This document shows positions 1 through 64,000 of a stretch of 64,000 nt of DNA, one piece after another. This stretch comes from an uncultured bacterium (GTDB lineage: Bacteria > Patescibacteriota > JAHJAL01). The stretch covers positions 75,914 to 139,913 of the forward strand of contig CALKWM010000013.1 of the NCBI GenBank assembly GCA_938004065.1, written 5' to 3'. The position numbers and the translations under genes were made by a program. The notes under the pieces were generated by a model. The model was not told the origin of the DNA and made no database searches. It was given only the letters and a program-made list of their open reading frames with translations. The stretch's first letter is position 1. Each line of letters opens with the position of its first letter.

Positions 1-4
1 GAGC

Positions 5-541
5 GTGTTGCTTGAAAAAATCAATAGCTCAAAACCAAAAATCAAAGTTGAAAAAGGATGGAAGGGTTTGTATAACAATGCTAAAAAAGGATTATTGCGT
101 TTGTTTGGTAGAGGAGAAAAACCGGTGGAGAAAAAAGTAAATCCGTTGGAAAAAGAATTAGCAGAAAAAGAAAATAGTATAAAATTGATGAGAGATTCTG
201 CGCTGGAATCGAAAAACAAACTCGTGCAATTGGAAAAGAAATCGGATGTAAAGAACAAGATTTTATCGGATGTGATAGATAAACAGGTGGAGAAAATATA
301 TAGTGATGTGTTTTCCGCTATTGAAAAATCTGACAAGTATAAAGAAACTAACTACATACCTGAATCCGATCGTGCCAGATTGATGGCGGTTGCTAAAGAA
401 GAAGTAAAAGACACTTTGGAAAGGTGGGAAAAAACTATTTTTGACGAGAAAGTAAAAAAGATGATTCAAGAAAAAATAACCAAATTCAATGAAGAGATAA
501 AAGAGAGAACAAAGATGGCTAAGGATTTAGGGAGTAGATGA
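5..541 (+). CDS. Hypothetical Lys/Glu-rich coiled-coil protein, 5'-truncated at the window edge
   Basis: ORF runs off the window start. Charged, heptad-like composition. No recognisable catalytic motif. Confidence 0.35.
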   Translation: MLLEKINSSKPKIKVEKGWKGLYNNAKKGLLRLFGRGEKPVEKKVNPLEKELAEKENSIKLMRDSALESKNKLVQLEKKSDVKNKILSDVIDKQVEKIYSDVFSAIEKSDKYKETNYIPESDRARLMAVAKEEVKDTLERWEKTIFDEKVKKMIQEKITKFNEEIKERTKMAKDLGSR

Positions 542-595
542 ACGAAAATTCTGTTGTAAGAGCGAAATCATTTTTTACATATAATATCGAGAAAC

Positions 596-1009
596 ATGAA
601 AACAAAAATACAAGATAATATGCAGATTTTGGTATCACAGTTGCGGGAGGATTTGAGCGAGATTGATTGTATGATGGATGACTATTTTGAAGCCGAGGCC
701 AATGAATGCGGGATGAAATGGTTTAGTTTCAATGAGGAAAAAAACCGGGGGAAGGATGAACTGGTGCGAATTAGCGTCTGGAGTTTGGATGCGAATTGTT
801 ATGATGTAGAAGAAATGCTGGCTAGCAAATATGTTTGGCTGGGAGATTTGGTAACCAGGATTGATGAGAAAGGTAATTTGAGATATGTAAATTGCGAAAA
901 TGCCAAAGGGCTGATCGCAGAAGATCTGGTGGAATTGTTTCGAGGGTTTTGCGGAGGCAAAGTGGCTTGTGTGATGCCAAATTGTGTGGAAGTAAAAATA
1001 AATTTATAA
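596..1009 (+). CDS. Hypothetical protein
   Basis: 137-aa ORF with a normal start context. No recognisable motif. Confidence 0.35.
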   Translation: MKTKIQDNMQILVSQLREDLSEIDCMMDDYFEAEANECGMKWFSFNEEKNRGKDELVRISVWSLDANCYDVEEMLASKYVWLGDLVTRIDEKGNLRYVNCENAKGLIAEDLVELFRGFCGGKVACVMPNCVEVKINL

Positions 1010-1042
1010 ATCAATATTTTTGATAATAATTAATACATAAAA

Positions 1043-2959
1043 ATGAGTAAGAATAATTTAGAAAAGCCATCTTTGATAAGTTCCAAATCAATTGTCGACT
1101 GGAAAAAAACAATTCAAGCGACCGCTGTTTTGACCGCATTGTCCAGTATTTTGGGTGCCAAATTTGAAAGTGGAAAGAGTGAGGTAAGTACTCATCCTAC
1201 CGATATACAGTTAGGTGAATTAAGTAAAGTTCATGAAGTTGAGCAAGTTGGTCAGTCGATGTATCCAGAAAATCAGTCTGATAAAATTTTGTCAGAAATC
1301 GGTGTAAAAATTGATTTTGGTCAGGAAAAAGTTCCTGATCGATGGAATGAAACTGCTTCTCGAGTACAGACAAGCAATTTAATTACATTTGAAAGTTGTG
1401 GTTTAAAGGAAAATAATCCTGTCCGTCAAGAAGTGCAAAAATTGATTGATTTAGGTAAAAATTTGGATGGTAGAGAACGTAGTAATTATTTATTGGAGGT
1501 CAAGCAAGAATTTGAAAAAAAATTTATTGACAGCACATCTGATTCAGAGAAAGAAACAATAATGGCCGGATATTTATTGTTTAGAAATGAATTTAATTCA
1601 CTTTTGAAAGCGGGGGAAAAAATTGATGCTTTGTCTGCTGCCAAAAAAGCAGAGATGGTTTCACAAAATATTGATTTGGATGAGTATCTTGATCGTCAAT
1701 ATGAAAGTGATTATAAATTGTATGTCGATGCTACCAAACCGTTAGTAATAAAGGATTCAAACAATAAAGATATAATTGAACTTGAACCGGATACAAATAT
1801 TCATCAGTTGATAGGTAATACAGATATTATTGAACATATAAATAGTTATGGAGGGGTGGAAATTACAAATTTGACAGATTTGAAAGATATTGATCCGGTA
1901 GTATATCAAACTATTACGGAACATAATTTGGATAAACAAACCGAGATTGAAACTCAAAAAATTGCTGAAGAGATAAACAAAATTTTGGTTGAAAATAATT
2001 CCAATGAACTTGATGAAACTGATTTGGAAAATCTTCAATTTCAAGTGCATAAGACATTACAAAAAAGTATTGAATCAGGGAATGTGGAAGAGGTGAAAAT
2101 TCCTTTAAATACAGTTACAGTCACTAATCCGGCTGTAAAAAATGAGATAAATACTTCCAAGTATTCTATTAGATTTCCGCAGTTTGAAGTTGGAAAATAT
2201 GATGTCAATATAGTGGCTGATTTGTTGCATAATTATCAACTGTTCGGGAAGGATATTTATTTGCCTTCAATATCTATGGAAGCGGAAAATAAACTGTCAG
2301 ATGCAGTTTATAAAGATGGGTTTTTGAATGTTAGATTATCGGCAAATCAAAATATTATGGTTGGAAATATTTCAGAAGATATGTTGTGTCAGGGAAATTT
2401 GGTGTATGTCGTATCGCCAGCTGTCGGATCAGAATCCGATATTGCAATGCCTGTAAATAAACCGAGCGAGAAATTTAACCTAAGTGTAATGATACCATTA
2501 ATACCATTGATAATATTGAGACTGAGAAATAAAAAAAATAAATTAGGACAAGAAAGAGACATTAAATACAAAGAATCAGTAAAAAAGAAACCTATTCTGT
2601 CTAAAAAACAAATTTCGCCAGTATTTGAACCAATGAAGGATAAGAAATCAATTCAAATAGAAAAATCAATTATTCCGGAAAATAATTTGTTGGGAAATGA
2701 TGATTCTGTTCTTTCAATAAAAACTGATGGTAACGAAATACCAATACTTTCTCCCACACCTCCAGATTTTAGAGATAAGAGGTATTGGCCAAGAGATGTG
2801 ACAAAATCTTTGCTAAAGAGATCTAAAAAAATTCCACCCAAGAAGACTCTGGGTCAAAAATTAAAAAAACTAAGTGGGTCGGGTAAGGAAGTTGGTTCAC
2901 ATGCAGTGGGTGAATCAGGAGGATATCGATATAAAAGAAAAAAGAGAAGAGTGGCGTAA
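1043..2959 (+). CDS. Large hypothetical protein (638 aa) with a hydrophobic segment near its C-terminus
   Basis: Long ORF. Segment VMIPLIPLIILRLRNKK looks like a membrane anchor followed by a basic tail. No enzyme motifs seen. Confidence 0.45.
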   Translation: MSKNNLEKPSLISSKSIVDWKKTIQATAVLTALSSILGAKFESGKSEVSTHPTDIQLGELSKVHEVEQVGQSMYPENQSDKILSEIGVKIDFGQEKVPDRWNETASRVQTSNLITFESCGLKENNPVRQEVQKLIDLGKNLDGRERSNYLLEVKQEFEKKFIDSTSDSEKETIMAGYLLFRNEFNSLLKAGEKIDALSAAKKAEMVSQNIDLDEYLDRQYESDYKLYVDATKPLVIKDSNNKDIIELEPDTNIHQLIGNTDIIEHINSYGGVEITNLTDLKDIDPVVYQTITEHNLDKQTEIETQKIAEEINKILVENNSNELDETDLENLQFQVHKTLQKSIESGNVEEVKIPLNTVTVTNPAVKNEINTSKYSIRFPQFEVGKYDVNIVADLLHNYQLFGKDIYLPSISMEAENKLSDAVYKDGFLNVRLSANQNIMVGNISEDMLCQGNLVYVVSPAVGSESDIAMPVNKPSEKFNLSVMIPLIPLIILRLRNKKNKLGQERDIKYKESVKKKPILSKKQISPVFEPMKDKKSIQIEKSIIPENNLLGNDDSVLSIKTDGNEIPILSPTPPDFRDKRYWPRDVTKSLLKRSKKIPPKKTLGQKLKKLSGSGKEVGSHAVGESGGYRYKRKKRRVA

Positions 2960-2975
2960 ATTAAATTAAAAAACT

Positions 2976-3269
2976 ATGGAACAATTTATAAATATTTTGA
3001 CTATTGCTTACGGAGTGGGGGGAGTGGTAACTTTGTTTGGTTATATCCCGACGGTTCGTGATTTGTATGTTGGAAAACCAAGTGCCAATTCGACCACTTA
3101 TTTGATTTGGTTTATCACTACTTTTATCGCGACTTTGTATGGTTGGTTTGTATTGAAGGATTGGGTGTATTTATTGGTGGTTGGTTTACAGTTGGTGATG
3201 TGCTTGGTGATTTTGATTTTGAGGATGAGGTTGGCTTTTGTGAAAGGAAATTTTTCGAATGAGAAATAA
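2976..3269 (+). CDS. Small integral membrane protein
   Basis: 97 aa with two or three hydrophobic helices (GVGGVVTLFGYIP..., LLVVGLQLVMCLVILIL). Confidence 0.4.
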   Translation: MEQFINILTIAYGVGGVVTLFGYIPTVRDLYVGKPSANSTTYLIWFITTFIATLYGWFVLKDWVYLLVVGLQLVMCLVILILRMRLAFVKGNFSNEK

Positions 3270-3281
3270 AAATATTAATTA

Positions 3282-3426
3282 ATGAGTAGTGCTAAAAAAA
3301 AGAAATATGGTATGGATCCCCGATCCGCCCGAGGCGGACAAGTTATCGTCCGCCCCCACCCAAGGCGGGCAGGCAAGGCGGATCGATTCGAGGATGACAG
3401 ATAAGAAATTTAACCAGCACTACTTA
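3282..3426. repeat. Repeat family A copy 1: structured GC-hairpin element just after a stop codon
   Basis: Conserved ends are aatgagtagtgctaa on the left and cagcactactta on the right, which are inverted. The conserved core is ggtatggatccccgatcc...cgattcgaggatgacagataag. GC hairpins ccgcccgaggcggac and cgcccccacccaaggcgggc sit inside the core. Further copies lie at 55639-55796 and 63902-64000. Confidence 0.6.
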
Positions 3427-3463
3427 TAAATTAAAATAGTAAATTTATCATTAAAATAAAAAA

Positions 3464-6265
3464 ATGAACAAATTAAACGAAGGGAAAGAAAGTGTTGAAC
3501 AAAAAGAAGAGTTAATTCAAAAAATTAACTTTAATGAAGCTGGTTTTGAGGATTTAAAAAAGGTAAAAAATTTGGAAGTTGGGATAGAAAAACAAAATCT
3601 AGCATTAATTTTGGCAGAAATGAATGAGCGTTTAGGACTGGTTGGTGAAGAGAAAATGAAGTCAAGGGAAGGAGGTTATCATTTGACGATTATTGATCCT
3701 TCGGAAAGTGGTTTTTTGGATATTATGACTGCAAAACAATTTGAAAAATTGAAGCAAATTAGTAACAATATTGCTGATGGCAAAGGAGTAGAAGTGAAAG
3801 GAATCGGAATGATTGATGGAGAAAGTAGTAGTGAGGTGAGGGAAAGTGATAAAAACAAGAAAGTTTGTTTTGTGGTAATTGAATCAGATGAGTTAAATGA
3901 TTTTAGAGAGAGTTTACCGGAAAGGATTGATTCCAAAGGGAAAAAGGTCAAGTTAACAAAGAAGGATTTGCACATTACACTCGGATTTGTAGGTGGAGAT
4001 ATTCATAATTCAAATATGAAAAATGAGGAAACAAAAAAGTATATCCCGATCAGAAAATCAAAAGATGAAAGATTTGATGATGTAGCCAAGATGATAAAAC
4101 TGGAATTTGGAGGGATCGATGGCGATAAGAAAGAGGAGAAAAAATCGGAAACGCCAGTGAAGGTTGAAAAGAAAGTCATGGCGATTAGCGGTCAGGAGAT
4201 GGGATTGATTATGAAAAATTTTCATGAGTTGGGTATAGATAATAGTAAAAGAGGTGAGTTCACTGCTATTTTGAAAAGTGAAGGAATGGCAGGATTGGGT
4301 AAGGCCGGATATGGTAGACAAATTGGTATTATTAAGAAATTGTTGATGGGAAAATGGAATAATATGATAGAAAAAATGGAGAAAAAGATTGATTCAAAGA
4401 AAATAGCAGAGAAATTAAGGAATGCAAGTGAAAAAGTTGTACTGATACCCAAAAAGGGTAATGTTGATGAAAAATATATAATCAAAAGTTTGCCTGATGG
4501 TAAGGGCAAAAAAATTGTGGCGGTAGATTTCAATGTATTTGAAATTGAAAAAAAAGGTGTACCGGTCAAAGTTGGTTTGTCAAATGAAATGGTTGGTTAC
4601 AAAGAAAATTATCAAGGCAGAGAAATTATCAATATCGATCATCATATTCCGATAGATGAGATGAAAAGAATAGTATCAAGCACTAATTTGGCATGCGAAT
4701 ATGTTAAAAATAATGGTATTATTCAGGATGAAGAATATGATGTAGTTGCTCATCATGCTGATGTTGATAGTTTTTTGGCAACTCTTGTGTTGCGGGGAGC
4801 AATACCTCCAGATCAAGGTATTGAAGATACCGCAATAGCGGCTGACCACACTGGTAGAGACAATGCTTTGGCCGATTTTCTCCAGGCCAGCCAGGAAGAA
4901 AAAAAGATAAAAGACGCTAATGGAGAAACGAGTTATCAAAATACTTTTAAATATCTATCCGAAAATTTAGCGAAATTATTGGAAAAGGTAAATATTGATG
5001 ATTTGTCAAAGATGAAAAGTAGAGAATTATTGCAATTATTGAATGATAATGATGAATTGAAAATTGATCCAAAAATGATATTGAATTTGGAAAGCAGGAT
5101 AAAGAAAAGGCAGAAAGTGAAGGAATTGGTGGAAAGATTGGGTCAAAAAGAAGGGTTTAAAGAAGTCAGAGAGGGTAGTGGAGTGTATTATGTTGATGTG
5201 AATCAGGAAATTGACGGGGAGTTGGCTCCGGCGGTTTTTGCTGATAACGGGATAAATGCAAATGTGATTGTGATTTCATATCCAAATAAAGATTTCCCAG
5301 GGAGATTGGCAACCAAAGTGAGGTTGGGGGAATGGGGTATGATCAATAAATTGGATTTGCAAAAAATTGATTTGAATTATTTTGTTCGTGGAATTGATAA
5401 GGAAGGTAATAAACTTGATACTCCTGGTTATGGTGGCAGATGGAATGCCGGATCGGATAAAAGAAATGGCGGAACGTATTTAAATGGATGTGAATATGCT
5501 AGAAATATTGATAATCTAATCAGGGCACAGGAAGATATTGGTTTGTTTTTAAAGAGTTTGTCTGAAGATGAAGACATAAATCAGGATGATAGAAAGAGTA
5601 TTGTTGAGGCGTTTAATTTGATGATAGAATTGCATATCTCTCAGAAAGATCGTCCGGATAAAAAACCTTATATTGTGCATCCGTTGGAAGTGGCAAAAGT
5701 GGTTTGGCAGGATTTTGGGGTTAAAGATAAAGATGTAATTGTAGCTGCTTTGTTGCATGATAGTATTGAAGATCAAGCGGAAAAATTGAGTGAAAAAAAT
5801 GGTGAGCCGGAAAGCGTTGATAAAATACGAAGCGGTTTGAATTATATTGGAAAAAAATTTGGTATGGATGTGGCAAGGTTAGTGGAAGAGTTGTCAAATC
5901 CGGATAGATCAGAAGAGGATATTGAAAAAGAATTATTTGATTTGGGATTTGATGTAAATAATGAAAACTTCGAAAAGGAAAAAAATAAGCTGAAGAATAA
6001 ATATTACTTGGAACATGTAAAAGAAATAATTGAAAAAGATCCCAAATTGTTGATGATCAAATTGGCTGATTTTAGTTTGAACGCTTTGGCATTGGATAAT
6101 GTCCAAGATCCAGTTAGAAAAGCAAAATTATTGGCCAAATATCAGCCGGCAGGAAAGTTGTTTTTGGAAAAAATAAATAGTCCAGATGGGGCTACTGAAA
6201 ATTTAATCGATAAATTTAATTTGGATAAATTGAATTGGTTGCGAAATAAATTGGAATATTTGTAA
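3464..6265 (+). CDS. Large protein (933 aa) with a C-terminal RelA/SpoT-type HD hydrolase domain
   Basis: Segment HPLEVAKVVWQDFGVKDKDVIVAALLHDSIEDQ...FGMDVARLVEEL matches the HD (p)ppGpp-hydrolase motif (HxxxVA...AALLHDxxED). No synthetase motifs are visible. The N-terminal roughly 700 aa are uncharacterised. Confidence 0.55.
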   Translation: MNKLNEGKESVEQKEELIQKINFNEAGFEDLKKVKNLEVGIEKQNLALILAEMNERLGLVGEEKMKSREGGYHLTIIDPSESGFLDIMTAKQFEKLKQISNNIADGKGVEVKGIGMIDGESSSEVRESDKNKKVCFVVIESDELNDFRESLPERIDSKGKKVKLTKKDLHITLGFVGGDIHNSNMKNEETKKYIPIRKSKDERFDDVAKMIKLEFGGIDGDKKEEKKSETPVKVEKKVMAISGQEMGLIMKNFHELGIDNSKRGEFTAILKSEGMAGLGKAGYGRQIGIIKKLLMGKWNNMIEKMEKKIDSKKIAEKLRNASEKVVLIPKKGNVDEKYIIKSLPDGKGKKIVAVDFNVFEIEKKGVPVKVGLSNEMVGYKENYQGREIINIDHHIPIDEMKRIVSSTNLACEYVKNNGIIQDEEYDVVAHHADVDSFLATLVLRGAIPPDQGIEDTAIAADHTGRDNALADFLQASQEEKKIKDANGETSYQNTFKYLSENLAKLLEKVNIDDLSKMKSRELLQLLNDNDELKIDPKMILNLESRIKKRQKVKELVERLGQKEGFKEVREGSGVYYVDVNQEIDGELAPAVFADNGINANVIVISYPNKDFPGRLATKVRLGEWGMINKLDLQKIDLNYFVRGIDKEGNKLDTPGYGGRWNAGSDKRNGGTYLNGCEYARNIDNLIRAQEDIGLFLKSLSEDEDINQDDRKSIVEAFNLMIELHISQKDRPDKKPYIVHPLEVAKVVWQDFGVKDKDVIVAALLHDSIEDQAEKLSEKNGEPESVDKIRSGLNYIGKKFGMDVARLVEELSNPDRSEEDIEKELFDLGFDVNNENFEKEKNKLKNKYYLEHVKEIIEKDPKLLMIKLADFSLNALALDNVQDPVRKAKLLAKYQPAGKLFLEKINSPDGATENLIDKFNLDKLNWLRNKLEYL

Positions 6266-6473
6266 ATTATTTTAATTTATCTGATTAAGATTTTGCCAAA
6301 GCAGGGCAAGAAAATGAAAGACAATTACGGAGAATAGATATAGAAATGGAGAAAAAAAGAAGCTAAGAAAGAATAAAGTTATTTGACTTTTAATCCTAAT
6401 TTAAGTTTAAGTTTGATAGAATAGATATAGTAAATAATATATTATTTACTATATTTTTTAAAGAAAAAAAATT

Positions 6474-8342
6474 ATGTTTAAAAAAATAATTAATTTATGT
6501 TTTGTAGCGATGTTGGCAGTAAATGGATTGGTAGTGGACAATGTGTTGGCTGCTGATTATCAATCAAAATGGCTAGGACAAAGTAGTTATTTGACGTTGT
6601 CTGAGGGACAGGTGGAAACGGTGTGGGTGGAGTTTCAAAATACCGGTAGTGCCAATTGGTATCGTGATGGAGATAACGCTTTGCACCTGGGAACAGCCAA
6701 GGATTTGGATCGAAAGAGTATGTTTTATAAAGAATCGGATTGGCTTTCAATGAATCGAGTCAAAATGAAACAAGAAGTGGTAAAGCCGGGCGAGACAGCC
6801 AGATTTGAGTGGCAAATAGAGGCGCCATATCAATCGGGAGTGTATCATGAATATTTTCGGCCAGTGGCGGAAAATATCACTTGGCTCAATGATCAAAGTG
6901 TGTATTGGGAATGGCGAGTTATTGGCGGAGTCGGATTTGAAGAAATGTGTGCTTCCAAAGATAGCGTAACTCAAACCAATGTTTGTACCATGCCGGAACC
7001 ATGGATGTATGAATCGAGTTGGGCGGGGCAGAGTAGTTATCTGACTATGAATACAGGTGAAGTGAAAGATTTGTGGGTGGAATTTGAAAACAATGGTTTG
7101 GCCAGTTGGGTCCAGTCGGGTGATTTTGCAGTACGGTTGGGGACGGCGAATCCGATTGATCGGGCCAGTAAGTTTTATCACAGTTCTTGGCTTTCCAATA
7201 ATCGAGTGATGATGACGCAGTCGGTGGTGAAAGCGGGTGAAAAAGCGAAATTTAGTTTCAAAGTGCAGGCGCCCACTGTTCCAGGTACGTATTATGAATA
7301 TTTTCGGCCGGTGGTGGAAAATATTTCTTGGTTAAAGGATGAGGGTGTTTTTTGGAAAATTGAAGTTTTGTCGGAGGAATCAAATAAACCGGTTGATCCT
7401 CCAGTAATTAATCCGGATGACAATAACAATTATGATGGCAAAACGGGAGTACCGATAGCCAGCGGAGCGGCAAAGGTTTCTAGTGAGGGTGCTTTTGAGG
7501 TGTACAATGCTTATACCAATAAATTGATCAGTACAGTTGGTGCCGGGACACAAGTGGCGTTGAAATACGAGGACGGGAAATACAAAATATGGGTGGGAAA
7601 TTTGTACTATGAATCGCCCGATTATGTACAATTGCGAGCAAAAAATGGCGCGATATTGCGGGTGGATTCGTACAATGACATAAAATCCTGGAATTCCAGT
7701 TTGAATGACAATTTGTTTCGCGATACGATTGAAATTCGATATTCGGATATGACCAATCAAACTTGGATTATCAATGAATTGTCGATGGAGGATTATGTGG
7801 CGGGAATTGCTGAATCGGGCAATACGTCACCGGCCGAGTATCTCAAAGCAATGGCAATTGCCGGCAGGACGTATGTGACATATCATAAAAATCGCGGTGG
7901 TCGACATCCGGAAAATTTTATCGATTTATACAATAGTGTCAATGGCAATGGTGATGATCAAGTATATCGTGGTTATGGTTTTGAGATAAGAAATCCAAAT
8001 GTGGTGGATGCGGCCAAAAAAACAGTGGGGATGGTGGTAAAATATGATGGTAAAGTAGTAGTAACACCGTATTTTTCCCAGAGTGATGGTCGAACCAGAT
8101 CGTCTTTTGAGGTATGGGGCAGTACCAGTTATCCATGGTGTCAATCAGTTGATGATCCGTACAACAAAGGTAAAGAACTACGGGGACATGGAGTCGGATT
8201 GAGCGCCAGTGGGGCTTTGGCGTATGCTTCGGAAGAAGGAAAAAATTATGACTGGATATTGAAATACTATTATACCGGTATAGAAATTGGAACGATAAAT
8301 TCGGCTAGTGAAAGAGTGAGAGTGGGGATATATAAATTATAA
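6474..8342 (+). CDS. Secreted SpoIID/LytB-domain protein with two tandem roughly 140-aa N-terminal repeat domains
   Basis: Signal peptide MFKKIINLCFVAMLAVNGLVVDNVLAADY. Internal duplication of QSSYLT...EYFRPV...W blocks. The C-terminal region YVAGIAESGNTSPAEYLKAMAIAGRTYV...YFSQSDGRTRS...RGHGVGLSASGA matches the SpoIID/LytB signature. Confidence 0.7.
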   Translation: MFKKIINLCFVAMLAVNGLVVDNVLAADYQSKWLGQSSYLTLSEGQVETVWVEFQNTGSANWYRDGDNALHLGTAKDLDRKSMFYKESDWLSMNRVKMKQEVVKPGETARFEWQIEAPYQSGVYHEYFRPVAENITWLNDQSVYWEWRVIGGVGFEEMCASKDSVTQTNVCTMPEPWMYESSWAGQSSYLTMNTGEVKDLWVEFENNGLASWVQSGDFAVRLGTANPIDRASKFYHSSWLSNNRVMMTQSVVKAGEKAKFSFKVQAPTVPGTYYEYFRPVVENISWLKDEGVFWKIEVLSEESNKPVDPPVINPDDNNNYDGKTGVPIASGAAKVSSEGAFEVYNAYTNKLISTVGAGTQVALKYEDGKYKIWVGNLYYESPDYVQLRAKNGAILRVDSYNDIKSWNSSLNDNLFRDTIEIRYSDMTNQTWIINELSMEDYVAGIAESGNTSPAEYLKAMAIAGRTYVTYHKNRGGRHPENFIDLYNSVNGNGDDQVYRGYGFEIRNPNVVDAAKKTVGMVVKYDGKVVVTPYFSQSDGRTRSSFEVWGSTSYPWCQSVDDPYNKGKELRGHGVGLSASGALAYASEEGKNYDWILKYYYTGIEIGTINSASERVRVGIYKL

Positions 8343-8353
8343 AAAAACATTCC

Positions 8354-8416
8354 AAACTTTCCAAACATTTTCTGCGCCCTAGGCGCATCCGCCTTGGGCG
8401 GAAAACTTTCCAAACA
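8354..8416. repeat. GC-palindrome mini-element (family C) flanked by a 14-bp direct repeat
   Basis: The sequence aaactttccaaaca occurs at 8354-8367 and again at 8403-8416. Between the two copies lie twin hairpins gcgccctaggcgc and ccgccttgggcgg, downstream of the SpoIID-like gene. Confidence 0.5.
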
Positions 8417-8502
8417 AAATGAGTAGAAAGTAGAAAATGATAAATGCTAAATTGTAATATTGCTAAATTATTTGATAATTGATCATTGGAAATTAATTTA
8501 AG

Positions 8503-9081
8503 ATGATTCGTTTGTTTGCTAAAAAACCCGGGAGAAGGAATAGGAAGCCAAAACAGGAGAAATCCAAATGGTTTTCAGGTTTTTTGAAATCGATAAAAAA
8601 GACGAACAAAAGAAAACTTCGGAGCACGGTTAGAAAAGGTACGGTAACAAAGTCGATTAACAGTACCGGTTGGTATCGTGCTTTTTTGAAATCACGTTTG
8701 TTCAATGTTGTTTTGATGATGGTGGTGGCGTATATGGTTTATCTAACCGGTAGGGAGGCATTGATCAATTATTATCAGTCAAAACAAGTGGCCAAAATAG
8801 AGACAGAAAATGCTAAAATAAGACAAAAGAATGACGAACTCAAATATTTGCTTGAATATTATAAAACTGATAGTTATGCTGAATTGGAGGCCAGAAAGTA
8901 TCTGAATATGAAAAAGCGAGACGAGCAGGTGGTGGTTGTGCCGGTAGATGTAAGCGAAACTCAATTTGGGGTGGAGGTTGAACAGGGGATGGAAGTGGTA
9001 AAAAAAGCAAATTATTTGAAGTGGTGGGATTTCGTATTTGCCGATATCAGCCAATTGCCAAGTAGTAGGGAGGGGGAATGA
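8503..9081 (+). CDS. FtsB/DivIC-like septum-formation initiator (basic N-terminus, one TM helix, coiled coil)
   Basis: Basic N-terminal tail and a TM segment (VVLMMVVAYMVYL). The coiled coil ends in the DivIC-like motif ...SYAELEARKYLNMKKRDEQVVVV. Confidence 0.5.
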   Translation: MIRLFAKKPGRRNRKPKQEKSKWFSGFLKSIKKTNKRKLRSTVRKGTVTKSINSTGWYRAFLKSRLFNVVLMMVVAYMVYLTGREALINYYQSKQVAKIETENAKIRQKNDELKYLLEYYKTDSYAELEARKYLNMKKRDEQVVVVPVDVSETQFGVEVEQGMEVVKKANYLKWWDFVFADISQLPSSREGE

Positions 9082-9227
9082 TAGAAAGTATCAAGTTACA
9101 AGTAACCCCCTAAAGGGGACAATCTCTTTGGCTAAAAGCCAAATTAGATTAGCAAGGATCAAGTAAGGTGTTGTTAAAGCGACGACATCAGTAAGACAGT
9201 ATTAAAAAAATTTAGTTAGCAATTTTT

Positions 9228-9314
9228 GGAGAGGTCGCATAGTGGTTGATTGCGCACGCTTGGAAAGCGTGTATGCCCGCAAGGGTATCGAGGGTTCGAA
9301 TCCCTCTCTCTCCG
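9228..9314 (+). tRNA. tRNA-Ser (anticodon GGA), type II with a long variable arm
   Basis: Acceptor GGAGAGG pairs with TCTCTCC. Anticodon stem-loop is cacgc-TTGGAAA-gcgtg. Long variable arm. T-arm is gaggg-ttcgaat-ccctc. Discriminator is G. Confidence 0.85.
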
Positions 9315-9472
9315 TTTCGTCGGAATACGTTCTCGCTGTTTCGCGTAAGCCGGCAGGACCGACTTCCGCTACACTTAACTCGAACGATTCCTCCTCTGTC
9401 CCATAAATTTCTATGCTTCGCTAGTAAATTTATGGGAGCCCTAAAATACACGATTCATTCTTCCTCTTTCTT

Positions 9473-9656
9473 AGAGACTGTTTAATAACTCACCGTATTT
9501 TTATGATATTTATACTTGTCGGTCAAAATTCCCTAATTTTTGCTACAAATTACGAAAAATTTAACGTCATATCTTGATATGACTTATAAATTTTTCATAA
9601 TTTTCGCTTAAAAATTATGGAATTTATGCCTCGACATGAGTTATTAAACAGTCTCT
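9473..9656. repeat. Noncoding element bounded by 20-bp perfect inverted repeats (agagactgtttaataactca) with a roughly 144-bp AT-rich spacer
   Basis: Left arm at 9473-9492 and right arm at 9637-9656 are exact reverse complements. The spacer contains an internal perfect palindrome gtcatatcttgatatgac. Confidence 0.5.
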
Positions 9657-9928
9657 TAAAAAATGTGATTACTGTGCATCTTTTTTGGGAACTCTGGAAG
9701 ACTTCGTATAACTTTTTTTGATAAAAATATTTTTGCTCGCGCCATTTTTTATTTGTAGTGTTTTGAATTGGATTTTCAAAAATTCCTCTTTACAAACAAA
9801 TTTGTTGATGTACAATAGGTTTGTAAGTTTTTTTCGTGTTATATATTCGAGCTAACAATTATGTAGGGTAGATATTTAACAGAAGGTCGAGCTTACGGCT
9901 TTATTTTTTTGTTTTAAAAAATCACACA

Positions 9929-10180
9929 ATGGAAACCAAAGTATTCGTCGGATCTTTGCCTTGGGCAATTGATTCAGACAAATTGCGTGAAATCTTCTCC
10001 GAAGCCGGAGAGGTTACTGAAGCTTCTGTAGTAACTGATCGGGAAACCGGTCGTTCCAGAGGTTTCGGATTTGTAGAATTTACAACTCCGGAAGCAGCAC
10101 AAAACGCAATTAAACTTTTCAACGAAAAAGAAATCGAAGGAAGACAAATTTTCGTAAATATTGCTCGTCCAAAAGAGTAA
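9929..10180 (+). CDS. RRM-type RNA-binding protein
   Basis: RNP-2-like KVFVGSL and RNP-1 RGFGFVEF. 83 aa, a single RRM. Confidence 0.8.
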   Translation: METKVFVGSLPWAIDSDKLREIFSEAGEVTEASVVTDRETGRSRGFGFVEFTTPEAAQNAIKLFNEKEIEGRQIFVNIARPKE

Positions 10181-10339
10181 TCATTTAAGTTTGAAATTAG
10201 TAAAGAAAATCTCTCGTTAGTAAATAACGGGGGATTTTCTTAATAGCAAAAATGAATATTGTTTGATAGTTCAAAAATAATTGATAAAAGATATAATAGA
10301 TGTTGTTAATGAAAAAAATAAATATTTGTAAGTATTTGG

Positions 10340-11020
10340 TTGGGAAAAAGTATGATTTATTTTGATCAAGATTTTATCAATTTTTTCAAAGAGTTAGAAA
10401 ATAACAATTCAAAAATTTGGTTTGATAAAAATAGAAAGAGATATTTTGTCGCTGTGAAAGAGCCAATGGAAAGATTTGTGAATGATTTGATTGAGGCATA
10501 TCGTGTATTTGATACAAAAATTGATATTACTTACAAGCAAGCAATATTCAGGATTAATCGAGATGTGAGGTTTAGTAAAGATAAGAAACCGTATAAGGTT
10601 CATGTGGGGGCAGTGATTTGTAGTGGGGGAAAGAAAAATATGATTGATCCGTGCATGTATGTTGAAATCGATTCTCAGGAAGTCAGGTTATTTAGCGGTT
10701 TGTATATGATTGATAAAGATAGGTTGCAGAAATTGAGAGAATTCATTGCAGCAAATTTGAAAAAATTTAAACGATTACTCGAAGATAAAAATTTTAAGAA
10801 GAAATTTGGTAAGATTTTAGGAGAAAAAAACAAAAGATTGCCAAAAGAACTGCAAGCAGCTGCAGAAAAACAGCCATTGATTTATAATAAAAATTATTAT
10901 TATTTTGTATCATATCCAGTAGATTTTATCTTGAAGAATGGATTGATTGAAAAATTGATTGAAGATTATGAAGTGGCGATAAAGATGAATGAATTTATAA
11001 AGCAAGGAATAGGGAGATAA
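10340..11020 (+). CDS. DUF2461/TIGR02453-family protein
   Basis: The N-terminus FFKELENNNSKIWFDKNRKRYFVAVKEPMERFVNDL matches the conserved DUF2461 start. Confidence 0.5.
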   Translation: MGKSMIYFDQDFINFFKELENNNSKIWFDKNRKRYFVAVKEPMERFVNDLIEAYRVFDTKIDITYKQAIFRINRDVRFSKDKKPYKVHVGAVICSGGKKNMIDPCMYVEIDSQEVRLFSGLYMIDKDRLQKLREFIAANLKKFKRLLEDKNFKKKFGKILGEKNKRLPKELQAAAEKQPLIYNKNYYYFVSYPVDFILKNGLIEKLIEDYEVAIKMNEFIKQGIGR

Positions 11021-11023
11021 TGT

Positions 11024-12325
11024 ATGAAGAAGCGAAGATGGCAGGGACAGATGACGGCTGAATTGTTGAAAAATTATTCAAAAAGAGAGCCGATGTGTCG
11101 GCATTTTTTGACGTGTGGCGGATGTAGTTTTCAGGATTTTGAATACAAGGATCAATTAGAAGTGAAAGCGAAAAAAGTGGGAGAGTTGTTTGATGGGTGT
11201 GGAATCTGTCACACTGAAATCCTGCATTGGCGGGATTCTGCTCCTTCTATTTTTGGAGGAGAATTTAAAGAATGGGGGTATCGGACGAGAATGGATTTAG
11301 TGGTAGGTAAAGCGGGAATTGGTTTGCGAAAAAAAAGACGATTTGATGAAATTGAATTTTTACAGGAGTGTTGGTTGATTGATAATAATGTTTTGCAGTT
11401 TTTAAAAGAAGTCTATCAAAAGGGAATTGAAGTAGGATTGATCCCGTATGATTTGGTGACACATGAGGGAGAATGGCGATACTTGAGTGTACGGATCAAT
11501 GAGAAAAATGAGTTGATGTTAATATTTGTAACGAAGAGGGGGGTGGAAAACAAAATCTCAAAACTCAAAACTCAAATCTCAAAATCACAACTCACAACTC
11601 AAAACTTTTCTGTCAAATCAATTTATCATGTGGTGAATGACGGGTTGGGAGATAGTAATTTTGGGGAGATAAAGAAATACTGGGGGGAAGAGTATTTGCA
11701 GTATTCAATATGCAATATTCAATATGCAATAGGACCAAATACGTTTTTTCAAAACAATATTCCTTTGGTAAATAAACTGGTGGATAAAATAGTGGATAAT
11801 GTGGACGAAGACGATAGAGTGTTAGATTTGTATTGTGGAGTGGGGACTTTGTCGTTACCGGTGGCTAAGAAATGCCGGGAAGTTTTGGGAGTGGAGTTGA
11901 TGGAAGAGAGTATTGGGTTGGCGAGGAAGAACGCTGTTAATAACAATATTGATAATGTGGAGTTTGAGGCGAAAAGTGTTGAAGATATATTTGATGGAAA
12001 CTCAAAATTTAAAGCTCAAAACTCAAAACCACAACTAAAAACTCAAAAACCGAATCTCAATGAATACAATGTATTGATGTTGGATCCGCCGAGGAAGGGA
12101 TTGGAGAAGGTGGCGGGAAAGTTGTTGGAATATGATTTTGATAAAATAGTATATATGTCGTGCAATCCGCTGTCGTTAGTGAAAGATTTGCAGGTTTTGG
12201 TGAGAAAATGGCAGATTGAAGAGGTGTCTTTGTGGGATTTGTATCCGCAGACACCGCATGTGGAAGTTTTGGTGTTGCTAAGAAACAAGAAACAAGAAAC
12301 AAGAAACAAGAAGCAAGTATTATGA
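11024..12325 (+). CDS. 23S rRNA (uracil-5)-methyltransferase, RlmD/RumA family, with in-frame low-complexity insertions
   Basis: Fe-S motif CRHFLTCGGCSFQDF. SAM-binding motif VLDLYCGVGTLSLP. DPPRKG motif. Inserts ISKLKTQISKSQLTTQN and NSKFKAQNSKPQLKTQKPN. The gene ends in an (aaacaag)n tandem repeat. Confidence 0.8.
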   Translation: MKKRRWQGQMTAELLKNYSKREPMCRHFLTCGGCSFQDFEYKDQLEVKAKKVGELFDGCGICHTEILHWRDSAPSIFGGEFKEWGYRTRMDLVVGKAGIGLRKKRRFDEIEFLQECWLIDNNVLQFLKEVYQKGIEVGLIPYDLVTHEGEWRYLSVRINEKNELMLIFVTKRGVENKISKLKTQISKSQLTTQNFSVKSIYHVVNDGLGDSNFGEIKKYWGEEYLQYSICNIQYAIGPNTFFQNNIPLVNKLVDKIVDNVDEDDRVLDLYCGVGTLSLPVAKKCREVLGVELMEESIGLARKNAVNNNIDNVEFEAKSVEDIFDGNSKFKAQNSKPQLKTQKPNLNEYNVLMLDPPRKGLEKVAGKLLEYDFDKIVYMSCNPLSLVKDLQVLVRKWQIEEVSLWDLYPQTPHVEVLVLLRNKKQETRNKKQVL

Positions 12326-12416
12326 ATTGTGAATGGTTGATCTCAAATAGTTTATAATTTTAAAAACTAATTTTTAGGAAAGAGGAAAATACTTTTTATA
12401 TTTAATATTTTTATTT

Positions 12417-13202
12417 ATGCGGGGAAATTCGGACAGATTTTATATCAAAGAGGGGTTGGGGTCGGATTTGTTGTGTATCAAAGACAAGGAATTGATCAGG
12501 CAGTGGCGGAAGGTGATGCGTTTGGGTGAGGGAGATGTGGTGCGGTTGTTTGATGGAAGCGGGTATGAATATCAATATTCAATATGCAATACGCAATATG
12601 CAAATAAAGCGCAATTGAAATTGATTGATAAACAATATTTTGAGGAAAAAGAAAATAAAGTTTTTTTGGGGTTTGGGGTTTTGCATGATCAGGCACGTAT
12701 GGAATGGATGTTGGAAAAGTGTACGGAGTTGGGAGTGGATAGGTTTATTCCTTTAGTTTGTGACAATTCGCAGCTTTATATGAGAAACTCAAAGCTCAAA
12801 ATTCAAAGTTCAAAACCACAACTCAAAACCAGTAAGCTTAAAAAACAGGAGAGGTTGGAGAAAAAGATTGTTGAGGCGTGTGAACAGTGTGGGAGAGTGA
12901 GAGTGCCGGGGATAGAAACAATTTGGTCCATAAATGATATTGATGATGTTGTAGGGGCGGACCCAAGTGTCCGCCCGAGGGTGATAGTATTGGATAAATT
13001 AAAAATTAGAAATGAAAAATTAAAAATTGATATATATAAAAATATTTTGTTATTGGTAGGACCGGAGGGAGGATGGAGTGAGAGGGAATTAAAATATTTT
13101 GCAGAAAATAATTTAGAATTTATGTCGGTGGGTGAAAATGTTTTGCGGGCGGAGACGGCAGCGGTGGCGGGAGTGGTAAGACAAGAAATAAGAAATAAGT
13201 AA
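12417..13202 (+). CDS. rsmE: 16S rRNA (uracil1498-N3)-methyltransferase RsmE with in-frame insertions
   Basis: N-terminal PUA-like region and the C-terminal LVGPEGGWSERE motif. Carries in-frame the same two insert families as the preceding gene, plus a GC-palindrome insert. Confidence 0.75.
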   Translation: MRGNSDRFYIKEGLGSDLLCIKDKELIRQWRKVMRLGEGDVVRLFDGSGYEYQYSICNTQYANKAQLKLIDKQYFEEKENKVFLGFGVLHDQARMEWMLEKCTELGVDRFIPLVCDNSQLYMRNSKLKIQSSKPQLKTSKLKKQERLEKKIVEACEQCGRVRVPGIETIWSINDIDDVVGADPSVRPRVIVLDKLKIRNEKLKIDIYKNILLLVGPEGGWSERELKYFAENNLEFMSVGENVLRAETAAVAGVVRQEIRNK

Positions 13203-13286
13203 TAAGAAATAAGTAATAAGCATTAAGTGTAAAGTAATAAGAAAAACCGTAATTAAAACGGTTTATTTCTTGTGAATAGAATTGAT

Positions 13287-13949
13287 TTATGGCATATACC
13301 AATCAACAGGATCAATGTTGGTGATAGTGTCTCCATCATTGACAGTAACAACTATTTTGTCATGAGAAGGGCAGGAGATATCCAAACCGCAGGGAACAAA
13401 TTCGGTATAGTATGCTTTGTAGTCGGGCGTTATAAAATAACTGAAAACATAGTATTTCCCCGGTGCAACATCGAGTTTGTAACCACGGCCGGCGGTGTAT
13501 TTGGGGTTTGAAATCAAGTCTGATGTGCAGTATTGGTTGGTGGTGTTGCCAACTTCCTCGGCGCAAACTGTTAAATCGGGAATCACCTCGGATGGATAAG
13601 ATAGACTACCTTCGATGGAGCCAACTTGGAGAATAGCTTCTTTGTCTTGGACCTCGTCTGTTGGTTTGTTGGTGGTTTTTTCTTTGGTTGTTTTGTCTTC
13701 CAAATCTTTCAGTTGTTTGTCGATTTTATCCAGCTCGGAATTGAGTTTGTCTTCCAATTGGTTGTTTAAATCCGGTTTTGGTACATTTTTAGCGATATTG
13801 AAAGCGCCATATCCGAGACCGATGACAATAATGATGGAGATTAGGATGATGATGCCACAGCATCCCAAAACCCAGTAAATCCAAGAATTGGATGATTTGG
13901 AGGCACTGCTGGGAATTGTTGATTTTTTGTCAGGGTAGGTATTGTTCAT
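13287..13949 (-). CDS. Membrane-anchored hypothetical protein (N-terminal TM helix, coiled coil, C-terminal globular domain)
   Basis: TM segment IYWVLGCCGIIILISIIIVIGLG. The coiled coil is KLNSELDKIDKQLKDLEDK. Confidence 0.5.
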   Translation of the reverse strand: MNNTYPDKKSTIPSSASKSSNSWIYWVLGCCGIIILISIIIVIGLGYGAFNIAKNVPKPDLNNQLEDKLNSELDKIDKQLKDLEDKTTKEKTTNKPTDEVQDKEAILQVGSIEGSLSYPSEVIPDLTVCAEEVGNTTNQYCTSDLISNPKYTAGRGYKLDVAPGKYYVFSYFITPDYKAYYTEFVPCGLDISCPSHDKIVVTVNDGDTITNIDPVDWYMP

Positions 13950-14207
13950 GTGAGAAAAAATTAATTAAATAAAATTATTTTGTCTGCTTGTTATCTATAT
14001 TGTATCATTGATGTGCGGTAAAGGTTTAGTTAAAGTATTGTTTGTTAATATTTTCTTAATTATTATTTAATCAGTATTTTGGTAGAATAAAAAGGTAAAT
14101 AACAAATATGCTAACTGTAGCTGTTAAACGGTTAGAATAATAATTGAAATATTGTGAATTTTGTGGCGAAAAAAGTTTCTGAAATTATTTAAGTCAAACC
14201 TATCAAG

Positions 14208-14243
14208 TATCAAACGTATCAAACGTATCAAACGTATCAAACT
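14208..14243. repeat. Tandem 9-mer array (gtatcaaac)x4 upstream of dnaG, followed by a (tattgaN) array at 14260-14290
   Basis: Read directly from the sequence. Sits immediately upstream of the dnaG start. Confidence 0.6.
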
Positions 14244-14286
14244 TTTTTATCATATTGTTTATTGAATATTGAGTATTGATTATTGA

Positions 14287-16023
14287 TTGCAAATGAGTGA
14301 GATTGAACAAATCAAAGAGCGAGTGGACCTGGTGGAATTGTCCAAGCAGTATATGACGTTACGCAATGCCGGACGTAATTTTCAAGCATTGTGTCCTTTT
14401 CATCAGGAAAAAACTCCATCACTTATGATATCGCCGGATAAACAAATCTGGCATTGTTTCGGTTGCGGAGAGGGGGGAGATATTTTTACATTGGTGCAAA
14501 AAATTGAAGGTGTGGACTTTTATGAATCACTGAAAATCCTGGCGGAAAAAGCGGGGGTGGAATTGAAAAAAAGTCCCGGTTTTCAAAAATTCAAAAATGA
14601 GACTGACAAATATTATGAAATCAACAAATTGGCGGCTGAATTTTATCATCAAGCGTTAAAAAGGAGTAAATCCGGTGAAATTGCTCGTAATTATGTACAA
14701 AAACGTGGTTTGAAAAATGATATAGTCGATAAATTTAAAATCGGTTATGCGCCTGACATGTGGGACGCTTTGGTGGTTTTTTTACAAAAGCGGGGGTATG
14801 GAAATGCGGATATTATCGGATCCGGTTTGGGTTTTACTTCCCGTAAGGGTAATTTAGTGGATAAATTTCGACAGCGGCTTTTATTTCCCATTTGGGATAA
14901 TCGAAATCGGGTGGTGGCGTTTACCGGCCGGGTTTTGGAAGAGAAAGACAATCCGAAGTATTTGAACACTGCTACTACCAAGATATTTGATAAAGGCAAG
15001 GTATTGTATGCGTTAAATTTGGCTCAGGATAAGATCAGGGAAAAAAAGCAAGTGATAATGTGTGAGGGACAAATGGATGTGATTGCTTGTTTTCAAAATG
15101 GTTTTGAACAGGCAGTTTGCAGTTCGGGGACGGCGGTTACCAAACAACAATTGATACTATTGAAAAGATTGACGGACAATATATTGATAGCTTTTGACAA
15201 TGATCCGGCCGGGCAAAAAGCCGCTTATCGATTGACGCAGATGGCTTTGGAAGTGGGGTTGGTGGTACGGGTGATTGATTTGATGAATTACAAGGATCCG
15301 GATGAAATGATGAAGGCGGATGTTGCCAAGTGGCAGGTGGCAGTATCGGGGGCTGTCAGTTTTGTGGAATATTTTTTGAAAGTATTTGATACTGAAGAAA
15401 AGGGTGTAAAGGATAAAAGTCGATTGGCGGATCAGATTATGCCTTTGTTGTATTATGTGGGAGATGAAGTGGAAAAGGGGCATTATTTGTCCAATTTGGC
15501 GGATGTTTTGGGGGTGGATGAGAAATTTGTACTGGAGAAATATAACAAATATAAACCGGACAAGATATCGGTAAAAGAAGACAATAAATATCAATCACAA
15601 TCGTTGTCGATTGAAGAGAGATTGATTGGATTGATGATTGTTTTTTATAAATATCTTAAAGTAAAGATAAATAACTTGCAGGAAAAAGATTTTTCTGGTA
15701 GAGTAGAGGAAATCGTTTCTTTTGTAAAAGGGTTTGATCAGGATGCTTTGACCCTTGAAGATTTTGCACCGATTTTGGATGAAGAGCGGAAACAATGGTT
15801 GATCAAAGTGATGGTTAGGATTGAATCGGATTATGCTCAGTTGGATGAGGATTTGATTGTTGAAGAATTTCAGATGTTGCTCAACAGATACGAAGAAGTC
15901 ATGCGGGTCAGTTTAAAAGAAGAGTTGGAGAAAAAGATTTTACAGGCGGAAAAGAGTGATGACAAGGAGAAAATTAAACAATATATCCGATCCTTGCAGG
16001 ATTTGATTATTAAAGGTAAATAA
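14287..16023 (+). CDS. dnaG: DNA primase DnaG
   Basis: CHC2 zinc finger CPFHQEKTPS...CFGCGEGGD. Toprim region EGQMDVIAC...AFDNDPAGQKAA. Sits upstream of rpoD in the conserved operon. Confidence 0.85.
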   Translation: MQMSEIEQIKERVDLVELSKQYMTLRNAGRNFQALCPFHQEKTPSLMISPDKQIWHCFGCGEGGDIFTLVQKIEGVDFYESLKILAEKAGVELKKSPGFQKFKNETDKYYEINKLAAEFYHQALKRSKSGEIARNYVQKRGLKNDIVDKFKIGYAPDMWDALVVFLQKRGYGNADIIGSGLGFTSRKGNLVDKFRQRLLFPIWDNRNRVVAFTGRVLEEKDNPKYLNTATTKIFDKGKVLYALNLAQDKIREKKQVIMCEGQMDVIACFQNGFEQAVCSSGTAVTKQQLILLKRLTDNILIAFDNDPAGQKAAYRLTQMALEVGLVVRVIDLMNYKDPDEMMKADVAKWQVAVSGAVSFVEYFLKVFDTEEKGVKDKSRLADQIMPLLYYVGDEVEKGHYLSNLADVLGVDEKFVLEKYNKYKPDKISVKEDNKYQSQSLSIEERLIGLMIVFYKYLKVKINNLQEKDFSGRVEEIVSFVKGFDQDALTLEDFAPILDEERKQWLIKVMVRIESDYAQLDEDLIVEEFQMLLNRYEEVMRVSLKEELEKKILQAEKSDDKEKIKQYIRSLQDLIIKGK

Positions 16024-16125
16024 TTTAGACATCAATCATAAACTTAAATTTCCTTGATACGGGAAGTTTGGTTTGTAAAGTTTGATGTCATATATATTTT
16101 TTTAGATATTTTTTAAGGCATTTTT

Positions 16126-17637
16126 ATGACAAAGCCAAAGCCAAAAAAGGTCAGGAGCGGGGGAAAACAAAAATCAAAGGTGAAGGTAAAAAAAGCAAAA
16201 AAAGTGGTAAAAAATGTCAAAAAAAAGAAAGTTGTCAAACAAAAGCCCAAAAGGGCGTTGCTAAATAAGACCAAAGCGAAACTTAAGTCAGTTAAAAAGA
16301 AAGTACAAGCGAAAAAGCCGGTGGTTAAGAAAAAGAAACAGGTAATAAGGAAACCTGTTAAAAAAGTGACGCAAAAAATTTCCAAGAAAATTAAACCGGT
16401 TAAAAAAATTGTTGCCAAGAAAGCAAAAGTAGTTGAAGTGGTTGAAGCACAAGGTCAAGTCAAGAAAAAAAGTTATAAAGTCAAGAAAAAAGTTGGCTTG
16501 AGTCGGGATGAAATATTGGATAAAATTTCCGAGGAAATTTACAAAGATAAAACCGATGTGGTCAAGGAATTGATCATGAAGGGCAAGGACCAAGGTTTTG
16601 TGACTCAGAGGGAGATTATGCAGACGTTACCGGATCTGGAAATGGATATTGAGATGCTGGATGATTTTTATTCTTTGCTTGGTGATTCCGGTATTGAGAT
16701 GGTGGAGAGTGAGGAGAGCTTGAAAGATGTGGTGGCGCCTACGGAAGATGAAGTCAAAGAAAGTCCGCTTAAATACGAAACTTCCGCCAAAGAGGAGGGG
16801 TTACAGGATGTGTCGCGTGATTCAGTTAGATTGTATTTGCGTGAAATCGGTCGCGTACCTCTTTTGTCCGCTTCGGAAGAAGTGGAGTTGGCAAAAAAAA
16901 TGGAAAAGGGCGACCAGTTGTCAAAACATAGATTGATTGAAGCGAATTTACGATTGGTAGTGAGTATCGCCAAACGATATGTGGGGCGCGGTTTAAGTTT
17001 GCTGGATTTGATACAGGAAGGAAATACGGGTCTTTTGCGAGCGGTAGAAAAATTTGATTATCGCAAAGGTTATAAATTTTCAACTTATGGTACTTGGTGG
17101 ATTCGTCAGGCGATAACGCGGGCGATTGCTGATCAAGCTAGAACCATCAGAATTCCGGTACATATGGTGGAGACGATAAATAAATTAACGAGAGTTCAGC
17201 GTCAGTTGGTACAAGCGTTGGGTCGTGAACCATTGCCGGAAGAAATTGCGGCGGAGATGGACCTGGAAGTGGAGAAAGTCAGATATATTTTGAAAATTTC
17301 GCAAGAGACGGTGTCTCTCGAGGCACCGGTGGGTGAAGAGGAAGATAGTTATTTGGGAGATTTTCTCGAGGACAAGGTAACTTTGTCACCAAAAGATGCC
17401 GCGACTCGTCAGTTGTTGCGTGACCAGTTGATGGAGGTTTTGGAACTTTTGTCACCTCGTGAAAAGAGGATTTTGGAAATGCGTTTCGGATTGAGTGATG
17501 GTACCAATCGGACGCTGGAAGAGGTGGGAAAAGAATTTGGCGTAACTCGTGAACGAATCCGTCAAATTGAAGCGAAAGCGTTGATGCGACTGAGGCGCAA
17601 TCGAGATAGTAGGAGGTTGATGGATTATTTGCGGTAA
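16126..17637 (+). CDS. rpoD: RNA polymerase sigma-70 factor RpoD with a roughly 100-aa Lys-rich N-terminal extension
   Basis: Region 2 [37 protein letters not shown]. Regions 3 and 4 are present. The N-terminus is a KPKPKKV...KKAKVVEV lysine-rich tail. Confidence 0.9.
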
Positions 17638-17782
17638 GTCTCACATTTAAAATTATTAAACTGAAGTTATTTTTTGGAAATAATTTGAAAGTTGATTAAA
17701 TTCAAGTAAAATAGTATTTGTTAGATGGTTATAGTAAGTGAAATTTTTGCCCGTCTGCAATAAAGTTGCTTGGTGGGCGTGG

Positions 17783-17854
17783 TCCGGGGTAGCTCAGCGG
17801 TAGAGCAATTGACTGTTAATCAATGGGTCGTGGGTTCGAGCCCCACCCCCGGAG
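17783..17854 (+). tRNA. tRNA-Asn (anticodon GTT)
   Basis: Acceptor TCCGGGG pairs with CCCCGGA. D-arm is gctc-agcggta-gagc. Anticodon stem-loop is attga-CTGTTAA-tcaat. T-arm is gtggg-ttcgagc-cccac. Discriminator is G. Confidence 0.85.
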
Positions 17855-19435
17855 TATTATGGGATTTCGAGCGTATGCATTGAACAACTGTTCTTTGTTT
17901 ACGCTCTTTTTCATAGGTTCTAACATTCTTTTTATTCTATCAACTTCTTTTTTAGCTGGTATGAGAAAAGAGTAAAAGGAAAGAAGCTCTAAAAAGAGCT
18001 TCTGGTCCTTAAGGATAAAATTCGAGCCAAGAGAAATAAAGATTTCTTTTTTGGTTTCAATATCACCTTCATTAAATCTGATATAAGCATATTCGGCTAT
18101 TCCCAAATGTTTTTCGGCAGTTTCTAACCAGCTATTAAGTCTTTTATCAGAATTTTCGATAACTTCATTGATTCTACTTTTTTCTTTTAGGAGATCTGAT
18201 TTTTTGGTGATATATTCTTCTTCATTTAACTCGTTATTCAGGCGTAGCTCTAACAATCGGTCTAATTTTTTAGTACAATCAGTGTAGGCTTTATGCTGTG
18301 AGGCGATGATCAGGTTACGATCATTCGCTTCTTTTTTATTGTGCTTTTTGAGTTCTCCATAGAGATATTCGTGAAAGTCGGGTGGAATTGTAAATGAAGA
18401 TATAATTTCGTTGATCTGCTTTTCCAATTCTTTTACTTCTATACCTTTTTGATAGCATTTTTGCTTTCTGTGTTTTGTGCAGTGGTAGTAAGTATATTGG
18501 TGAATATTACCGTTTTTTTGTTTCTTGATTTTGGTTTCGGCGGTGATAGAGGCTCCACATTCTCCACACTTGATCAAACCAACATAAGCAAAGACTCTAT
18601 TTTTGGGTCTTGGTTTGCCTTCTCTACCTAAAATGAGTTGGATGCGATCATATTCTTCAATAGAGATAATTGCTTCATGCTTGCCTTTAAACCATTCGCC
18701 ACTATTTTTTGGATATTCAAATTCTCCATAATAAAAAGAACTGGTGAATATTCGGTAAATAGTGCTTCGGGAAAATTCCTTTCCTTGGCGGTTTGTTAAT
18801 TTCCATTTACTAAGGGCTATATGTCTAATTTGTGGGGGAGTGTATTTTCCGGTTAGCATAAGATCAAACATTCTACGGACCAACTCGAAACGGTCCGGAT
18901 CTTTGATAATTTCTTTTTCACCTTTCCGTTTAAAGGGATTGTGCATATAGCCAAGTGGGGCGTAGGTTGGAAGCCAACCACGTTTTGCTTTGGTCCGAAG
19001 ACCTCTTCTGGTATCAGTACTTAGGTCCATGATAAATTGATTGGCTACGCCCAATTCTACAGCCATAACGATAACATTATCAGTGGGATAGTAGCTTTGA
19101 CTATGAGTTTGAATATGTTTGATTATTCCTTGTTGAATCAACCAACTAATTTGACCACCGTCAATGGGGTTACGAGCTAATCGATTTAATTTCCAACATA
19201 ATATGCCCTGAGCTTCACCTTTGTTTATTCTTTGAATCATTTCGTTAAATATTTCTCTTCCTGGTGCTTTGGCTGATTTTGATTCAGAAAGAATTTCTAC
19301 AATGCGTATGTTTTTTTGTTCAGCAATTTTGGTTAATTCCTGAATCTGTGAATCAATTGAAGCCATTTGTCGATCTTCGTTTTCGGTTGATTTGCGAGCA
19401 TAAAGGAAATATTTTAGTCTTTGATCGTTTTTCAT
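17816..19435 (-). CDS. Large serine recombinase (integrase type); its 3' end overlaps the tRNA-Asn 3' end
   Basis: N-terminal resolvase catalytic domain YARKSTENEDRQMASIDSQ. Recombinase domain and a Cys-rich zinc ribbon (CGECGAS...YYHCTKH). 539 aa. Confidence 0.8.
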   Translation of the reverse strand: MKNDQRLKYFLYARKSTENEDRQMASIDSQIQELTKIAEQKNIRIVEILSESKSAKAPGREIFNEMIQRINKGEAQGILCWKLNRLARNPIDGGQISWLIQQGIIKHIQTHSQSYYPTDNVIVMAVELGVANQFIMDLSTDTRRGLRTKAKRGWLPTYAPLGYMHNPFKRKGEKEIIKDPDRFELVRRMFDLMLTGKYTPPQIRHIALSKWKLTNRQGKEFSRSTIYRIFTSSFYYGEFEYPKNSGEWFKGKHEAIISIEEYDRIQLILGREGKPRPKNRVFAYVGLIKCGECGASITAETKIKKQKNGNIHQYTYYHCTKHRKQKCYQKGIEVKELEKQINEIISSFTIPPDFHEYLYGELKKHNKKEANDRNLIIASQHKAYTDCTKKLDRLLELRLNNELNEEEYITKKSDLLKEKSRINEVIENSDKRLNSWLETAEKHLGIAEYAYIRFNEGDIETKKEIFISLGSNFILKDQKLFLELLSFYSFLIPAKKEVDRIKRMLEPMKKSVNKEQLFNAYARNPIILRGWGSNPRPID

Positions 19436-19611
19436 AGTAATAGAGATTAATGGATAAACTAATAGGACGGTTCTGGTTGACCCAACTTACCACTAATGGT
19501 TTGTCGGCAGAACCGCCCTGTTTAGGCGACAAAAATTCATTAGTGTAAAAAATTGTTGGGTCAACACTTATATTATAAAATATTTTAAGGTGCATAAAAA
19601 TCATTTTTTTG

Positions 19612-19947
19612 TCATGGAGGGTTTGTTTCGATCATGCCTTTATATCTTGATTTGTAGTATTTGATTTTAAGGCATTTAATACATCCGATTTTTTTGTTTA
19701 TAGTGTCGATGTAGATTATTCGGATTCTGCGATGGCAATTTGGGCAGGAAAACCAGTATCGTTGGCCATTAAACCTTGTTTTTGATATGGATAATTTAAT
19801 CGTTAAATCTTGAATAGAAACTTTTGATCGTATAAATTCTGATTTGGCAATCTGGTGGTAGTTTTTGATGATATTATCGATGTCAATTTTTTGATAATTC
19901 AAGTTTGTTAGATTTTTTCCTAAATCGTATGGCTTTATTGAATTCAT
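19612..19947 (-). CDS. Small zinc-ribbon protein (CxxC...CxxC), hypothetical
   Basis: FSCPNCHRR...GCIKCLK. Extremely AT-rich gene. Confidence 0.4.
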   Translation of the reverse strand: MNSIKPYDLGKNLTNLNYQKIDIDNIIKNYHQIAKSEFIRSKVSIQDLTIKLSISKTRFNGQRYWFSCPNCHRRIRIIYIDTINKKIGCIKCLKIKYYKSRYKGMIETNPP

Positions 19948-19952
19948 GTTTT

Positions 19953-20549
19953 TTAATTATTGTTAATAAATTCTTGTTTTTCTGATACAAAAGCATTTTT
20001 ACTTTGAATCTTGATATCAATAGATGGTGATTTGATTTGTTGGAGTAGAGATAGGGATGAATTAAATTGTCTATTGGCTCGATCAATTTCTTTACTAATT
20101 AGATAGCAGTATTGAATGCTTAATTTATTTACTGATTCTGAGCTAGAGCATTGACTGAGGATCCTTGAATATTGAATAATTTTTGTGTATGAGAGAGCAA
20201 TATTATTAGCCATGGCTTTTTCAATTGAGGTTGTGCATTGGTATTCTTTTATTATGTCTCGTGCGAATTGTATTGCCATTGGTCGGTATTCTTTTTTATG
20301 ACAAAAAGCTACAGTGTAACCTGTGTCTAAACCGAAGATATTAGAGAAATCATGAAATAATTCATCAATCTGTTTTTTCTTACTTTTTTTGCCAAGGTAA
20401 TGTTTTTTAAGAAGGATACCAATTTGATCTAATAAAACATCTGGATCGTGGTTTGTTTTGATTTTGTCTTTGACGAAATTTTTTATGTCTTCTGTGGTTT
20501 CCAATTGTTCAATTTGTTTTCTTTCAATTGGCTTAAGATTGTTTCGCAT
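19953..20549 (-). CDS. Hypothetical protein of the AT-rich element
   Basis: 198-aa ORF. Tightly packed with neighbours on the same strand. Confidence 0.4.
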   Translation of the reverse strand: MRNNLKPIERKQIEQLETTEDIKNFVKDKIKTNHDPDVLLDQIGILLKKHYLGKKSKKKQIDELFHDFSNIFGLDTGYTVAFCHKKEYRPMAIQFARDIIKEYQCTTSIEKAMANNIALSYTKIIQYSRILSQCSSSESVNKLSIQYCYLISKEIDRANRQFNSSLSLLQQIKSPSIDIKIQSKNAFVSEKQEFINNN

Positions 20550-20599
20550 AGTATTTAATTAATTATTAATAAATAAATAGATTTACCCCACACCCAATC

Positions 20600-21808
20600 T
20601 CACAAGTTAAGATTTGGGAATATTAATATTTTTTGTTGATTGTCTGGACCGTAATCTTGGACGATCAATCCCGCATTTTCCAACATAGGTAAAATTTCTT
20701 GTCTTAGTTTGTATTCAGGTAGAGGGTATTGGTAGGTTTGAAAGAATCTTTTCAAAATCTCTGGTCTACTTATTCCAATTCTTATATCTGGATAGTTTGA
20801 TATTTTTTCTTTATACAGAGGGAGAATAATTTCATTGAAAATACTATAAAGGTAGGGAGAGATATTTAATTCTTGGCTGACCGATATTTTGGACCATAGA
20901 TCATGGGCATAATTAATATCTTCTTCGTTGGCATATATGTTATTACCAACTTTTTTTCTAAACCAGAGATTAAGCAGGCTATAACATTTGACTAATGAAA
21001 TGAATCTTCCAATATCTCTTTGGTCGCGTGGTCTTAGTTTCTTTTTGGAGTCGAAAAATAATTTTTCTATTAAGTCGGGTTGTTCGATAATAATATTTTC
21101 TATTTTGGCTGATTTGATAGCCTCGATCCGATCAATAAGTGTTTGTCTTTCAGGATTATTTTGAATATTATTTTCATAAACTTCTTTGTTTGCTTCTTTG
21201 GTAATTTTAGTTTGTATTGACTCTTTTAATTTGTCTTGATTGGTGTCAGGTGAGAGCATGAGAAATCTTGTACTTTCCTGTTCGTCAATCTTGATACTTG
21301 CGCTACAGAAAATAACTGATGGGTAACCAATAATTATTGCTGTTTTAGTGCGGTGACCTCCTTTTTCTTTACGATCAGTTATCTTATTTATTAGTTCTTT
21401 TTTGTCATGAGAAAGTAATGGCCGGAATTTTTCGAGTAGATAATGATCTGGTTGGTCTAAAAAGATAATTATTTTTCTCGATAGGTTGATAATAGTTGTG
21501 TTGGTTTTTTGGTTGTATTCTCCTTGTTCATGAAAGAATGATGTTGGAGAACATGATCCAAGTATTAGTAAATCTTCTTTAGGGAAATAATTTGAGATTT
21601 CTAAGGGGATGTAACTTTTACCCGCTGATGAGGGGGCATTGAAACTAATATTGAATTGAGAATCATTTGTATATGCCGATAAACAACATAAAAATGTTGC
21701 TAGTTTATTGTGATTGTCTTTTTTGACCGTTAGGTCTAGAATTTTGATTATTTCCTCAGGAGTAATTGGATTGAAATTTTTATTAATAGAAATATTATTT
21801 TCTTTCAT
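20600..21808 (-). CDS. P-loop NTPase, possibly a primase/helicase-like replication protein of a mobile element
   Basis: Walker A motif NAPSSAGKSY and a Walker B-like IIFLDQPD. Sits adjacent to the recombinase. Confidence 0.45.
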   Translation of the reverse strand: MKENNISINKNFNPITPEEIIKILDLTVKKDNHNKLATFLCCLSAYTNDSQFNISFNAPSSAGKSYIPLEISNYFPKEDLLILGSCSPTSFFHEQGEYNQKTNTTIINLSRKIIIFLDQPDHYLLEKFRPLLSHDKKELINKITDRKEKGGHRTKTAIIIGYPSVIFCSASIKIDEQESTRFLMLSPDTNQDKLKESIQTKITKEANKEVYENNIQNNPERQTLIDRIEAIKSAKIENIIIEQPDLIEKLFFDSKKKLRPRDQRDIGRFISLVKCYSLLNLWFRKKVGNNIYANEEDINYAHDLWSKISVSQELNISPYLYSIFNEIILPLYKEKISNYPDIRIGISRPEILKRFFQTYQYPLPEYKLRQEILPMLENAGLIVQDYGPDNQQKILIFPNLNL

Positions 21809-21998
21809 GGTGATTTTGATTAATATATTTGGATAATTTTTTTTCTTCTGATGGAGTTAGGGGCTTGGAATAAACTACATAATACAAATTGAGAAATTTT
21901 TGATATTGGTCATAGGCCTCCTTATCACTTAAATCTTGATTAAAGTGTTTCTTTACCATTTGTTTAAACTTCTCAATTGTTTCTTTGCTGATAATCAT
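21795..21998 (-). CDS. Small hypothetical protein
   Basis: 67-aa ORF overlapping the upstream gene stop, as expected for an operon. Confidence 0.3.
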   Translation of the reverse strand: MIISKETIEKFKQMVKKHFNQDLSDKEAYDQYQKFLNLYYVVYSKPLTPSEEKKLSKYINQNHHERK

Positions 21999-22235
21999 TT
22001 ATGAGTGGTAAATCCTTGTCTTAAGCAGTTTTTGATTATATGCAAATAGAATTGGATCGACCTTGGCTTGGTGACTGAAATATAATTCGATAAGTCTATC
22101 GAGGTTGTCGTCGCGTATGATATAGAAGACGGTTGTGTTATCTTTGTTTTTTTCGGTGCTAGAAATACAGTATCCAGATGAAATAATGAACGAACAAAGA
22201 TTGAGATCTGATGATTTAAAATAGTTATTTTGCAT
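21999..22235 (-). CDS. Small hypothetical protein
   Basis: 78-aa ORF directly abutting the neighbouring gene. Confidence 0.3.
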   Translation of the reverse strand: MQNNYFKSSDLNLCSFIISSGYCISSTEKNKDNTTVFYIIRDDNLDRLIELYFSHQAKVDPILFAYNQKLLKTRIYHS

Positions 22236-22393
22236 AATTGTTTTATTAATAGTAATTTTTTTCCAGTTGCTATTTTTCAGAATAGAGTAAATATGAGATT
22301 CCCTGTATTGGTCCTCGTGAAAATTTGAATAATAAAAAAATATGGTTAGAAAACCATATTTTAAAAAGTTATTAACACCTATTTGAAGGACTG

Positions 22394-23515
22394 TTACTTC
22401 TTGATTATTTCGTATTTAACATAATTTAGGACATATCCATGACCTTTTTTCTTGTTTATCAAATTATGTCTAACATTTAAATATTTTATAAATCTTTTGT
22501 TTATCTTTTTTATGGCTTTGTTTATGGATGATATTCCAGATTTGTATTGAATTTTAGAATTTAATTCTGTACTGGATATTGGGTTTTTATTAAGTAGTAA
22601 AACAATTTTTTTGCAATTATTTTTTATAGGATATATGAATTTGCGGTTGAAAATTTCCTTATATATGCCGTATTTTTTGCTAATATGAATAGTTGTTTTC
22701 CCATTGTTGTCGTTTTGTTCACATATCAAGTTTTGATATGTGTCGTTATTAATAAGTTGGTCAATTATGTGTAAGTGGAGTCTGTGCACATCGGAATATA
22801 TTTCGTCAATATTGTATGAATCAGAATAGTCTATTTTGCCGGATATTAAACATTTTATTTCATTACTCATCAGTTTGTATTCCACATATTGATTGGTTAA
22901 ATATGTTTTATCAATTAATTTTTCTAATTTTTTAGATTCATAAATTATTAGATAAATATTTATGAGATTATTAAGACTAGCCCATAATTTGGTGATGCTT
23001 TCTGTTTCGTAGTTATTTTTTGTTGTTAAATAGTTTCGAAATGTATCTTCGTATTTAAATTTTTTTTCTTGTTTCTTTCTATTGTGTTTTTGATTAAGAA
23101 AAAATTTATTTACCAATTTTGAATATGGTGATTTGCCAATCTTGAATATAATTTCTTTTATGGTTTCGTAATTATATTTGGTGTTAATTATTGAAGGAGT
23201 GAATTCTCTTGCTGGGGGAAATAGTAATTCAGAATATTCGGTATTTGTTGTAATGAAATTGAGACTATTACTATTGTTTGTAATAATTGTTTGAAGCTTC
23301 TTAATTATTTTATTTGTAGTATTATTTATTTTATTCTGTTTGTTGGTTAAATTGTTGTAAGCATTTCGGCTTTCTTTTATTTTTTTGTTAAGTATTTCTT
23401 TGGTTATTGTGTTGTCATTTATAAATTTTATATAGTCTGCAACATTGATGAAGAATATTTTTGGGTCTTGTGAAATTAAATTAAAATTTTGATTAATTGA
23501 ATCGATTAAATTCAT
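22394..23515 (-). CDS. Hypothetical Asn/Lys/Ile-rich protein (373 aa) of the AT-rich element
   Basis: Long ORF in a segment of roughly 25% GC. No motif recognised. Confidence 0.45.
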   Translation of the reverse strand: MNLIDSINQNFNLISQDPKIFFINVADYIKFINDNTITKEILNKKIKESRNAYNNLTNKQNKINNTTNKIIKKLQTIITNNSNSLNFITTNTEYSELLFPPAREFTPSIINTKYNYETIKEIIFKIGKSPYSKLVNKFFLNQKHNRKKQEKKFKYEDTFRNYLTTKNNYETESITKLWASLNNLINIYLIIYESKKLEKLIDKTYLTNQYVEYKLMSNEIKCLISGKIDYSDSYNIDEIYSDVHRLHLHIIDQLINNDTYQNLICEQNDNNGKTTIHISKKYGIYKEIFNRKFIYPIKNNCKKIVLLLNKNPISSTELNSKIQYKSGISSINKAIKKINKRFIKYLNVRHNLINKKKGHGYVLNYVKYEIIKK

Positions 23516-23922
23516 ATAAATTGTAATAGAAATATAATATTTAAACTGTTTTTATGTTAGTTTAATTGTATTATCTTATCAAATAAAGACTGACTAGATT
23601 TGAATTTTGGTGATAAAAAAGATTATCATTAATGTGGTTAGTCATATTACTGAATAGTTAACCGTATAATTTAGAGCCTAAACCTTATAAAGTAATATTT
23701 TTAAGGCATGGCGAAAAAACCTTATGCATAAAGATGGTTCTTCTGACCAGCTTACTTGCATAAGGTCTATATCCGAAAGGGTATAGGGTGATCTCGAAAG
23801 AGAAAGCCGAGTTGTGTTAGAAGAGCCTTTTTTGTATTTTGAAAGAAAATTTATTTAGGATGGACAAAGTAATTATAAATTTGGTGTAATTCTTTATTTA
23901 AATAAATTATTGGGTAATTATT

Positions 23923-24672
23923 ATGGACAAAGAAAAAGAAGGTGAGCAAATAGTTTCGGTCAAATCGTCTAATTTTGGTTGCCTTACTGTTTTTATTTGG
24001 TTCGTAGGATTTATGTGTTTATTTTGGGGGTTAATAATAATTTCGAATTTTTCGATTGTTAATTTTGTTTCTGGTGTTTTGTTGGTAATCGCAGGTTTAA
24101 TTATGTTTCCACCTGTGAGAAATATGATTGAGAAAAAAACAGGAATAAAATTATCCAATGCTTTGTCTTGTGTGTTAGTTTTTATTCTTTTTGTAATAGG
24201 AATTGTGCTTGGTTCTTCATTTAGACAGATAAACAGTAATTTGGATAATAAGTCAGATAATAAACAAGAAACAATCAAGACAATAAATATGGAGAAGTTG
24301 GTCGGTTTTGATTTGCGGAACAAACAACCTATTGGGGATGAGAATATTTATACATATAATCCAGTAAAGAATAATGATTATTCTATTGCTGTTTTAACGA
24401 GTAAAACAGCTAGCAATATTCATGAAGATAGCTATTTATTGGAAAAAAATAGTAAAGATATTAATGGAATAAATGTTGAAGTTGGGTATAAAGATTTTTC
24501 AGAAAAGGATGGTGTAGTACTTACAAGAAAATATGAAGGTCTTGCTTTTGATTTTGAGTATAATAATCGATTTTACTCTGGGGAAGTTTCTAATTTAAAA
24601 GGTGAATCAGTAAAAGAGAAATTGGATGAAATTTTAGTTAATTTTCTGCAATCAGTCCAGGGTAAATCTTAA
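23923..24672 (+). CDS. Membrane protein with N-terminal TM helices and a C-terminal soluble domain
   Basis: Two or three hydrophobic helices in the first roughly 100 aa. Confidence 0.45.
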   Translation: MDKEKEGEQIVSVKSSNFGCLTVFIWFVGFMCLFWGLIIISNFSIVNFVSGVLLVIAGLIMFPPVRNMIEKKTGIKLSNALSCVLVFILFVIGIVLGSSFRQINSNLDNKSDNKQETIKTINMEKLVGFDLRNKQPIGDENIYTYNPVKNNDYSIAVLTSKTASNIHEDSYLLEKNSKDINGINVEVGYKDFSEKDGVVLTRKYEGLAFDFEYNNRFYSGEVSNLKGESVKEKLDEILVNFLQSVQGKS

Positions 24673-24752
24673 TAGTGATCAATTGTTTTTTATTTCGTGA
24701 ATTAAAAGTTTACAATGTAATTGTGGTTGAGTATTACTATTAATATTTATAT

Positions 24753-25574
24753 ATGACTATTCCAAAGAGAGTTTTTGATCGAATGACTAAAATGTTGGCG
24801 AAATATCAACAGGTTTTGAGAATTGCCAAAGATAGGGATGTGAATGAGTCTGATACGGTAATGATTATCAAGGATATTTTGGCTGATGTTTTGGGCTATG
24901 ATAAATATTTAGAAGTAACTAGTGAGTTTGCCATTAGGGGGACGTTTTGTGATGTGGCGGTCAAAATTGATAGCAAGATTGAGTTTTTATTGGAAGCTAA
25001 GGCAATTGGTTTGGAATTAAAAGAGAATCATTTAAGACAAGCTCTTGATTATGGAGCTAATAATGGCGTACAGTGGGTTGTTTTGTCGAATGGGATCGTC
25101 TGGAACATATACAAGATAAAATTTGAAAAACCGATTGGATATGATTTTGTTTGTTCTTTGAATATGTTGGAGCTTGATCCAAAGAGCGAACAAGATATTG
25201 AGAAGCTTTTCATTTTATGCAAAGAGGGAATAGTAAAGGATGCAAGAGAGGAATATTTTGAAAAAAGGCAAAGCGTAAATCGTTTTGTTTTAGGCGAATT
25301 GCTTTTAAGGGAAAATGTTCTTTTTGAGATTAGAAAGCAATTAAGAAAAATGTCTGAAGGAGTGCCGGTTGATATAGATGATATTCAAAAGGTTTTGAAG
25401 AATGAAGTTATTAAGAGGGATGTGCTTGAAGGAGATGAGGCTAAAAAAGCACGGGACAGGATAAATAAGTTTTATCGTAAACAGGCTAAAAAGAATGAAA
25501 AGAAGATTGAGGTTGTAAATAAAGAGAAATTAGATTCTTCTAATGTTTCAATAGATGAAGCTAATATTGGATAA
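24753..25574 (+). CDS. PD-(D/E)xK restriction-endonuclease-like protein (type I HsdR N-terminal-like domain)
   Basis: ESDTVMIIKDILADVLGYD...CDVAVKIDSKIEFLLEAKAIG...QALDYGANNGVQWVVLSNGIVWNIY matches the HsdR_N-type nuclease-fold pattern (D...E-x-K). Confidence 0.6.
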   Translation: MTIPKRVFDRMTKMLAKYQQVLRIAKDRDVNESDTVMIIKDILADVLGYDKYLEVTSEFAIRGTFCDVAVKIDSKIEFLLEAKAIGLELKENHLRQALDYGANNGVQWVVLSNGIVWNIYKIKFEKPIGYDFVCSLNMLELDPKSEQDIEKLFILCKEGIVKDAREEYFEKRQSVNRFVLGELLLRENVLFEIRKQLRKMSEGVPVDIDDIQKVLKNEVIKRDVLEGDEAKKARDRINKFYRKQAKKNEKKIEVVNKEKLDSSNVSIDEANIG

Positions 25575-25604
25575 CTGAGATGATTTATTTATAAATATAA
25601 ATTT

Positions 25605-26624
25605 ATGTATTACGATAAAAAGCCTTATATCTCTTTGCTAAATGAAATTAAAAATGGTGGTGTTGAGGCAATTAAAGATTTAGTTGCAAGAAAAGAGTCA
25701 GAAGGATATTTTCTTGATTTCAAAAGAACATCTATAGGTGATTATAGTAACAAAAAATCACTTGAGGATAGTGATAGAAATAACTATGCAAGATCGATAT
25801 CTGGTTTTGGAAATTCTGAAGGTGGAATAATTATATGGGGAGTAGGAACTGGGAAAGATGAGGATGTGGCTAAAGATTTATTACCAATAAAATCAGTCAG
25901 TAATTTCGTGTCCATATTAAATTCGCAAGTTAGTAGATTGACGGTCCCTCAGCATCCATCTGTTAATAGTTTTACTATAATTGATAATGAGCAAGGGGAA
26001 GATTGTGGTTATGTTGTTACTGAAGTGCCTAAGTATGAAGGATTGCCAATACAAGTTATTTTTGATTATAAGTATTATATGCGAGCGGGAGAATCATTTG
26101 TTCCTATTACTCATTCAGTATTGGCTGGTATGTTTGGACGTAAGCCCGCTCCAAATGTGGGTATAAATTATATTACTAGGGAAGGGGATCCAAAGTTGGA
26201 GGATGGATTTATAAAATTTTCAGTTGGCATACAATTAGTTAATCTTGGGATGGGAATTGCTAGAGATATTTTTCTAAATAATATGATCTTTACTCCAAAA
26301 GGTAATTCAAAGATTGAAAAAGAATATAGTGATAAGAATTTTGTTGGATATGAAGTATTCGGCGTAGGTGATAATTTAATTTCGGTTAATCATTTAAGGT
26401 TGGCTCCAGAGCAAAGAGTTCAACCCTTAACTTTATTTTTTAGTTTAAAAGAACCTTTTGAAAGTGGAATAAATTGGGATTTGCTGGTGGGTGCTGATTC
26501 ACAAATGCCTCACAAAATGGAAATATTTCACACAAAAGAGAAATTAATTGAGATGTGTAATAAATACATATCTGACTCAAATTATCCGTTTAGAGAAAAT
26601 TTTGTAAGAGGAAAAAATGAATAA
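25605..26624 (+). CDS. AlbA_2 (Schlafen-like putative DNA-binding) domain protein
   Basis: ESEGYFLDFKR...ARSISGFGNSEGGIIIWGVGTGKDEDV matches the AlbA_2 core (EFK ... AfaNteGG.liiGV.D). Confidence 0.55.
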   Translation: MYYDKKPYISLLNEIKNGGVEAIKDLVARKESEGYFLDFKRTSIGDYSNKKSLEDSDRNNYARSISGFGNSEGGIIIWGVGTGKDEDVAKDLLPIKSVSNFVSILNSQVSRLTVPQHPSVNSFTIIDNEQGEDCGYVVTEVPKYEGLPIQVIFDYKYYMRAGESFVPITHSVLAGMFGRKPAPNVGINYITREGDPKLEDGFIKFSVGIQLVNLGMGIARDIFLNNMIFTPKGNSKIEKEYSDKNFVGYEVFGVGDNLISVNHLRLAPEQRVQPLTLFFSLKEPFESGINWDLLVGADSQMPHKMEIFHTKEKLIEMCNKYISDSNYPFRENFVRGKNE

Positions 26625-27111
26625 TTTCGATAAACTATCTAGAAGGGCCGAGGAATTAGATAGAATGTCCCAAAGTGGTATTTCTGATAGATTAACTTTG
26701 GAGGAGGCGAGTAATATTGTTAATATTTGGGGAGTTTTTTTAGAGTATTCTGGGGTGATTGGAATACTTTTTTGTAATAATATTCCTGAGTCTTTATTGC
26801 CATATCCTAAACATATTTTGGTTGGAGCAATTAATAAAATGGCTGAATATTATCATGATCAAGGACTAAGCGATAAGGTGGGTGTTTTAGAGTCTACTTT
26901 GATCGGATTGACTGCATACACGAATGATATAGAGGCAGTAAATGAGAGTCTAAAACAATTTCAAAATGAAAAATGGAGGGAGGCATTTATTCCAGGTCTA
27001 AAAAGATTTCAAAGAAATCAAATGGAGAATGGTTATTTGGTTGATAAAAAACTTTGGAAGTTTGGTAAATCTCGATTAGAAGAGATAAATGAATTTTTAG
27101 AATGGGATTAG
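26617..27111 (+). CDS. Hypothetical protein, translationally coupled to the upstream gene
   Basis: Its start overlaps the upstream stop by 8 nt. 164 aa. Confidence 0.45.
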   Translation: MNNFDKLSRRAEELDRMSQSGISDRLTLEEASNIVNIWGVFLEYSGVIGILFCNNIPESLLPYPKHILVGAINKMAEYYHDQGLSDKVGVLESTLIGLTAYTNDIEAVNESLKQFQNEKWREAFIPGLKRFQRNQMENGYLVDKKLWKFGKSRLEEINEFLEWD

Positions 27112-27114
27112 TAG

Positions 27115-27618
27115 ATGACAATTAGAAAAGTTCGGGATTATTTTTTTAAGCTATATATGAAGATTGCTTCAAAAAAAGAAGAGAGAGGATTAAATGAAAA
27201 TAACAGAAACTTAATTGTTGTCTTTGTTTTTATTGTTTTGTTGTTATTTGGTCCGATTGAATCATATGGATTATTTGTGCGAATTATGTATCTAATTTTA
27301 GTTCCTGTGTTTCTTTGGTTGATTTTAAGGTTTTGGGGCGGTAAGTTGCCCTTAGATAAGCAATTAAACAATTATTTAAATCGAGGGATATATGCTTTAA
27401 TTGCTGGCATGTTGATTGTGAGTGCATATATTTCCTTTATAACGAAAAATCATACCGTATGCGACCAACTCGTGCAAACACGAGATGGACAAGAATGTGT
27501 TGGGGATTATGTATTGGTAAATGGTCCAGATGTAGTTGGTGTCGTTATGCAGATAATATTTGCTGGTATATTATTCTGGCTAGCAGTTTCGAAAAGAAAG
27601 GATGGCGAAGATATTTAG
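27115..27618 (+). CDS. Small multi-TM membrane protein
   Basis: Three or four hydrophobic helices. Starts 4 nt after the previous stop. Confidence 0.45.
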   Translation: MTIRKVRDYFFKLYMKIASKKEERGLNENNRNLIVVFVFIVLLLFGPIESYGLFVRIMYLILVPVFLWLILRFWGGKLPLDKQLNNYLNRGIYALIAGMLIVSAYISFITKNHTVCDQLVQTRDGQECVGDYVLVNGPDVVGVVMQIIFAGILFWLAVSKRKDGEDI

Positions 27619-27669
27619 CGAGCAATAATATAGGATGATTGTTAGTGACTACAAAACAGGTTTGATTTT

Positions 27670-28311
27670 GTGAATTTCATTGTGTTTATCAGTAAAATAA
27701 TTTATATGCCAAAGTCTAGAGGAGAATATTCGGAAGATATTGAAAGTCAATATAGAAGACTTGAGAGAGTATATAATAAGTTAACTCAAGATTTTAACAA
27801 AGAAAGTTTATCAAAAAGTTCTCAAGAGATTCTTGATTCTGTGATTGAATTTATGACCGTTTGTTATCACTTGCGTGAATTGATAAAAAAAGACCGAAAG
27901 GTTAACAATGTTATTAAGAATAAGTTGCCATTATTTACAGATGTAGATAATAACATTGACCCTACTGATTCAAAAATTGGTTTATTAATTTGTCGTGATT
28001 TGTGTAACAAGTCTAAACATGGATCATTAGACAAAAAGTGGAGACCAAATGATGAGCATACAAAGATTAATATAACTGGTGGGTCGCTGTTTTCAGTTTC
28101 AGTAGAAGAATTAAAAGCCGCTAATAAAGAAAAAATGACTATTCATCTTAAGGAAGGTGATAGTATTTATATAGGAAATTTTACGGTTTTTTTTCGAGGA
28201 AAAAATTATAATTTACTTGGTGTGGTGGATTCATGTATGCATTTTTGGAAAAAATTTTTTGAAGAAAATAATCTTCTTATGCCGAGATATACATTGCGAA
28301 ATAACTTGTGA
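27670..28311 (+). CDS. Hypothetical protein
   Basis: 213-aa ORF. Its stop codon lies inside box 1 of repeat family B. Confidence 0.45.
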   Translation: MNFIVFISKIIYMPKSRGEYSEDIESQYRRLERVYNKLTQDFNKESLSKSSQEILDSVIEFMTVCYHLRELIKKDRKVNNVIKNKLPLFTDVDNNIDPTDSKIGLLICRDLCNKSKHGSLDKKWRPNDEHTKINITGGSLFSVSVEELKAANKEKMTIHLKEGDSIYIGNFTVFFRGKNYNLLGVVDSCMHFWKKFFEENNLLMPRYTLRNNL

Positions 28312-28412
28312 GTAAGGGAGGGGGGTAACTAAATTGTAATCAGTTAATTGGTTTTAGTTTTGAGTATTGCGCGGAGTTTTTCTTAAAAACACAGTTTATG
28401 ACTGTGTTTTTA
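28306..28412 (+). repeat. Repeat family B copy 1 (box 1 over the stop codon, box 2, then a terminator hairpin)
   Basis: Box 1 is gtgagtaagggaggggggtaactaaattgtaat. Box 2 is ttgcgcggagtttt. The terminator is aaaaacacagtttatgactgtgttttt. Confidence 0.6.
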
Positions 28413-28485
28413 TTAATTAGAATTTAATACTATTATTGTATAATAACGTTTGGAACTTAGATTGTATATTTTCTGTTAATAAAAT

Positions 28486-29244
28486 ATGGCGATGAAAATG
28501 TTTGAAAAAGCGATAAAAAATTTTATTCCTTATATGATAGCTATTCTTGTAGGGATAGTTTTTTGTTACTTGTTAATTAGTCTTGGTGGTAGTTTGTCGA
28601 GTGTATTTATTGAAATCTCTGTTTTTTTGTTAATATTGTTCATCTGTTATGTGATTTTTTTATTTGTAGATGAAAAAGAGAGTAATTATATTATGACTCT
28701 CGAAGAAGGCAGAGATATTGCAAATAATAATTTAGAAAAGGACCAAATTTTGTCTTTATTGTGTAGTTATGGGTCCCAAAGAGTTGGTCAAGATCAGGTT
28801 GTTTGGAATATGTTTGGTGCTTTTTGGGCTACAAATGCATTGTTATTGGTTAGTGTTTTTTCTGCTGATGAAGTATGGGATAAAAAATATGTTTGGTTAG
28901 TTGTGTCATTAATTGGTTTTATGGTCTCGGTGGCTTGGTTTTTAGTTCAGGATAGAATGTTGAATAGAATTGCTAGATATGAAATTTCAATTAAGTTTAT
29001 AGAAAAAACGTTAGTTTTTCCAAAACCATTGAGAACATATTCAAATTCTCCTCTAAGGTCCTTGATTGATGTAAGGGCTAGAAATGTTATGCGTTTGGTT
29101 GTTTTTTTGATCGGTGTGACTTGGTTGATAAAAGCCTTACTTGTATATGTACCTTCAATATTTATTATTGTAATTAAGTTTTTTGTTTGGATTGTTGCAG
29201 TGTTAGTATGGGTTATTGCATATTTGCTAAGTATTTTGTATTAG
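28486..29244 (+). CDS. Polytopic membrane protein, hypothetical
   Basis: Six or more hydrophobic helices. Confidence 0.5.
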   Translation: MAMKMFEKAIKNFIPYMIAILVGIVFCYLLISLGGSLSSVFIEISVFLLILFICYVIFLFVDEKESNYIMTLEEGRDIANNNLEKDQILSLLCSYGSQRVGQDQVVWNMFGAFWATNALLLVSVFSADEVWDKKYVWLVVSLIGFMVSVAWFLVQDRMLNRIARYEISIKFIEKTLVFPKPLRTYSNSPLRSLIDVRARNVMRLVVFLIGVTWLIKALLVYVPSIFIIVIKFFVWIVAVLVWVIAYLLSILY

Positions 29245-29312
29245 TAAAGTGGTTCTAACATCGTGTATTGCGCGGAGTTTTGTTTTGAAAGCACAGTTTA
29301 TGACTGTGTTTT
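29243..29312 (+). repeat. Repeat family B copy 2 (box 2 plus terminator hairpin, box 1 degenerate)
   Basis: Box 2 is gttctaacatcgtgtattgcgcggagtttt. The hairpin is the same aaagcacagtttatgactgtgttttt as in copy 1. Confidence 0.55.
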
Positions 29313-29381
29313 TGTTGTTTTTGTATTGAATTGAGATATATTAGTGATATGATTAACTTACTAGTTGGTTAATATGATTTT

Positions 29382-29969
29382 ATGAAAAATAATAATGCTA
29401 AATCAGGTATAATACAGAACACAAAAGAGTTAATAATAAAGAAGGCTTCCGAATTGTTTGCTGATAGCGGTTATCTTGGTGTTTCTATGGAGGATATTGC
29501 CAAGCAACTTAGTATTACAAAAGCCGCTTTGTATTATCATTTTACTGGAAAGGAAGAGTTGTATTCTTCGGTATTGGATGATGTATATTTATCGATGAAT
29601 AAGAAGATAGAAGCAATAAATTTAAAACAAGATTCAACGAAAATTCTGGAGGATTATATTAAGGTTTATATTGATTTTACGATGAAGGAAAAGACATTAT
29701 TGAAAATTTTGTTGCCTAGGGTGATGATGGAAAATGAGGAAATTAGAAAGAAAATTCTTAGTATTCGTAATTTATTCTTGGAAAAAGTTAAGTTTCACTT
29801 AAAAGAGATTGGTAGACAGAAATATCAAAAAGATAAAAAAATGTTGGAGGATGATTCCTTGATGATTATGTATTTTGTTGAAGGATTGCTGTTTGACAAT
29901 TTGATGATAAATAATAAGATTAATTCTTCTAAAATATCTAAGATAATCGTGGCGAAAATAGCAGATTAA
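29382..29969 (+). CDS. TetR-family transcriptional regulator
   Basis: HTH GVSMEDIAKQLSITKAALYYHF. Confidence 0.75.
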   Translation: MKNNNAKSGIIQNTKELIIKKASELFADSGYLGVSMEDIAKQLSITKAALYYHFTGKEELYSSVLDDVYLSMNKKIEAINLKQDSTKILEDYIKVYIDFTMKEKTLLKILLPRVMMENEEIRKKILSIRNLFLEKVKFHLKEIGRQKYQKDKKMLEDDSLMIMYFVEGLLFDNLMINNKINSSKISKIIVAKIAD

Positions 29970-30631
29970 TTGAAAATTATGTCTTTGAGATGATTGATTG
30001 TTTGCTTTGAATAGATAATAGAAATATGTCCCAGAACATTAATTTGTATGTTTTGGGTATTTTTTAATTGGCTAGAAATACTTGGAACTATCTCATCATA
30101 TTTTGATCTGAGGTTAATAATTTTTGGTCTGAATTTATTTTGTGATAATTTTTTCAGAAATTTGCTATTAAGAACGAGTTGATCGGCGGGAATAAATTGT
30201 TGTGGAGGTAATATATTGGCTAGAGGACTGCCATGAATAGGCGAAGCTATTGTGATAACTTTTTTTATTGTTTTTGGATATTTTTTTTCGTAGTTTAGGG
30301 CAATTATTCCACCTAGACTATGGCCGATTAGAATGATGTTTTTGAGTTGATGTTTTTTGATATATTGATTCAGTTTGTCGGTTGTTTTTTCTATGTCTTC
30401 GATATACCATCCAAGATTGGGTATATGAATATTGTGGTTTGATTTATTGAGTTTTTTGAGAAAAGGATAGTAGAGTGGGTGTTGGGTAAACCAGCCGTGA
30501 AGAAAGATGATATTTTTACGGTTAATTGGAGAGGAAATAATTGTTTCTGGCAAAAATATTTGAAATAAGCCGGAAGGAATATAGAGAAAAATGAGGATTA
30601 TTTCGCTGACAATATTGATGATGGTAAGCAT
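29966..30631 (-). CDS. Alpha/beta hydrolase (lipase/esterase-like)
   Basis: GxSxG nucleophile elbow GHSLGG. An N-terminal TM anchor is present. Confidence 0.65.
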   Translation of the reverse strand: MLTIINIVSEIILIFLYIPSGLFQIFLPETIISSPINRKNIIFLHGWFTQHPLYYPFLKKLNKSNHNIHIPNLGWYIEDIEKTTDKLNQYIKKHQLKNIILIGHSLGGIIALNYEKKYPKTIKKVITIASPIHGSPLANILPPQQFIPADQLVLNSKFLKKLSQNKFRPKIINLRSKYDEIVPSISSQLKNTQNIQINVLGHISIIYSKQTINHLKDIIFN

Positions 30632-30816
30632 ATTGTAATGATTATAAATAATGAAAAGCTCCCTAAAAAATATTCAGGGAGCGTGAATTTATTTTATTTT
30701 TATAATGAACTCGCTAATCAATGTCGTTGATTTACTGAGTCCAAGAAAATATATGTATATATTAGCGGCAAGATATCCTAGCCAATAAAGAATGTTTATA
30801 ATTGCTTTTATTTTTA

Positions 30817-31359
30817 TCATTGTTTTTTCTCCTTTCTGGGAAGTAGCAGGGGTAATCCCAATAGGGAATAACCGAAAGACATGATAATGATCAAAAATTG
30901 AATCGCTGTATTTTGCTGGAGGCTGAATAATCCAATATAGATTATTATCATGTATGGATGTGCCATATGCAGAAATATGCCGCTATAAATGAATGTGGCT
31001 ATGATTGATAGTTTATGATTTTTACTACCTCCGCAAAAATCATAAACTTTTCTGGTTATCGAGTGTGTTACTGGATTCCAGGTGGCCCAGAAGGCCTGAT
31101 AGGCACTAGGGATATCTCTTTTTTTTAGAAATCTATGAATGAGTTTTGTGTTTAGGAATTTCTTATTGCTATTTTTTTCTATTTCTAGAAAATATTCTGA
31201 TAAAAAATTGTTGTTGGTAAAGGTCTTAATAGAAAAAGAAAAGCAGTAGACATAATACGAAAAAGTTAATAGAATTATTTTCTTTAGTTCAACTAACTTC
31301 TTGTATTGTTCTAGGCATATTATTCTTTGTTTTGTAATTGACAGAAAATATGCTTGCAT
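30817..31359 (-). CDS. Hypothetical membrane protein
   Basis: Several hydrophobic helices. 180 aa. Confidence 0.4.
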   Translation of the reverse strand: MQAYFLSITKQRIICLEQYKKLVELKKIILLTFSYYVYCFSFSIKTFTNNNFLSEYFLEIEKNSNKKFLNTKLIHRFLKKRDIPSAYQAFWATWNPVTHSITRKVYDFCGGSKNHKLSIIATFIYSGIFLHMAHPYMIIIYIGLFSLQQNTAIQFLIIIMSFGYSLLGLPLLLPRKEKKQ

Positions 31360-31480
31360 TATTCATCCTCCTTTAACTGTACCCGACTTGGTACTTGATT
31401 TTTTCCATTTTTCTATTACAATTGTATTATACTAACCGAACGGTAAGTAAGTCAAGTATTATTTTTAAATTGATTGTTGT

Positions 31481-32716
31481 GTGATGAAGGAACTAGTAAA
31501 CAATTTGCGAATTTCTCTATTTTTGGCCTATAGGGGAATTGTGCGTGGTAATATTGGAACTATCTTAATGACGATAATGATGATGGTGTTGGCTTTTTTA
31601 AATTTGGTGTTTTTATCATCTATTTTTACTGGAATATCAAAGGCGATAGATAGTCAAGCTATAAATATGATGTATGGCAATATATTAATAAAGCCAGGCA
31701 AGGATGATTTTTATATTAAGGATGTGGCCAATAAGATAAGGTTGATTTCTGGTTTGCCAGGGGTAGTTGGAGCGTCTAGTCATTATGTGGATAGTTTATA
31801 TATAGAATTTGATCCTGAGCAGGATGGTTTGGATGTAAAGTCGGGAAATTGGATAACGAAAGCAGTTAATATAAATGAAGATCGACTAGTATCGAATGTA
31901 TCCGATTATATTGTGGAAGGAAGGTTTTTGGATGAAAATAGTCGTGATGAGATTGTTTTAGGCAGAGACGTTGCTGGCACTCATGGAACGGATAAATATA
32001 ATTCTTCTTTGAAAGGTGTGAAGGTGGGCGATAAAGTTTATGCCACTTTTTCCAATGGAATTCGGAGGGAGTATAGGGTAGTTGGAATATTTATGTCAAA
32101 GTCTTTGTTTGCGGATAGCATGATATATATTTCCAAAAACGAATATCAATCTGCTTATCGTGTGAACGGTGTGGCTAATGAGATTGCGGTGAAATTGGAT
32201 CAGGATAATTTGGAAGAAAAATATATAAAAATTATTAAGTCATTGGGTATTGATGATGTGGATATTAAATCATGGAGAGAAGTTAATGAGTTGGGAGGGG
32301 GTATCACCAATAGTTTTACGATGATTAAAGGTATGCTGTCAGCGATTGGTATGCTAGTGGCCGCAGTAACGATATTTATTATTATTTTTGTGAGTGTGGT
32401 GAATCGGCGGAAACAGATTGGAATCATGAAAGCGATTGGTATGCAGGAAGAAATAATTATTATTTCATATATTTGGCAGTCTTTGTTTTATGCTTTGTGT
32501 GGAGTGGTATTCGGTTTGATTATTATGTACAAAGCAATAATTCCGATATTTGTTACTTATCCGCTTGATTTTCCTGTCGGATATGTGAGTTTGGTGTTAA
32601 GTAATAATGATTTATGGACGGCTAGTATTGGTCTTATAGCATCAGCTTTTATAGGTGGGTTAATTCCGTCATTAATGGGAGTAAAAGAGTCAATTTTAAA
32701 ATTAATTTGGGGCTAA
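31481..32716 (+). CDS. ABC transporter permease, FtsX/MacB-like
   Basis: N-terminal TM helix, a roughly 230-aa extracytoplasmic domain and three C-terminal TM helices. Overlaps the downstream ATPase gene. Confidence 0.65.
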   Translation: MMKELVNNLRISLFLAYRGIVRGNIGTILMTIMMMVLAFLNLVFLSSIFTGISKAIDSQAINMMYGNILIKPGKDDFYIKDVANKIRLISGLPGVVGASSHYVDSLYIEFDPEQDGLDVKSGNWITKAVNINEDRLVSNVSDYIVEGRFLDENSRDEIVLGRDVAGTHGTDKYNSSLKGVKVGDKVYATFSNGIRREYRVVGIFMSKSLFADSMIYISKNEYQSAYRVNGVANEIAVKLDQDNLEEKYIKIIKSLGIDDVDIKSWREVNELGGGITNSFTMIKGMLSAIGMLVAAVTIFIIIFVSVVNRRKQIGIMKAIGMQEEIIIISYIWQSLFYALCGVVFGLIIMYKAIIPIFVTYPLDFPVGYVSLVLSNNDLWTASIGLIASAFIGGLIPSLMGVKESILKLIWG

Positions 32717-33387
32717 TTATGATTAATGTGATTGATTTACATAAAACATATATGGGGAAAGTGCCAACAACGGTTTTAAGGGGAATAAATATCGAAGTTG
32801 GTAAGGGTGAGTTTGTAGCAATTATGGGAAAGAGTGGTTCTGGAAAGTCGACTTTGTTACACCAACTTGGTTTATTTGATGTGCCGACTAAAGGAGAAAT
32901 TTTTTATGATGGCGAGCTGGTATCTGATTTGTCGGAGCGAGAAAAGAATAATTTTCGTTTGCATAAATTGGGTTATGTGTTTCAGGAATATGCCTTATTG
33001 CCGGAGTTGAACGTAATTGAGTCGGTGTATTTGCCATTAAAAATGCAAAGCATTGATCAAGATGATTATATATTACGGTCCAAGGAAGCTTTGGATAAAG
33101 TTGGTTTGGCGCATAGAATGAATCATATGCCTAACGAATTATCCGGTGGGGAACAACAGAGGGTGGCTATTGCCCGAGCGATTGTAGGTAGACCAAAGAT
33201 TTTGTTTGCTGATGAACCTTGTGCCAATCTTGATTCAGAATCTTCTGAAATGGTGGTTGATTTATTTCGAAAATTGAATAAGGAATTGGGACAAACTATT
33301 GTGATGGTGACGCACGAACCTGATGATACCAAAAAGGTTGATAGGGTGATTAGATTAAAGAATGGTGTAGTAACTAATGAAGAATAA
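32707..33387 (+). CDS. ABC transporter ATP-binding protein (MacB/LolD-type)
   Basis: Walker A GKSGSGKST, signature LSGGEQQRVAIARA, Walker B ILFADEP. Confidence 0.85.
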   Translation: MGLIMINVIDLHKTYMGKVPTTVLRGINIEVGKGEFVAIMGKSGSGKSTLLHQLGLFDVPTKGEIFYDGELVSDLSEREKNNFRLHKLGYVFQEYALLPELNVIESVYLPLKMQSIDQDDYILRSKEALDKVGLAHRMNHMPNELSGGEQQRVAIARAIVGRPKILFADEPCANLDSESSEMVVDLFRKLNKELGQTIVMVTHEPDDTKKVDRVIRLKNGVVTNEE

Positions 33388-33614
33388 TACTTATCATTTT
33401 TAGCCTAAGCTCGTACTTGTATGGCTAAAGTTAGTATCTGTGAGTTATATTAGGTGAGTGTGAAGTAATTGGAATGGGAAAGTAGAATGGGAGTTTCTTG
33501 GAAATGTTTGTATTCTGAAATTTGTCGACAAGTATATAATTAAAAGAAGGGGAATGATAATTTTTTATTAAAAGTTGTTAAGATGTTGAGAAAAAGAAGA
33601 AATAATATAAATAA

Positions 33615-33715
33615 CTAGTGAGTGAGGGTGTGGGGTAACTAGATTGTAATTAGTAAAGAGGTTCTAACATCGTGTATTGCGCGGAGTTTTTGAAACGAGG
33701 TCTCGAACCTGTTTT
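33615..33715 (+). repeat. Repeat family B copy 3, upstream of the first DGR target gene
   Basis: Box 1 ctagtgagtgagggtgtggggtaactagattgtaat, then gttctaacatcgtgtattgcgcggagtttt, then a hairpin. Confidence 0.6.
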
Positions 33716-33838
33716 GGTTTGGTTTTTTTGGGTGATTTTTTTAGTATCGCCTGATATTTTTATGATTTAAAAGATTGACATAATTGGTTATTTTGTGCTA
33801 TAATGTAGTGATTGTCAGGATGGATTAATTAAAAAGAA

Positions 33839-35878
33839 ATGAAAAAATACAATCTAATAAAAGGCAGATATTGGGAGCAGAAATCTTTATCTTCGAAGGA
33901 TGATAAGGGTGTAAAAGAATGGCAAAAACCGTTTCAAGAGGCAACCGAGAAAGCGGCGAGGCGAACCGAGAGAGAACAGGGTGAAAAGATCCCGAGAGGC
34001 AATGTGGAGAAGATGATTGGCAATTATCTGGATCGCTGGGAGCGGATTGAAGAACAGCGTGGTGGATTGCTGCGAAGATTTTTGGAGCGAAAATATATCA
34101 TCAAGCCGGAAAATATCACCGATGACTATATCCGTAATGTGCTGCTGGGCAACTATGCTGAACTCAAAGGATACGACCGGGAAAAACTGGCCAATGCGGA
34201 AGTGAAAGCGCAAATTGGCAAAATGTTTGAGCAGGAAACGGGCAAAAATCCCAGTAATTTTTCCATATCCAAAAAAGAAAAAATTGATGAGCAAGAGCGC
34301 ATTGTAGCCGATCAGAAAGCCAGTCTGAACGGGTGGCTGGACTATCTGGGTGGGGAGGAAGCCAAAGAAAATTATCCCCGAGAGTTCCGTTATTGGGCGA
34401 TGGCGGAGGTGGTGAAACTGGGAGCGCAAAACAAGGACAAACTGGATTATACCAAGCGCGATCAATATACGGCTGCACCTTTCCCGGAATTGAATCAACA
34501 GGCGCTGGCCAAGGTGTTTGACGAGGTGAAGAGGAAACTGGAAAAAGAACCGTCGCAAATCGGGCTAAACGAAGAAAAAAAGAGGGAGGAATATGAAAAA
34601 AGATTAAAGGGAATGAATTTCGGCAAGCTTTATGGCTGGATGATTGATTATATCAATTCATTGAAACTGCCAATGGAGCGGCTGCCGATCACCCAGGGAG
34701 AGTGGAAAAAATTTGCCAAAAATTCTGATCCCAAAGAATTGACCAGGACAATTCAGGGATTCAATACCGGCTGGTGTATCGCCGGTGAAGGGACGGCCGG
34801 CAGTTATCTGAAAAATCAGGATATCTGGATATATTATTCGGCCGATCAGGAAGGTCAAAACTCAATCCCGCGGGCGGCGGTGGTGACGGATGGCTCAAAA
34901 GTTTTGGAGGTGCGCGGTATTATCCAGACCAGGGAAGTGAAACAGCATCTGGATGACTATATCGCGCCGGTGGTGGAAAAGAAGCTAAAGGAACTGCCGG
35001 GCGGGGAAGAATGGAAGGCGGGCATGGAAGACATGAAATATCTGGCGGAAATTCATTTCAAGCATATGCAAAAAAAACCATTCGACAAGAGTGATCTGGA
35101 ATTTGTCTATGAGCTGGATCATCCGATCAGGAGTATGGGTTACGGGAAGGATCCGCGCATCGAAGAGATCAGAGAAACCAGGGATCTCGAAGCCGATATA
35201 TTGACGGTATTTGATTGTCAGTCGAATGAGATTGTTCACAGTCCAGAAGAACTTAATCAAAACACCAAAGCATATGTCGGAAAATGGAATGTTGATGTCT
35301 GGCAGAAAGTCAAAGAATATCCCAACATCAAACATCTCTTCGAATCATTTCCGGATAAGAAAATATTCATGCGAAAACTGACCACTGATCCAAATGTTGA
35401 CTCGCCTCAGTCCGCCAAAGAAGCTCTGGAGAGTAAGAATATATATGTAGCTGATTGGGCAAAAGATATTTTAGCTAAAACCAAATTCAACCCGGAAAAA
35501 CGAGAATATGAACTGGTGCGATTTACGGTGGCCGATCTTGGGTTTCCTGACGGCGCAACCACGGCGGAAATAATTGGTACGAAAAATGATAAGGATGATA
35601 ATGGCCAACCCGCTCCTTTTACTAGAGGCCGAATGACTGAGCTAGGTCTCTATCTTTGTCCGGCCGAGGTCGGGCCACATTTACGGTTGCAAAACTCCAG
35701 TCAAGATTGGATGTTGATTGCCATGGAACCCATTATCGGCTCCGGTGGCGCTCCGAGCGTGTTCCGTCTGCACTACGGCGGCGGCCGGCTGGAGCTGGAT
35801 GCGTACTACGCTGGGCCGGACGAGCACTGGCTTTCTGCCTATCTTTGGGTCTTCTCTGCCCGCAAGTTTGATACTTAG
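33839..35878 (+). CDS. DGR target protein 1 (679 aa) with a C-terminal variable repeat in a putative C-type-lectin-fold domain
   Basis: The C-terminal roughly 40 aa are encoded by the VR that matches the TR except at adenines. Paralogue of the next gene. Confidence 0.75.
   Translation: MKKYNLIKGRYWEQKSLSSKDDKGVKEWQKPFQEATEKAARRTEREQGEKIPRGNVEKMIGNYLDRWERIEEQRGGLLRRFLERKYIIKPENITDDYIRNVLLGNYAELKGYDREKLANAEVKAQIGKMFEQETGKNPSNFSISKKEKIDEQERIVADQKASLNGWLDYLGGEEAKENYPREFRYWAMAEVVKLGAQNKDKLDYTKRDQYTAAPFPELNQQALAKVFDEVKRKLEKEPSQIGLNEEKKREEYEKRLKGMNFGKLYGWMIDYINSLKLPMERLPITQGEWKKFAKNSDPKELTRTIQGFNTGWCIAGEGTAGSYLKNQDIWIYYSADQEGQNSIPRAAVVTDGSKVLEVRGIIQTREVKQHLDDYIAPVVEKKLKELPGGEEWKAGMEDMKYLAEIHFKHMQKKPFDKSDLEFVYELDHPIRSMGYGKDPRIEEIRETRDLEADILTVFDCQSNEIVHSPEELNQNTKAYVGKWNVDVWQKVKEYPNIKHLFESFPDKKIFMRKLTTDPNVDSPQSAKEALESKNIYVADWAKDILAKTKFNPEKREYELVRFTVADLGFPDGATTAEIIGTKNDKDDNGQPAPFTRGRMTELGLYLCPAEVGPHLRLQNSSQDWMLIAMEPIIGSGGAPSVFRLHYGGGRLELDAYYAGPDEHWLSAYLWVFSARKFDT
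35735..35865 (+). repeat. DGR variable repeat VR1
   Basis: 131 bp aligned to the TR at 38441-38571. There are 24 mismatches, all at TR adenine positions. The 3' segment tgggtcttctctgcccgcaa is conserved and looks like an IMH (initiation of mutagenic homing) sequence. Confidence 0.85.
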
Positions 35879-35973
35879 ATTCTTAGACTCTTTGCTTTTC
35901 TTTTGACTCTTTGTAGCTTTGACCCTTTGACCCTTTGATTTTTGAATCGCGCATTAATTAAGAAAGAAAAATT

Positions 35974-38118
35974 ATGGAAAACAAAAAACAAAACCAAATG
36001 GAAGAGAGTAGATTTTTGCTCCACAAAGAGCCGGATCTGTATAAAAGTGAACCGGTGGAAAAAGCCGTAGAAAAATACAAGCGTCTCAAGAGAGCCGGAA
36101 TAGAAGTGGAGCCGATGGATATCGGTACCAAGGCAGGACGAGTAAAAGCATATATTGATCGGCTAGAAAAAATATACAATCCTGTGCCAGTCAAGAAAGA
36201 ATCAAATTTTGATCGTCGGGAGAGAAATATTAAACTGCTAAACAAGGTTTGGGAGAAACTGGGCACAAGAGAGAAAATCCTTCAGGAAAATATTACCATT
36301 GGCTTGAATGATATTCCTCAAAGTTACTACAACAACAAGGCCCGCATCATGATCGAACAGGGATACGGGGGTGATCTGGAAAGTGGCGGAGTGGTCAAAG
36401 AAAAATATACCGACAAGAAAGGCATAGAAAGAATTAACTATATTTTTCCGGAAGAGATGCGGGAGAAAGAGCTGGAGATAATCCGCAACAATCAAACCAG
36501 AAGTCTGGACAAGTGGCTGAACTACCTTAATTCTGTTGATGCCATGTATCCGGCTTGGGGCAAGCACTGGGCTTTTACCTCAATCCTCAAACTGGGCAAA
36601 TTCCAGAAAAAAGCGGAGATTGATGAAGAGGGAAATATCTCTAATGAGAGGGCAAAATTCCAAAAGAGAAAAAAAAGTACAGTTAACTCCTATCCACTGC
36701 TTAACCCCCGAGCGTTGGCGGTGACGATCGGAACAATGACCAATTATCTGGAAGAAAAAGCCAAGCCAAAAGAACAAAGAGAGTCAATTAAGAACGAAAG
36801 CAAAAAATTAAATGATGAAGAATTTCAAAAACTAATATCAGCAGAGAATTTTGGTGATATTTACGCTCAATTTCTGCTGGAAATGCCGGAGTATTCGGTA
36901 GAAGGTCTAAAAGGGACTGAAGGAAAGTGGGTCAAGTACGTGCAGATAGATGAATATGATGGCGATGATGTAGTCGATGAGCTAGTGAAAAGTATTGAAG
37001 GATATCCACTGGAATGGTGTACGGCCGATCCGGACACGGCCAGGAGTCAACTCGAGCAGGGAGATTTCTGGGTGTATTATTCTTTTAACGAAGACGGTGA
37101 GCCGGTAATTCCCCGTCTGGCCATTCGGATGGAAGGTCAAAACAAGATTGCCGAACCACCTCGCGGTATCGCACCCGATCAAAATCTGGATCCGTATATC
37201 GGATCGGTGTTGGAGAAGAAGCTACAAGACTTTGGCAGTGAAGGAGAGCTTTACAAAAAAAGAGTGGCCGATATGGAAAGATTGACGACTATTTGGCAGA
37301 AAGCAAAAGATGAGAAAGAAATAACTAAGGAAGAGCTGATATTTCTCTACGAAATCGAGGAGAATATTCAAGGGTTTGGGTATGAGAAAGATCCCCGCAT
37401 CAAAGAGATCAGAGAGACCAGAAACCCGGAAAAAGACATGCCGGTAGTATTTGATTGCCAGCCGGAAGAAATAGCTTACAGTCCAGAAAAACTAAACCCA
37501 AACACCAAAGCCTATGTTGGTAAGTGGAATGTGGAAATTTGGCAGGAGATTAGAAAGTACCCCGGCATCAAACATCTCTTCGAATCATTTCCGGACAAAA
37601 AAATCTTCATGCAAAAACTTACCACTGAGGCAAATATCAACTCACCCGAATCGGCTAAAGAGGCTCTGAAAGACAAAAATATCTATGTTTCTGATTGGGC
37701 GAAAGACATTCTTTCCGAAACCAAATTCAGCCCGGAAAAACGAGAATATGAACTGGTGCGATTTACGGTGGCCGATCTGGGATTTCCACGTGGCGCAACC
37801 ACGGCGGAAATAATTGGTACGAAAAATGATAAGGATGATAATGGCCAACCCGCTCCTTTTACTAGAGGCCGAATGACTGAGCTAGGTCTCTATCTTTGTC
37901 CGGCCGAGGTCGGGCCACATTTACGGTTGCAAAACTCCAGTCAAGATTGGATGTTGATTGCCATGGAACCCATTATCGGCTCCGGTGGCGCTCCGAGCGT
38001 GTTCCGTCTGCACTACGGCGGCGGCCGGCTGGAGCTGGATGCGTACTACGCTGGGCCGGACGAGCACTGGCTTTCTGCCTATCTTTGGGTCTTCTCTGCC
38101 CGCAAGTTTGATACTTAG
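35974..38118 (+). CDS. DGR target protein 2 (714 aa), paralogue of target 1 with an identical C-terminal VR
   Basis: The last roughly 115 aa are nearly identical to target 1. The final roughly 390 nt, VR included, are 100% identical to those of target 1. Confidence 0.75.
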   Translation: MENKKQNQMEESRFLLHKEPDLYKSEPVEKAVEKYKRLKRAGIEVEPMDIGTKAGRVKAYIDRLEKIYNPVPVKKESNFDRRERNIKLLNKVWEKLGTREKILQENITIGLNDIPQSYYNNKARIMIEQGYGGDLESGGVVKEKYTDKKGIERINYIFPEEMREKELEIIRNNQTRSLDKWLNYLNSVDAMYPAWGKHWAFTSILKLGKFQKKAEIDEEGNISNERAKFQKRKKSTVNSYPLLNPRALAVTIGTMTNYLEEKAKPKEQRESIKNESKKLNDEEFQKLISAENFGDIYAQFLLEMPEYSVEGLKGTEGKWVKYVQIDEYDGDDVVDELVKSIEGYPLEWCTADPDTARSQLEQGDFWVYYSFNEDGEPVIPRLAIRMEGQNKIAEPPRGIAPDQNLDPYIGSVLEKKLQDFGSEGELYKKRVADMERLTTIWQKAKDEKEITKEELIFLYEIEENIQGFGYEKDPRIKEIRETRNPEKDMPVVFDCQPEEIAYSPEKLNPNTKAYVGKWNVEIWQEIRKYPGIKHLFESFPDKKIFMQKLTTEANINSPESAKEALKDKNIYVSDWAKDILSETKFSPEKREYELVRFTVADLGFPRGATTAEIIGTKNDKDDNGQPAPFTRGRMTELGLYLCPAEVGPHLRLQNSSQDWMLIAMEPIIGSGGAPSVFRLHYGGGRLELDAYYAGPDEHWLSAYLWVFSARKFDT
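37975..38105 (+). repeat. DGR variable repeat VR2 (identical to VR1)
   Basis: Sequence identical to 35735-35865. Confidence 0.85.
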
Positions 38119-38440
38119 ATTCTTAGACTCTTTGCTTTTCTTTTGACTCTTTGTAGCTTTGACCCTTTGACCCTTTGATTTTTCTTGGGGTATTCTATTA
38201 TATTAAAATCAGATTGATTGTTTCGGACGGCTACGGCTTTCCGAAAATCATTCCGACCGGTGCAAGTTAAGTATGTTATCGGCCAAGGCTGGTAACAGAG
38301 ATTTGTATTTTGTCATTAAAAAAGAACAAACTTGGTGTGGTGTGCTCCGGGTGATTTTTGATCACAAATAATATTCAGTCCAGTCTTTTTTGAGCCAATC
38401 AACCAGACGGACGGTGGCGAGGATGGCACACCATACGAAA

Positions 38441-38571
38441 ATCGACTCCGATGGCAATCCGAACGTGTTCAATCTGAACTACAACGACGACCAGCTGAAG
38501 CTGAATGCGAACAACGCTGAGCCGGACAAGCACTGGAATTCTGACAATCATTGGGTCTTCTCTGCCCGCAA
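38441..38571 (+). repeat. DGR template repeat (TR)
   Basis: Adenine-rich copy of the VR. Every TR-VR difference maps to a TR adenine. The overlapping ORF 38390-38710 is judged non-coding. Confidence 0.85.
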
Positions 38572-38594
38572 TTATGCTCTTTTCCGTGACTTGA

Positions 38595-38915
38595 TCACAA
38601 ATCGCGGTTTTTTCTGGCTGGGTTATCTAGGTTTTTATGCCAGCCGCCCAGCATCCGACCGGCTTCGATTAATTTCTCGGAAATTGCTGTATATTTGCCA
38701 TTGGGAATGATCCTGGCTTCCCAAGCTATTGAAGTCAGGAATTTAAGGACATCGAGAGTTAGGATGCATTTGGTTAGCTGATCTTTTTTCTGATCTTTGG
38801 CGGAATAGTAGGCGGCATGTGTCAATTCCAACAGATCGAGAAATTTATTTTCAATTCTTTGGCCGATAGTAAAACGGGAGGTTTTGGGAATATGGGGAAC
38901 AAGATCAATCCACAA
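38595..38915 (-). CDS. avd: DGR accessory variability determinant (Avd-like four-helix-bundle protein)
   Basis: 106 aa. Resembles the four-helix-bundle / 23S-rRNA-intervening-sequence protein family (TIGQRIENKFLDLLELTHAAYY...) to which Avd belongs. Sits between the TR and the RT. Confidence 0.7.
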   Translation of the reverse strand: MWIDLVPHIPKTSRFTIGQRIENKFLDLLELTHAAYYSAKDQKKDQLTKCILTLDVLKFLTSIAWEARIIPNGKYTAISEKLIEAGRMLGGWHKNLDNPARKNRDL

Positions 38916-38962
38916 CAGATATCCCTCTTTGATCCGAAAGAGGATCGAAGGAAGTTCTTTAC

Positions 38963-38981
38963 GAGAGAGAGAGAGAGAGAG
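38963..38981. repeat. (GA)9 dinucleotide microsatellite between the avd and RT genes
   Basis: gagagagagagagagagag read directly from the sequence. Confidence 0.8.
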
Positions 38982-39034
38982 TAAGAAGGCGGCCGCGATT
39001 TCATAGTTATGAAGATATTATTTCAATAGATAAT

Positions 39035-39988
39035 TTGTTGGAGGCCTGGCGGGAATTTTTACGGGGTAAAAGAAAAAGAAAAGATGTAGCCGAGTTTTCA
39101 TTGAACCTGGCTGACAATATTATTTTACTGCATCGCGAGTTGTCTAACCAAACTTATTGCCATGGATCATATCAATCATTCAGAATTAATGATCCCAAGC
39201 CCAGGCAAATTCACAAAGCCAGTGTTCGTGACCGACTGGTGCATCATGCGGTTTATCGCGTTCTATACTCTTATTTTGACTGCAAATTTATCTTCGACTC
39301 CTATTCCTGTCGGCAAAAGAAAGGCACACATCGAGCTATTAACCGATTTCGAGAATTTGGGCGAAAAGTCTATCGCAACCATACTAAAACAGTTTGGGTA
39401 TTGAAGTGTGATATTAAAAAATTCTTTGCCAGCATTGATCAAGTGATTTTACTGGATATATTGAGAAAATACATTTCAGATGAAAAAGTTATGTGGCTAT
39501 TGGGACAGATTATTGACAGTTATTTTGAAAAAGGAAAGAATTTAGTTGGCCTGCCACTTGGTAATTTGACCAGCCAGTTGCTGGTTAATATTTATATGAA
39601 TGAGTTTGATCAATTTGTAAAAAGAGAACTGCGAGCAAAGTATTATATCCGTTATGCGGATGATTTTGTGGTTTTATCGAAGGATAGAAAATATCTGGAA
39701 AATTTATTGCCGACGATAGAAAGAATTTTGGAAGAGAGATTGAAGCTATCTTTACATCCGGAAAAATTATTTATTAAAACGCTCGCTTCTGGGATTGATT
39801 TCCTGGGATGGGTGCATTTTCCCCATCATCGAGTGCTGCGCACAACTACCAAAAGAAGGATGATGAAGAAATTACGCAGCAAAGAGCCAGAGGCTGGCAT
39901 GCTCGAATCATATCTGGGACTACTATTACATGGCAATACGTGGAAGTTAATGAAAAAATTGGATTGTATGTTGAGAGCGAATGAATAG
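39035..39988 (+). CDS. DGR reverse transcriptase
   Basis: RT motifs include YIRYADDFVVL (YADD). The DGR-specific motif-4 variant is LPLGNLTSQLLVNIY (LGxxxSQ in place of the group II QGxxxSP). Apparent TTG start. The in-frame upstream peptide SYEDIISIDNLLEAWREF suggests an earlier non-ATG start. Confidence 0.85.
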   Translation: MLEAWREFLRGKRKRKDVAEFSLNLADNIILLHRELSNQTYCHGSYQSFRINDPKPRQIHKASVRDRLVHHAVYRVLYSYFDCKFIFDSYSCRQKKGTHRAINRFREFGRKVYRNHTKTVWVLKCDIKKFFASIDQVILLDILRKYISDEKVMWLLGQIIDSYFEKGKNLVGLPLGNLTSQLLVNIYMNEFDQFVKRELRAKYYIRYADDFVVLSKDRKYLENLLPTIERILEERLKLSLHPEKLFIKTLASGIDFLGWVHFPHHRVLRTTTKRRMMKKLRSKEPEAGMLESYLGLLLHGNTWKLMKKLDCMLRANE

Positions 39989-40119
39989 CTAGTGAGCGAG
40001 GGTGTGGGGTAATAGTTGGCTCTCTATAAAACAAGTTCTAACATCGTGTATTGCATCCGCCCAAGGCGGACAGGCTGGAGTTTAGTTTTTGAAAGCACGC
40101 TTTGTAGGCGTGTTTTTGC
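39989..40119 (+). repeat. Repeat family B copy 4, carrying a nested GC palindrome
   Basis: ctagtgagcgagggtgtggggtaatag...gttctaacatcgtgtattgc, then the inserted atccgcccaaggcggacaggct, then ggagttt, then the terminator gcacgctttgtaggcgtgtttttgc. Confidence 0.6.
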
Positions 40120-40231
40120 TATATGGTATAAAGATTTATGGGAATATCAATGATTATTGCAAGAAATTCTGTTTGCATGTCGTAATAGGTAGTGCATACC
40201 TGTGGGGACTCTTTAGATTATTTCTATTTCA

Positions 40232-41005
40232 ATGCTAAAAGATATCAGAAAATTTAATCGGTTTGAGTTGAAATATGTGATTACACTTGATCAGTTGGAG
40301 CGATTGCGAAATATCGTGACCGATTTTGCTGTGCCCGATCAGCGGGGGAATAAAGAGGGTAAATACGTTATTTCCAGTTTGTATTACGACGGTGATGATT
40401 ATCGGTTTTATTGGGAAAAGGTGGAGGGTTTGAAATTCCGGCGCAAATTGCGTATCAGGCATTATGAGACGGATAAAAAATTGGGACCTAATTCAAAGGT
40501 TTTTGTGGAGATCAAGCAGAGAGTGGATCGAGTTACTCAAAAACGACGAGTGGCGATGAAGTACAAAGAAGCGTTGCAGTTGTGTGACGGGCGGGAGATT
40601 CCGGGTGGTTTTGAGAATGATCCGGTGGTGGAGGAGATATATTCGATGCTGCAAATTTATGACCTCAAGCCCAAAGCCATTACCAGTTATTGGCGACAGG
40701 CGTTTGTCGGGCATGATTATGATATGGGTTTAAGGGTGACGTTTGATACTGATTTACGTTACCGGGTGGATGATCTGGATTTGGCGTCGAAGAAGATTGG
40801 TGATTTTTTGATTTCACCGAAGTTGGCGGTGTTGGAGATAAAGGTGAATGAGCGCGTGCCGTATTGGATAACAGAAGTGGTGGCCAGTCAGAATGTTCGA
40901 CTGGTGAGAATCAGTAAATATTGCCAGGTGATTGAGATGGCGGGGTTGGTTCCTAAAAATCAATATTATATAAATTATTTGAATTCATTAGTTAGGAGTA
41001 ATTAG
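40232..41005 (+). CDS. VTC/CYTH-like (polyphosphate-polymerase-domain) protein
   Basis: The N-terminal FELKYVI (ExK) start of a triphosphate-tunnel fold. This is the family that usually pairs with DUF4956 and CotH genes. Confidence 0.5.
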   Translation: MLKDIRKFNRFELKYVITLDQLERLRNIVTDFAVPDQRGNKEGKYVISSLYYDGDDYRFYWEKVEGLKFRRKLRIRHYETDKKLGPNSKVFVEIKQRVDRVTQKRRVAMKYKEALQLCDGREIPGGFENDPVVEEIYSMLQIYDLKPKAITSYWRQAFVGHDYDMGLRVTFDTDLRYRVDDLDLASKKIGDFLISPKLAVLEIKVNERVPYWITEVVASQNVRLVRISKYCQVIEMAGLVPKNQYYINYLNSLVRSN

Positions 41006-41007
41006 TT

Positions 41008-41700
41008 ATGGACCAGTTAATGGAAATCTTAAATTTTCAGGATTTGACCGGGACTTTTTCGGTGACGGATGTTGTTTTGTCACTGGTGTTAAGTTTTGTA
41101 CTCACATCTTTTATCGGTTGGCTGTATCAGAAGACGCATAAGGGAACATCATATACTCAGAGTTATGTGCATACGCTGGTGCTGATGGGAATGGTAGTGA
41201 GTATTATTATGTTGATCGTGGGATCGAATATTGCCCGGGCGTTTTCGCTGGTGGGAGCGCTGTCGATAATTCGTTTTCGTAATGCGGTTAAAGAAACTCG
41301 GGATGTCGGTTTTATCTTTTTTGCGATGGCGATTGGGATGGCAACAGGAACCAAGTTTTATCTGCTGGCGGTGATTGCGACAGTGATTATCAGTCTGGTG
41401 ATATTGCTAATGAATCGATTTGACTGGTTTTCGCGAAGGATGAGTGGCCAGATATTAAAAATTCAGTTAAATAATGATGAAGATTATGAAACTATTTTTA
41501 ATGATGTGTTTGTAAAATATACAGATGTGGCTGAGTTAATCAGTGCTGATTCGGTGCGGTCAGGATTGTTGACGGAATTGGTGTATAACGCGACGTTGAA
41601 AAAGGGAGTAAAAAAACAGGAATTTGTTTCGGAGATTAGGAAGCTAAATGGAAATTTGAAGGTGACATTATTGACCGGATATAATTCAATGGATTTGTAA
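41008..41700 (+). CDS. DUF4956-like membrane protein
   Basis: Four TM helices followed by a soluble C-terminal domain. Conserved neighbour of VTC and CotH genes. Confidence 0.5.
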   Translation: MDQLMEILNFQDLTGTFSVTDVVLSLVLSFVLTSFIGWLYQKTHKGTSYTQSYVHTLVLMGMVVSIIMLIVGSNIARAFSLVGALSIIRFRNAVKETRDVGFIFFAMAIGMATGTKFYLLAVIATVIISLVILLMNRFDWFSRRMSGQILKIQLNNDEDYETIFNDVFVKYTDVAELISADSVRSGLLTELVYNATLKKGVKKQEFVSEIRKLNGNLKVTLLTGYNSMDL

Positions 41701-41701
41701 T

Positions 41702-43333
41702 ATGAATTTGAACTGGCGACGAAATTATTGGATAGTTCTAGCTCTGCTGAGTGTGGTGGGGCTATTGTTGCTAATGGGTGACTATCGGATAATTTCGTAT
41801 AACTGGCTGGTGGAGAAGGAAGATGAGGAGTTGGTTGGCAATAATTATGATAATACTGTGTACTTATTTGATGACTCGCAGGTGCATGATATTGAGATCG
41901 CGATCAGTGATGAGAATTATGATAAGATGATAGCGACATATCAGGAAACGGGCGAGAAGGATTATTTTCCGGCTGATGTGGTAATAGATGGGGTGACGAT
42001 AGAGAATGTCGGGGTGAGGTTAAAAGGGAATATGACCTTGAGAACTGTATTGGGAGAAGGTGGTGGCGAGGCGGAATTTGGTCCCGGTGGAGGAATGGGT
42101 CAGGATGGTCCGTCCGGTGGTTTTGGTGGTAGAGGAGAAAGGCCCGATTTACCTGATGGCATGGAAATGCCGGAAGGTATGAATTTTCCCGGGGGTGGTG
42201 ATGGAGAAGGTGATATGTCTTTACCGGTGGGAATGGGTATGCAGATGGAAATGACGGAAGAGTTACAGGATCGTTTGCCGATGTTGGTGAGGTTTGATGA
42301 ATATGTGGCCGGGCAAACCTATCAGGGTTTGAGCGAGATAGCACTGCGAATTGCGACGGGAGATGATGCTTTTAGTTTGTTGAATGAGCAGGTGGCTTAT
42401 GGAGCGCATAAGGTGGTTGGACAGATAGTGCCGGAGACTGCTTATGTAGCAGTACAAGTTGATGGTCAGGAGCAGTATGTATATGTGGTATCAGAAGTGA
42501 TAAATGAGGAATATGTTGAAAAACATTTTGGGGGTGATGGAGTTTTGTATAAAGCGGACAATTTTGTAGGATTTGATTATCTGGGAGATGATCCGACTTT
42601 GTATGTCGAAAAATATGAGCAGAAGACTATGATAAATGACTATGATCTGAAATATTTGATTGAGTTTTTGAAGTTTGTGGATCAGTCGAGTGATGAGGAG
42701 TTTGAGTCACAGTTGTCTGGCTGGCTGGATATAGATTTGTTGATGCGGATGTTGGCACTGGATGAGTTACTGACCAACAATGATTCATTCGGTGGAATGG
42801 GCAGTAATTATTATTTGTATTATGATCTTGATGAGGAAAAATTTTATTTTTTGAGTTGGGATATGAATCTGGCAATGGGTAATATGGGGGGTGGTGGACA
42901 AGGAATGCCGGGACAGATGGGATTTGATCGGGGTGAATTTGGTGACTTAGGAGAGGGGATGGGTGAAGAAGGTTTATTGCCGGAAGGATTTGAGTCGCCA
43001 GAAGGTTTTAACGGAGCCGAAGGATTTGGACCGGGTGGAAGGCAAGGATCAAACAAACTGAAAGAAAGATTTATGGCCAATGAAAAATATAAGCAGATGT
43101 ATGACGAAGTTTATGAAAGTCTGAAGAAAATGTTATTTGATGGGGGTTATCTGGAAAAACGAGCTGATTATTTGTCAGGAGTGTTTTTGGATTGGAATGA
43201 ATACACTGGATTAATGAATGAAGAAGATTATATCAATGGACTGGAGACGCTGAAGGATTTTATTGCTAATGGTCCCAAAAATGAGAGTTTTGGAGATGGA
43301 GTTGAGGCGGTAGATGAATTTCCAGCAAACTAG
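41702..43333 (+). CDS. CotH-family (atypical kinase-like) protein with Gly/Met/Glu-rich low-complexity inserts
   Basis: CotH core ...GVRLKGN..., ...NYYLYYDLDEEKFYFLSWDMNLAMG.... Two G/M/E/P-rich inserts. N-terminal TM/signal segment. Confidence 0.65.
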   Translation: MNLNWRRNYWIVLALLSVVGLLLLMGDYRIISYNWLVEKEDEELVGNNYDNTVYLFDDSQVHDIEIAISDENYDKMIATYQETGEKDYFPADVVIDGVTIENVGVRLKGNMTLRTVLGEGGGEAEFGPGGGMGQDGPSGGFGGRGERPDLPDGMEMPEGMNFPGGGDGEGDMSLPVGMGMQMEMTEELQDRLPMLVRFDEYVAGQTYQGLSEIALRIATGDDAFSLLNEQVAYGAHKVVGQIVPETAYVAVQVDGQEQYVYVVSEVINEEYVEKHFGGDGVLYKADNFVGFDYLGDDPTLYVEKYEQKTMINDYDLKYLIEFLKFVDQSSDEEFESQLSGWLDIDLLMRMLALDELLTNNDSFGGMGSNYYLYYDLDEEKFYFLSWDMNLAMGNMGGGGQGMPGQMGFDRGEFGDLGEGMGEEGLLPEGFESPEGFNGAEGFGPGGRQGSNKLKERFMANEKYKQMYDEVYESLKKMLFDGGYLEKRADYLSGVFLDWNEYTGLMNEEDYINGLETLKDFIANGPKNESFGDGVEAVDEFPAN

Positions 43334-43405
43334 TGAGGAGGGGTGTGGGGTAACTAGCATGTAACCACTAAAGCGGTTCGAACTAAAGTGTCCACCGAAT
43401 CGGCG
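43329..43405 (+). repeat. Repeat family B copy 5 (box 1 supplies the TAG stop of the CotH gene)
   Basis: aaactagtgaggaggggtgtggggtaactagcatgtaacc, then gcggttcgaac...ccaccgaatcggcgg. Confidence 0.55.
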
Positions 43406-43539
43406 GATGCATGGATTATTTAGATGAGAGGAACCGAGCTTTACTCTCGTAGTTCGCTACTCTCATTGTTCCCCTTTGTTAAGGAATAAAAAAAGACCAA
43501 ATGAATGGTTATTTATGAAAAATCAATGTATCTAGTTGT

Positions 43540-43758
43540 TTATTTTGATTTGCGTAGGTTGAAAATTAACATTATCCAAATGATTATATTGATCGAGCCA
43601 TAAATATATGTTTGTTGATAGCTTCTAGGACCAGCGCAATCTGCACAAAAACTGCAACTTGGAATGCATAGATTAGAAATTATTTGATATGAGTCAAAAC
43701 ATAAGTAAAGAGTAATTATGGCAAGAGCAAGTAGGATGATGGAAAATATGTATTTCAT
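43540..43758 (-). CDS. Small Cys-rich membrane protein, hypothetical
   Basis: 72 aa with an N-terminal TM helix and a CxxxC...C cluster. Confidence 0.3.
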   Translation of the reverse strand: MKYIFSIILLALAIITLYLCFDSYQIISNLCIPSCSFCADCAGPRSYQQTYIYGSINIIIWIMLIFNLRKSK

Positions 43759-43890
43759 TAATACTAGTTTTGTAATTTATTTCTGTATTTTTATTATATG
43801 ATATTTTTAAGAAAAATATTGTTGTGTACTAAATTAACAAATGTGTTATGATTGATTAAGGAAAGATATTTTATTTGATTTTTGTAAAAA

Positions 43891-44373
43891 GTGAGGGAAG
43901 TTATGAATTTTGAAAGTGTAAATTTTGGACCAAAGACCTATCTGGGTATTCGAAAGATATTAACTTTTGAAGAGATGAAAGATGGGAAAAATTATGAGTA
44001 TGCGTTTGGAAAAGTGATGGGGTATTTAGGGGAAAAAGGCATGGTACCGGTAGGTCCGCCGGTTAGCATTTATTTTTCCTGGGATGAAGTGAACCAGAAA
44101 ACGGAAATGGGGATCGGATTTCCTGTTGAAGGTTTGACAGAGGTTGAGGATGGGGAATTGGTGTTAATGCCGATTGAGGAAAGCAAAGCGGTCAAGGTGT
44201 TGCACGTTGGTGATTATATGAAGTTAAAAGATACGCATGATGCGTTGATGAAATATCTACAGGAGAACAATTTGGAATTTGATAAATATGCGATCGAGGA
44301 ATATTTGACGGATGCCAACAGAGAACCGGACGTGTCAAAATGGATGACAAATGTTTACTATACAGTGAAGTGA
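43891..44373 (+). CDS. GyrI-like/effector-binding-domain protein (tentative)
   Basis: 160 aa. The pattern GPKTYLGIR...FEEM...YEYAFGKVMGYL resembles the small-molecule-binding GyrI-like fold. Confidence 0.4.
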   Translation: MREVMNFESVNFGPKTYLGIRKILTFEEMKDGKNYEYAFGKVMGYLGEKGMVPVGPPVSIYFSWDEVNQKTEMGIGFPVEGLTEVEDGELVLMPIEESKAVKVLHVGDYMKLKDTHDALMKYLQENNLEFDKYAIEEYLTDANREPDVSKWMTNVYYTVK

Positions 44374-44555
44374 TTTTTTTAAATATTTGTTAGAGAGTTA
44401 AAAAAAGTCTTGCCGGATCAAGGTGAGACTTTTTTGAAAAATATTTTGTTTTTTACTAAAAATATGAAGAGTGAATTTTTTATAGTATTAGTTTTTATTT
44501 GTTATAGTTAAATTATAGCAATGGTGATTGTATGGATATAATTTAAATTTAATGA

Positions 44556-45146
44556 ATGAATAGATTTTTTAGCAAGAATCGAATTGAGGCATTGACGGAT
44601 GGGATATTTGCGATTGCTATGACGATTTTGGTACTAAATATCGATGTGTCGAAAATTTCCGAGATGGTGTCGCGAGGTGGTTTGGATAGTGCTTTGTGGG
44701 AGATGTTTCCGATTTTTTACAGTTATTTTTTGGGTTTTTTTCTGCTGGCGATTTTGTGGCTTTCTCAAAACAAACAATATTTGCATGTAAAAAAAGTTGA
44801 TGCAAATTATCTTTGGATAAATTTATTAGGATTGATGTTGATTTCGCTGATACCTTTTTCGACATCATTGATAAGTGAGTATGGCGATGAATTGGTAGCG
44901 GCGATTTTTTTTCATGCAAATTTGATGTTGGCGGGATTGGTTTATGCATGGTCGTGGGTTTATATTTCCGGTAAAAAGGAATTACAAGTTGAAAAAATTA
45001 GTCCCAATCTATATAAAAATGCGTTGTATAGAAATCTTTTGTTGCCAGTGGTGGCTATGATAGCGATCGGTTTGGTTTTTTTATCACCGGATTGGAGCTC
45101 GATTATGTATTTGTTGATACCGGTCGCAAAAAGGTATATAAAATAA
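44556..45146 (+). CDS. TMEM175/DUF1211-family membrane protein (putative K+ channel homologue)
   Basis: The N-terminus RIEALTDGIFAIAMTILVLNI matches the conserved DUF1211 start. Confidence 0.6.
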   Translation: MNRFFSKNRIEALTDGIFAIAMTILVLNIDVSKISEMVSRGGLDSALWEMFPIFYSYFLGFFLLAILWLSQNKQYLHVKKVDANYLWINLLGLMLISLIPFSTSLISEYGDELVAAIFFHANLMLAGLVYAWSWVYISGKKELQVEKISPNLYKNALYRNLLLPVVAMIAIGLVFLSPDWSSIMYLLIPVAKRYIK

Positions 45147-45202
45147 AATTTTTTTAATGAGTGAGATGTTTCGTTATGTTTTGGTAAATTAATGAATAAA
45201 TT

Positions 45203-45883
45203 ATGAAAAATTATATATTTGCCGGAGTAGTGGTATTTGGTGTGGCATTGTTCGTTTGGTGGTTTTTAAGTGATTATAATTCAACTGGTATGCCAGATAG
45301 TGAGCCGATGGATATGTCAGTACCGGCACAAGTTATAGATACCAATAGTGGCACATTGACGCGGTCGGATATGATGGATAAAAAAGATGAGCCAATTGAT
45401 CGTTCGGCTGAAAGGGTGACAAAAAAACCATTTGGTATTTTAGTTACACCGGCAACATCCCCGGTGCAACCGGAAAAATTTAGTGGGTATCATACCGGAG
45501 TGGATTTTGAGGTGTTTGAAGATGAAATCAATGAATTTGTAAATGTTAAGGCCATATGTGACGGAAGAGTATTGGCCAAAGAATGGGTGGGAGGATATGG
45601 CGGGGTGGTAGTAACAAGTTGTTTGTTGGATGGGGAACAGGTGACGGTTTTGTACGGTCATTTGAATTTGGAAAGTGAAGGTGTAAATGTTTGGGATCAA
45701 ATTTCGGCCGGTGATGAAGTGGGGACTTTGGGTAGTGCTTTTAGCGAACAAACAGATGGCGAGCGGAAACATTTGCATTTAGGAATTCATCGTGGTGAGA
45801 TGGTGGTTTATACCGGTTATGTTGACCAGGAATCCAAGTTATCCGATTGGATTGATCCTTGCAGGTTATTGTGTGGTGAATAA
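45203..45883 (+). CDS. M23-family (LytM-like) metallopeptidase
   Basis: N-terminal TM helix. HTGVDF (HxxxD) and HLHLGIH (HxH) motifs. Confidence 0.65.
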   Translation: MKNYIFAGVVVFGVALFVWWFLSDYNSTGMPDSEPMDMSVPAQVIDTNSGTLTRSDMMDKKDEPIDRSAERVTKKPFGILVTPATSPVQPEKFSGYHTGVDFEVFEDEINEFVNVKAICDGRVLAKEWVGGYGGVVVTSCLLDGEQVTVLYGHLNLESEGVNVWDQISAGDEVGTLGSAFSEQTDGERKHLHLGIHRGEMVVYTGYVDQESKLSDWIDPCRLLCGE

Positions 45884-46072
45884 ATTTTGAATGATTTTGT
45901 CAGGATTGCGGTGGTTAAAAAGAAGAAAAAAGTATTTAAAAAACGAAATTTGTAATGATGTTTATATATGAAAAATGATAGGCAAAAATGTTTCATAAAA
46001 AAAAGTATTGCAACATATCCCATAATGTGCTACAATTGGTTTGTAATGGGAAATATCCAATAACTAACAATC

Positions 46073-46351
46073 ATGGGCAGACCAAGAAAATTTCGTCGCA
46101 TTCGTTTTCGAGCCAAATCTAATTATTTCAAGCCACAAGGGATACCAATGTGGATGTTGGAAGAAGTGATAATGGAAAAAGATGAAATGGAGGTTGTGAG
46201 ATTGTGTGATTTAAATGGTGATAACATGATTGAAGCGGCTGACAAAATGGGGCTTTCAAAATCGACAGTTCATCGAATTTTGGCTTCCGCTCATGGCAAG
46301 ATTGCCGAAGCATTGATCAAAGGCAAGGCAATCAATATTGGTCGAGAGTGA
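46073..46351 (+). CDS. DUF134/UPF0251-family predicted DNA-binding protein
   Basis: MGRPRKFRRIRF...YFKPQG...LSKSTVHRIL matches the conserved DUF134 N-terminus and HTH. Confidence 0.6.
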   Translation: MGRPRKFRRIRFRAKSNYFKPQGIPMWMLEEVIMEKDEMEVVRLCDLNGDNMIEAADKMGLSKSTVHRILASAHGKIAEALIKGKAINIGRE

Positions 46352-46395
46352 TATTTCCTAAGAATATTTATTAGTAATTATTAAGAGGTGTTATT

Positions 46396-46620
46396 ATGCC
46401 AAATATGGATGGAACCGGACCAAATGGAGCTGGTCCGATGACTGGACGAGGAATGGGTCCGTGTGGACAAGGCAGAGGTATGGGCAGGGGTCGAAGAATG
46501 GGTCGTGGTAGAGGAAATTGCGGTGTGATGCCATATCAGCCGACCAAGGAAGAGTACAAGAAAATGCTAAAGGAAGAGATCGAAGATTTGCAGAATGAAT
46601 TGAAGGAATTGGATAATTAA
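46396..46620 (+). CDS. DUF5320-family Gly/Arg-rich small protein
   Basis: MPNMDGTGPNGAGPMTGRGMGPCGQGRG... followed by a C-terminal coiled coil. This is the usual partner of DUF134 genes. Confidence 0.55.
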   Translation: MPNMDGTGPNGAGPMTGRGMGPCGQGRGMGRGRRMGRGRGNCGVMPYQPTKEEYKKMLKEEIEDLQNELKELDN

Positions 46621-46676
46621 TACAGAAAAAAATGATCGCTTGGAAAGCTATTCAAGCGATCATTTTCTGGTCATAA

Positions 46677-47771
46677 TTGTTAACGTTTAAAAATATTTGC
46701 TTGAAAAGTGAAAAATACATGAAAGAAAAAATTGCAATATGGGCGATAGTGGTCAATGTTGTTTTGGCGGGTTTGAAATTGGGGGTTGGATGGTGGATCG
46801 GGGCCGGTTCGATCATGGCCGATGGCTGGCATTCTCTGACGGATGTTTTTTCATCGTTTGTCGGTTTTGCCGGAATAGAAATTGCCAAGAAACCAAAGGA
46901 TAAAAAATATCCATATGGATATTTTAAATATGAGGTATTGGCGGGATTGATAATAGTGGTTATTTTGTTGATAACTGGCTTGGGAATTATTTATGAAGGT
47001 TGGAACAATATTTTTGAGGGAAAGCAATTGGAAATAAATTATTGGGGATTGGGGGTGATGTTTTTTTCCGCTTCAATTAACGAAATTATGGCTAGATTGA
47101 AAATTTATTATGGAAAGAGGGAAAATTCGGTGGCTTTGATCTCCGATGGTGTTCATAGTCGCGTGGATGTTTATTCTTCACTGATTATTTTTGTCGGTTT
47201 ATTTTTCGTTTCATATTGGCAGTATTTGGATTCATTGTTAACCATTTTGGTAGGTTTATATGTAATTTATGAGTCATATAAATTGACGAGAGAATCTTTG
47301 GGATCGCTGACCGATGCATCAGCGGGAGAAGAAATGAATAAAAAAGTCGAAGCAATTTTAAAGAAGAATAATATTAATTTTTCCGAGATAATTACTCAGA
47401 TAAAAGGACCGGTGGTGTCGGCTAACATAACGATAAAAATTGAAAAGGGTAAAAGTGTGGCGGAGGGGACAAAAGTATCCGATAATTTAAAAAATGTACT
47501 TTTAAAAGAGATTGAAGAATTGGAATATGTGGCGATACAGATTGAAAATCGGGAAGAAACTTTTAATTATTATCAATCAAATGATATTTTTGAAGATAAG
47601 CGGATTATTGGCTGGGAAGGGCGGTGTTTTATGAGTAGAAAAACAAAGGATAAAAATTTTGGATTATGTGAATGTATCCAATGTGGCAATACTATTAAGC
47701 ATTTACCCGGCGCGCCATGTCAAAACAATGTATGTGAAAAATGTGGCGCGACTATGCGTAGAAAACAATAA
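46677..47771 (+). CDS. Cation diffusion facilitator (CDF) metal transporter with a C-terminal Cys-rich zinc-ribbon extension
   Basis: Six TM helices. CDF-like ADGWHSLTDV motif. C-terminal CECIQCGN...CEKCGAT. Confidence 0.65.
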   Translation: MLTFKNICLKSEKYMKEKIAIWAIVVNVVLAGLKLGVGWWIGAGSIMADGWHSLTDVFSSFVGFAGIEIAKKPKDKKYPYGYFKYEVLAGLIIVVILLITGLGIIYEGWNNIFEGKQLEINYWGLGVMFFSASINEIMARLKIYYGKRENSVALISDGVHSRVDVYSSLIIFVGLFFVSYWQYLDSLLTILVGLYVIYESYKLTRESLGSLTDASAGEEMNKKVEAILKKNNINFSEIITQIKGPVVSANITIKIEKGKSVAEGTKVSDNLKNVLLKEIEELEYVAIQIENREETFNYYQSNDIFEDKRIIGWEGRCFMSRKTKDKNFGLCECIQCGNTIKHLPGAPCQNNVCEKCGATMRRKQ

Positions 47772-47850
47772 TTTTTTTTTAAAATTATTGACACCCCTAG
47801 GGGGTGTATGATAGATTTGAGGAAGTTAGTAATATTTTTTAATAATAGCC

Positions 47851-48093
47851 ATGAAAAATAATGAACAAAGGATAAACAATATTATCGGTCAGATGGAAGG
47901 GATAAAAAATATGTTGAGTACAAAACAAGATTGTGCGGCGGTTATCACTCAACTGAAAGCAGTCAAATCCGCACTGTCATCTTTGACGGCCAAGGTGGTT
48001 GGTGAAAATGTAGAAAGTTGCGTGAAAGGATTGGATAAAAAGGGGCGAGAAAAAATCAGCAATTTGATAAATGAATTAAGCAAGATAGAATAA
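47851..48093 (+). CDS. CsoR/RcnR-family metal-sensing transcriptional repressor
   Basis: 80 aa. IIGQMEGIKNML...DCAAVITQLKAVKSAL...ESCV matches the CsoR-like helix bundle with Cys ligands. Confidence 0.55.
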   Translation: MKNNEQRINNIIGQMEGIKNMLSTKQDCAAVITQLKAVKSALSSLTAKVVGENVESCVKGLDKKGREKISNLINELSKIE

Positions 48094-49263
48094 ATGAATA
48101 ATATTGACGATAAGGATATAATGAAAAAACAATATTCGCCATTGTTGTATTTATCGGCTTTGGGTGCGGGTGGTATTGCAGTTATGTTTTTCGCGGTTAT
48201 TAATTATACCTTTGATCATGGTGAGGGGTTGGCCAATGTTTCTCAAGTTTCTTTGGAAAATTTGGATTGGTGGAAGTATTGGGTTTTTTGTGGTTTTGAA
48301 GTAGGAATGGTTGTTTTTTCTTTGATCCATTTGTTTTTATCTTTGTATTTGTTGCCTGGATTGATAAGATTTGTTAGACATGAAAATTTCAAAGATTTTA
48401 TAAACGATCCGTTGAAAAATGCAGCGATAGTGGCGCCTTTAATTTCAATTGTTATGTCAATTAATGTAATGCTGTCGGTGGTGAGATTTTTTGTACCTTA
48501 TCTTTATGACAATTTACAGCAGTTTATGTTACCCGGGCTGTTGGCGTGGGGGTTGTTATATTTGTTGATAATGTTGGTAGAAATCTTGCTTTTGAAAATT
48601 TCTTTTACCAATGGATTTGATATTGGCAAGATAAATTTTGGCTGGTTGTTGCATCCTTTTGTATTGGGCATGTTGACGGTTACCGGGACGGGTATTGCGG
48701 CGATGGCCAAGGATTACGATATAGCCACAATAGCTATGGTATTGACTATTGTTTCAGGGAGCATGGGTTTGTTTTTGTTGTTGGTGAAAACTATTACTTT
48801 GTTTACGAGTCATTTTGCGGCTACCGGTTTGCCGGAAAAACAATTTTTGCCCAGTTTACTAATAGTAATTCCAAATATAACACTCTATGCTATTAGTTTT
48901 TTTCGGTTGGCACATTATTTTGAGAGACATCATGAGGCGCATATTCATACATTTCAACAAGTAGTAGTATTGACGGCTTGGGCGTTTGAAACTTGGTATT
49001 TGATTTTTGGATTGGTTTTGTTGGTTGATTATTTTAAAAAATATTTCCGAAAGGATTTTACGATTTCACAGTGGGGTTTGGTTTGCCCTTTTGTGGCGTA
49101 TGTAGTATTGGGAGCTTTTGTTTATAAAATGATTTTAGGGTATGATTTTGTTTTTGTTTATCTGTTGATATTTTTGTTGATTACTTTGTGGTTGTTTTTT
49201 AATCTATTGGTTAAACAAACTGCTTGCTGGGGTCAGAAAACAAGTTATTTTAATTGTGAGTGA
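48094..49263 (+). CDS. Polytopic membrane protein (around 10 TM helices), hypothetical transporter
   Basis: Hydrophobicity pattern only. Confidence 0.45.
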   Translation: MNNIDDKDIMKKQYSPLLYLSALGAGGIAVMFFAVINYTFDHGEGLANVSQVSLENLDWWKYWVFCGFEVGMVVFSLIHLFLSLYLLPGLIRFVRHENFKDFINDPLKNAAIVAPLISIVMSINVMLSVVRFFVPYLYDNLQQFMLPGLLAWGLLYLLIMLVEILLLKISFTNGFDIGKINFGWLLHPFVLGMLTVTGTGIAAMAKDYDIATIAMVLTIVSGSMGLFLLLVKTITLFTSHFAATGLPEKQFLPSLLIVIPNITLYAISFFRLAHYFERHHEAHIHTFQQVVVLTAWAFETWYLIFGLVLLVDYFKKYFRKDFTISQWGLVCPFVAYVVLGAFVYKMILGYDFVFVYLLIFLLITLWLFFNLLVKQTACWGQKTSYFNCE

Positions 49264-49287
49264 GTATAATTTAATTGGGAGAAGAAA

Positions 49288-49626
49288 ATGTCAAAAGTAA
49301 TGCATTTAACAAATGAAACTTTTGATCAGGAGGTGTTGCAATCCGATATTCCGGTTTTGGTGGATTTTTGGGCGCCCTGGTGTGTCCCATGTCAGATGAT
49401 GGGTCCGGTATTGGATAAATTGGCGGAAAGTGTTGAAGAAAAAGTAAAAATTGCCAAACTGGATGTCGATAATCCTATGCATCAAGCATTGGCGATGAAG
49501 TATCAAATCAGTAGTATTCCCAGTATAAAGATATTTAAAGGTGGGCAAGTGGTCAGAGAATTGGTGGGAGTGATGAGTGAGGAACAATTAAAAGATGAAT
49601 TACGAAATGTTTATAAATATTTGTGA
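49288..49626 (+). CDS. trxA: Thioredoxin
   Basis: WCVPC active site in a 112-aa thioredoxin fold (FWAPWCVPCQMM). Confidence 0.85.
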   Translation: MSKVMHLTNETFDQEVLQSDIPVLVDFWAPWCVPCQMMGPVLDKLAESVEEKVKIAKLDVDNPMHQALAMKYQISSIPSIKIFKGGQVVRELVGVMSEEQLKDELRNVYKYL

Positions 49627-49645
49627 TAAATAATAGGAGGATAAA

Positions 49646-50371
49646 ATGGAAGATGAAATATTTGAAAAAAAAGAAGAAATAATTTCTATGCCTCGGATCG
49701 GAGATTTGGCGCCGTCGTTTAAAGCGATAACAACACAGGGAGAAATAGATTTTCCAAAACAGTACAAGGGTAGTTGGGTGATATTGTTTAGCCATCCGGC
49801 TGATTTTACACCGGTTTGCACCTCGGAGTTTATGACTTTTGCCAGCATGGAAGAAAAATTTTCCCAGGCCAATTGCAAATTGGTTGGTTTGTCGGTGGAT
49901 GGTTTATATAGTCATATCGCTTGGCTTAGAACAATCAAAGAAAAGATTGAGTATAAAGGAATGAAAGATGTGGAAGTAAAATTTCCGTTGATTGAAGATA
50001 TTACTATGGAAGTAGCTAAAAAATATGGTATGATCCAGCCCGGTGAGAGCAATACCAAGGCAGTGAGAGCCGTGTTCTTTATTGACCCAAAAGGGGTTAT
50101 CAGGACGATAATTTATTATCCTTTGAGTTTGGGACGAAATTTTGATGAGTTATATCGAGTTTTGGTGGCATTGCAAGTGGCGGATAAATATAATGTGGCA
50201 TTGCCGGCTGATTGGCGGTTGGGTGATGACGTAATTGTTCCTCCCGCCGGTTCATGTGGGGTGGCTAAAGATCGGATGGAAGGAAAAGATGAAATGACAT
50301 GTCATGATTGGTTTTTTTGTACCAAAAAGATCGATGCCGGTCAAATTGAGAAAGATATTTTAATGAAGTAG
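49646..50371 (+). CDS. 1-Cys (Prx6-type) peroxiredoxin
   Basis: FTPVCTSE peroxidatic cysteine motif. Roughly 240 aa with a C-terminal extension. Confidence 0.8.
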   Translation: MEDEIFEKKEEIISMPRIGDLAPSFKAITTQGEIDFPKQYKGSWVILFSHPADFTPVCTSEFMTFASMEEKFSQANCKLVGLSVDGLYSHIAWLRTIKEKIEYKGMKDVEVKFPLIEDITMEVAKKYGMIQPGESNTKAVRAVFFIDPKGVIRTIIYYPLSLGRNFDELYRVLVALQVADKYNVALPADWRLGDDVIVPPAGSCGVAKDRMEGKDEMTCHDWFFCTKKIDAGQIEKDILMK

Positions 50372-50642
50372 TTGTTAAATAGATAATTCGTAGATAAAAC
50401 AGAGTCATGATTTGGCTCTGTTTTTGTTTAGTGGATGACTGTCTTTACAGTGGAAGGAGTATGATGTTTATGATCCGAGGGTGAGTTTATGGATGCATTT
50501 TTAGGTACAATTTGCTATACTGAAAAAATTTTTGGTAAAAATATTGTTAAAAAAAAGTTATTGTTCGGTAAATTTATTATGTAACTTGATTTGATATAAT
50601 TGGTTTGGTTAGAAAAGTTATTTTTTAAATTAAGGATTATAT

Positions 50643-51695
50643 ATGAAAAGAGTATTTTTTTTGATTTTTTTGTTTTTTGCTTTGCTGATTTTACCGGCTT
50701 GTAGTATGCCAATAGTATTGGAAAATATTTCGACATTTACTGTGATCGGTGATAAAAATCAGATCGAGTATCGGCCATTTAAGCAAGCAAGTTATCAATA
50801 TCTATCTGATGATAGTCAAACATTTGAAAGTTATACCTGGATAAAAACTCATGAAAGTGAAGCAATTTTGGATTTTGGTGATTTTGGTGTCATGTTTATG
50901 GACAAAAATTCAGTAGCGCAAGCAAGAATCTGTGATCAAGGTGTTTACGTTGTTCAGATAGAGGGTAATGGTTATCACGCTGTCAATCCGGTAGCCGAGG
51001 GGAAATATTATAACGTGTTGACTGGCAATGGTCTGCATGTGGTGAAAGGGACCGGTTTTGGGACAGAAGGTACGGATTCCAGTTGGACGGATGAGGGCGA
51101 AGTGATAATTGTAGATGAAATCACGGAGCGACATGAGGAAATGAGCGAGGAAGATGTACCGGATGGCCCGTTGTGGGTATATGGTGGCCGAACCAGTATT
51201 GTGATTCGAAGGCAAATTCCCAGAGAAGCTGGTGGTGCAACCGGTACCAATGTGGGTGCCGGGCAATCAAGAACGAATGGAACCAGTGAATATTTCGATC
51301 CGAATTTGGCGGGTAGTAGTTGGAGGCAGAGAGCGCGTGATCTTTATCGACGATGGCGGGAGTTGGAAGCGCAACGTTATCAGTTGGGAGACGAGGAATT
51401 TCGCCGTCGGCTGATGGGACTGTTGAATTCATATTTGACAACTATTTCTGATGAAGAACTGTATGCTGATGTAACAAATTGCGATGAATTGAGGAAAAAT
51501 TTGCCAAGTGCTTTGTTTGCAATTGGTCAACTCAATGCGTCCGATGATATGCGGGCGGCGGCAGATAAGGTATTTGAAGAATTTGGTGGTTTGGATGGAA
51601 TGGAGAACTTTTTAAATCATGTGTGTGATGATGATGTTATAGACAGTCGGGAGCGGGAGTTTATCAATCAACTAGATGAGTTTTATGGTTTGTAA
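50643..51695 (+). CDS. Secreted lipoprotein-like hypothetical protein
   Basis: Signal peptide with an LILPAC lipobox. Confidence 0.5.
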   Translation: MKRVFFLIFLFFALLILPACSMPIVLENISTFTVIGDKNQIEYRPFKQASYQYLSDDSQTFESYTWIKTHESEAILDFGDFGVMFMDKNSVAQARICDQGVYVVQIEGNGYHAVNPVAEGKYYNVLTGNGLHVVKGTGFGTEGTDSSWTDEGEVIIVDEITERHEEMSEEDVPDGPLWVYGGRTSIVIRRQIPREAGGATGTNVGAGQSRTNGTSEYFDPNLAGSSWRQRARDLYRRWRELEAQRYQLGDEEFRRRLMGLLNSYLTTISDEELYADVTNCDELRKNLPSALFAIGQLNASDDMRAAADKVFEEFGGLDGMENFLNHVCDDDVIDSREREFINQLDEFYGL

Positions 51696-52135
51696 TTTGA
51701 TATATATTTTTTTAGAGAAATTAGTCAATATTTGTGTTTGTTCTGTTCGTTGCATAGAAATTTTGATCTAAAAAAGTAGAGGTATTTGTTGTTTTTTTAG
51801 TGTATTGTTTGGAAAAGTTGTTGGAAATTAAAATATGCAAAGAAAGAAATAATACTAAAAATATGATTTGTGATATAAATTCCGAGCGAAGAATGAAAAA
51901 TTATGAATAAAAAGATAGATTATTTACTTTTTGTGGTATTGGTTATCGGAGTGTTTTGGTTGATATATAGCTTGAGGGTTAGTTGTCCTGAAGTGATAAA
52001 TTTGATGCCATGTGCGTGTATTGATGATTCTTGTAATAACTGTCCAAGCTCGAATGTTCCCTGGTATTGTTATGGAAGAACGGAAATAGTTCGGTAAAGA
52101 TCATTTGGGATTGGAAAAATATTTTTAAAATAATT

Positions 52136-53221
52136 ATGAAAAAAATTGTAGCGGTTATACTGTTTGGTTTTTTTCTCGGTTTGGTATGGCCACAGCCGGT
52201 TTTGGCAGTAATGAAAATAACGGTGTATGGCGATCAAATGGAGTCAAATAGTCCGGGAGTATATAGTAATCATGATATGGAATTTTAAATTGCCTGATGG
52301 GTTGTCTTTGGGGGTTGGCAAGGAGATGGATATTTCACTGGCGGCGGAGTTTGATATGAGCATGATTACTATTGATGATGTAGATCTGATTGCTGATGGA
52401 GTAAATATGGTGTTGGTAACGGGTGATCCTGCGGTGGCCAATGAAGCGAAATTTATCAAGAATGGAAACAATCTTCGTTTTGAGTTTCATGATAACCTCT
52501 TTGTTCCGGATGATCACTCAATGCGATTGATAGTGGGGACAAATGCTTCGGGTGGAACGAATAAGATCAGGAATCCCTTGGTTTCAGGAGTGTATTTTTT
52601 ATATATACAAACATATCAGGCGGATCATGTTGGTTTAAAAAAGGATAATGGTGAGTTGGCATACAATATTGGCGAGGGTACGGTAGTAACGGCGACAGTT
52701 CCTTCAGTCTTGTCATTTGCGGTCGATGGTGTGGCTATGGGTAATGCTTGTTCCAATTCGGGTGGAAATGCTGACGTGACTACAACTGTGGTTAGTATTC
52801 CTTTTGGGGTGTATCTGGGAGCGGGAAAAAAATTGCTTGTCAATCGTTGATAGTAAATACCAATGCGACGAATGGATATATTGTTACGGTGCAACAGAAT
52901 CAAAATCTTACTAGCGGGAGTTTGGATACAATCAATCCGTTTGTGGGTAGTTATCTGGTGCTGATGGTTTGGAGTGGTCCACCGGGATTGGGAGTAGAGT
53001 CGTATTTTGGTTTTACTACTGATGATGTTGATTATGCAAATTTTCAATCGGATAAGTATGGTTCTTTTGCGAGTGACAATCATCCTTATAATGTGGTGGT
53101 GGAGACCGGACCGGTGGTGGGTGAAATCAATTATATTTCTTATCAGTTGGAAGTAACCAATATGCAGGAATCGGGTATTTATAGCAATGATATTACATAT
53201 ATCGCGACGGCGATTTTTTAG
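52136..53221 (+). pseudogene. Secreted protein gene split over three reading frames (candidate frameshifted gene or sequencing indels)
   Basis: Signal peptide MKKIVAVILFGFFLGLVWPQPVLA. The coding signal continues from frame to frame across 52136-52288, 52227-52850 and 52847-53221. The shifts lie at or near the homopolymer tracts tttt/aaa (around 52275) and a7 (around 52835). Confidence 0.45.
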
Positions 53222-53298
53222 GAACGTGTTTTAAATGTGATTTGAAAAAAAATATCGCCATTGTTAAAATTGATGGCGATTATTCATATTAAAAAAAT

Positions 53299-53814
53299 TT
53301 ATTTTTGTTTTCCGTAGGCGTCATAATGTCCGGACTTTATGTCTTGAACAGTAGTTTTGCCTGCGGAGATCGAAATTTGGTAGTTAGCGATGGGATTCTC
53401 GGTCCCATCGTCGTGTCCCGTTTGGCTCATCCATGCCTCGATCATGCCTTCTCCCGGAGGGATATTATAGATAACATATTCCCCCCTGTCATTGGCGGTG
53501 GCAGTGTACAGATTTTCTGTACTATTACTGCCTTGAAAAAGATACAATTTGAGGTAAGCATTGGGGATGACAGCGAATTGGTCGCTGACCAAGCCCCGGA
53601 TTGAGCCAGTTGTTGGAGTTGGTTGAACGGGATTCGGGGTTGTGGTAGGAGAGTCGGAGCATCCGGCAATAATCATTAGCAAGATTAGAAAGAGAATTAT
53701 TTTTTTGCCTAAATTTTTGGAAAAAGATAACATTTTTTTACCTCCATTTTTAAAATTCACATTCATTAATGAACGCGTAGGTTGATGATAGCATGAAAAC
53801 CGTTTAATATTCAA
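53299..53814 (-). CDS. Secreted lipoprotein, hypothetical
   Basis: Signal peptide LILLMIIAGCSDS (lipobox). Confidence 0.5.
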   Translation of the reverse strand: MNIKRFSCYHQPTRSLMNVNFKNGGKKMLSFSKNLGKKIILFLILLMIIAGCSDSPTTTPNPVQPTPTTGSIRGLVSDQFAVIPNAYLKLYLFQGSNSTENLYTATANDRGEYVIYNIPPGEGMIEAWMSQTGHDDGTENPIANYQISISAGKTTVQDIKSGHYDAYGKQK

Positions 53815-53871
53815 TGATCACTTTTAAGGTATAATAAATATATTAAATAATATTTTAAATCGGAGGTATTT

Positions 53872-54270
53872 ATGAAAGGTTTTAATGCAAATATTGAACA
53901 AGAAACTTTAGCCAATGACAATTTTCGGAAAGTTCTGTATACTGGCAAGCATAGTCAATTGGTTTTGATGAGTTTGCTACCCGGGGAGGAGATAGGGATG
54001 GAGATTCATGCTGGCAACGATCAGTTTTTTCGGTTTGAACAGGGGACTGGCAAAGTGTTGATTGATGGTAATGAGTATGAAGTAAAGGATGGATCGGCGA
54101 TCGTGGTGCCGGCGGGGGCGGAGCACAATGTTATCAATGTATCCGAGAATGAAAAGTTGAAATTATATACAATCTATTCTCCGGCTCATCATCAGGATGG
54201 GGTAATCAGATTGACTAGAGATGAAGCATTGGCGGATGAACCGGAATTTGATGGAAAAACAACGGAATAG
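53872..54270 (+). CDS. Cupin-domain protein
   Basis: EIHAGNDQFF...DGSAIVVPAGAEHNVIN metal-binding cupin motifs. Confidence 0.6.
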   Translation: MKGFNANIEQETLANDNFRKVLYTGKHSQLVLMSLLPGEEIGMEIHAGNDQFFRFEQGTGKVLIDGNEYEVKDGSAIVVPAGAEHNVINVSENEKLKLYTIYSPAHHQDGVIRLTRDEALADEPEFDGKTTE

Positions 54271-54474
54271 AGTTCTAAAAAAATTATGTCGAAAAAGATA
54301 TTGATTGATGAATTGGAAAAACGATAGTGTTTGGATGGCCGGAGACCAAAAATAACAACTGTATGTACAGTTGTTATTTTATCTTTGAAAGGTTTTGTTA
54401 TATTGATATTGAGTGTAAATAATATTTAATGATGTTTTCTGGTGGCGAATTAACTATATGTTATGGAGAAATAA

Positions 54475-55113
54475 ATGAATTGGAAAGGTTTATTGGGTAA
54501 GCTTACTGCTCGAGATGTGTTTTTGCTATCTCTGGTGGTAGTTTTGTATGTATTGGTCTCATTTTTTGCCAAAAGTTACGAGAGTTATTTGATGCAATTG
54601 TTTTTGCTACAAAGTTGGGCAGGAGTGATAGTGTATATTATGTTAATTGCAGTTGGATCGGCAACACCAATGAGTACGGTAATTTTTATGCCGATGGCAG
54701 TAGTGATGTGGGGTAGTTGGTGGTCGGCTGTTTATACGATGATAGGATGGTGGTTGGGAGCGGTGGTTGTTTTTATGTTGACCCGAAAATATGGTCGGCC
54801 GTTGGTGGTGAAATTTGTTGACCCGGAGAGATTGGCAAAGTTTGAAGGGTTATTTCCCAGAGTAAATGTTTTTTGGATGATGGTTTATCTTAGAATAATT
54901 TTTCCGGTAGATATTTTGAGTTTCGGGTTGGGATTGGTTGGAGGCATTAAACTATGGCAATATGTTTTGGCGACATTGTTAGGGATAATTCCGCCAGCTT
55001 TGATATTGGCTTTTTTTGCAAAAATTTCAATTTTTTGGCAGATATTGATGGGTATGATATTGATATTTCTGTTGCTGTGGTTTTTTATGAAAAAAAATAA
55101 TAAAAAAATATAG
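54475..55113 (+). CDS. Polytopic membrane protein, hypothetical
   Basis: Five or six TM helices. Confidence 0.4.
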   Translation: MNWKGLLGKLTARDVFLLSLVVVLYVLVSFFAKSYESYLMQLFLLQSWAGVIVYIMLIAVGSATPMSTVIFMPMAVVMWGSWWSAVYTMIGWWLGAVVVFMLTRKYGRPLVVKFVDPERLAKFEGLFPRVNVFWMMVYLRIIFPVDILSFGLGLVGGIKLWQYVLATLLGIIPPALILAFFAKISIFWQILMGMILIFLLLWFFMKKNNKKI

Positions 55114-55195
55114 TTAATCGGTAATGTTGTAAGTATTGGATGTTTGATATGTTATAACAGTTTTTGCAAGAAAAATCCTAGTCAAATCGTAGTAA

Positions 55196-55639
55196 TTGGT
55201 GAAATACCAATTACTATTTTTATTTATGGACAAAAAACTAAAAAACGTGTGGCCGGTATCGCTATTTTTGGTGTTGATTGTGTTGATAAGCGGTTGTGAT
55301 TATGGTCAAGAGATTGTCGAAAATACAAATCAAAATGATTTAAATATTTTGGACAATGGTAACGATCGGGAAGTGGGGGAGATTGATTACCAGTATATCG
55401 ATGAAAAATCCGGGGAGACTATTGAAGATGATGGAGGTGCGGCCCTTGTATCCGAAGTTAAAAAATTGATTGTGGATGGAAATAAATGTATCGGTTGCGG
55501 TAAATGTGCCAGGACGGCATCGGTAAATTTTAGTATGGAAAACGGGACGGCGATGGTGATTTCGCAGGATGGTCTTGACAGTGTTGTAGTTGATGGTGCG
55601 ATCAAAGGATGTCCTGTGCGAGCAATTCAAATTATTTAA
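55196..55639 (+). CDS. Ferredoxin domain protein with a lipoprotein-type signal peptide
   Basis: N-terminal hydrophobic segment with the lipobox LISGC. C-terminal CIGCGKCARTA...CPVRAI single-cluster Fe-S motif. Confidence 0.55.
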   Translation: MVKYQLLFLFMDKKLKNVWPVSLFLVLIVLISGCDYGQEIVENTNQNDLNILDNGNDREVGEIDYQYIDEKSGETIEDDGGAALVSEVKKLIVDGNKCIGCGKCARTASVNFSMENGTAMVISQDGLDSVVVDGAIKGCPVRAIQII

Positions 55640-55796
55640 TGAGTTGTGCTAATTAGAAAAACAAAATATGGATTGGATCCCCGATCCTGCATCCGAGCAT
55701 TCGCCGGACAGGTTCGCCGGACAAGTTATCGAAGCGCCCGCCGATTCGGCGGACTTTCGACTCGAGGATGACAGATAAAAAAATAAACTAGCACAA
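55639..55796. repeat. Repeat family A copy 2
   Basis: aatgagttgtgctaa...ggatccccgatcc...ccgccgattcggcgg...cgactcgaggatgacagataa...ctagcacaa. Confidence 0.6.
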
Positions 55797-55831
55797 ATAA
55801 TTAATTAAAAATTTTTGAAAATTTTTAAATT

Positions 55832-56326
55832 ATGGATTTACATTTAATTTTTGCTAAACTTGCTTGGTTGTTTTTGATTGCAGTAATGTTGATTCGACCG
55901 GTCAATGATGTTTTTTGTTTTGGATTGTGTCGCAGTGGGATGAGATATAGGAAATATCTGGGTATTGCGGCCGGTATTTTTGCCGTGCTCCATGTGATTT
56001 GGTTTATGGTTGAATATGGTTTGGACGTTGGTTTTTTTATCGGTCCGGTATGGGATTTTACAAATTTGTTCGGCTGGGGGATGTTAGCGTTAATTTTTAT
56101 TTTGCCACCCTTGTTGACTTCCAATGTTTGGTCACAAAAAATTTTCCAAAAAAATTGGAAATTGATTCAAAAATTGTCATATTTGGCATTTGTATTTACC
56201 GGTATTCACATTGCATTTATTGTCGATAGATTGTGGGTGGGATTGGTACCGGTAGTTGTATGGTTGATATTTGTAATTGTGGCTAATGTTAAAAAAGATT
56301 GTCAAAAAAACTATTGTAAAAAATAG
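55832..56326 (+). CDS. Membrane protein with conserved His residues in TM helices (possible haem-binding ferric-reductase-like/MsrQ-like protein)
   Basis: Four or five TM helices. His residues in FAVLHVIWF and FTGIHIAFIV. Confidence 0.35.
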   Translation: MDLHLIFAKLAWLFLIAVMLIRPVNDVFCFGLCRSGMRYRKYLGIAAGIFAVLHVIWFMVEYGLDVGFFIGPVWDFTNLFGWGMLALIFILPPLLTSNVWSQKIFQKNWKLIQKLSYLAFVFTGIHIAFIVDRLWVGLVPVVVWLIFVIVANVKKDCQKNYCKK

Positions 56327-56332
56327 ACTTTT

Positions 56333-56944
56333 TTAAAGCCAATCGGTTAAATTGTCAATAATGTTGTTGGTGTATAAATAATAGACCAATCCAACCAGAG
56401 CGGAATGTTTGATGGCTCTGGTGGTAATGCCATAGAGTAAAAAATCTTTGAAATCGATTTTAAGGACTCCAAAAATTATCGGGAAGTATGGTAATGGAGC
56501 AAAACTGATTAATGGCAAAGCATAACGGTCATATTTTTGCATAAAATCAGTAACTTGTTTGAATTTTTTTTTCGTGATGAAAAGCAAAGCGACTTTTTTA
56601 CCGTATTTATAGCCGATATAAAAGGCGATTAAACTACCGATGGTGCTACCCAGTATGATGACCAGTAAAGCAGTGATCATATTGAGACCGATAAGTTGAC
56701 TGATGATAATCAAAATATCAGTTGAAAGCATTTGTGGGATCCCTTCGAGTAGAGCGGCAAATAATCCGAGGCCAAAGTAGCTGTATTGATATAAATATTC
56801 GGTGAAAATATTTAGCAGATTATCATAATAAATATATGAGAAAACGAATACTGCGATGATGGTCAGGATTGCAAATATTCGAAAAAATTTGTTAGTGGTA
56901 AATTTCATAAATTGTGGTTGTATATTATTTATTACGCTAAACAA
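56333..56944 (-). CDS. DedA/TVP38-family membrane protein (tentative)
   Basis: RYALPLISFAPLPYFP...GITTRAIK resembles the DedA C-terminal motifs. Confidence 0.45.
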   Translation of the reverse strand: MFSVINNIQPQFMKFTTNKFFRIFAILTIIAVFVFSYIYYDNLLNIFTEYLYQYSYFGLGLFAALLEGIPQMLSTDILIIISQLIGLNMITALLVIILGSTIGSLIAFYIGYKYGKKVALLFITKKKFKQVTDFMQKYDRYALPLISFAPLPYFPIIFGVLKIDFKDFLLYGITTRAIKHSALVGLVYYLYTNNIIDNLTDWL

Positions 56945-57095
56945 TATATTTTTATTGCAATAGTTTAAATTTATACTTTTGGGAGAAAAAAGTAAAAAAT
57001 GTAAAAGTTATTAAAGCCGAAATAAACCGGTTTGATTTTATGAATTGAAGATAAGTATATATAATGGTAGTTGTAATACTAACCAATAATAAATT

Positions 57096-58841
57096 TTGAT
57101 GAATAAAGATGTGAGGAAAATCTATATCGGTGTGGCATGGCCGTATGTCAATGGTGATCAACACGTGGGTCATCTGGCCGGGTATTTGTTGCCGGCGGAT
57201 ATCATGGCCCGGTATTTCCGGTTGCGGGGGGATGATGTGCTGATGGTTTCCGGTTCCGATTGTTATGGCACTCCGATCACATTGGAGGCCGATAAACTGG
57301 GAATAAGTTACGAAGAAGTAGTAAATAAATATCATCCCAGTGACATAATGATGTTTAAAAAATTTGATTTGAGTTACAATTTGTACACAAAGACGACAAC
57401 CAAAAATCATTCTCAAGTCGTGCAAGAATTGTTTTTGAGGTTATTGGAAAACGGCTTTATCAATATTAAAACACAATTGCAGTATTACTCGGCGATTGAT
57501 GATAAATTTCTACCAGATAGATATGTAGAGGGTATTTGTCCGTATTGCAGTAGTGTCGAGCAGAGAGGTGATCAGTGTGAAAAATGCGGCAAGATGATTG
57601 AGTCCGGGGCTTTGATCGATCCGGTGAGTAAAATTACCGGCCAAAAAGTGGAATTAAAAGAATCAGATCACTACTATCTGGATTTATCGAGGTTGAATGA
57701 CAAAATAGAAAAATTTGTTGATGATCACCAGGGGATTTGGCGGAAATGGGTTTATGCCGAGGCCAAAGGATGGATCAAGGAAGGTTTGCATGAAAGAGCT
57801 ATCACTCGGGATATTGATTGGGGAGTTAAATTGCCGACAGACAAGATATCGGAAGATATGATGTTGACCAATGTTGAAAACAAAAGGTTTTACGTTTGGT
57901 TTGATGCGGTAACCGGGTATTTGTCAGCGGCCAGAGAGTGGTCAAAGACAGATGAGAGAAATGATGATATAATTTTCAATGTTTTTGATGGTCAGGATCG
58001 TGATTGGCGAAACTGGTGGCAAAACAGTGAAGCGAGACATTTTTATTTTCTTGGTCAGGATAATCTGGTTTTTCATACCTTGATGTGGCCGGCACAGTTG
58101 ATGGGAGCGGATGAAAATTTAAATTTACCGTACAATGTAGTAACCAGTAAATTCATGAATTTGGAAGGCAAGAAATTTAGCAAAAGTCGTAATTGGACTA
58201 TTTCTCCCATGGATTTGGCGGCTGAGTTCGGAGTGGATGCGGTTAGATATTATGTGGCCTCGGTGTTGCCGGAAAACAAAGAGGCGGATTTTACCTGGGA
58301 GTCGTTTATTGACGGGGTAAATAACGAACTGATAGCCAATATTGGCAATTTGGTGAATCGAACATTGGCGTTTTATAACAAACATTGGCGGGGAGAGGAG
58401 ATGGAAGTTGGAGAAATCGATTTGCTTGTAAAAAAGGATATTGATGCGACTTTTTTGATAACTGCCGGACATTTGGAAAAAGCCGAAATTAAAGAAGCGT
58501 TGATGGAAATAATGAAATTGGGATTTTTTGGTAACAAATTTTTTAATGATTCCAAGGTTTGGGAAGTAGTGAAAGATGACAAGGAACAGGCGAAAAAGAT
58601 AATGCAAAATTTGTTGCAGATTTTGGTGGCCTTGTCGGTGCTTTTGATACCTTACATTCCCCAAACCGCTTTTAAATTGCGAGAGTATTTAGGTTTGGAA
58701 GAAGTATTGTTTGAAGTGGGAAACAGTCGATGGCAAATGGCATTGAAAAAGGTAAAGGTGGCAGAAAAAATCGAGCCGTTATTTCAAAAAATCGATCGTG
58801 AAGTAGTGTTGGACGCTAAGAAGGAGAAAATTAAACAATGA
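57096..58841 (+). CDS. metG: Methionyl-tRNA synthetase
   Basis: HVGH (HIGH-type) motif. Zinc knuckles CPYCSS...CEKCG. KFSKS (KMSKS) motif. Confidence 0.9.
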   Translation: MMNKDVRKIYIGVAWPYVNGDQHVGHLAGYLLPADIMARYFRLRGDDVLMVSGSDCYGTPITLEADKLGISYEEVVNKYHPSDIMMFKKFDLSYNLYTKTTTKNHSQVVQELFLRLLENGFINIKTQLQYYSAIDDKFLPDRYVEGICPYCSSVEQRGDQCEKCGKMIESGALIDPVSKITGQKVELKESDHYYLDLSRLNDKIEKFVDDHQGIWRKWVYAEAKGWIKEGLHERAITRDIDWGVKLPTDKISEDMMLTNVENKRFYVWFDAVTGYLSAAREWSKTDERNDDIIFNVFDGQDRDWRNWWQNSEARHFYFLGQDNLVFHTLMWPAQLMGADENLNLPYNVVTSKFMNLEGKKFSKSRNWTISPMDLAAEFGVDAVRYYVASVLPENKEADFTWESFIDGVNNELIANIGNLVNRTLAFYNKHWRGEEMEVGEIDLLVKKDIDATFLITAGHLEKAEIKEALMEIMKLGFFGNKFFNDSKVWEVVKDDKEQAKKIMQNLLQILVALSVLLIPYIPQTAFKLREYLGLEEVLFEVGNSRWQMALKKVKVAEKIEPLFQKIDREVVLDAKKEKIKQ

Positions 58842-59422
58842 AACAAGATATACAAAAAATAAGTAGAGAATTGAGTTTTGAAGAAAATATTCGTGATTAC
58901 AGATTGAATTTCCAATCCACTTGGGGATTGTTTAGTCCCAAAAAGATAGATGAAGGTTCCAGATTGTTGCTGGACAAGGTCAAAGTCAATGTTAGTGATC
59001 GGATTTTGGATTTGGGGTGCGGATTTGGGGCGTTAGGTGTGGTTTTGGCCAAGATCGCTTTGGAAGGTAGGGTGGATATGATTGACAAGGATTTTGTGGC
59101 GGTTAGGTATGCCAATAAAAATATAAAATTAAATCATATTGTCAATGCCGAGGCCTATCTATCCAATTTGTTTGATCAAATAGAAGAAAACAAAAAATTT
59201 GATTTGATTGTCTCCAATCTGCCGGCCAAAGTGAGCAAAGAAATGTTTTGGATCATGTTTGATGATATGAAAAGATATCTGGACAAAGATGGACGGGTGT
59301 ATTTGGTGATTATCAGAGGATTGAAAAAGTTTATCAAACGCAGTTTGAAAGAAAACTTTGGCAATTGTAAGCGAGTAGCGTATAACAAAAATTATATTTT
59401 GTATATGGCGAAAAAAGAGTAG
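58838..59422 (+). CDS. Class I SAM-dependent methyltransferase (RsmC/RlmG-like small rRNA methyltransferase)
   Basis: ILDLGCGFGALG (motif I) and DLIVSNLP (NPPY-like motif IV). Overlaps the metG stop. Confidence 0.7.
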   Translation: MKQDIQKISRELSFEENIRDYRLNFQSTWGLFSPKKIDEGSRLLLDKVKVNVSDRILDLGCGFGALGVVLAKIALEGRVDMIDKDFVAVRYANKNIKLNHIVNAEAYLSNLFDQIEENKKFDLIVSNLPAKVSKEMFWIMFDDMKRYLDKDGRVYLVIIRGLKKFIKRSLKENFGNCKRVAYNKNYILYMAKKE

Positions 59423-59486
59423 AATTTTTATTGGGAAAAAACCCGCCTTTGCATGATGCATAAGGCGGGGTAAAGAAGGGGGTCTG

Positions 59487-59795
59487 CTAGAGCAGTTGTT
59501 TGGATTGTAGGTGTTCGTGCTCGAATTTTAGACAGTAGTACGTGAAAGTGATGAGTGCAAGATCATCAACTACGGGAATGAATTCAGGACAAACCGTATA
59601 GAAAATGGTGAAAAAGAACAGGAGTTTGAGCCAGAGCGGGCAGTGTTTCGATCGGATGGTGAGATAAGAATTTTTGAGATCAGCTGGCACGGGGATAATT
59701 TTCTTTAATTTGGCGATTGCTAACAAGCAATTCACCTCCCTTCGATTATTTATTTTTATTAAATTGTATTTTTGTTTTAGATTGGATTTTATCAC
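59487..59795 (-). CDS. DUF1232 (YkvA-like) small membrane protein
   Basis: CPEFIPVVDDLALI motif. Confidence 0.45.
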   Translation of the reverse strand: MIKSNLKQKYNLIKINNRREVNCLLAIAKLKKIIPVPADLKNSYLTIRSKHCPLWLKLLFFFTIFYTVCPEFIPVVDDLALITFTYYCLKFEHEHLQSKQLL

Positions 59796-59930
59796 AAGAA
59801 AAGATTTTTGTCAAGAGATGTAAAAAAAAGTTTGATAATTAAGATCGTCTGTGTTTAAATAGATATTTTATGAGCTTTTTAAGTTGTTTTATGAGATAAT
59901 TGTATCTGGTAATATTATTAATTTAAAAAA

Positions 59931-60143
59931 ATGAAAGTTAATATTAAAAAAGAAGAGTGTATCGGATGTGGTAGTTGTCAGGCAATGAATGAGAAATTGT
60001 TTATGCTTGATGATGATATGAAATCGGAATATATCGGGGATGAAAATGTTTCGATCGATGAAGTTTTGGATGTGGCGAAGGTTTGCCCGGTGTTAGCGAT
60101 TGAGGTGTTTGATGATGAGGGGAAGAGGGTGTATCCGGAATAG
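59931..60143 (+). CDS. Small single-cluster ferredoxin
   Basis: CIGCGSCQAM...CPVLAI. 70 aa. Confidence 0.7.
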   Translation: MKVNIKKEECIGCGSCQAMNEKLFMLDDDMKSEYIGDENVSIDEVLDVAKVCPVLAIEVFDDEGKRVYPE

Positions 60144-60375
60144 AAAAAACTTTTCAAACTTAAAAAGTAGTTAATTGACTAAGTTGTGAAAAAATTTTTT
60201 AGTTTTTATTTCTCCAGGGAGATCTATCCTGAATAAATAAATGTTTAGTCGGACATATTTTGTAGGTTTGTTGTTGTTTTATTGAATTTTTGTTAATTGA
60301 TCTAATCCTTCCGAAATTAAAAACTAAAAAATTTTAAAAAGTAAAACTGATATTTATTTTTTTTAAAAAACTGAT

Positions 60376-61296
60376 ATGAAAAATTTTATTGTTTTGTTTT
60401 TGATGTTGTTTGTATTTTTAATAAGTGGTTGTAACGTTTTGCCGACGGCGGAGGATGGCAAATTGTCGGTAGTAACGACGATTTTTCCATTGTCGGATAT
60501 TGTTTCCAGATTGGGTGGAGACGCGGTGAGTGTAAAGAGTTTGATACCGTCCGGGACTTCGCCGCATTTATACGAACCCTTGCCATCCGATATCCAAACT
60601 TTGAACAATGCTGACTTGGTGGTAATGGTGGGAGCCGGTTTTGATGATTGGATCAAAGAAATGATGAAAAATTCGGGAATTGACGAGGCCAAGATTATGG
60701 ATTTGAGTGATTTTGTCAGTTTGCAAAATTTCCCCGGGGATAGTGCTCAACCGCAAGAAGGAGAGATAGTAATAGATGCCGATTCAGAAAAGGTTGATCC
60801 ACATTATTGGGTTAGTCCAAAACGGGTGTTGGAATTTTTGGACGACCTAAAAGATAGATTGAAAGAAATTGATTCGGATAATTCCGGAGTATATGAGGGG
60901 AGATTTGATAGTTATAACAATGAAATAACGGCACTAGATCAGGAACTAAATGAGAAAATCAGTGGTTTTGGAAAAAAAGATATTGTATTATTGCATGACG
61001 CATTTGGATATTTGGCCCGGGATTATGGTTTAAATATCGTGGCGACCATCGAGCCCGTGACGGGTGGAGAACCAACCGTTTCGGATATAGAAAATGTGGT
61101 GGCAAAGATAAAGGAATTGGATATAAAAGTAATTTTTGCCGAACCGGAGATGTCCAAGAAAATGGCGGAAACGATTGCCGAAGATGCCCAAGTGGTGGTG
61201 GCTGATTTGGATCCGTTGGGTGGGATAGAAGCTCGTTTGACTTATGTGAGCATAGTTAAATACAATTTATTGCAATTGGCCAAGTATCTCAAATAA
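60376..61296 (+). CDS. Metal (Zn/Mn) ABC transporter substrate-binding lipoprotein, ZnuA/TroA family
   Basis: Lipobox LISGC. LHDAFGYLARDYGL motif. An acidic loop. Confidence 0.75.
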   Translation: MKNFIVLFLMLFVFLISGCNVLPTAEDGKLSVVTTIFPLSDIVSRLGGDAVSVKSLIPSGTSPHLYEPLPSDIQTLNNADLVVMVGAGFDDWIKEMMKNSGIDEAKIMDLSDFVSLQNFPGDSAQPQEGEIVIDADSEKVDPHYWVSPKRVLEFLDDLKDRLKEIDSDNSGVYEGRFDSYNNEITALDQELNEKISGFGKKDIVLLHDAFGYLARDYGLNIVATIEPVTGGEPTVSDIENVVAKIKELDIKVIFAEPEMSKKMAETIAEDAQVVVADLDPLGGIEARLTYVSIVKYNLLQLAKYLK

Positions 61297-61302
61297 TTTT
61301 AT

Positions 61303-62004
61303 ATGTCAAAAGAGGTTTTAAGAGTTGAAAATTTGAGCGTTTGTTTTGAGGAAAACTGTGTAGTGGACAGGGTTAGTTTTTGTGTTGAAAAGGGAGATTA
61401 TCTGATGATTTTGGGTCCAAATGGTGCCGGTAAAAGTGTACTGATGAAATCTTTGATTGGAGTATTGCCAAAACGAGGCATTGTAAAGTTTTTTGGGAAA
61501 GATATTGATCAGGTTAGATGCAAGATTGGATATGTTCCACAATATGTAGCGGTAGATCGCAATATTCCACTGACAGTTTCGGAAGTGGTTTCGTTAGGAT
61601 TTTTTGGATCGGTTAGGCACGATGAGATTGATAAGCTATTGAAAATGGTGGGGATGAATGGTGCGGGTAGCAAGTTGTTCGGGACGTTGTCCGGGGGACA
61701 AACTAAGCGAGTTTTAATCGCTCGAGCGTTGGCAGCAAGACCAAGAGTAGTTCTTTTGGATGAGCCGTTTGCCGGAATAGATGTGGTGGGTGAAAAATCG
61801 GTTGTGCAACTTTTGGATGATTTGAGAAAAAAGATGAATTTAACAGTTGTGATTATTTCTCATGATTTTTCGCTGGTTTATAAGTCAGCTACTAAAGTTT
61901 TATGTATTAATAAACAAAGAATTTGTTTTGGTTCTCCAGCCAAGATTAATCAAAAAACCATTGAGAAAACATTTGGCAAAGATTTAAATTTTCATGTGCA
62001 TTAG
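61303..62004 (+). CDS. Metal ABC transporter ATP-binding protein (ZnuC-like)
   Basis: GPNGAGKS, LSGGQTKRVLIARA, LLDEP. Confidence 0.8.
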   Translation: MSKEVLRVENLSVCFEENCVVDRVSFCVEKGDYLMILGPNGAGKSVLMKSLIGVLPKRGIVKFFGKDIDQVRCKIGYVPQYVAVDRNIPLTVSEVVSLGFFGSVRHDEIDKLLKMVGMNGAGSKLFGTLSGGQTKRVLIARALAARPRVVLLDEPFAGIDVVGEKSVVQLLDDLRKKMNLTVVIISHDFSLVYKSATKVLCINKQRICFGSPAKINQKTIEKTFGKDLNFHVH

Positions 62005-62038
62005 TTTGTCGGTAATATTTTTTTAAATTATTATCTAA

Positions 62039-62839
62039 ATGTTGGAAGTTATTTGGCAATATCCATTTTTGCAGCGAGCTTTGATCGCGGCTTTGATAGT
62101 CGGATTGGTTTGTAGCGTGATGGGAGTGTTTGTGGTATTTAACCGAATGGCATTTTTTGCCGATGCGGTAGCGCATAGTGCTTTGGCGGGAATCGCTATC
62201 GGTTTATTGGCCGGTGTATCGACTTTTTGGTCGGCGATGGTGTTTGGGATAGCGGTAGCGTTGGTTTCGATTTATCTTAAATCAAAGGCAAGGTTAAATA
62301 TCGATACGGTGTTGGGACTATTTCTACCTTTTTCGATGGCATTGGGTATATTGTTGCTGGGTTTTCGAGGCAATTATACTCCCGATCTGGTATCGTATTT
62401 GTTTGGCAGTATTTTATCGGTATCATGGTTGGATATTGTGGTTATGATTGTTTTGACTATTGTTGCTTTTTTCTGGTTAAGATTGAATTACAAGAAAATG
62501 TTGGCGATAGTATTTGATCGAGATTTGGCTTATGCATCCGGTATAAAAGTGGAATACACGGAGTATGTGTTTGTGATATTGATGAGTATGATTGTTGTTG
62601 CCAGTATTCAAGTGGTGGGGATTGTATTGGTAGGAGGGTTGATCGTAATTCCGGCAGCGACGGCACGCAATGTGGTAAAAAGTTTTGGTCAGATGATATG
62701 GATGTCTGGTATTTTTGGTATACTGAGTGGATTGTTGGGATTGATTTTGGCATATTATCTGGATATTGCCAGTGGTAGCGCGATTATAATGATAGCGATG
62801 GGATTGTTTATAATTAGTTTTATTTTTAGAAGCAAATAA
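62039..62839 (+). CDS. Metal ABC transporter permease (ZnuB-like)
   Basis: Eight TM helices. ABC-3 family pattern. Confidence 0.75.
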   Translation: MLEVIWQYPFLQRALIAALIVGLVCSVMGVFVVFNRMAFFADAVAHSALAGIAIGLLAGVSTFWSAMVFGIAVALVSIYLKSKARLNIDTVLGLFLPFSMALGILLLGFRGNYTPDLVSYLFGSILSVSWLDIVVMIVLTIVAFFWLRLNYKKMLAIVFDRDLAYASGIKVEYTEYVFVILMSMIVVASIQVVGIVLVGGLIVIPAATARNVVKSFGQMIWMSGIFGILSGLLGLILAYYLDIASGSAIIMIAMGLFIISFIFRSK

Positions 62840-62853
62840 TTGGGAGGAAAAAT

Positions 62854-63873
62854 ATGAAGATTGTATTTGGTGAGATAAAAAAAAGATGTGATGATTTGGA
62901 TTGGGAGGGCAAATATTTGCGCGAAAATTTGGCTGATCATGAATGTGTGTTTGTTGATAGTGTAGTAAATGATTATAAGGGAGATTTGAGTGAATATGAA
63001 GTTTTGTCAACTTTCATACATACTCAAGTAAATGCTGGTTTATTGGACAGGATGCCAAATTTAAAATTGGTAGCAACCAGATCAACCGGTTTTGATCATA
63101 TCGATTTAACGGAATGTGAAAAGAGGGGAATCAAGGTAACAAATGTACCTTCCTATGGTGAAAATACCGTTGCTGAATATGCGTTTGCTTTGTTATTGAC
63201 TTTGGCGCGACAGATTTATAATGCCTATGATAGAACTATAAAAAGTAATTATAGTTTGGAAGGTTTGATTGGATTTGATTTGCAGGGAAAGGTGATGGGT
63301 GTGGTGGGAGGGGGAAAAATAGGTCAGCATACGATAAAAATTGCCAAAGGTTTTGGGATGAGAGTATTGGTGTTTGATGTAACAAAAAACGATGAATTGG
63401 CTCGGGAGCTTGGTTTTGAATATGTGGAATTGGATCGTTTGTATGAATTAAGTGACGTGATAAGTTTACATGTGCCTTTGATACCACCAACCAAACATAT
63501 GATCAATGCGGAGGCATTTGCCAAAATGAAAGATGGGGTGATATTGCTCAATACTTCCAGGGGAGGAGTGGTGAATACCAAAGCTTTGATACAGGCATTG
63601 GAGTCGGGGAAATTGGGTGGAGCCGGTTTGGATGTTTTGGAGGGAGAAGAATGGTTGGCGGATGAATTGGATTTGGTAGATGAAGAGATGGATATTGAGA
63701 AGATTAGAAATGCTTTGGCCAATCATATAATGATGGATAATCCCAAGGTGATAGTAACTTTTCATAATGCGTTCAATACTGTAGAGGGGATAACGAGGAT
63801 ACTGGCGACGACGGTTGCCAATATCGAAGATTATCAAAAAGGAGAGGTGGTGCGGGAGGTGAAAAAGAAATAA
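62854..63873 (+). CDS. D-isomer-specific 2-hydroxyacid dehydrogenase (D-lactate/phosphoglycerate dehydrogenase-like)
   Basis: NAD-binding VGGGKIGQ. Catalytic-domain pattern. Confidence 0.8.
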   Translation: MKIVFGEIKKRCDDLDWEGKYLRENLADHECVFVDSVVNDYKGDLSEYEVLSTFIHTQVNAGLLDRMPNLKLVATRSTGFDHIDLTECEKRGIKVTNVPSYGENTVAEYAFALLLTLARQIYNAYDRTIKSNYSLEGLIGFDLQGKVMGVVGGGKIGQHTIKIAKGFGMRVLVFDVTKNDELARELGFEYVELDRLYELSDVISLHVPLIPPTKHMINAEAFAKMKDGVILLNTSRGGVVNTKALIQALESGKLGGAGLDVLEGEEWLADELDLVDEEMDIEKIRNALANHIMMDNPKVIVTFHNAFNTVEGITRILATTVANIEDYQKGEVVREVKKK

Positions 63874-63901
63874 TGACCAATTACTGATTTAAAAGTAAAT
63901 T

Positions 63902-64000
63902 AATGAGTAGTGCTAATTAATTTTCTTATCTGTCATCCTCGAATCGAAAGCCATTTTAAGGCGTTTCGATATCGGGGATCTATACCATATTTCTTATTTT
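63902..64000. repeat. Repeat family A copy 3 (core inverted relative to copies 1 and 2; truncated by the window end)
   Basis: aatgagtagtgctaa is followed by the reverse complement of the conserved core (cttatctgtcatcctcgaatcg...atcggggatctataccatatttctt). Confidence 0.55.

Follow-up and report, generated by a model that had tools for sequence, protein, structure and literature searches.

A probable MITE with an embedded TGTC-type REP hairpin in a patescibacterial genome

Location and architecture of the family A copies

The window, that is, the whole 64-kb stretch of DNA analyzed here, has a GC content of approximately 36% and a strong positive GC skew, and its plus strand holds nearly all genes; the closest named homologs of its proteins are patescibacterial. 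The repeat family A occurs in it in three copies, at unrelated loci and in both orientations. From terminal inverted repeat (TIR) to TIR, copy 1 extends over positions 3282-3427 (146 nt), copy 2 over 55639-55801 (163 nt), and copy 3 over 63903-64017 (115 nt), the last 17 nt of copy 3 lying past the window end and being taken from the parent contig. The number of copies given in the first-pass annotation was borne out: the box 17-mer TCGAGGATGACAGATAA and the 20-mer ATATGGWWTRGATCCCCGAT, with up to three mismatches each, and the TIR ATGAGTAGTGCTAA, with up to two, all had exactly three matches in the window, against chance expectations of 0.21, 0.03, and 0.26, respectively. That annotation had also described copy 3 as cut by the window end and inverted in its core. 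The cut is real, but the inversion comprises the entire element, since copy 3 is a complete element in reverse, with arms 87-93% complementary to those of copies 1 and 2; the near symmetry of the TIRs made it appear restricted to the core. Relative to the flanking plus-strand genes, two copies are thus oriented one way and one the opposite way.

Each copy adjoins the stop codon of an upstream plus-strand gene, at a distance of 12 nt (copy 1), -1 nt (copy 2), and 29 nt (copy 3). A start 1-30 nt past the stop, as previously proposed, therefore applies to copies 1 and 3 but not to copy 2, which overlaps the TAA stop codon of a Fer4_13 gene by one base, its own first base serving as the third of the codon. 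Copy 2 sits between this gene and a Ferric_reduct gene, which are 192 nt apart here.

In the orientation of copy 1, the element is composed of a 14-nt TIR, an A-rich spacer, box L, a variable GC-rich core, box R, an 11-nt A-rich spacer, and the second TIR. Box L ends in ATGGATCCCCGAT, and box R is TCGAYTCGAGGATGACAGATAA. The first-pass annotation rightly noted that these shared boxes can pair: they form an 8-bp stem, ATCCCCGA/TCGAGGAT, in which, in copies 1 and 2, the plus strand has a single C.A mismatch and the opposite strand a U.G wobble. Read in this other direction, the stem is AUCCUCGA/UCGGGGAU, 8 bp with one U.G pair, which is the same in all three copies and is preceded immediately on its 5' side by the tag TGTC; the 3' tail following the stem is CCA in copies 1 and 2 and CUA in copy 3. 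Below, tag, stem, loop, and tail are together referred to as the REP. The likewise predicted TIRs are present at all three copies, with 11 of 14 positions matching between the two ends in copies 1 and 2 and 13 of 14 in copy 3. Copy 2 carries an identical A-to-T change at position 7 of both TIRs, i.e., one compensatory change in the TIR stem. GTAG is found inside the TIR, but not as a palindrome tag, and a short direct repeat, AAGAAAT, brackets the REP within the TIR shell in the sequences of copies 1 and 3. The boxes at the REP foot are more conserved than the TIRs.

In copy 1, the gene-proximal TIR ATGAGTAGTGCTAA (3282..3295, plus strand) is followed by the REP 3' arm with the CCA tail, UCGGGGAU-CCA (3313..3323, minus strand), a 64-nt loop of nested GC hairpins (3324..3387), the tagged REP 5' arm UGUC-AUCCUCGA (3388..3399, minus strand), and the distal TIR, in reverse complement ATAAGTAGTGCTGG (3414..3427, minus strand). 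The loop contains the hairpins TCCGCCcgaGGCGGA (3324-3338) and GGCGGAC-N8-GTCCGCC (3333-3354) as well as an outer stem, GATCCGCC/GGCGGATC. Copy 2 consists correspondingly of the gene-proximal TIR ATGAGTTGTGCTAA (55639..55652, plus strand), the REP 3' arm and CCA tail (55674..55684, minus strand), a 77-nt loop (55685..55761) with the direct repeat TTCGCCGGACAGG/TTCGCCGGACAAG and the hairpin TCGAAG-GCCCGCCgattcGGCGGAC-CTTTCGA, the REP 5' arm with the TGTC tag (55762..55773, minus strand), and the distal TIR, in reverse complement ATTATTTGTGCTAG (55788..55801, minus strand). In the reversed copy 3, the gene-proximal TIR is again ATGAGTAGTGCTAA (63903..63916, plus strand), and the REP lies on the plus strand, with UGUC-AUCCUCGA at 63931..63942, a 29-nt loop enclosing the single nested hairpin TCGAAAgCC-N7-GGcgTTTCGA at 63943..63971, and UCGGGGAU-CUA at 63972..63982; the second TIR, TTAGTACTACTCAT, occupies 64004-64017, past the window end.

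The first-pass annotation had correctly recognized a variable core that differs among copies by GC hairpins, whereas its core sizes (77 nt in copy 3 and approximately 100 nt or more in the others) are revised here to loops of 64, 77, and 29 nt in copies 1 to 3. The core of copy 2 retains the stem type of copy 3 but has a more GC-rich tip (GCCCGCCgattcGGCGGAC) and approximately 42 additional nt upstream; that of copy 1 contains two TCCGCC/GGCGGA units, and ...GGACAAGTTATCG is common to the cores of copies 1 and 2. GC mini-palindromes of the core type also occur solo in the window, at 8373-8402, 12955-12976, 40056-40070, and 43389-43407. The last of these is 78% complementary to part of the copy 2 core, whose hairpin has a relative at 43390-43421.

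Overall, the predicted fold has two tiers, an outer TIR stem and an inner box stem, with hairpins nested in the inner loop. Both strands of copies 1 and 3 fold far better than shuffled sequences, as RNA or DNA (z of -3.2 to -5.6), with RNA z values of -4.5 and -5.6 for copy 1 and -3.2 to -3.5 for copy 3, and a DNA z value of -5.4 for copy 3. Folding of copy 2 was weaker against shuffled sequence (z of -1.4 to -1.6). A coding function was rejected: the open reading frames of copies 1 and 2 (40 and 36 aa) read the GATCCCCGAT box in different frames, and copy 3 has early stops and no open reading frame. Each called family A open reading frame formed a singleton cluster, and a literature search with sequence words and with REP-derived peptides such as RFRGNDG and PAFAGMT returned nothing relevant.

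An empty site and a target duplication at copy 3

Genes related to the window's 2-hydroxyacid dehydrogenase keep a common gene order, with ABC-3, the dehydrogenase, and then HisRS and/or Fur downstream, which allowed comparison of the copy 3 site among relatives. An independent ENA assembly (L085), whose dehydrogenase is 93% identical to that of the window, has an empty site for copy 3. Aligned with the window, this allele shows a clean gap of 121 nt, corresponding to the 115-nt element and one additional AAATTA, within flanking intergenic sequence that is approximately 98% identical. The empty allele reads ...aaaagTAAATTAcgtaaaaat..., or AAAAG-TAAATTA-CGTAAAAAT, and the filled one has ...TAAATTA, the element from ATGAGTAG to CTACTCAT, and AAATTAcgt..., corresponding to AAAAG-TAAATTA-, the element from ATGAGTAGTGCTAA to TTAGTACTACTCAT, and -AAATTA-CGTAAAAAT. 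AAATTA thus flanks copy 3 on both sides (63897..63902 and 64018-64023, the latter past the window) and is present once in L085, a comparison that defines, from the single empty site of copy 3 in L085, a target-site duplication of 6 bp, or 7 bp at most. In a closer relative with 96% identity (L091), the site is filled, and in the syntenic but more distant relatives L086 (73%) and L088 (67%), the spacers are unrelated and family A sequence was not detected. The simplest history is accordingly an insertion after the split from L085, although the L085 allele could instead have arisen by precise deletion between the 6-bp repeats. Conservation at identical loci in distant relatives, which the first-pass annotation had named as evidence against mobility, was not observed at this locus.

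At the other two copies, the flanking hexamers agree at five of six bases: taatta (3276..3281) and aaatta (3428..3433) at copy 1, where they are presumed target-site duplications by analogy with copy 3, and tattta (55633..55638) and taatta (55802..55807) at copy 2. In their AT-rich context, such matches are weak evidence of duplication. The search for target-site duplications suggested by the first-pass annotation has therefore yielded a perfect repeat at copy 3 and near matches elsewhere. The perfect duplication and the single TIR mismatch of copy 3, compared with three mismatches each in copies 1 and 2, make copy 3 look the youngest. The larger cores of the older-looking copies 1 and 2 would fit an accretion over time or, equally, a descent from different master copies. 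Empty sites for copies 1 and 2 were sought among relatives and none was found; the 933-aa neighbor of copy 1 has no homolog but itself, and relatives of the Ferric_reduct protein reach only 54% identity. In the relative with this identity (L092), the gap between the Fer4_13 and Ferric_reduct genes is 4 nt, compared with 192 nt here.

Logan contigs from two independent short-read samples stop at one identical base inside copy 3, and one contig starts inside copy 2. This behavior is expected at a multicopy repeat of which the genome contains additional, nearly identical copies.

The embedded hairpin and its relatives in other phyla

The inner hairpin resembles the CGTC-tagged REPs described by Di Nocera, De Gregorio, and Rocco (2013; PMC3733652), a relation that the first-pass annotation missed: the boxes match this described cross-phylum hairpin family. 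According to that survey, the tag CGTC is often replaced by TGTC or CCTC, the stem of 8-9 bp opens with A-T and T-A, a loop of 4-5 nt separates the stem arms, and CCA forms the tail; a dedicated transposase is not known for these REPs, which are reported to lack an associated tyrosine transposase, comprise Neisseria dRS3 and Rickettsia RPE-4 and RPE-6 among others, and were listed from five phyla, Patescibacteria and Nitrospirota not among them (PMC3733652). Family A shares with them the unpaired TGTC tag, the 8-bp stem opening with A-T/T-A, the CCA tail, the position downstream of genes, and the lack of an associated transposase, for family A within approximately 80 kb of the contig, and in-frame intragenic copies of such REPs are found in relatives (a ligase gene in L036, and L042). 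It differs in the length of its loop (29-77 nt versus 4-5 nt) and in its TIR shell with target duplication; the main text of the survey uses none of the words "target site," "duplication," and "nested" (PMC3733652).

When every GTDB species was represented by one genome, a scan with the 17-mer yielded 71 loci, most of which are not chance matches. They carry hairpins of the form CTGGATCC(T/C)CGAT-loop-GTCGAGGATGACAG, which on the other strand read (C/T)GTC-AT-stem-loop-stem-AT-CCA(G), and their hosts are sponge-associated Nitrospirales, Flavobacteriales, Alpha- and Gammaproteobacteria, Binatia, and five Patescibacteria contigs. In the loci fetched for comparison, 198 REP-type hairpins were detected, compared with 3 in shuffled sequence, and of 189 candidates for which the flanks were the sole criterion, 133 showed 5 or more pairs immediately inside the flanks, compared with approximately 1% after shuffling of the inner part, with 13 different stems represented. 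An alignment of 78 REPs showed both-sided changes at four of seven stem pairs; as these sequences had been selected for pairing, only this covariation, and not the percentage paired, is informative.

Two of the fetched loci come particularly close to family A. A patescibacterial locus (L036) carries ATGGATCCCCGATCAAGTCGAGGATGACAGATAA, and a Flavobacteriales locus (L003) has the same stem; in both, ATGGATCCCCGAT ... TCGAGGATGACAGATAA forms a plain hairpin with a 5-6-nt loop, and both the 12-13-nt and the 17-nt boxes are alike. The relation of the family A boxes to these short-loop REPs is clear by eye. With a 27-nt loop, ATGGATCCCCGAT ... TCGAGGATGACAGATAA is also present in Peribacteria (L064), and long-loop variants of the family A stem were found in L021, L045, and L064. 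A covariance model built from the 78 short-loop hairpins (R1) aligned copy 3 end to end, albeit with only 11.3 bits (E of 1.9), and did not span copies 1 and 2. Considering this result and the loop lengths, we class the core as a derivative of this REP type with a long loop, and not among its canonical members. A further R1 match at 57676-57705, inside the MetRS gene, has a stem of only 3 bp and was taken as chance or decay, and no additional REPs came to light when the window was scanned for GAT-stem-ATGAC hairpins.

The TIR, in turn, was not detected outside this lineage in any fetched locus. Occurrence of the same boxes elsewhere without a TIR suggests that the REP is an older and widespread module, whereas the TIR shell is confined to this lineage. 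Family A itself was not found outside the lineage in JGI metagenomes, plasmid and phage collections, or the fetched loci: a JGI metagenome scan with the pattern CGAGGATGACAGATAAN{9,13}AGCAC gave two chance matches lacking the hairpin, a viral scan with the 17-mer gave five chance matches, and BLAST of copy 1 against the plasmid and phage collections gave no match.

The U.G wobble occupies one and the same stem position in REPs of Patescibacteria, Nitrospirales, and Alphaproteobacteria. Hairpins with a single wobble favor the TGTC strand by 30 to 4, a count that shrinks to approximately 7 versus 4 when only distinct sequence types are considered. The position of the wobble, the bias toward the TGTC strand, the paired TIR change in copy 2, and the conserved REP foot remain as points that would fit a constraint on a single strand.

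These observations bear on one of the identities that the first-pass annotation had offered, namely, a structured RNA, be it an sRNA, a 3'-UTR or intra-operon stabilizer, or an attenuator, which would be selected for its fold and whose repeats would be functional paralogs. The highly stable predicted folds (z of -4.5 and -5.6 for copy 1 and about -3.3 for copy 3), the location of all three copies 0-29 nt past a plus-strand stop, the compensatory TIR-stem change in copy 2, and the recurrence in other phyla of a stem mismatch that is a wobble on one strand, with its 30-to-4 strand count, are what an RNA element would lead one to expect, and the 2013 survey mentions a presumed action of REPs on mRNA in other bacteria (PMC3733652). 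Against it, the strand compatible with the wobble is antisense to the flanking genes in copies 1 and 2 and sense in copy 3, the strand count shrinks as described, the core of 29-77 nt is too variable for a single conserved fold, and copy 2 folds no better than shuffled sequence. The Rfam search proposed in the first-pass annotation lent no support to an RNA, as scans with Rfam 15 of the window at the gathering threshold, and of copies 1 and 2 at permissive E values, gave only noise, the best scores being 17.4 bits for SAM-VI (gathering threshold, 57.5) and 20.5 bits for tracrRNA (gathering threshold, 70); for the REP hairpin in 12 related loci, Rfam likewise had no family. Intrinsic terminators, i.e., a GC hairpin with a T-run, were not found around copies 1 or 2, the element has no U-tract, and its promoter signal is not above chance. 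In addition, the 93% relative and syntenic relatives at greater distance lack the element at the copy 3 locus, and TIRs with a target duplication are a signature of DNA transposition. Without an Rfam family, terminator tail, or promoter signal, in mixed orientation, and at a locus that is empty in relatives, an RNA as the primary identity is improbable. Family A is most probably a fairly ordinary selfish repeat and not an RNA gene.

Mode of spread and comparison with known elements

We consider it likely, at a probability of roughly three in four, that family A is a non-autonomous MITE of 115-163 bp that contains an embedded TGTC-type REP, the loop of which gathers GC palindromes. This agrees with the second proposal of the first-pass annotation, a MITE accreting GC palindromes, and is supported by the TIRs, the empty site with its 6-7 bp duplication, the unrelated loci, and the solo GC hairpins. 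Insertion would take place at AT-rich WAWTTA sites with duplication of 6, possibly 7, bp, and nested GC mini-palindromes would have expanded the REP loop. TIRs and duplication together point to a staggered-cut transposase, probably of the DDE type and acting in trans. In the Pfam tables for approximately 80 kb of the contig, over positions 31,050-110,936 of DAIUKQ010000005.1, a transposase or an IS with matching TIRs was not found, and the only proteins of this sort were a large serine recombinase, which adjoins tRNA-Asn, and a reverse transcriptase. The stronger conservation of the REP foot would also be unusual if transposition depended on the TIRs alone. The AT-rich intergenic target, in combination with selection removing insertions into genes and promoters, would explain why the copies adjoin stop codons. 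As stable hairpins presumably transcribed within operons, the copies might influence the 3' ends or the stability of mRNAs, which would be a side effect only.

Movement as single-stranded DNA would require a different enzyme. In a REPIN-like or IS200/IS605-type scenario, an HUH/RAYT tyrosine transposase would act at the hairpin foot, and the apparent duplication would be a repeated recognition sequence. The entire element can be folded as a long single-stranded DNA hairpin (z of -4.6 to -5.4), conservation is higher at the REP foot than in the TIRs, GTAG is present inside the TIR, and the wobble bias favors one strand, all of which such a scenario would accommodate. To our knowledge, however, IS200/IS605 elements have ends that do not form inverted repeats with one another, and they make no target duplication. 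The flanking hexamers of family A differ among copies, as expected of duplicated targets and not of a fixed element end. Y1_Tnp was not found in the Pfam tables over approximately 80 kb, the combination of GTAG-tagged inverted pairs and a Y1 transposase that marks REPIN/RAYT systems was absent over the same distance, and CGTC REPs are reported to lack a tyrosine transposase (PMC3733652). Transfer as single-stranded DNA thus appears very unlikely, and we retain the MITE with a putative DDE-type transposase.

Repeats that combine conserved end modules with a variable number of internal palindromes, as family A does, are known from several bacteria. The E. coli REP/BIME, Neisseria NIME, and pneumococcal BOX elements are modular intergenic repeats of this kind, which follow genes and are transcribed as hairpins. 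They have no known sequence relation to family A, and we know of no bounding TIRs with target duplications in these mosaics or of a demonstration that they move as units. By analogy with BIME and NIME, family A might have been assembled in situ, by invasion, separately at each locus, of an intergenic palindrome by a REP and subsequently by GC palindromes, such that the 115-163-bp unit would never move as a whole. The nesting of hairpins in hairpin loops, which is also common in the Nitrospirales loci, the solo GC mini-palindromes in the window, and the AAGAAAT direct repeat around the REP inside the TIR shell would agree with such an assembly, as would the REPs within longer palindromes reported from H. 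neapolitanus and A. variabilis (PMC3733652). It is nevertheless quite improbable, given that the empty site lacks the whole unit including the TIRs and keeps one copy of the 6 bp, and that a TIR palindrome free of a REP was found neither in the window nor in the fetched loci. Moreover, the spacers and box flanks are common to all three copies, which argues for their descent from one composite ancestor.

Among MITEs proper, Chunjie of Geobacter uraniireducens and the Correia elements of Neisseria have TIRs and target duplications and insert into operons without breaking them, and the position of copy 2 between the Fer4_13 and Ferric_reduct genes resembles such intra-operon insertions. Correia elements duplicate TA, and neither Correia nor Chunjie is known to have an embedded REP; family A differs from them in its TIRs, its WAWTTA hexamer targets, and its REP. 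Spreading of GC-rich palindromes in an AT-rich genome, with nested and in-frame insertions, is known from the GC clusters of yeast mitochondria and from the Rickettsia palindromic elements, which belong to another domain or lineage, have no known sequence relation to family A, and may spread by a different mechanism. The nearest architectural precedent is QMITE2 of Coxiella burnetii, a MITE of 150-190 bp with TIRs, variable direct repeats of 7-11 nt, and an embedded GTAG REP, which lies for the most part in 3' UTRs and between genes and occasionally provides the gene before it with a stop codon (Wachter et al., 2018; PMC5896051). Compared by architecture alone, both are small and non-coding, have TIRs, flanking repeats of variable sequence, and an embedded REP, occur in 3' UTRs or intergenically, and can donate a stop codon. 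QMITE2, however, is a gammaproteobacterial element with a GTAG REP, whereas the patescibacterial family A has a TGTC/CGTC REP, shows no IS1111-like insertions into the REP, and has a REP loop expanded by nested GC hairpins. On account of its TGTC-type REP, family A would be an analog of QMITE2 and not a member.

In practical terms, family A breaks short-read assemblies and seeds spurious open reading frames of 36-40 aa, which are present in public protein catalogs. For the biology of Patescibacteria (CPR), it represents a strain-polymorphic MITE, and this polymorphism implies that the element was probably mobile recently; our full-text literature search identified no paper describing MITEs in Patescibacteria. 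With these findings, the CGTC/TGTC REP superfamily comes to include CPR and Nitrospirota, in addition to the five phyla that the 2013 survey listed for CGTC REPs. They also provide one concrete case of a REP inside a unit with TIRs and target duplication, which bears on the question of how orphan REPs move. It is a tentative and rather doubtful speculation that family A exemplifies one route for orphan CGTC/TGTC REPs, as the core of a TIR-bounded, target-duplicating MITE whose loop serves as a landing pad for GC palindromes, in which case the same wobbled REP type in several phyla might be due to transmission from phylum to phylum or to its recognition by a conserved factor that acts on the TGTC strand.

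Small repeats of the window and open reading frames in family A

GC mini-palindromes of the form TCCGCC-N3-GGCGGA stand alone at positions 8373-8402, 12955-12976, 40056-40070 and 43389-43407 of the window; hairpins of this kind are also nested within the three-copy repeat family A. The window's plus strand has only 10 occurrences of TCCGCC, of which no fewer than half fall within such GC hairpins. Within the first and second copies of family A, gene callers place a 40-amino-acid ORF (3282-3404) and a 36-amino-acid ORF (55668-55778), respectively. Both ORFs are spurious; both are also listed in public protein catalogues, one of them as MGYP006906714159.

A second repeat family, AACTAGTGAG-GGGTGTGGGGTAACTAG, is represented by five copies, located at 20576-20609 (minus strand), 28302, 33612, 39986 and 43328, and its copies are often followed by the hairpin AAAGCACAGTTTATGACTGTGTTTTT. 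Tandem runs of 7- to 8-nt words (ttccaaac, ctcaaaac, aagaaac, caatatg and ggaaattg) were detected between genes at 8340-8460, 11539-12842 and 12280-13244. Such runs are common to the window and to a syntenic relative with 73% protein identity at the dehydrogenase next to the third copy of family A (L086, 2030-2230).

Retroelement and putative integrated element

A diversity-generating retroelement occupies positions 33839-39988 and includes a template repeat (38441-38576) and a reverse transcriptase gene (RVT_1; 39035-39988). Two paralogous ORFs, 33839-35878 and 35974-38118, each carry a variable repeat at the 3' end (35735-35870 and 37975-38110, respectively). The variable repeats are identical to each other, and 25 of the 26 mismatches between template and variable repeat fall on template adenines.

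A large serine recombinase gene on the minus strand (17816-19435) extends into the 3' end of a tRNA-Asn gene (17783-17854). After it comes a block of low GC content in which the AT skew is reversed and whose called genes lie on the minus strand as far as approximately 23.5 kb. The region 17783-24000 is probably an integrated element.

A LOOT RNA (Rfam RF03000) was matched at 23675-23808 on the plus strand with 70 bits, exceeding the family's gathering score (46.4).

REP-type hairpins in other lineages and within genes

TGTC-type REPs form dense arrays, with up to 16 copies per 8 kb, on the chromosomes of sponge-associated Nitrospirales (loci L011, L014, L015, L031 and others). These arrays have covarying stems of several types, spacers rich in purines and loops in which hairpins are nested. 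On a Legionellaceae contig (L070, 6792-6838), the 17-mer of the REP box is contained in a 30-nt head-to-tail tandem repeat, CCGCTACGCGTTTTCGAGGATGACAGATAA.

Within the window, a search with R1, the covariance model built from 78 short-loop REP hairpins, returned a weak REP-like match, TGTCATT-N11-AATCCAG, at 57676-57705 on the minus strand (16.6 bits, E = 0.09). Its stem comprises only 3 bp and the site lies within the methionyl-tRNA synthetase gene, the match being either a chance hit or a decayed intragenic REP. In other Patescibacteria, REP hairpins are read in frame within intact genes. One of these, VIPAKAGIQKDGSPIKSRMTDN, immediately precedes the KYDG motif of an ATP-dependent DNA ligase (L036, 5566-7425, minus strand), and another, DGILDFSRMTDK, lies in a 592-amino-acid ORF (L042, 309-2087, minus strand), which from its translation is taken to be a CCA-adding/HD-type enzyme. 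Intragenic REPs were reported in replication and repair genes in a survey of CGTC/TGTC REPs (PMC3733652), with which these two in-frame REPs agree.

Follow-up and report, generated by a model that had tools for sequence, protein, structure and literature searches.

Setting of the palindromes

The stretch of DNA analyzed here, all 64,000 nt of which we refer to as the window, belongs to a Patescibacteria (CPR) MAG, and the named homologues of its RsmE are likewise from Patescibacteria. The DNA is ~35% GC with a very strong positive GC skew, and nearly all genes lie on the plus strand. The feature of main interest is a pair of abutting GC-rich hairpins (the twin) in the 160-nt spacer that leads from a SpoIID-domain gene (6474–8342) to divIC (8503–9081). 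The twin lies 30 nt past the spoIID stop codon, and its neighboring genes are co-directional.

All of the palindromes and the direct repeat listed in a first-pass annotation of this DNA were present in the window (Table 1), although the twin hairpins, reported there as starting at 8371, start at 8373. The motif CCGCC-N3-5-GGCGG was observed 4 times vs. 0.03 expected, and CCGCC itself is rare on the G-skewed strand (15 sites, half of them inside palindromes), so chance offers no explanation for these palindromes. The annotation had grouped them as one family of near-identical sequences, “Family C.” A dispersed family was indeed found, but not a single kind: Family C is three things, namely a 30-nt twin with the formula TCCGCC-NNA-GGCGGA + TGCGCC-TNN-GGCGCA, a 20-nt single unit with the formula TCCGCC-CRA-GGCGGA-CARGY, and one GTAG-tagged REP-like palindrome in rsmE. 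The window palindromes have perfect GC stems of 6–8 bp and loops of 3–6 nt, in keeping with the definition of REPs as stem-loop palindromes of 20–40 bp.

The window twin has a fold z-score of −3.8 as RNA and −4.3 as DNA. For the isolated twin, the minimum-energy prediction is a single long hairpin rather than two; the two hairpins differ at position 2 (C-G vs. G-C), which disfavors the single long form. In one public assembly of the same species, a contig terminates within the twin.

Table 1. Positions of the palindromes and array segments in the window
Feature	Position	Strand	Remark
20-nt single unit TCCGCCCGAGGCGGACAAGT	3324–3343	+	Inserted in repeat A1 between CCCCGA and TATCG; palindrome TCCGCCCGAGGCGGACAAG at 3324–3342
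Degenerate overlapping units TCCGCC CCCACCCAAGGCGGGCAGGC AAGGCGGA	3349–3382	+	In A1, replacing the AT-rich loop of A3
Array units 1–2 and start of unit 3 (ATTCCAAAC TTTCCAAAC ATTTTC^)	8349–8372	+	Includes direct-repeat copy 1 (8354–8367)
30-nt twin hairpin	8373–8402	−	Minus-strand consensus reading TCCGCC-CAA-GGCGGA + TGCGCC-TAG-GGCGCA
Twin halves, plus-strand reading	8373–8387; 8388–8402		TGCGCC-CTA-GGCGCA; TCCGCC-TTG-GGCGGA
Rest of unit 3 (AAAC), unit 4 (TTTCCAAAC), and A	8403–8416	+	Equals direct-repeat copy 2
GTAG-tagged REP-like palindrome GTAG-GGGCGGAC-CCAAGT-GTCCGCCC	12951–12976	+	In frame in rsmE, encodes VGADPSVRP
20-nt single unit TCCGCCCAAGGCGGACAGGC	40056–40075	+	Extra block inserted in repeat B4
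Variant palindrome TCCACCGAATCGGCGGA (minus reading TCCGCCGATTCGGTGGA)	43391–43407	−	Repeat B5, ~6 nt from the B4 insertion position; absent from the first-pass annotation
Variant palindrome GCCCGCCG-ATT-CGGCGGAC	55736–55754	+	Repeat A2; CCGCCGATTCGGCGG at 55738–55752

The direct repeat around the twin

A perfect 14-mer, AAACTTTCCAAACA, does bound the twin on both sides, at 8354–8367 and 8403–8416; for non-tandem 14-mers that recur within 100 nt, a second-order Markov model predicts 0.16 cases per window. The first-pass annotation took this repeat for a target-site duplication, provided that it did not belong to a longer tandem repeat, and such a tandem repeat can be read directly from the letters. 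On the plus strand from 8349, the spacer runs (ATTCCAAAC)(TTTCCAAAC)(ATTTTC^AAAC)(TTTCCAAAC), an array of four 9/10-nt units with the twin at ^ in unit 3. Either 14-mer comprises the end of one unit, the entire unit that follows, and one further base. The 49-nt spacing of the two 14-mers equals 19 nt (two units) plus the 30-nt twin, and with the twin removed, it returns to 19 nt. The 14-bp repeat is thus produced by a 9/10-mer array that the twin has split, and it is not the footprint of a transposon.

Flanking repeats of other twins (described below) were of a similar nature. Direct repeats of at least 10 nt flanked only 15 of the 130 copies among the matches listed, with lengths of 10–20 nt, and most of them were tandem heptamers or tRNA fragments. 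In the relative L017, the twin has an 11-bp flanking repeat because it sits within ATTTGTA heptamers, and the flanks of the L052 twin are also ATTTGTA heptamer arrays.

Single units nested in repeats A and B

GC palindromes had also been placed inside repeat A and repeat B4, and we confirmed them as nested within A1, A2, and B4. Repeat A3, located at the window end and complete in L141 (L141:11078–11160, minus strand), reads GATCCCCGA^TATCGAAA without an insert and lacks GC palindromes altogether, whereas A1 carries TCCGCCCGAGGCGGACAAGT at ^. The A1 block CCCACCCAAGGCGGGCAGGC is identical to the B4 unit at 17 of 20 positions. The B4 unit, TCCGCCCAAGGCGGACAGGC, is missing from B1–B3. Repeat B is conserved in the relative L010, where the copy at L010:16500–16610 is unfilled and reads GTATTGCG^TGGAGTTTAGTT; B4 carries TCCGCCCAAGGCGGACAGGC at ^. 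The A1 and B4 units are clean insertions, without a target-site duplication, nested in other repeats.

In A2, the palindrome is preceded by two GGACARGTT half-units (~55700–55727). Tails of the units recur in other organisms: L034 has a B4-type unit with a different loop, ending in ...GGCGGACAGGC, and the A1-type tail GGCGGACAAG was found in the D-loop of a pseudo-tRNA in L039. The single 20-nt units lack the TTY^R site of the twin. An RT adjoins B4, and a DGR link was considered and rejected, the copies being unrelated to VR/TR positions.

The palindrome in rsmE

The palindrome that had been noticed in frame inside rsmE is so placed (ORF 12417–13202), with GGGCGGACCCAAGTGTCCGCCC at 12955–12976 encoding GADPSVRP. 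Using the definition of GTAG-tagged REPs in PMC3733652, we found the tag among the window copies only here (at 12951), which makes this the sole REP by tag. Judged by its sequence, then, the rsmE palindrome is REP-type, and its family is not that of the twin and the 20-nt units. The closest RsmE homologues (57–62% identity) are ~6 aa shorter at the corresponding loop, which is length-variable and to which the GTAG-tagged REP-type palindrome adds ~7–9 residues. It is retained in strain variants at 97–99% identity (two variants in the 90% RsmE cluster). The rsmE gene of L017 has three GTAG palindromes of its own, located elsewhere in the gene, and two of these make up an inverted dimer.

REPs in frame within housekeeping genes, notably repair genes and tRNA synthetases, have already been described (PMC3733652). 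When genic copies were checked for their reading frame, as the first-pass annotation had proposed, the frame was kept in rsmE, in its strain variants, and in the twin-bearing genes. We saw no presence/absence polymorphism at the loci of the window, and the rsmE copy was fixed in the two strain variants.

The twin in relatives and metagenomes

Outside the window, L017 (RsmE 46% identical) carries TCCGCCCGAGGCGGA+TGCGCCTTGGGCGCA upstream of spoIID (L017:4777–4806). This twin matches the reverse complement of the window twin at 28 of 30 positions and lies at a different locus. TCCGCC-CAA-GGCGGA is also found in L014 and L015 (RsmE 49% identical), where one copy lies 3' of tRNA-Asn and the other within a group I intron of tRNA-Asn, in a peripheral insertion. 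The L015 copy was rejected as a clean in-frame genic case (in an HNH ORF), as it also lies within a 40-nt peripheral group I intron insertion. Near-identity at non-orthologous sites in such distant genomes calls for either mobility or strong sequence-specific constraint. The spoIID–divIC spacers of relatives measured 18 nt in L010 (RsmE 59%) and 15 nt in L017 (46%) and were too diverged to align. A TrmA-like protein query against genome contigs returned relatives only at 26–29% identity.

We then scanned metagenomes with the pattern TCCGCCNNNGGCGGATGCGCCNNNGGCGCA, which has 24 fixed bases. It matched at least 120 contigs from many projects, with 130 twin copies among the matches listed and contig GC contents of 35–70%. 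One high-GC contig, L109, encodes an IlvC closest to Dehalococcoidia, at ~80% identity. Carriage by phages or plasmids was rejected, given a single match to the twin pattern in 2.9 million viral contigs and no full twin match among PLSDB plasmids. Rfam 15 gave no covariance-model match over any window copy or in 20 twin-bearing loci. Literature searches with the twin junction 12-mer on both strands found nothing, and searches of the literature on Patescibacteria palindromes and on GIY-YIG/tRNA/CPR found no description of the element.

Anatomy of the twin

The anatomy of the twin was summarized from the 129 unique copies among the matches listed. Across these copies, loop 1 reads NNA and loop 2 reads TNN. 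On the left flank, position −2 was T in 115 of 129 listed copies (89%) and position −1 was C or T, likewise in 115 of 129; on the right flank of these listed copies, positions +1 and +2 were purines. The resulting left-flank bias, [A/C]TT[C/T], is not invariant and comes with no duplication. The flanks of the twin and the 20-nt unit can be written as WTY...RR, with the GTAG/CGTC tag absent. Apart from the similarity of its two adjacent, self-complementary hairpins, the twin has no terminal inverted repeats.

Conservation of the stems is partly a product of the search pattern, with its 24 fixed bases. Copies not chosen by the pattern comprised 10 exact and 19 variant or decayed twins, so the conservation is real, though not absolute, and many other copies are truncated or decayed. 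Ten compensatory double changes were present among near variants, indicating that pairing matters; the hairpins are maintained through such changes. Unusual loops recur within single contigs (L023, L092, and L115), and loops also follow lineage, with CRA/TTG in CPR-like contigs and GAA/TCT in high-GC contigs. From this sharing of loops within a genome or lineage, it follows that copies are templated from resident copies.

Insertion sites and empty counterparts

The twins occupied four classes of site: (a) REP hairpins with the GTAG tag in high-GC contigs, where the twin is at the tip; (b) truncated or pseudo-tRNA copies, usually 11–46 nt from an intact tRNA gene, where the twin is in the T-loop (between C56 and R57), the D-loop, or the anticodon loop; (c) the inside of degenerate heptamer arrays; and (d) in-frame positions in UvrD/AddA-like, AcrB, LeuRS, phosphoglucomutase (PGM), and UvrC genes, with two tandem twins in the phosphoglucomutase gene. 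An outer helix of at least 6 bp surrounded 26 of the 129 copies listed vs. ~2 expected, and short-period arrays hosted 21 of the 129 sites listed vs. 0.6% of control sites. The twin faces its target in one fixed orientation, as in 16 of 16 T-arm contexts. Measured against local GC skew, copies divided 37:33 without bias, and a replication-strand bias of the IS200/IS605 kind was rejected on this count.

We also considered the twin as a tRNA intron. This was rejected, since ARAGORN predicted no tRNA across any of the 130 sites once the twin had been removed. The tRNA-like hosts are instead truncated or pseudo-tRNA arms beside intact genes.

For empty sites, the 12 nt on each side of a twin were joined and the resulting 24-mer was searched. 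This returned many unfilled paralogues, with zero duplication in every pair compared. About a dozen empty/filled comparisons, some among the repeat copies of a single contig and others across contigs, revealed exact insertions of 30 or 20 nt, and a fixed-length target-site duplication was absent from all of them. Two are in the window genome (A1 vs. A3, and B4 vs. B1–B3 and L010). In L109, a RAYT (Y1_Tnp) has inverted REPs on its two sides, with the form GTAG-NG-GCGACCT-TC-AGGTCGC, and in a third copy of the REP a twin variant of 30 nt occupies the exact junction of TC and A, the empty form being GCGACCTTC^AGGTCGC. One repeat of L023 is filled in three copies and empty in three others, and filled/empty pairs are also present in L078 and L090. 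Further pairs come from pseudo-tRNA arms compared with intact tRNAs (L039, L087, and L127) and from REPs (L081, L097, and L134).

Taken together, the elements are inserted as exact blocks, and the target is not duplicated. For the twin, the insertion point lies 3' of a T-rich motif, [A/C/T]T[C/T]^R, which is usually found where DNA can be single-stranded: a REP loop, a copy of a tRNA T- or D-arm, or a slipped short tandem array.

Genes near the twin

Y1_Tnp genes occurred in 3 of 120 twin loci listed. Two of them lay ~210–240 nt from a twin or twin variant, one of these two being the L109 RAYT with its inverted GTAG REPs. An ORF of ~80 aa consisting only of a GIY-YIG domain lay 9–45 nt from the twin in 9 of 120 loci listed, and these account for 9 of the 14 GIY-YIG hits. 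The typical order, seen in CPR-like loci, was [pseudo-tRNA with twin in T-loop]-[GIY-YIG]-[intact tRNA]. Neither a Y1 nor a GIY-YIG gene was found in the window plus 18 kb of flanks, and the L017 locus had no GIY-YIG gene. An autonomous parent, in which the two hairpins would be separated and bracket an ORF, was sought and rejected, with no such split pair in 614 kb of loci. The hairpins of the twin abut each other and the ends of the element, leaving no space for the guide and cleavage sequences of IS200/IS605.

Comparison with known systems

REP/REPIN sequences mobilized by RAYTs (Di Nocera et al. 2013, PMC3733652; Bertels & Rainey 2011, PMC3116915) resemble Family C in being short GC-rich palindromes that are single, dimeric, or clustered. 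Both are mostly extragenic and sometimes in frame in genes, have no coding capacity, and are presumed to be mobilized in trans through hairpin recognition. The copies in rsmE of the window and of L017 carry the GTAG tag and fit REPs by sequence. By contrast, neither tag, GTAG or CGTC, is present on the twin or on the 20-nt unit, and the twin is a head-to-tail pair without a spacer, whereas REP dimers are mostly inverted. The L109 twin, which sits inside the loop of a bona fide GTAG REP near a RAYT, is a passenger and not itself a REP. REPIN/RAYT systems have also been described as lineage-specific and vertically inherited, unlike the twin, the same stems of which occur in Patescibacteria-like and Dehalococcoidia-like contigs. 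With respect to a cognate RAYT, there was no Y1_Tnp in the window and its 18 kb of flanks; the RAYT of L109 has GTAG REPs on its flanks, one of them with a twin variant. Rickettsia palindromic elements (RPEs), some of which are CGTC-tagged REPs (PMC3733652), likewise insert into housekeeping genes without breaking the frame, in a genome that is reduced and AT-rich, and add peptide segments in tolerant loops, but they are ~100–150 bp long vs. 15–30 nt for the units here.

Correia elements and other bacterial MITEs share with Family C that they are small, non-coding, repeated, and near or in genes. MITEs have terminal inverted repeats and a fixed target-site duplication (TA for Correia). Both features were tested in Family C and both were absent. 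Of the earlier picture of a tiny REP- or Correia-like mobile palindrome, the insertion behavior therefore stands, given the clean extra blocks in B4 and A1 and the non-orthologous twin in L017, and the analogy to Correia elements and their target-site duplications does not. In IS200/IS605 elements and PATEs, as in the twin, either end has a hairpin, and insertion takes place 3' of a short motif with no target duplication; their targets are single-stranded DNA and their movement requires a Y1 transposase, and Y1 genes are present in three of the twin-bearing contigs listed. IS200/IS605 insertion shows a lagging-strand bias. The twin differs in having no guide/cleavage space, no replication-strand bias, and no autonomous parent in the loci searched.

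Outside bacteria, double-hairpin elements (DHEs) were reportedly described in 2000 by Paquin, Laforest, and Lang in the mitochondrial DNA of Allomyces and chytrids. Like Family C, these DHEs and the GC clusters of yeast mitochondria are tiny GC-rich (double-)hairpin modules scattered in AT-rich genomes, found between genes, in structural RNA genes, and in frame in protein genes, with mobility deduced from presence/absence and the enzyme not known. Yeast M-class GC clusters have a preferred target and make a short duplication; the twin differs in making no duplication and preferring hairpin loops. The DHEs and the GC clusters of yeast mitochondrial DNA (PMC4478555) belong to organelles and are unrelated to Family C in sequence. 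Overall, the nearest kinds are REP-like palindromic units and organellar double-hairpin/GC-cluster elements, but the elements lack the tag, the terminal inverted repeats, and the target-site duplication by which the named bacterial families are recognized.

Interpretation of Family C

We consider it probable that Family C consists of miniature non-coding hairpin elements that spread by insertion, as a 30-nt twin and a 20-nt single unit with a CARGY tail, and that are mobilized in trans. These are two related forms, one a twin of two 6-bp GC hairpins with 3-nt loops and the other a single hairpin of 20 nt. On this reading, the window twin has landed inside the 9/10-mer array between spoIID and divIC, and two single units sit within repeats A1 and B4. 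Mobilization in trans would presumably proceed through single-stranded DNA. A hairpin-recognizing HUH/Y1 (IS200/RAYT) nuclease or transposase is one candidate enzyme, and the small GIY-YIG nucleases that adjoin the twin in CPR-like contigs are an alternative candidate. Speaking against this part of the reading, the twin has no space for guide sequences, the loci searched held no autonomous parent, copies showed no strand bias, and the window with its 18 kb of flanks had no Y1 or GIY-YIG gene. Because unit lengths are 15, 20, or 30 nt and no stop codon lies outside the loops, genic copies survive as short in-frame peptide insertions.

Under the model of the first-pass annotation, a ~35-bp REP-like or Correia-like transposon inserted by staggered cleavage and left a 14-bp target-site duplication. 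This model could draw on the perfect 14-bp repeat around the window twin, the 11-bp repeat of different sequence around the twin of the relative, and the 15 of 130 listed copies with flanking direct repeats of at least 10 nt. We nonetheless regard it as very improbable. The window repeat amounts to two of the four units in an array that the twin interrupts, the flanks in L017 and L052 are ATTTGTA heptamer arrays, repeat lengths vary from 10 to 20 nt with 115 of 130 listed copies having none, and there are no terminal inverted repeats and zero duplication in every empty/filled pair. That the palindromes arose locally and independently, by slippage, snap-back synthesis, or chance, is scarcely credible even in a region rich in short tandem repeats, since the same 15–30-nt sequences appear at unrelated loci and in unrelated genomes and the chance expectation is ~0.03 per window.

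Two further explanations deserve more weight, although we judge both unlikely. The somewhat better one is that small GIY-YIG nucleases nick hairpin loops such as tRNA T-loops and that repair from an ectopic twin copy, via short homology, carries the twin in, sometimes duplicating tRNA segments. The 9 of 14 GIY-YIG hits at 9–45 nt from a twin, in the order given above, point this way, as do the 19 of 130 listed twins within ~120 nt of a tRNA and the common downstream partial duplicates of the T-arm (20–26 nt in L131, 18 nt in L118, and also in L088); T4 SegB, a homing endonuclease of the GIY-YIG type within a cluster of tRNA genes, sets a precedent (PMC2330249). Yet GIY-YIG neighbors occur only in low- or mid-GC CPR-like contigs, at ~8% of the loci listed, and are missing from the window, its flanks, and L017. 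The 80-aa protein is a catalytic domain only, without an evident DNA-recognition domain, and insertions in arrays and REP loops offer no homology. The link may also be indirect, as homing cassettes make dispensable tRNA-arm hairpins that could then collect twins. The other explanation is that the palindromes are not mobile but are functional cis elements under selection, acting as RNA 3'-end or stabilizer hairpins, as attenuators, or as sites for a dimeric or tetrameric protein (four T[C/G]CGCC half-sites). Its appeal lies in the position of the twin 30 nt after the spoIID stop between co-directional genes, in stems that are alike in distant lineages with constrained loops (NNA / TNN), in compensatory changes that preserve pairing, and in the C/G swap at position 2 that favors two hairpins over one long one; moreover, REPs are known to act as RNA elements (PMC3733652). 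However, no U-tract or terminator-like site was found in 8200–8600, and the twin itself is no intrinsic terminator, having no T-run and being followed by AAAAC (plus) or GAAAA (minus). Copies occur in pseudo-tRNA arms, REP loops, the periphery of a group I intron, and, in frame, housekeeping genes, none of which is a functional position. Truncation or decay has affected many copies, paralogous repeats work whether they have the insert or not, and no Rfam family matches. Individual copies may still have a role as an RNA or DNA hairpin.

Returning to insertion of miniature hairpin elements as the reading we favor, the window copies are most likely passive passengers, which could secondarily act as RNA or DNA hairpins. 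For the window itself, the message is modest: its palindromes are passengers, and its 14-bp repeat is no transposon footprint.

It is possible, and we propose this only tentatively, that the 30-nt twin represents an undescribed mobile module without an autonomous partner, common to Patescibacteria, Chloroflexota, and probably other phyla, one that would invade single-stranded hairpin loops and arrays without duplication by means of a conserved hairpin-specific enzyme. If so, it would be among the smallest transposable units known and would regularly supply the housekeeping proteins of uncultured bacteria with in-frame insertions of 10 residues. It would also mean that a 30-nt sequence with near-fixed stems has spread or been retained across very different bacteria, inserting itself into hairpin loops, remnants of tRNA genes, and essential genes, and it would point to an unrecognized hairpin-specific DNA enzyme. 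In practical terms, the twin would then explain some odd peptide insertions and spurious ORFs in annotations of CPR and other MAGs, and it could serve as a sequence tag for relationships or gene flow between Patescibacteria and Chloroflexota. It would likewise account for assembly breaks, such as the contig end within the twin in the public assembly mentioned above.

Intergenic repeats and hairpin elements

The repeat that we call B is about 115 nt long and lies directly 3′ of unrelated genes, with at least six copies per 64 kb. At its opening, all three reading frames are closed by stop codons (TAACTAGTGA); GGGTGTGGGGTAA is present within it, and its end is a canonical terminator, a hairpin followed by a T-run. 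Nucleotide-level conservation of repeat B extends to a relative (contig L010) whose RsmE is only 59% identical. A comparison with Rfam returned no match for repeat B, which could represent a small RNA or a 3′-UTR element that has yet to be described.

Repeat A is also intergenic and sits immediately upstream of unrelated genes. Its conserved arms fold together as one long hairpin. The central part of copy A3 is AT-rich, whereas GC palindromes fill that of A1 and A2.

Two side observations concern the twin, a 30-nt pair of adjoining 6-bp GC hairpins. In the metagenome contig L077 (~340-400), the second hairpin of a twin variant is enlarged by a nested one (TCCG-GCACCAC-TTTA-GGTGGTGA-CGGA), which suggests that hairpin loops have been invaded recursively. 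For the species of the window, a second, independent assembly (Logan, SRR6007447) has a contig, L002, whose end at position 1 falls inside the twin hairpin, and hairpin elements of this kind can break short-read assemblies.

Coordinates of features in the window and in related contigs
Feature	Position	Strand	Remark
Repeat A, A1 and A2	3293-3436; 55654-55810
Repeat A, A3	63931-64000	minus	cut by window end; full in L141:11078-11160
Repeat B	28299-28414; 29240-29316; 33609-33700; 39987-40118; 43328-43440
Repeat B, further copy	near 20550-20610	minus
Repeat B, relative	L010:16500-16610
AT-rich 7- and 14-nt tandem arrays	11539-11598; 11685-11729; 11997-12042; 12573-12603; 12770-12842
tRNA-Asn	17783-17854
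Large serine recombinase ORF	17816-19435	minus	directly after tRNA-Asn
LOOT RNA (RF03000)	23675-23808
Large ORFs, neighbouring	33839-35878; 35974-38118		each with VR at its end
Variable repeats (VRs)	35735-35870; 37975-38110		mutually identical
Template repeat (TR)	38441-38576
Reverse-transcriptase ORF (RVT_1)	39035-39988		3′ of TR
GIY-YIG/tRNA arrays	L037, L069, L034, L039, L086, L137, L087, L118, L115		CPR-like contigs

Retroelement, tRNA-associated elements and composition

The segment at 33839-39988 is a diversity-generating retroelement. Its two variable repeats are identical to each other and depart from the template repeat at 26 sites, of which 25 are adenine in the template.

In the region 17783-24000, tRNA-Asn precedes the serine recombinase ORF and a stretch that has 26-31% GC and a reversed AT skew; this is probably an element integrated at the tRNA gene. 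In one strain of a relative with an RsmE identity of 49% (L015:18947-19575), a group I intron (Rfam, 78 bits) interrupts tRNA-Asn at the anticodon loop; this intron contains an HNH ORF and, within a 40-nt peripheral insertion, a TCCGCCCAAGGCGGA hairpin. The tRNA is intact in the sister strain (L014:19960-20040). Separately, in CPR-like contigs that bear the twin, ORFs of ~80 aa consisting of GIY-YIG only form arrays in alternation with tRNA genes (Gln, Ser, Pro), some of them intact and others truncated. These arrays resemble cassettes of the homing type, by which portions of tRNA genes are duplicated.

Over most of the 64-kb window, GC skew, (G-C)/(G+C), is ~0.3-0.47, which is unusually strong and uniform, and the G-rich strand bears nearly all genes. 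Within the TrmA-like and rsmE genes, AT-rich arrays (CTCAAAA..., TATTCAATATGCAA) occur in frame. At the protein level, the array in rsmE is a lysine-rich stretch (RNSKLKIQSSKPQLKTSKLKKQ), which differs in the closest RsmE homologues and is missing in more distant ones.

Follow-up and report, generated by a model that had tools for sequence, protein, structure and literature searches.

Heptamer-based repeats translated within adjacent RlmD-like and RsmE genes of a Patescibacteria genome are probable solo arms of a dispersed palindromic element

Two neighbouring RNA methyltransferase genes of a Patescibacteria (CPR) metagenome-assembled genome carry three translated copies of a repeat, D1, which probably represent solo arms of a small palindromic repeat element widespread in this radiation. 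Outside the 64-kb stretch analysed here (hereafter "the window"; all coordinates refer to it and all features named lie on its forward (+) strand), the D1 composite, (CTCAAAA)n-CCACAA-CTCAAAA, recurs in no fewer than 74 further metagenome contexts, partly within unrelated housekeeping genes, partly as one arm of hairpins and partly bracketing small genes of the PF05635 family. A second repeat of the two genes, D2, is of a more local kind, and its origin is discussed separately below.

Results

The host genes

The first host gene (11024..12325, 433 aa) encodes a RumA/TrmA-family RNA m5U methyltransferase, referred to as RlmD-like, which matches Pfam PF05958 (E 1.7e-34) and retains the Fe-S cysteines and the catalytic motifs in conserved alignment columns; the mean pLDDT of its AF2 model is 93. 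The protein possesses the methyltransferase domain and the CX5CX2C...C cysteines and gave no TRAM match. Its best solved relative in the PDB alignment is 2jjq, a Pyrococcus m5U enzyme (E 4e-43, with the alignment beginning at 2jjq residue 59), and the lack of a TRAM match together with this relative leaves the RNA target of the enzyme uncertain. The second host gene, rsmE (12417..13202, 261 aa), belongs to the 16S rRNA m3U1498 methyltransferase family, with matches to Pfam PF04452 and PF20260 (PUA) and to PDB 4e8b (E 1.5e-17) and with an AF2 model at pLDDT 88.5.

D1 and D2 in the two enzymes

An earlier note on this DNA had described three D1 and two D2 copies as in-frame, low-complexity insertions shared by both genes. 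Number, position and frame were borne out. With up to three mismatches allowed, the 28-nt D1 consensus is present at 11571-11598, 12015-12042 and 12802-12829, and the 28-nt D2 pattern matches exactly at 11702-11729 and 12576-12603, with 0.00 matches expected by chance in either case (100 shuffles for D1). What the "low-complexity" label missed is that D1 and D2 are both tandem arrays of 7-nt units (TRF). The three D1 copies share one common frame and encode NKISKLKTQISKSQLTTQN, NSKFKAQNSKPQLKTQKPNLN and NSKLKIQSSKPQLKTSKLKK, respectively. Besides, a profile built from unrelated metagenome copies only recognised each of them over its full length (nhmmer, E 6e-10 to 1e-11) and gave no other match in the 64 kb.

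In their relation to the host proteins, the copies fall into two groups. D1 copy 2 (rlmD site D, 11995..12065; nhmmer 11996-12048, E 8.5e-11) adds ~21 aa and aligns to a gap in 2jjq and most orthologues, while D1 copy 3 (in rsmE, 12780..12850; nhmmer 12784-12835, E 1.2e-11) adds ~13-20 aa and aligns to gaps in 4e8b and most orthologues. With pLDDT values of 53-77 and 54-58, respectively, AF2 assigns low confidence to the loop of copy 2 and predicts that of copy 3 to be disordered, and the two copies are true insertions (about 13-21 aa) into such predicted disordered or low-confidence loops. D1 copy 1 (rlmD site B, 11551..11612; nhmmer 11554-11606, E 6e-10) is a CTCAAAA/CTCAAAT array (8 repeat copies by TRF) with the core TCAAAATCACAACTCACAAC. 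Its length is unchanged in the alignment with CPR orthologues, it forms a helix (residues 175-191, AF2 pLDDT 89-98), and orthologous D1 copies are present at site B in three relatives (L082, L088 and L085).

Both D2 copies encode QYSICN(I/T)QYA, as the earlier note had read. Copy 1 (11697..11731) is a TGCAATA x5 array that reads (L)QYSICNIQYAI. No orthologue differs from it in length at this site, and it folds into a beta-hairpin directly preceding the IGPNTFFQ motif (strands 225-229 and 232-236, AF2 pLDDT 96); the array is also present at the equivalent site in the relative L083. Copy 2 (12564..12603), a TATGCAA x6 array encoding QYSICNTQYAN, is one residue longer than the segment in E. coli RsmE and, within the PUA-like domain, makes up a beta-hairpin (strand 50-58, turn, strand 65-74; AF2 pLDDT 94-95). 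The placement in surface loops proposed before thus applies to D1 copies 2 and 3 but not to D1 copy 1 and D2, which AF2 models as confident helix and beta-hairpins. Nor can D1 at 11551-11612 and D2 be called net insertions, given that orthologues, including those of Chloroflexi and the Pyrococcus structure, have segments of equal length. As a counterpoint to D1 insertion, D1 copy 1 and D2 replace native segments at unchanged length, and because length is unchanged, simple insertion fails to explain them.

D1 as a dispersed family

A scan of metagenome contigs with the D1 core pattern matched at least 120 contigs. Among the matches listed, the heptamer context and an identical 6-nt defect recur in 74 distinct copies, while about a third of the distinct pattern matches (37 of 111) have no heptamer context and look chance-like. 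A D1 arm profile built from 71 of the 74 metagenome copies also matches copies in relatives. Again among the matches listed, 32 of the 74 copies reside in ORFs of at least 120 aa, where all three frames are used (SKPQLKT in 10, LKTTTQN in 16 and QNHNSK in 6 copies). Their hosts span about 20 housekeeping families: aminoacyl-tRNA synthetases (IleRS/ValRS/LeuRS-type enzymes, MetRS, ArgRS), RpoB, SecA, GAPDH, a P-type ATPase, a Mur ligase, CCA/poly(A) polymerase, TsaD, DnaG, topoisomerase I, L4 and RNase HII, among others. In TsaD, D1 corresponds to a clean 16-aa gap in the solved TsaD structure, and in GAPDH to a gap of about 22 aa relative to solved GAPDH. Among MetRS orthologues, the D1 length in L093/L166 differs from that in L137 by exactly 21 nt, i.e. 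three units. No target-site duplication was evident at the TsaD insertion and no empty-site/filled-site D1 pair was found at high identity, so that the mobility of D1 is inferred from its distribution only.

The earlier note had likened the repeats to Rickettsia palindromic elements (RPEs) and had named confinement to this locus as what would speak against that likeness. For D1, which is dispersed in-frame across many unrelated conserved enzymes, the comparison survives and confinement is no objection. D2, on the other hand, was not found in the sequences searched outside the rlmD-rsmE locus and the orthologous locus of L083. Viral contigs yielded 0 matches to D1, and their seven D2 matches turned out to be unrelated intergenic (CAATATG)n arrays that do not belong to the D2 family.

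Hairpins and PF05635 cassettes

Among the matches listed, 42 D1 copies lie outside long ORFs, and 19 of these have an inverted core 13-83 nt downstream, as in the hairpin of L134 (dG -68). The two arms of a hairpin are no more similar to each other than arms taken from different copies; accordingly, an ungapped comparison revealed no covariation between the arms that would support a selected stem. At other sites (L102/L108, L124, L144, L155, L174), D1 arms bracket PF05635 ORFs, with the start codon within the arm, heptamer arrays upstream and complementary arrays downstream. Nearly all of the 120 closest homologues of the cassette protein start with D1-encoded peptides, e.g. MSNLKTTTQNPKTD or MQNHNSKLKTE, and their named sources are Parcubacteria, Magasanikbacteria, Portnoybacteria, Roizmanbacteria and Patescibacteria. 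No rRNA match was obtained around the cassettes at any of the nine cassette loci examined.

The A/C-rich D1 arm contains no stop codon in any sense frame, whereas the G/T-rich arm has TGA in every frame, which is why lone A/C arms in sense orientation are the only form that can persist within genes. In line with this, an inverted partner of in-ORF copies was seen only in C-terminal or cassette cases, and the 64-kb window holds no inverted partner arm, hairpin copy or PF05635 gene. The contrast with the palindromes of Rickettsia drawn in the earlier note is therefore accurate for copies in genes, which consist of a single A/C-rich arm, but does not extend to copies elsewhere, in which a long palindrome has D1 as one of its arms.

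Further arrays of the locus

Several other heptamer arrays accompany D1 and D2. An AAGAAAC x5.4 array (12280..12317; 96% matches by TRF) encodes RNKKQETRNKKQVL, a C-terminal extension by which the RlmD-like protein differs from its orthologues, where it has no counterpart. Within rsmE, an AAATTAA x4.7 array (12996..13028) encodes KLKIRNEKLKI, the TAA codons of the unit having been lost by mutation, and orthologous arrays exist in L088 and P0122. An AAGAAAT x5.4 array (13183..13228) spans the rsmE stop codon, and L085 carries an AAGAAGT array at the matching position. Further downstream, an intergenic array of the 9-mer TCAAACGTA (x5.7, 14194..14242) is followed by a TATTGAT x5 array (14253..14288) directly upstream of the dnaG start codon; RNA folds pairing the 9-mer with the 7-mer arrays upstream of dnaG were no better than those of shuffled sequences (z = 0.54). 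Arrays of a related 10-mer, TAATCAAACG, flank a PF05635 gene of L085 on either side in inverted orientation. A perfect G+C-rich hairpin, GGGGCGGAC-N6-GTCCGCCC (12954..12976, translated as VGADPSVRP), occupies an insertion hot spot of rsmE; it is present in single copy, with none further in the window or in the loci compared.

The window contains 11 period-7 arrays, as against 0.65 per 64 kb in shuffles, and ten of them cluster within 2.75 kb (11547-14294), eight of these ten inside genes. All are imperfect, with 73-96% matches (TRF). In relatives, rlmD and rsmE hold 36 of the 53 arrays in 11.5% of the sequence. Period 7 also dominates the tandem repeats away from D1 in 649 kb of D1 contigs (92 arrays, compared with 5 of period 6 and 19 of period 8). 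That rlmD and rsmE collect arrays in every relative is not what a promiscuous element would predict. The hot spot cannot be put down to a replication origin or terminus either, GC skew being positive throughout the window. Searches for Rfam families at the arrays and hairpins returned nothing above threshold and, below it, only generic miRNA-hairpin matches. Lastly, AACAAG lies near U1498 of 16S rRNA and AAAUUCC near U1939 of 23S rRNA; mimicry of the two enzymes' rRNA substrates by the arrays was considered on these grounds and dropped, since the resemblance is unconstrained.

Discussion

Taken together, the D1 copies of the window are members of a family that is dispersed, used in-frame in all three frames and found in palindromic and cassette forms. 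We propose that the complete element comprises an A/C-rich arm of ~50-57 nt (0-5 CTCAAAA-type heptamers, the core TCAAAACCACAACTCAAAAC including one 6-nt "defective" unit, and then TNAAAACT) and a complementary G/T-rich arm. The arms either close a short loop, yielding an ORF-less hairpin, or bracket a gene for a ~125-aa PF05635 four-helix-bundle protein ("23S rRNA intervening-sequence protein", S23p), whose start codon and first ~15-20 codons are located inside the arm. A/C arms that come to lie in genes would be translated, and rlmD and rsmE would between them hold three fixed ones. Two of these are extra disordered loops and the third lies in an amphipathic helix, in which the CTCAAAT unit variant at site B would supply Ile and Leu at a/d spacing. 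Three 7-nt units correspond to seven codons and hence to one heptad. Once established, arrays would change in length by replication slippage, with only 21-nt (3-unit) steps surviving in genes. D1 copying itself may be transposition-like or may proceed by templated repair or gene conversion via A-rich microhomology, and the PF05635 protein may have a role in it. For D2 and the other heptamer arrays, 7-nt slippage combined with short-range copying between neighbouring arrays appears the most likely source. With no PF05635 gene, hairpin copy or inverted partner in the 64 kb, it is family resemblance that would tie the window copies to an element active in this genome.

An alternative that dispenses with a dispersed element is local microsatellite birth. 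Ordinary long simple sequence repeats (LSSRs) would have arisen by slippage of chance 7-nt proto-repeats and then passed from one of the neighbouring genes to the other through gene conversion or duplication on the spot. Among prokaryotic LSSRs, the heptanucleotide class is the most common (Mrazek 2007, as cited in PMC4679880), all window copies are confined to those 2.75 kb, D2 is restricted to the locus and its orthologue, relatives bear different units at equivalent hot spots, and the 21-nt step does indicate slippage acting on D1 arrays. Overall we nevertheless regard this account as unlikely, and for D1 it is already refuted: the core with its 6-nt defect is kept in the 74 other contexts, across dozens of unrelated genes, hairpins and cassettes; the independent profile recognises the window copies in full length; and an irregular composite of 50 nt would not recur by independent slippage. 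Quite improbable, in our view, is a selected function, with the arrays serving as DNA or mRNA sites for a repeat-reading protein (the PF05635 protein, the neighbouring RRM protein, an S1/Csp-type protein or an omega-like heptad-binding repressor), or as selected peptide modules, that regulate or modify the rlmD/rsmE enzymes. Units vary from genome to genome and even inside this locus (CTCAAAA, TGCAATA, AAGAAAC, AAATTAA, TATTGAT and others), which leaves no single recognition motif, and since D1 is read in all three frames in unrelated hosts, its peptide is not conserved either; two D1 copies sit in disordered loops, and no significant RNA structure or Rfam family emerged. These observations have to be set against the persistence of arrays as DNA repeats at orthologous sites despite 50-65% protein identity, the strong enrichment in rlmD and rsmE, the array abutting the dnaG start codon (cf. 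the TAACTGA repeats in Beggiatoaceae) and the well-folded elements that AF2 predicts for one D1 and both D2 copies.

With a unit length not divisible by three, gain or loss of a single unit would shift the frame and might switch the methyltransferases on and off, much as heptamer repeats are described to control HMW adhesin expression in Haemophilus. However, the arrays are imperfect rather than near-perfect, the three RsmE strain variants have identical array lengths and differ by point changes only, the same protein recurs in three independent assemblies, and the sole length difference seen elsewhere is the in-frame one of 21 nt. Lacking frame-shifting polymorphism, the locus does not look like a phase-variable one, and we give phase variation very little credence. 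Practically negligible is the chance that assembly or gene calling created the pattern, for instance through chimeric joins at repeats. Metagenome contigs can be mis-joined at short repeats, yet the rlmD-rsmE locus is identical in the NCBI, ENA and Logan assemblies, the flanks of every copy match one protein family in frame, and the AF2 models stay confident through the junctions.

The reading of the window D1 copies as solo arms, if correct, has several implications. Translated selfish repeats in conserved enzymes are a textbook oddity of Rickettsia; D1 would provide a second, structurally different case, stop-free in every sense frame and located in the largest uncultured bacterial radiation. 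It also joins three usually separate topics, namely heptanucleotide microsatellites, S23p/IVS cassettes and in-frame mini-insertions, and papers linking heptamer repeats with CPR were not found in the literature searched. To our knowledge, no function has been assigned to the S23p/IVS protein family for 30 years, and the D1 cassettes offer a concrete lead on what PF05635 proteins do. More tentatively, and rather against the odds, PF05635 genes with heptamer arms could constitute an autonomous, CPR-wide mobile cassette, whose protein would act as a mobility or maintenance factor reading 7-nt arrays, with hairpins and solo arms as non-autonomous offspring that settle in essential genes too and are occasionally exapted, the site-B helix of rlmD being an example. 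Were this true, it would supply a function for the S23p/IVS family and explain the spread of IVSs. On the practical side, D1-type peptides (…SKPQLKT…, …LKTTTQN…, …QNHNSK…) will make CPR proteins look spuriously similar when they are unrelated, and can lead annotation, clustering and assembly astray. The exact 7-residue periodicity of heptamer arrays, in turn, might offer a simple route from junk DNA to an amphipathic helix.

Comparison with known systems

RPEs are short dispersed repeats present in-frame in unrelated housekeeping genes (Ogata et al. 2000, as summarised in PMC10969869). D1 shares with them the dispersal over many unrelated genes, the translation of close to half of the copies in-frame within housekeeping genes, the permissive positions, the small reduced genomes and the palindromic full-length forms. 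Unlike RPEs, whose translated unit is a palindrome with both arms read through, D1 is present in genes as a single arm, the other arm having stops in every frame. D1 further differs in its tandem 7-nt units with a fixed core, in the use of all three frames, in a full element that may carry a PF05635 gene and in its Patescibacteria hosts.

The IVS of Coxiella has stem-forming terminal inverted repeats, an S23p ORF and variable tandem heptamers before the start codon (PMC4990558), and PF05635 ORFs occur in CPR rRNA insertions (PMC11270868). D1 cassettes resemble the IVSs of Coxiella and Leptospira in that a PF05635 ORF is bracketed by stem-forming terminal inverted repeats, with variable tandem heptamers directly before the start codon, a feature of the wider D1 family rather than of the window copies. 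Both are suspected to be selfish, the mechanism of mobility not being known. IVSs are located inside the 23S (or 16S) rRNA gene (helix 25/45), whereas none of the nine D1 cassettes is in an rRNA gene and the window copies are in protein genes. The D1 arms are, moreover, far more repetitive, the ORF starts inside the arm, and arms can dispense with the gene altogether, forming ORF-less hairpins or standing as translated solo arms within protein genes; such forms are not described for IVSs in the literature searched.

Short, dispersed, hairpin-forming and non-autonomous, REP/REPIN sequences and MITEs (PMC3116915, PMC10969869) recall D1 as well, with a gene-carrying element as the possible parent in both cases, and the 19 hairpin copies show the terminal inverted repeats, lack of an ORF and multiplicity of MITEs. 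D1 differs from them in having tandem-array arms, no associated transposase (RAYT or IS) and, at the TsaD insertion, no visible target-site duplication. The sole gene associated with D1 is that for PF05635, which has no known transposase activity. PARCELs, like D1, are dyad-symmetric repeat DNA that codes for amphipathic segments and moves from gene to gene and from genome to genome; they form 25-residue tandem domains in surface or unknown-function ORFs of Mollicutes and others, unlike the 7-nt arrays inserted into conserved enzymes.

Heptanucleotide LSSRs, such as the cyanobacterial STRR and the TAACTGA repeats of Beggiatoaceae and cyanobacteria, are mainly intergenic and often positioned just upstream of start codons (PMC4679880). 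They share with D1 and the accompanying arrays the over-represented 7-nt units (here 11 arrays against 0.65, and period 7 dominant in the 649 kb), the recurrence of one unit at many sites, presumed slippage and occasional ORF copies read as 7-aa repeats. A change in copy number attributable to slippage was seen in MetRS (21 nt), and none among the three variants of the window RsmE. Unlike these bare, core-less and mainly intergenic repeats, most of the arrays described here are inside conserved enzymes, and because of its fixed non-repetitive core and its palindromic and cassette forms, D1 counts as a discrete element and not as a mere SSR.

Heptamer arrays in the rlmD/rsmE locus

Two repeat families, D1 and D2, had been reported in an earlier note in the gene for a RumA/TrmA-family RNA m5U methyltransferase ("RlmD-like", 433 aa, 11024–12325) and the co-directional rsmE (12417–13202), and both were recovered here. 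A 28-nt D1 consensus matched with at most three mismatches at 11571–11598, 12015–12042 and 12802–12829 (copies 1 to 3), and a 28-nt D2 pattern had two exact matches, at 11702–11729 and 12576–12603; dinucleotide shuffles gave 0.00 expected matches for each. Every copy keeps the reading frame, and the encoded peptides are those that the note had quoted. What it had missed is that both families are tandem heptanucleotide arrays, made up of CAAAACT (x8), AAACTCA (x7.4) and CTCAAAG in D1 and of TGCAATA (x5–6) in D2. Besides, heptamer arrays are found at the 3' end of the RlmD-like gene (AAGAAAC), inside rsmE (AAATTAA) and across its stop codon (AAGAAAT), and TATTGAT (x5) ends at the dnaG start codon, 3' of a 9-mer array (TCAAACGTA, x5.7, 14194–14242), in a region (14194–14288) whose RNA fold was not significant. 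Ten of the 11 period-7 arrays in the 64-kb window fall within 11547–14294, where shuffles predict 0.65 per window, and no comparable cluster was seen in the window for periods 4–6 and 8–12.

The window comes from Patescibacteria MAG GCA_036848155.1, and its locus recurs unchanged in NCBI, ENA and Logan assemblies; relatives keep the gene order RRM, DUF2461, rlmD, rsmE, with dnaG and rpoD further downstream. The RlmD-like protein may modify 23S U1939, or a tRNA or other site: it has no TRAM domain match, and among solved structures the Pyrococcus abyssi m5U enzyme 2jjq, not RumA, is its closest relative.

In the loci of eight relatives and the window taken together, rlmD/rsmE account for 11.5% of the sequence but for 36 of the 53 period-7/14 arrays (binomial P = 6e-22, overstated because the loci share ancestry). 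The same permissive sites hold arrays repeatedly, with units that vary by genome (AAATCTC, TCAAAAG, GTTGAAA, AATTTCC, AATTACG), and one unit tends to appear in both genes of a given genome; in one relative (L083), a 2.3-kb stretch has four occurrences of the D2 unit, the two orthologous sites among them. Another (L085) has a PF05635 gene between rlmD and rsmE, flanked by inverted 10-mer arrays (TAATCAAACG) related to the 9-mer of the window. The build-up in every relative could possibly mean that rlmD and rsmE, as dispensable and weakly constrained genes, act as sinks; alternatively, arrays from a common ancestor may keep seeding their neighbours.

Insertions and native segments

The note had taken all copies for in-frame mini-insertions. 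Alignment with the nearest homologues (~62% identical, all Patescibacteria), distant homologues and solved structures, together with AlphaFold models (overall pLDDT 93 for RlmD-like, 88.5 for RsmE), upheld this for D1 copies 2 and 3 but not for D1 copy 1 or either D2 copy. Copy 2 adds ~21 aa relative to Pyrococcus 2jjq and most orthologues, copy 3 ~13–20 aa relative to E. coli RsmE 4e8b and most orthologues, and both are modelled as low-confidence loops (pLDDT 53–77 and 54–58). Copy 1, by contrast, equals its CPR orthologues in length and is modelled as a helix (residues 175–191, pLDDT 89–98), with Ile from a CTCAAAT unit variant and Leu from CTC at a/d spacing; as three 7-nt units make seven codons, a heptamer array encodes an exact heptad. 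The D2 segment has the same length in every orthologue, including those of Chloroflexi and Pyrococcus, and is a confident predicted beta-hairpin in both proteins. D1 copy 1 and D2 are native structural segments occupied by repeat DNA; taken together, the modelled copies fall into two settings, disordered loops and regular secondary structure.

A perfect hairpin, GGGGCGGAC-N6-GTCCGCCC, lies inside rsmE (12954–12976); it is G+C-rich in a 36% G+C genome, translates as VGADPSVRP and is single-copy in the window. Other G+C-rich inserts occupy the same hot spots in relatives, e.g. NIVGADHDLPNY; some are palindromic, such as FPSRDRTAAGNFQ, which one relative's contig has at two places in RlmD and at one in RsmE. 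These inserts suggest that the clade has a second class of in-frame insertions, one of palindromes.

D1 as a dispersed, partly palindromic element

The D1 copies of the window belong to a dispersed, partly palindromic family linked to PF05635. Scanned against metagenomes, the D1 core TCAAAAYCACAACTMAMAAC, whose 17 specified bases should give some chance matches by our estimate, matched at least 120 contigs. Among the matches listed, 37 of 111 distinct ones lacked any repeat context; the remaining 74 carried the full composite AAACTCAAAACTCAAAACTCAAAAC-TCAAAACCACAACTCAAAAC-TNAAAACT with a defective 6-nt unit, CCACAA. A profile of 71 metagenome copies found the three D1 copies of the window at full length (E 6e-10 to 1e-11), with no further match in the 64 kb, and also matched relatives at rlmD sites A, B and D (B and D being those of copies 1 and 2).

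ORFs of 120 aa or more contain 32 of the 74, all of them in sense orientation, as TGA interrupts each frame of the antisense strand. Genes among the matches listed hold only the stop-free arm, read in whichever frame it lands: as SKPQLKT (x10), LKTTTQN (x16) or QNHNSK (x6). The hosts among these matches are core genes, comprising aminoacyl-tRNA synthetases (class I Ile/Val/Leu type, MetRS twice, ArgRS), RpoB, SecA, GAPDH, a P-type ATPase, a Mur ligase, CCA/poly(A) polymerase, TsaD, DnaG, topoisomerase I, ribosomal protein L4, RNase HII and a RadA-like ATPase. Comparison with solved structures shows D1 as a clean insertion of 16 aa in TsaD and, in GAPDH, as part of an insertion of ~22 aa. One TsaD gene (L173:6934–8043) has, besides the 16-aa D1 arm, a second repeat insert farther downstream, a 9-aa ISNLKSQ-type heptamer array.

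Outside long ORFs, 19 of 42 copies among the matches listed have an inverted core 13–83 nt downstream, giving long hairpins (e.g. L134, dG -68 kcal/mol); no Rfam family matches these hairpin copies. At L102/L108, L124, L144, L155 and L174, arms ~370 nt apart bracket an ORF of ~125–134 aa that belongs to Pfam PF05635 (23S rRNA intervening-sequence protein); the A/C arm contains its start codon and N-terminus. Nearly all of the best 120 database homologues of this protein start with D1-encoded peptides (MSNLKTTTQNPKTD…, MQNHNSKLKTE…). Those named, from which the taxonomy of the D1-bearing contigs is taken, belong to Parcubacteria, Magasanikbacteria, Portnoybacteria, Roizmanbacteria and "Patescibacteria group". 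All nine cassettes examined lay outside rRNA genes.

The L144 cassette (~9466–9924) stands directly upstream of an ORF whose N-terminus, as we read its translation, resembles that of RpoC, and a D1 copy lies inside RpoB at L115; judged by sequence, these suggest that the element also reaches core transcription genes. At L112 (~1771–2007 and downstream), (CAACAGT)n arrays flank a PF05635-like gene. CAACAGT also figures among the STRR heptamers of cyanobacteria, a hint of a possible link between STRR-type repeats and S23p (PF05635) cassettes beyond CPR.

Dynamics and proposed mechanism

Array length steps are 21 nt. MetRS orthologues with near-identical flanks (L093/L166 versus L137) differ by exactly 21 nt, i.e. 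three units, inside D1, an in-frame change of the kind that slippage should leave once selection has acted. Period 7 prevails among tandem repeats even at more than 120 nt from any D1 core: across 649 kb of D1-bearing contigs it accounts for 92 such arrays, compared with 5 of period 6, 19 of period 8 and 11 of period 9, which fits the excess of heptanucleotide repeats reported for prokaryotes in general (Mrazek 2007, as cited in PMC4679880). The window's RsmE exists in three strain variants whose arrays are identical and which only point changes at the C-terminus set apart, so the arrays are not hypervariable switches.

The arms probably arrive singly, because a full palindrome in an essential gene would be a null allele. 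Copying could be transposition-like, or it could be templated repair/gene conversion; the latter would use A-rich microhomology between arrays and Lys/Asn/Gln-rich coding DNA, and would also account for how the site-B helix and the D2 hairpins were taken over with no change in length. The PF05635 protein may have some part in copying, and D2 and the other units probably arose by slippage plus short-range copying.

Other features of the window

GC skew is very strong and uniformly positive across the whole window (1–64000, +0.08 to +0.47); comparable strand disparity is reported for a Microgenomates genome (PMC7143001). A tRNA gene (17783–17854) adjoins a large serine recombinase gene, beyond which G+C is low (26–31%) and AT skew reversed; the region (17783–24000) is probably an integrated mobile element or prophage. 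A match to the Rfam LOOT RNA (RF03000, 70 bits, above the gathering score) lies at 23675–23808. Two segments are repeated 2240 bp apart within 35138–38576, one of 300 nt (35138–35437 and 37378–37677, 75% identity) and one of 136 nt (35735–35870 and 37975–38110, 100%), the latter with a third copy at 38441–38576 (81%); this stretch has 8-nt arrays (TTTGACCC) and raised G+C (41–46%). A conserved intergenic module, AACTAGTGAG…GGGGTAACTAG… followed by a terminator-like hairpin AAAGCACAGTTTATGACTGTGTTTTTG, occurs in four to five copies (28299–28414, 29240–29316, 33609–33691, 39987–40118, 43328–43383).

Comparison with known systems

Functionally, Rickettsia palindromic elements, translated selfish repeats in housekeeping genes, come closest to D1, yet D1 is not a read-through palindrome. 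In architecture, the closest are S23p-bearing intervening sequence (IVS) cassettes: the D1/PF05635 cassette matches the classical Coxiella IVS, with its stem-forming terminal inverted repeats, S23p ORF and variable tandem heptamers before the start (PMC4990558), whereas the D1 cassettes examined and the window's D1 copies are not in rRNA. CPR rRNA insertions with PF05635 ORFs are known from a report that does not mention heptamers, tandem repeats or inverted repeats (PMC11270868), and our literature search, incomplete in coverage, turned up no account of elements built from heptamer repeats in CPR bacteria. D1 and heptanucleotide SSRs (STRR, TAACTGA) have the same building blocks, but D1 is neither bare nor mainly intergenic.
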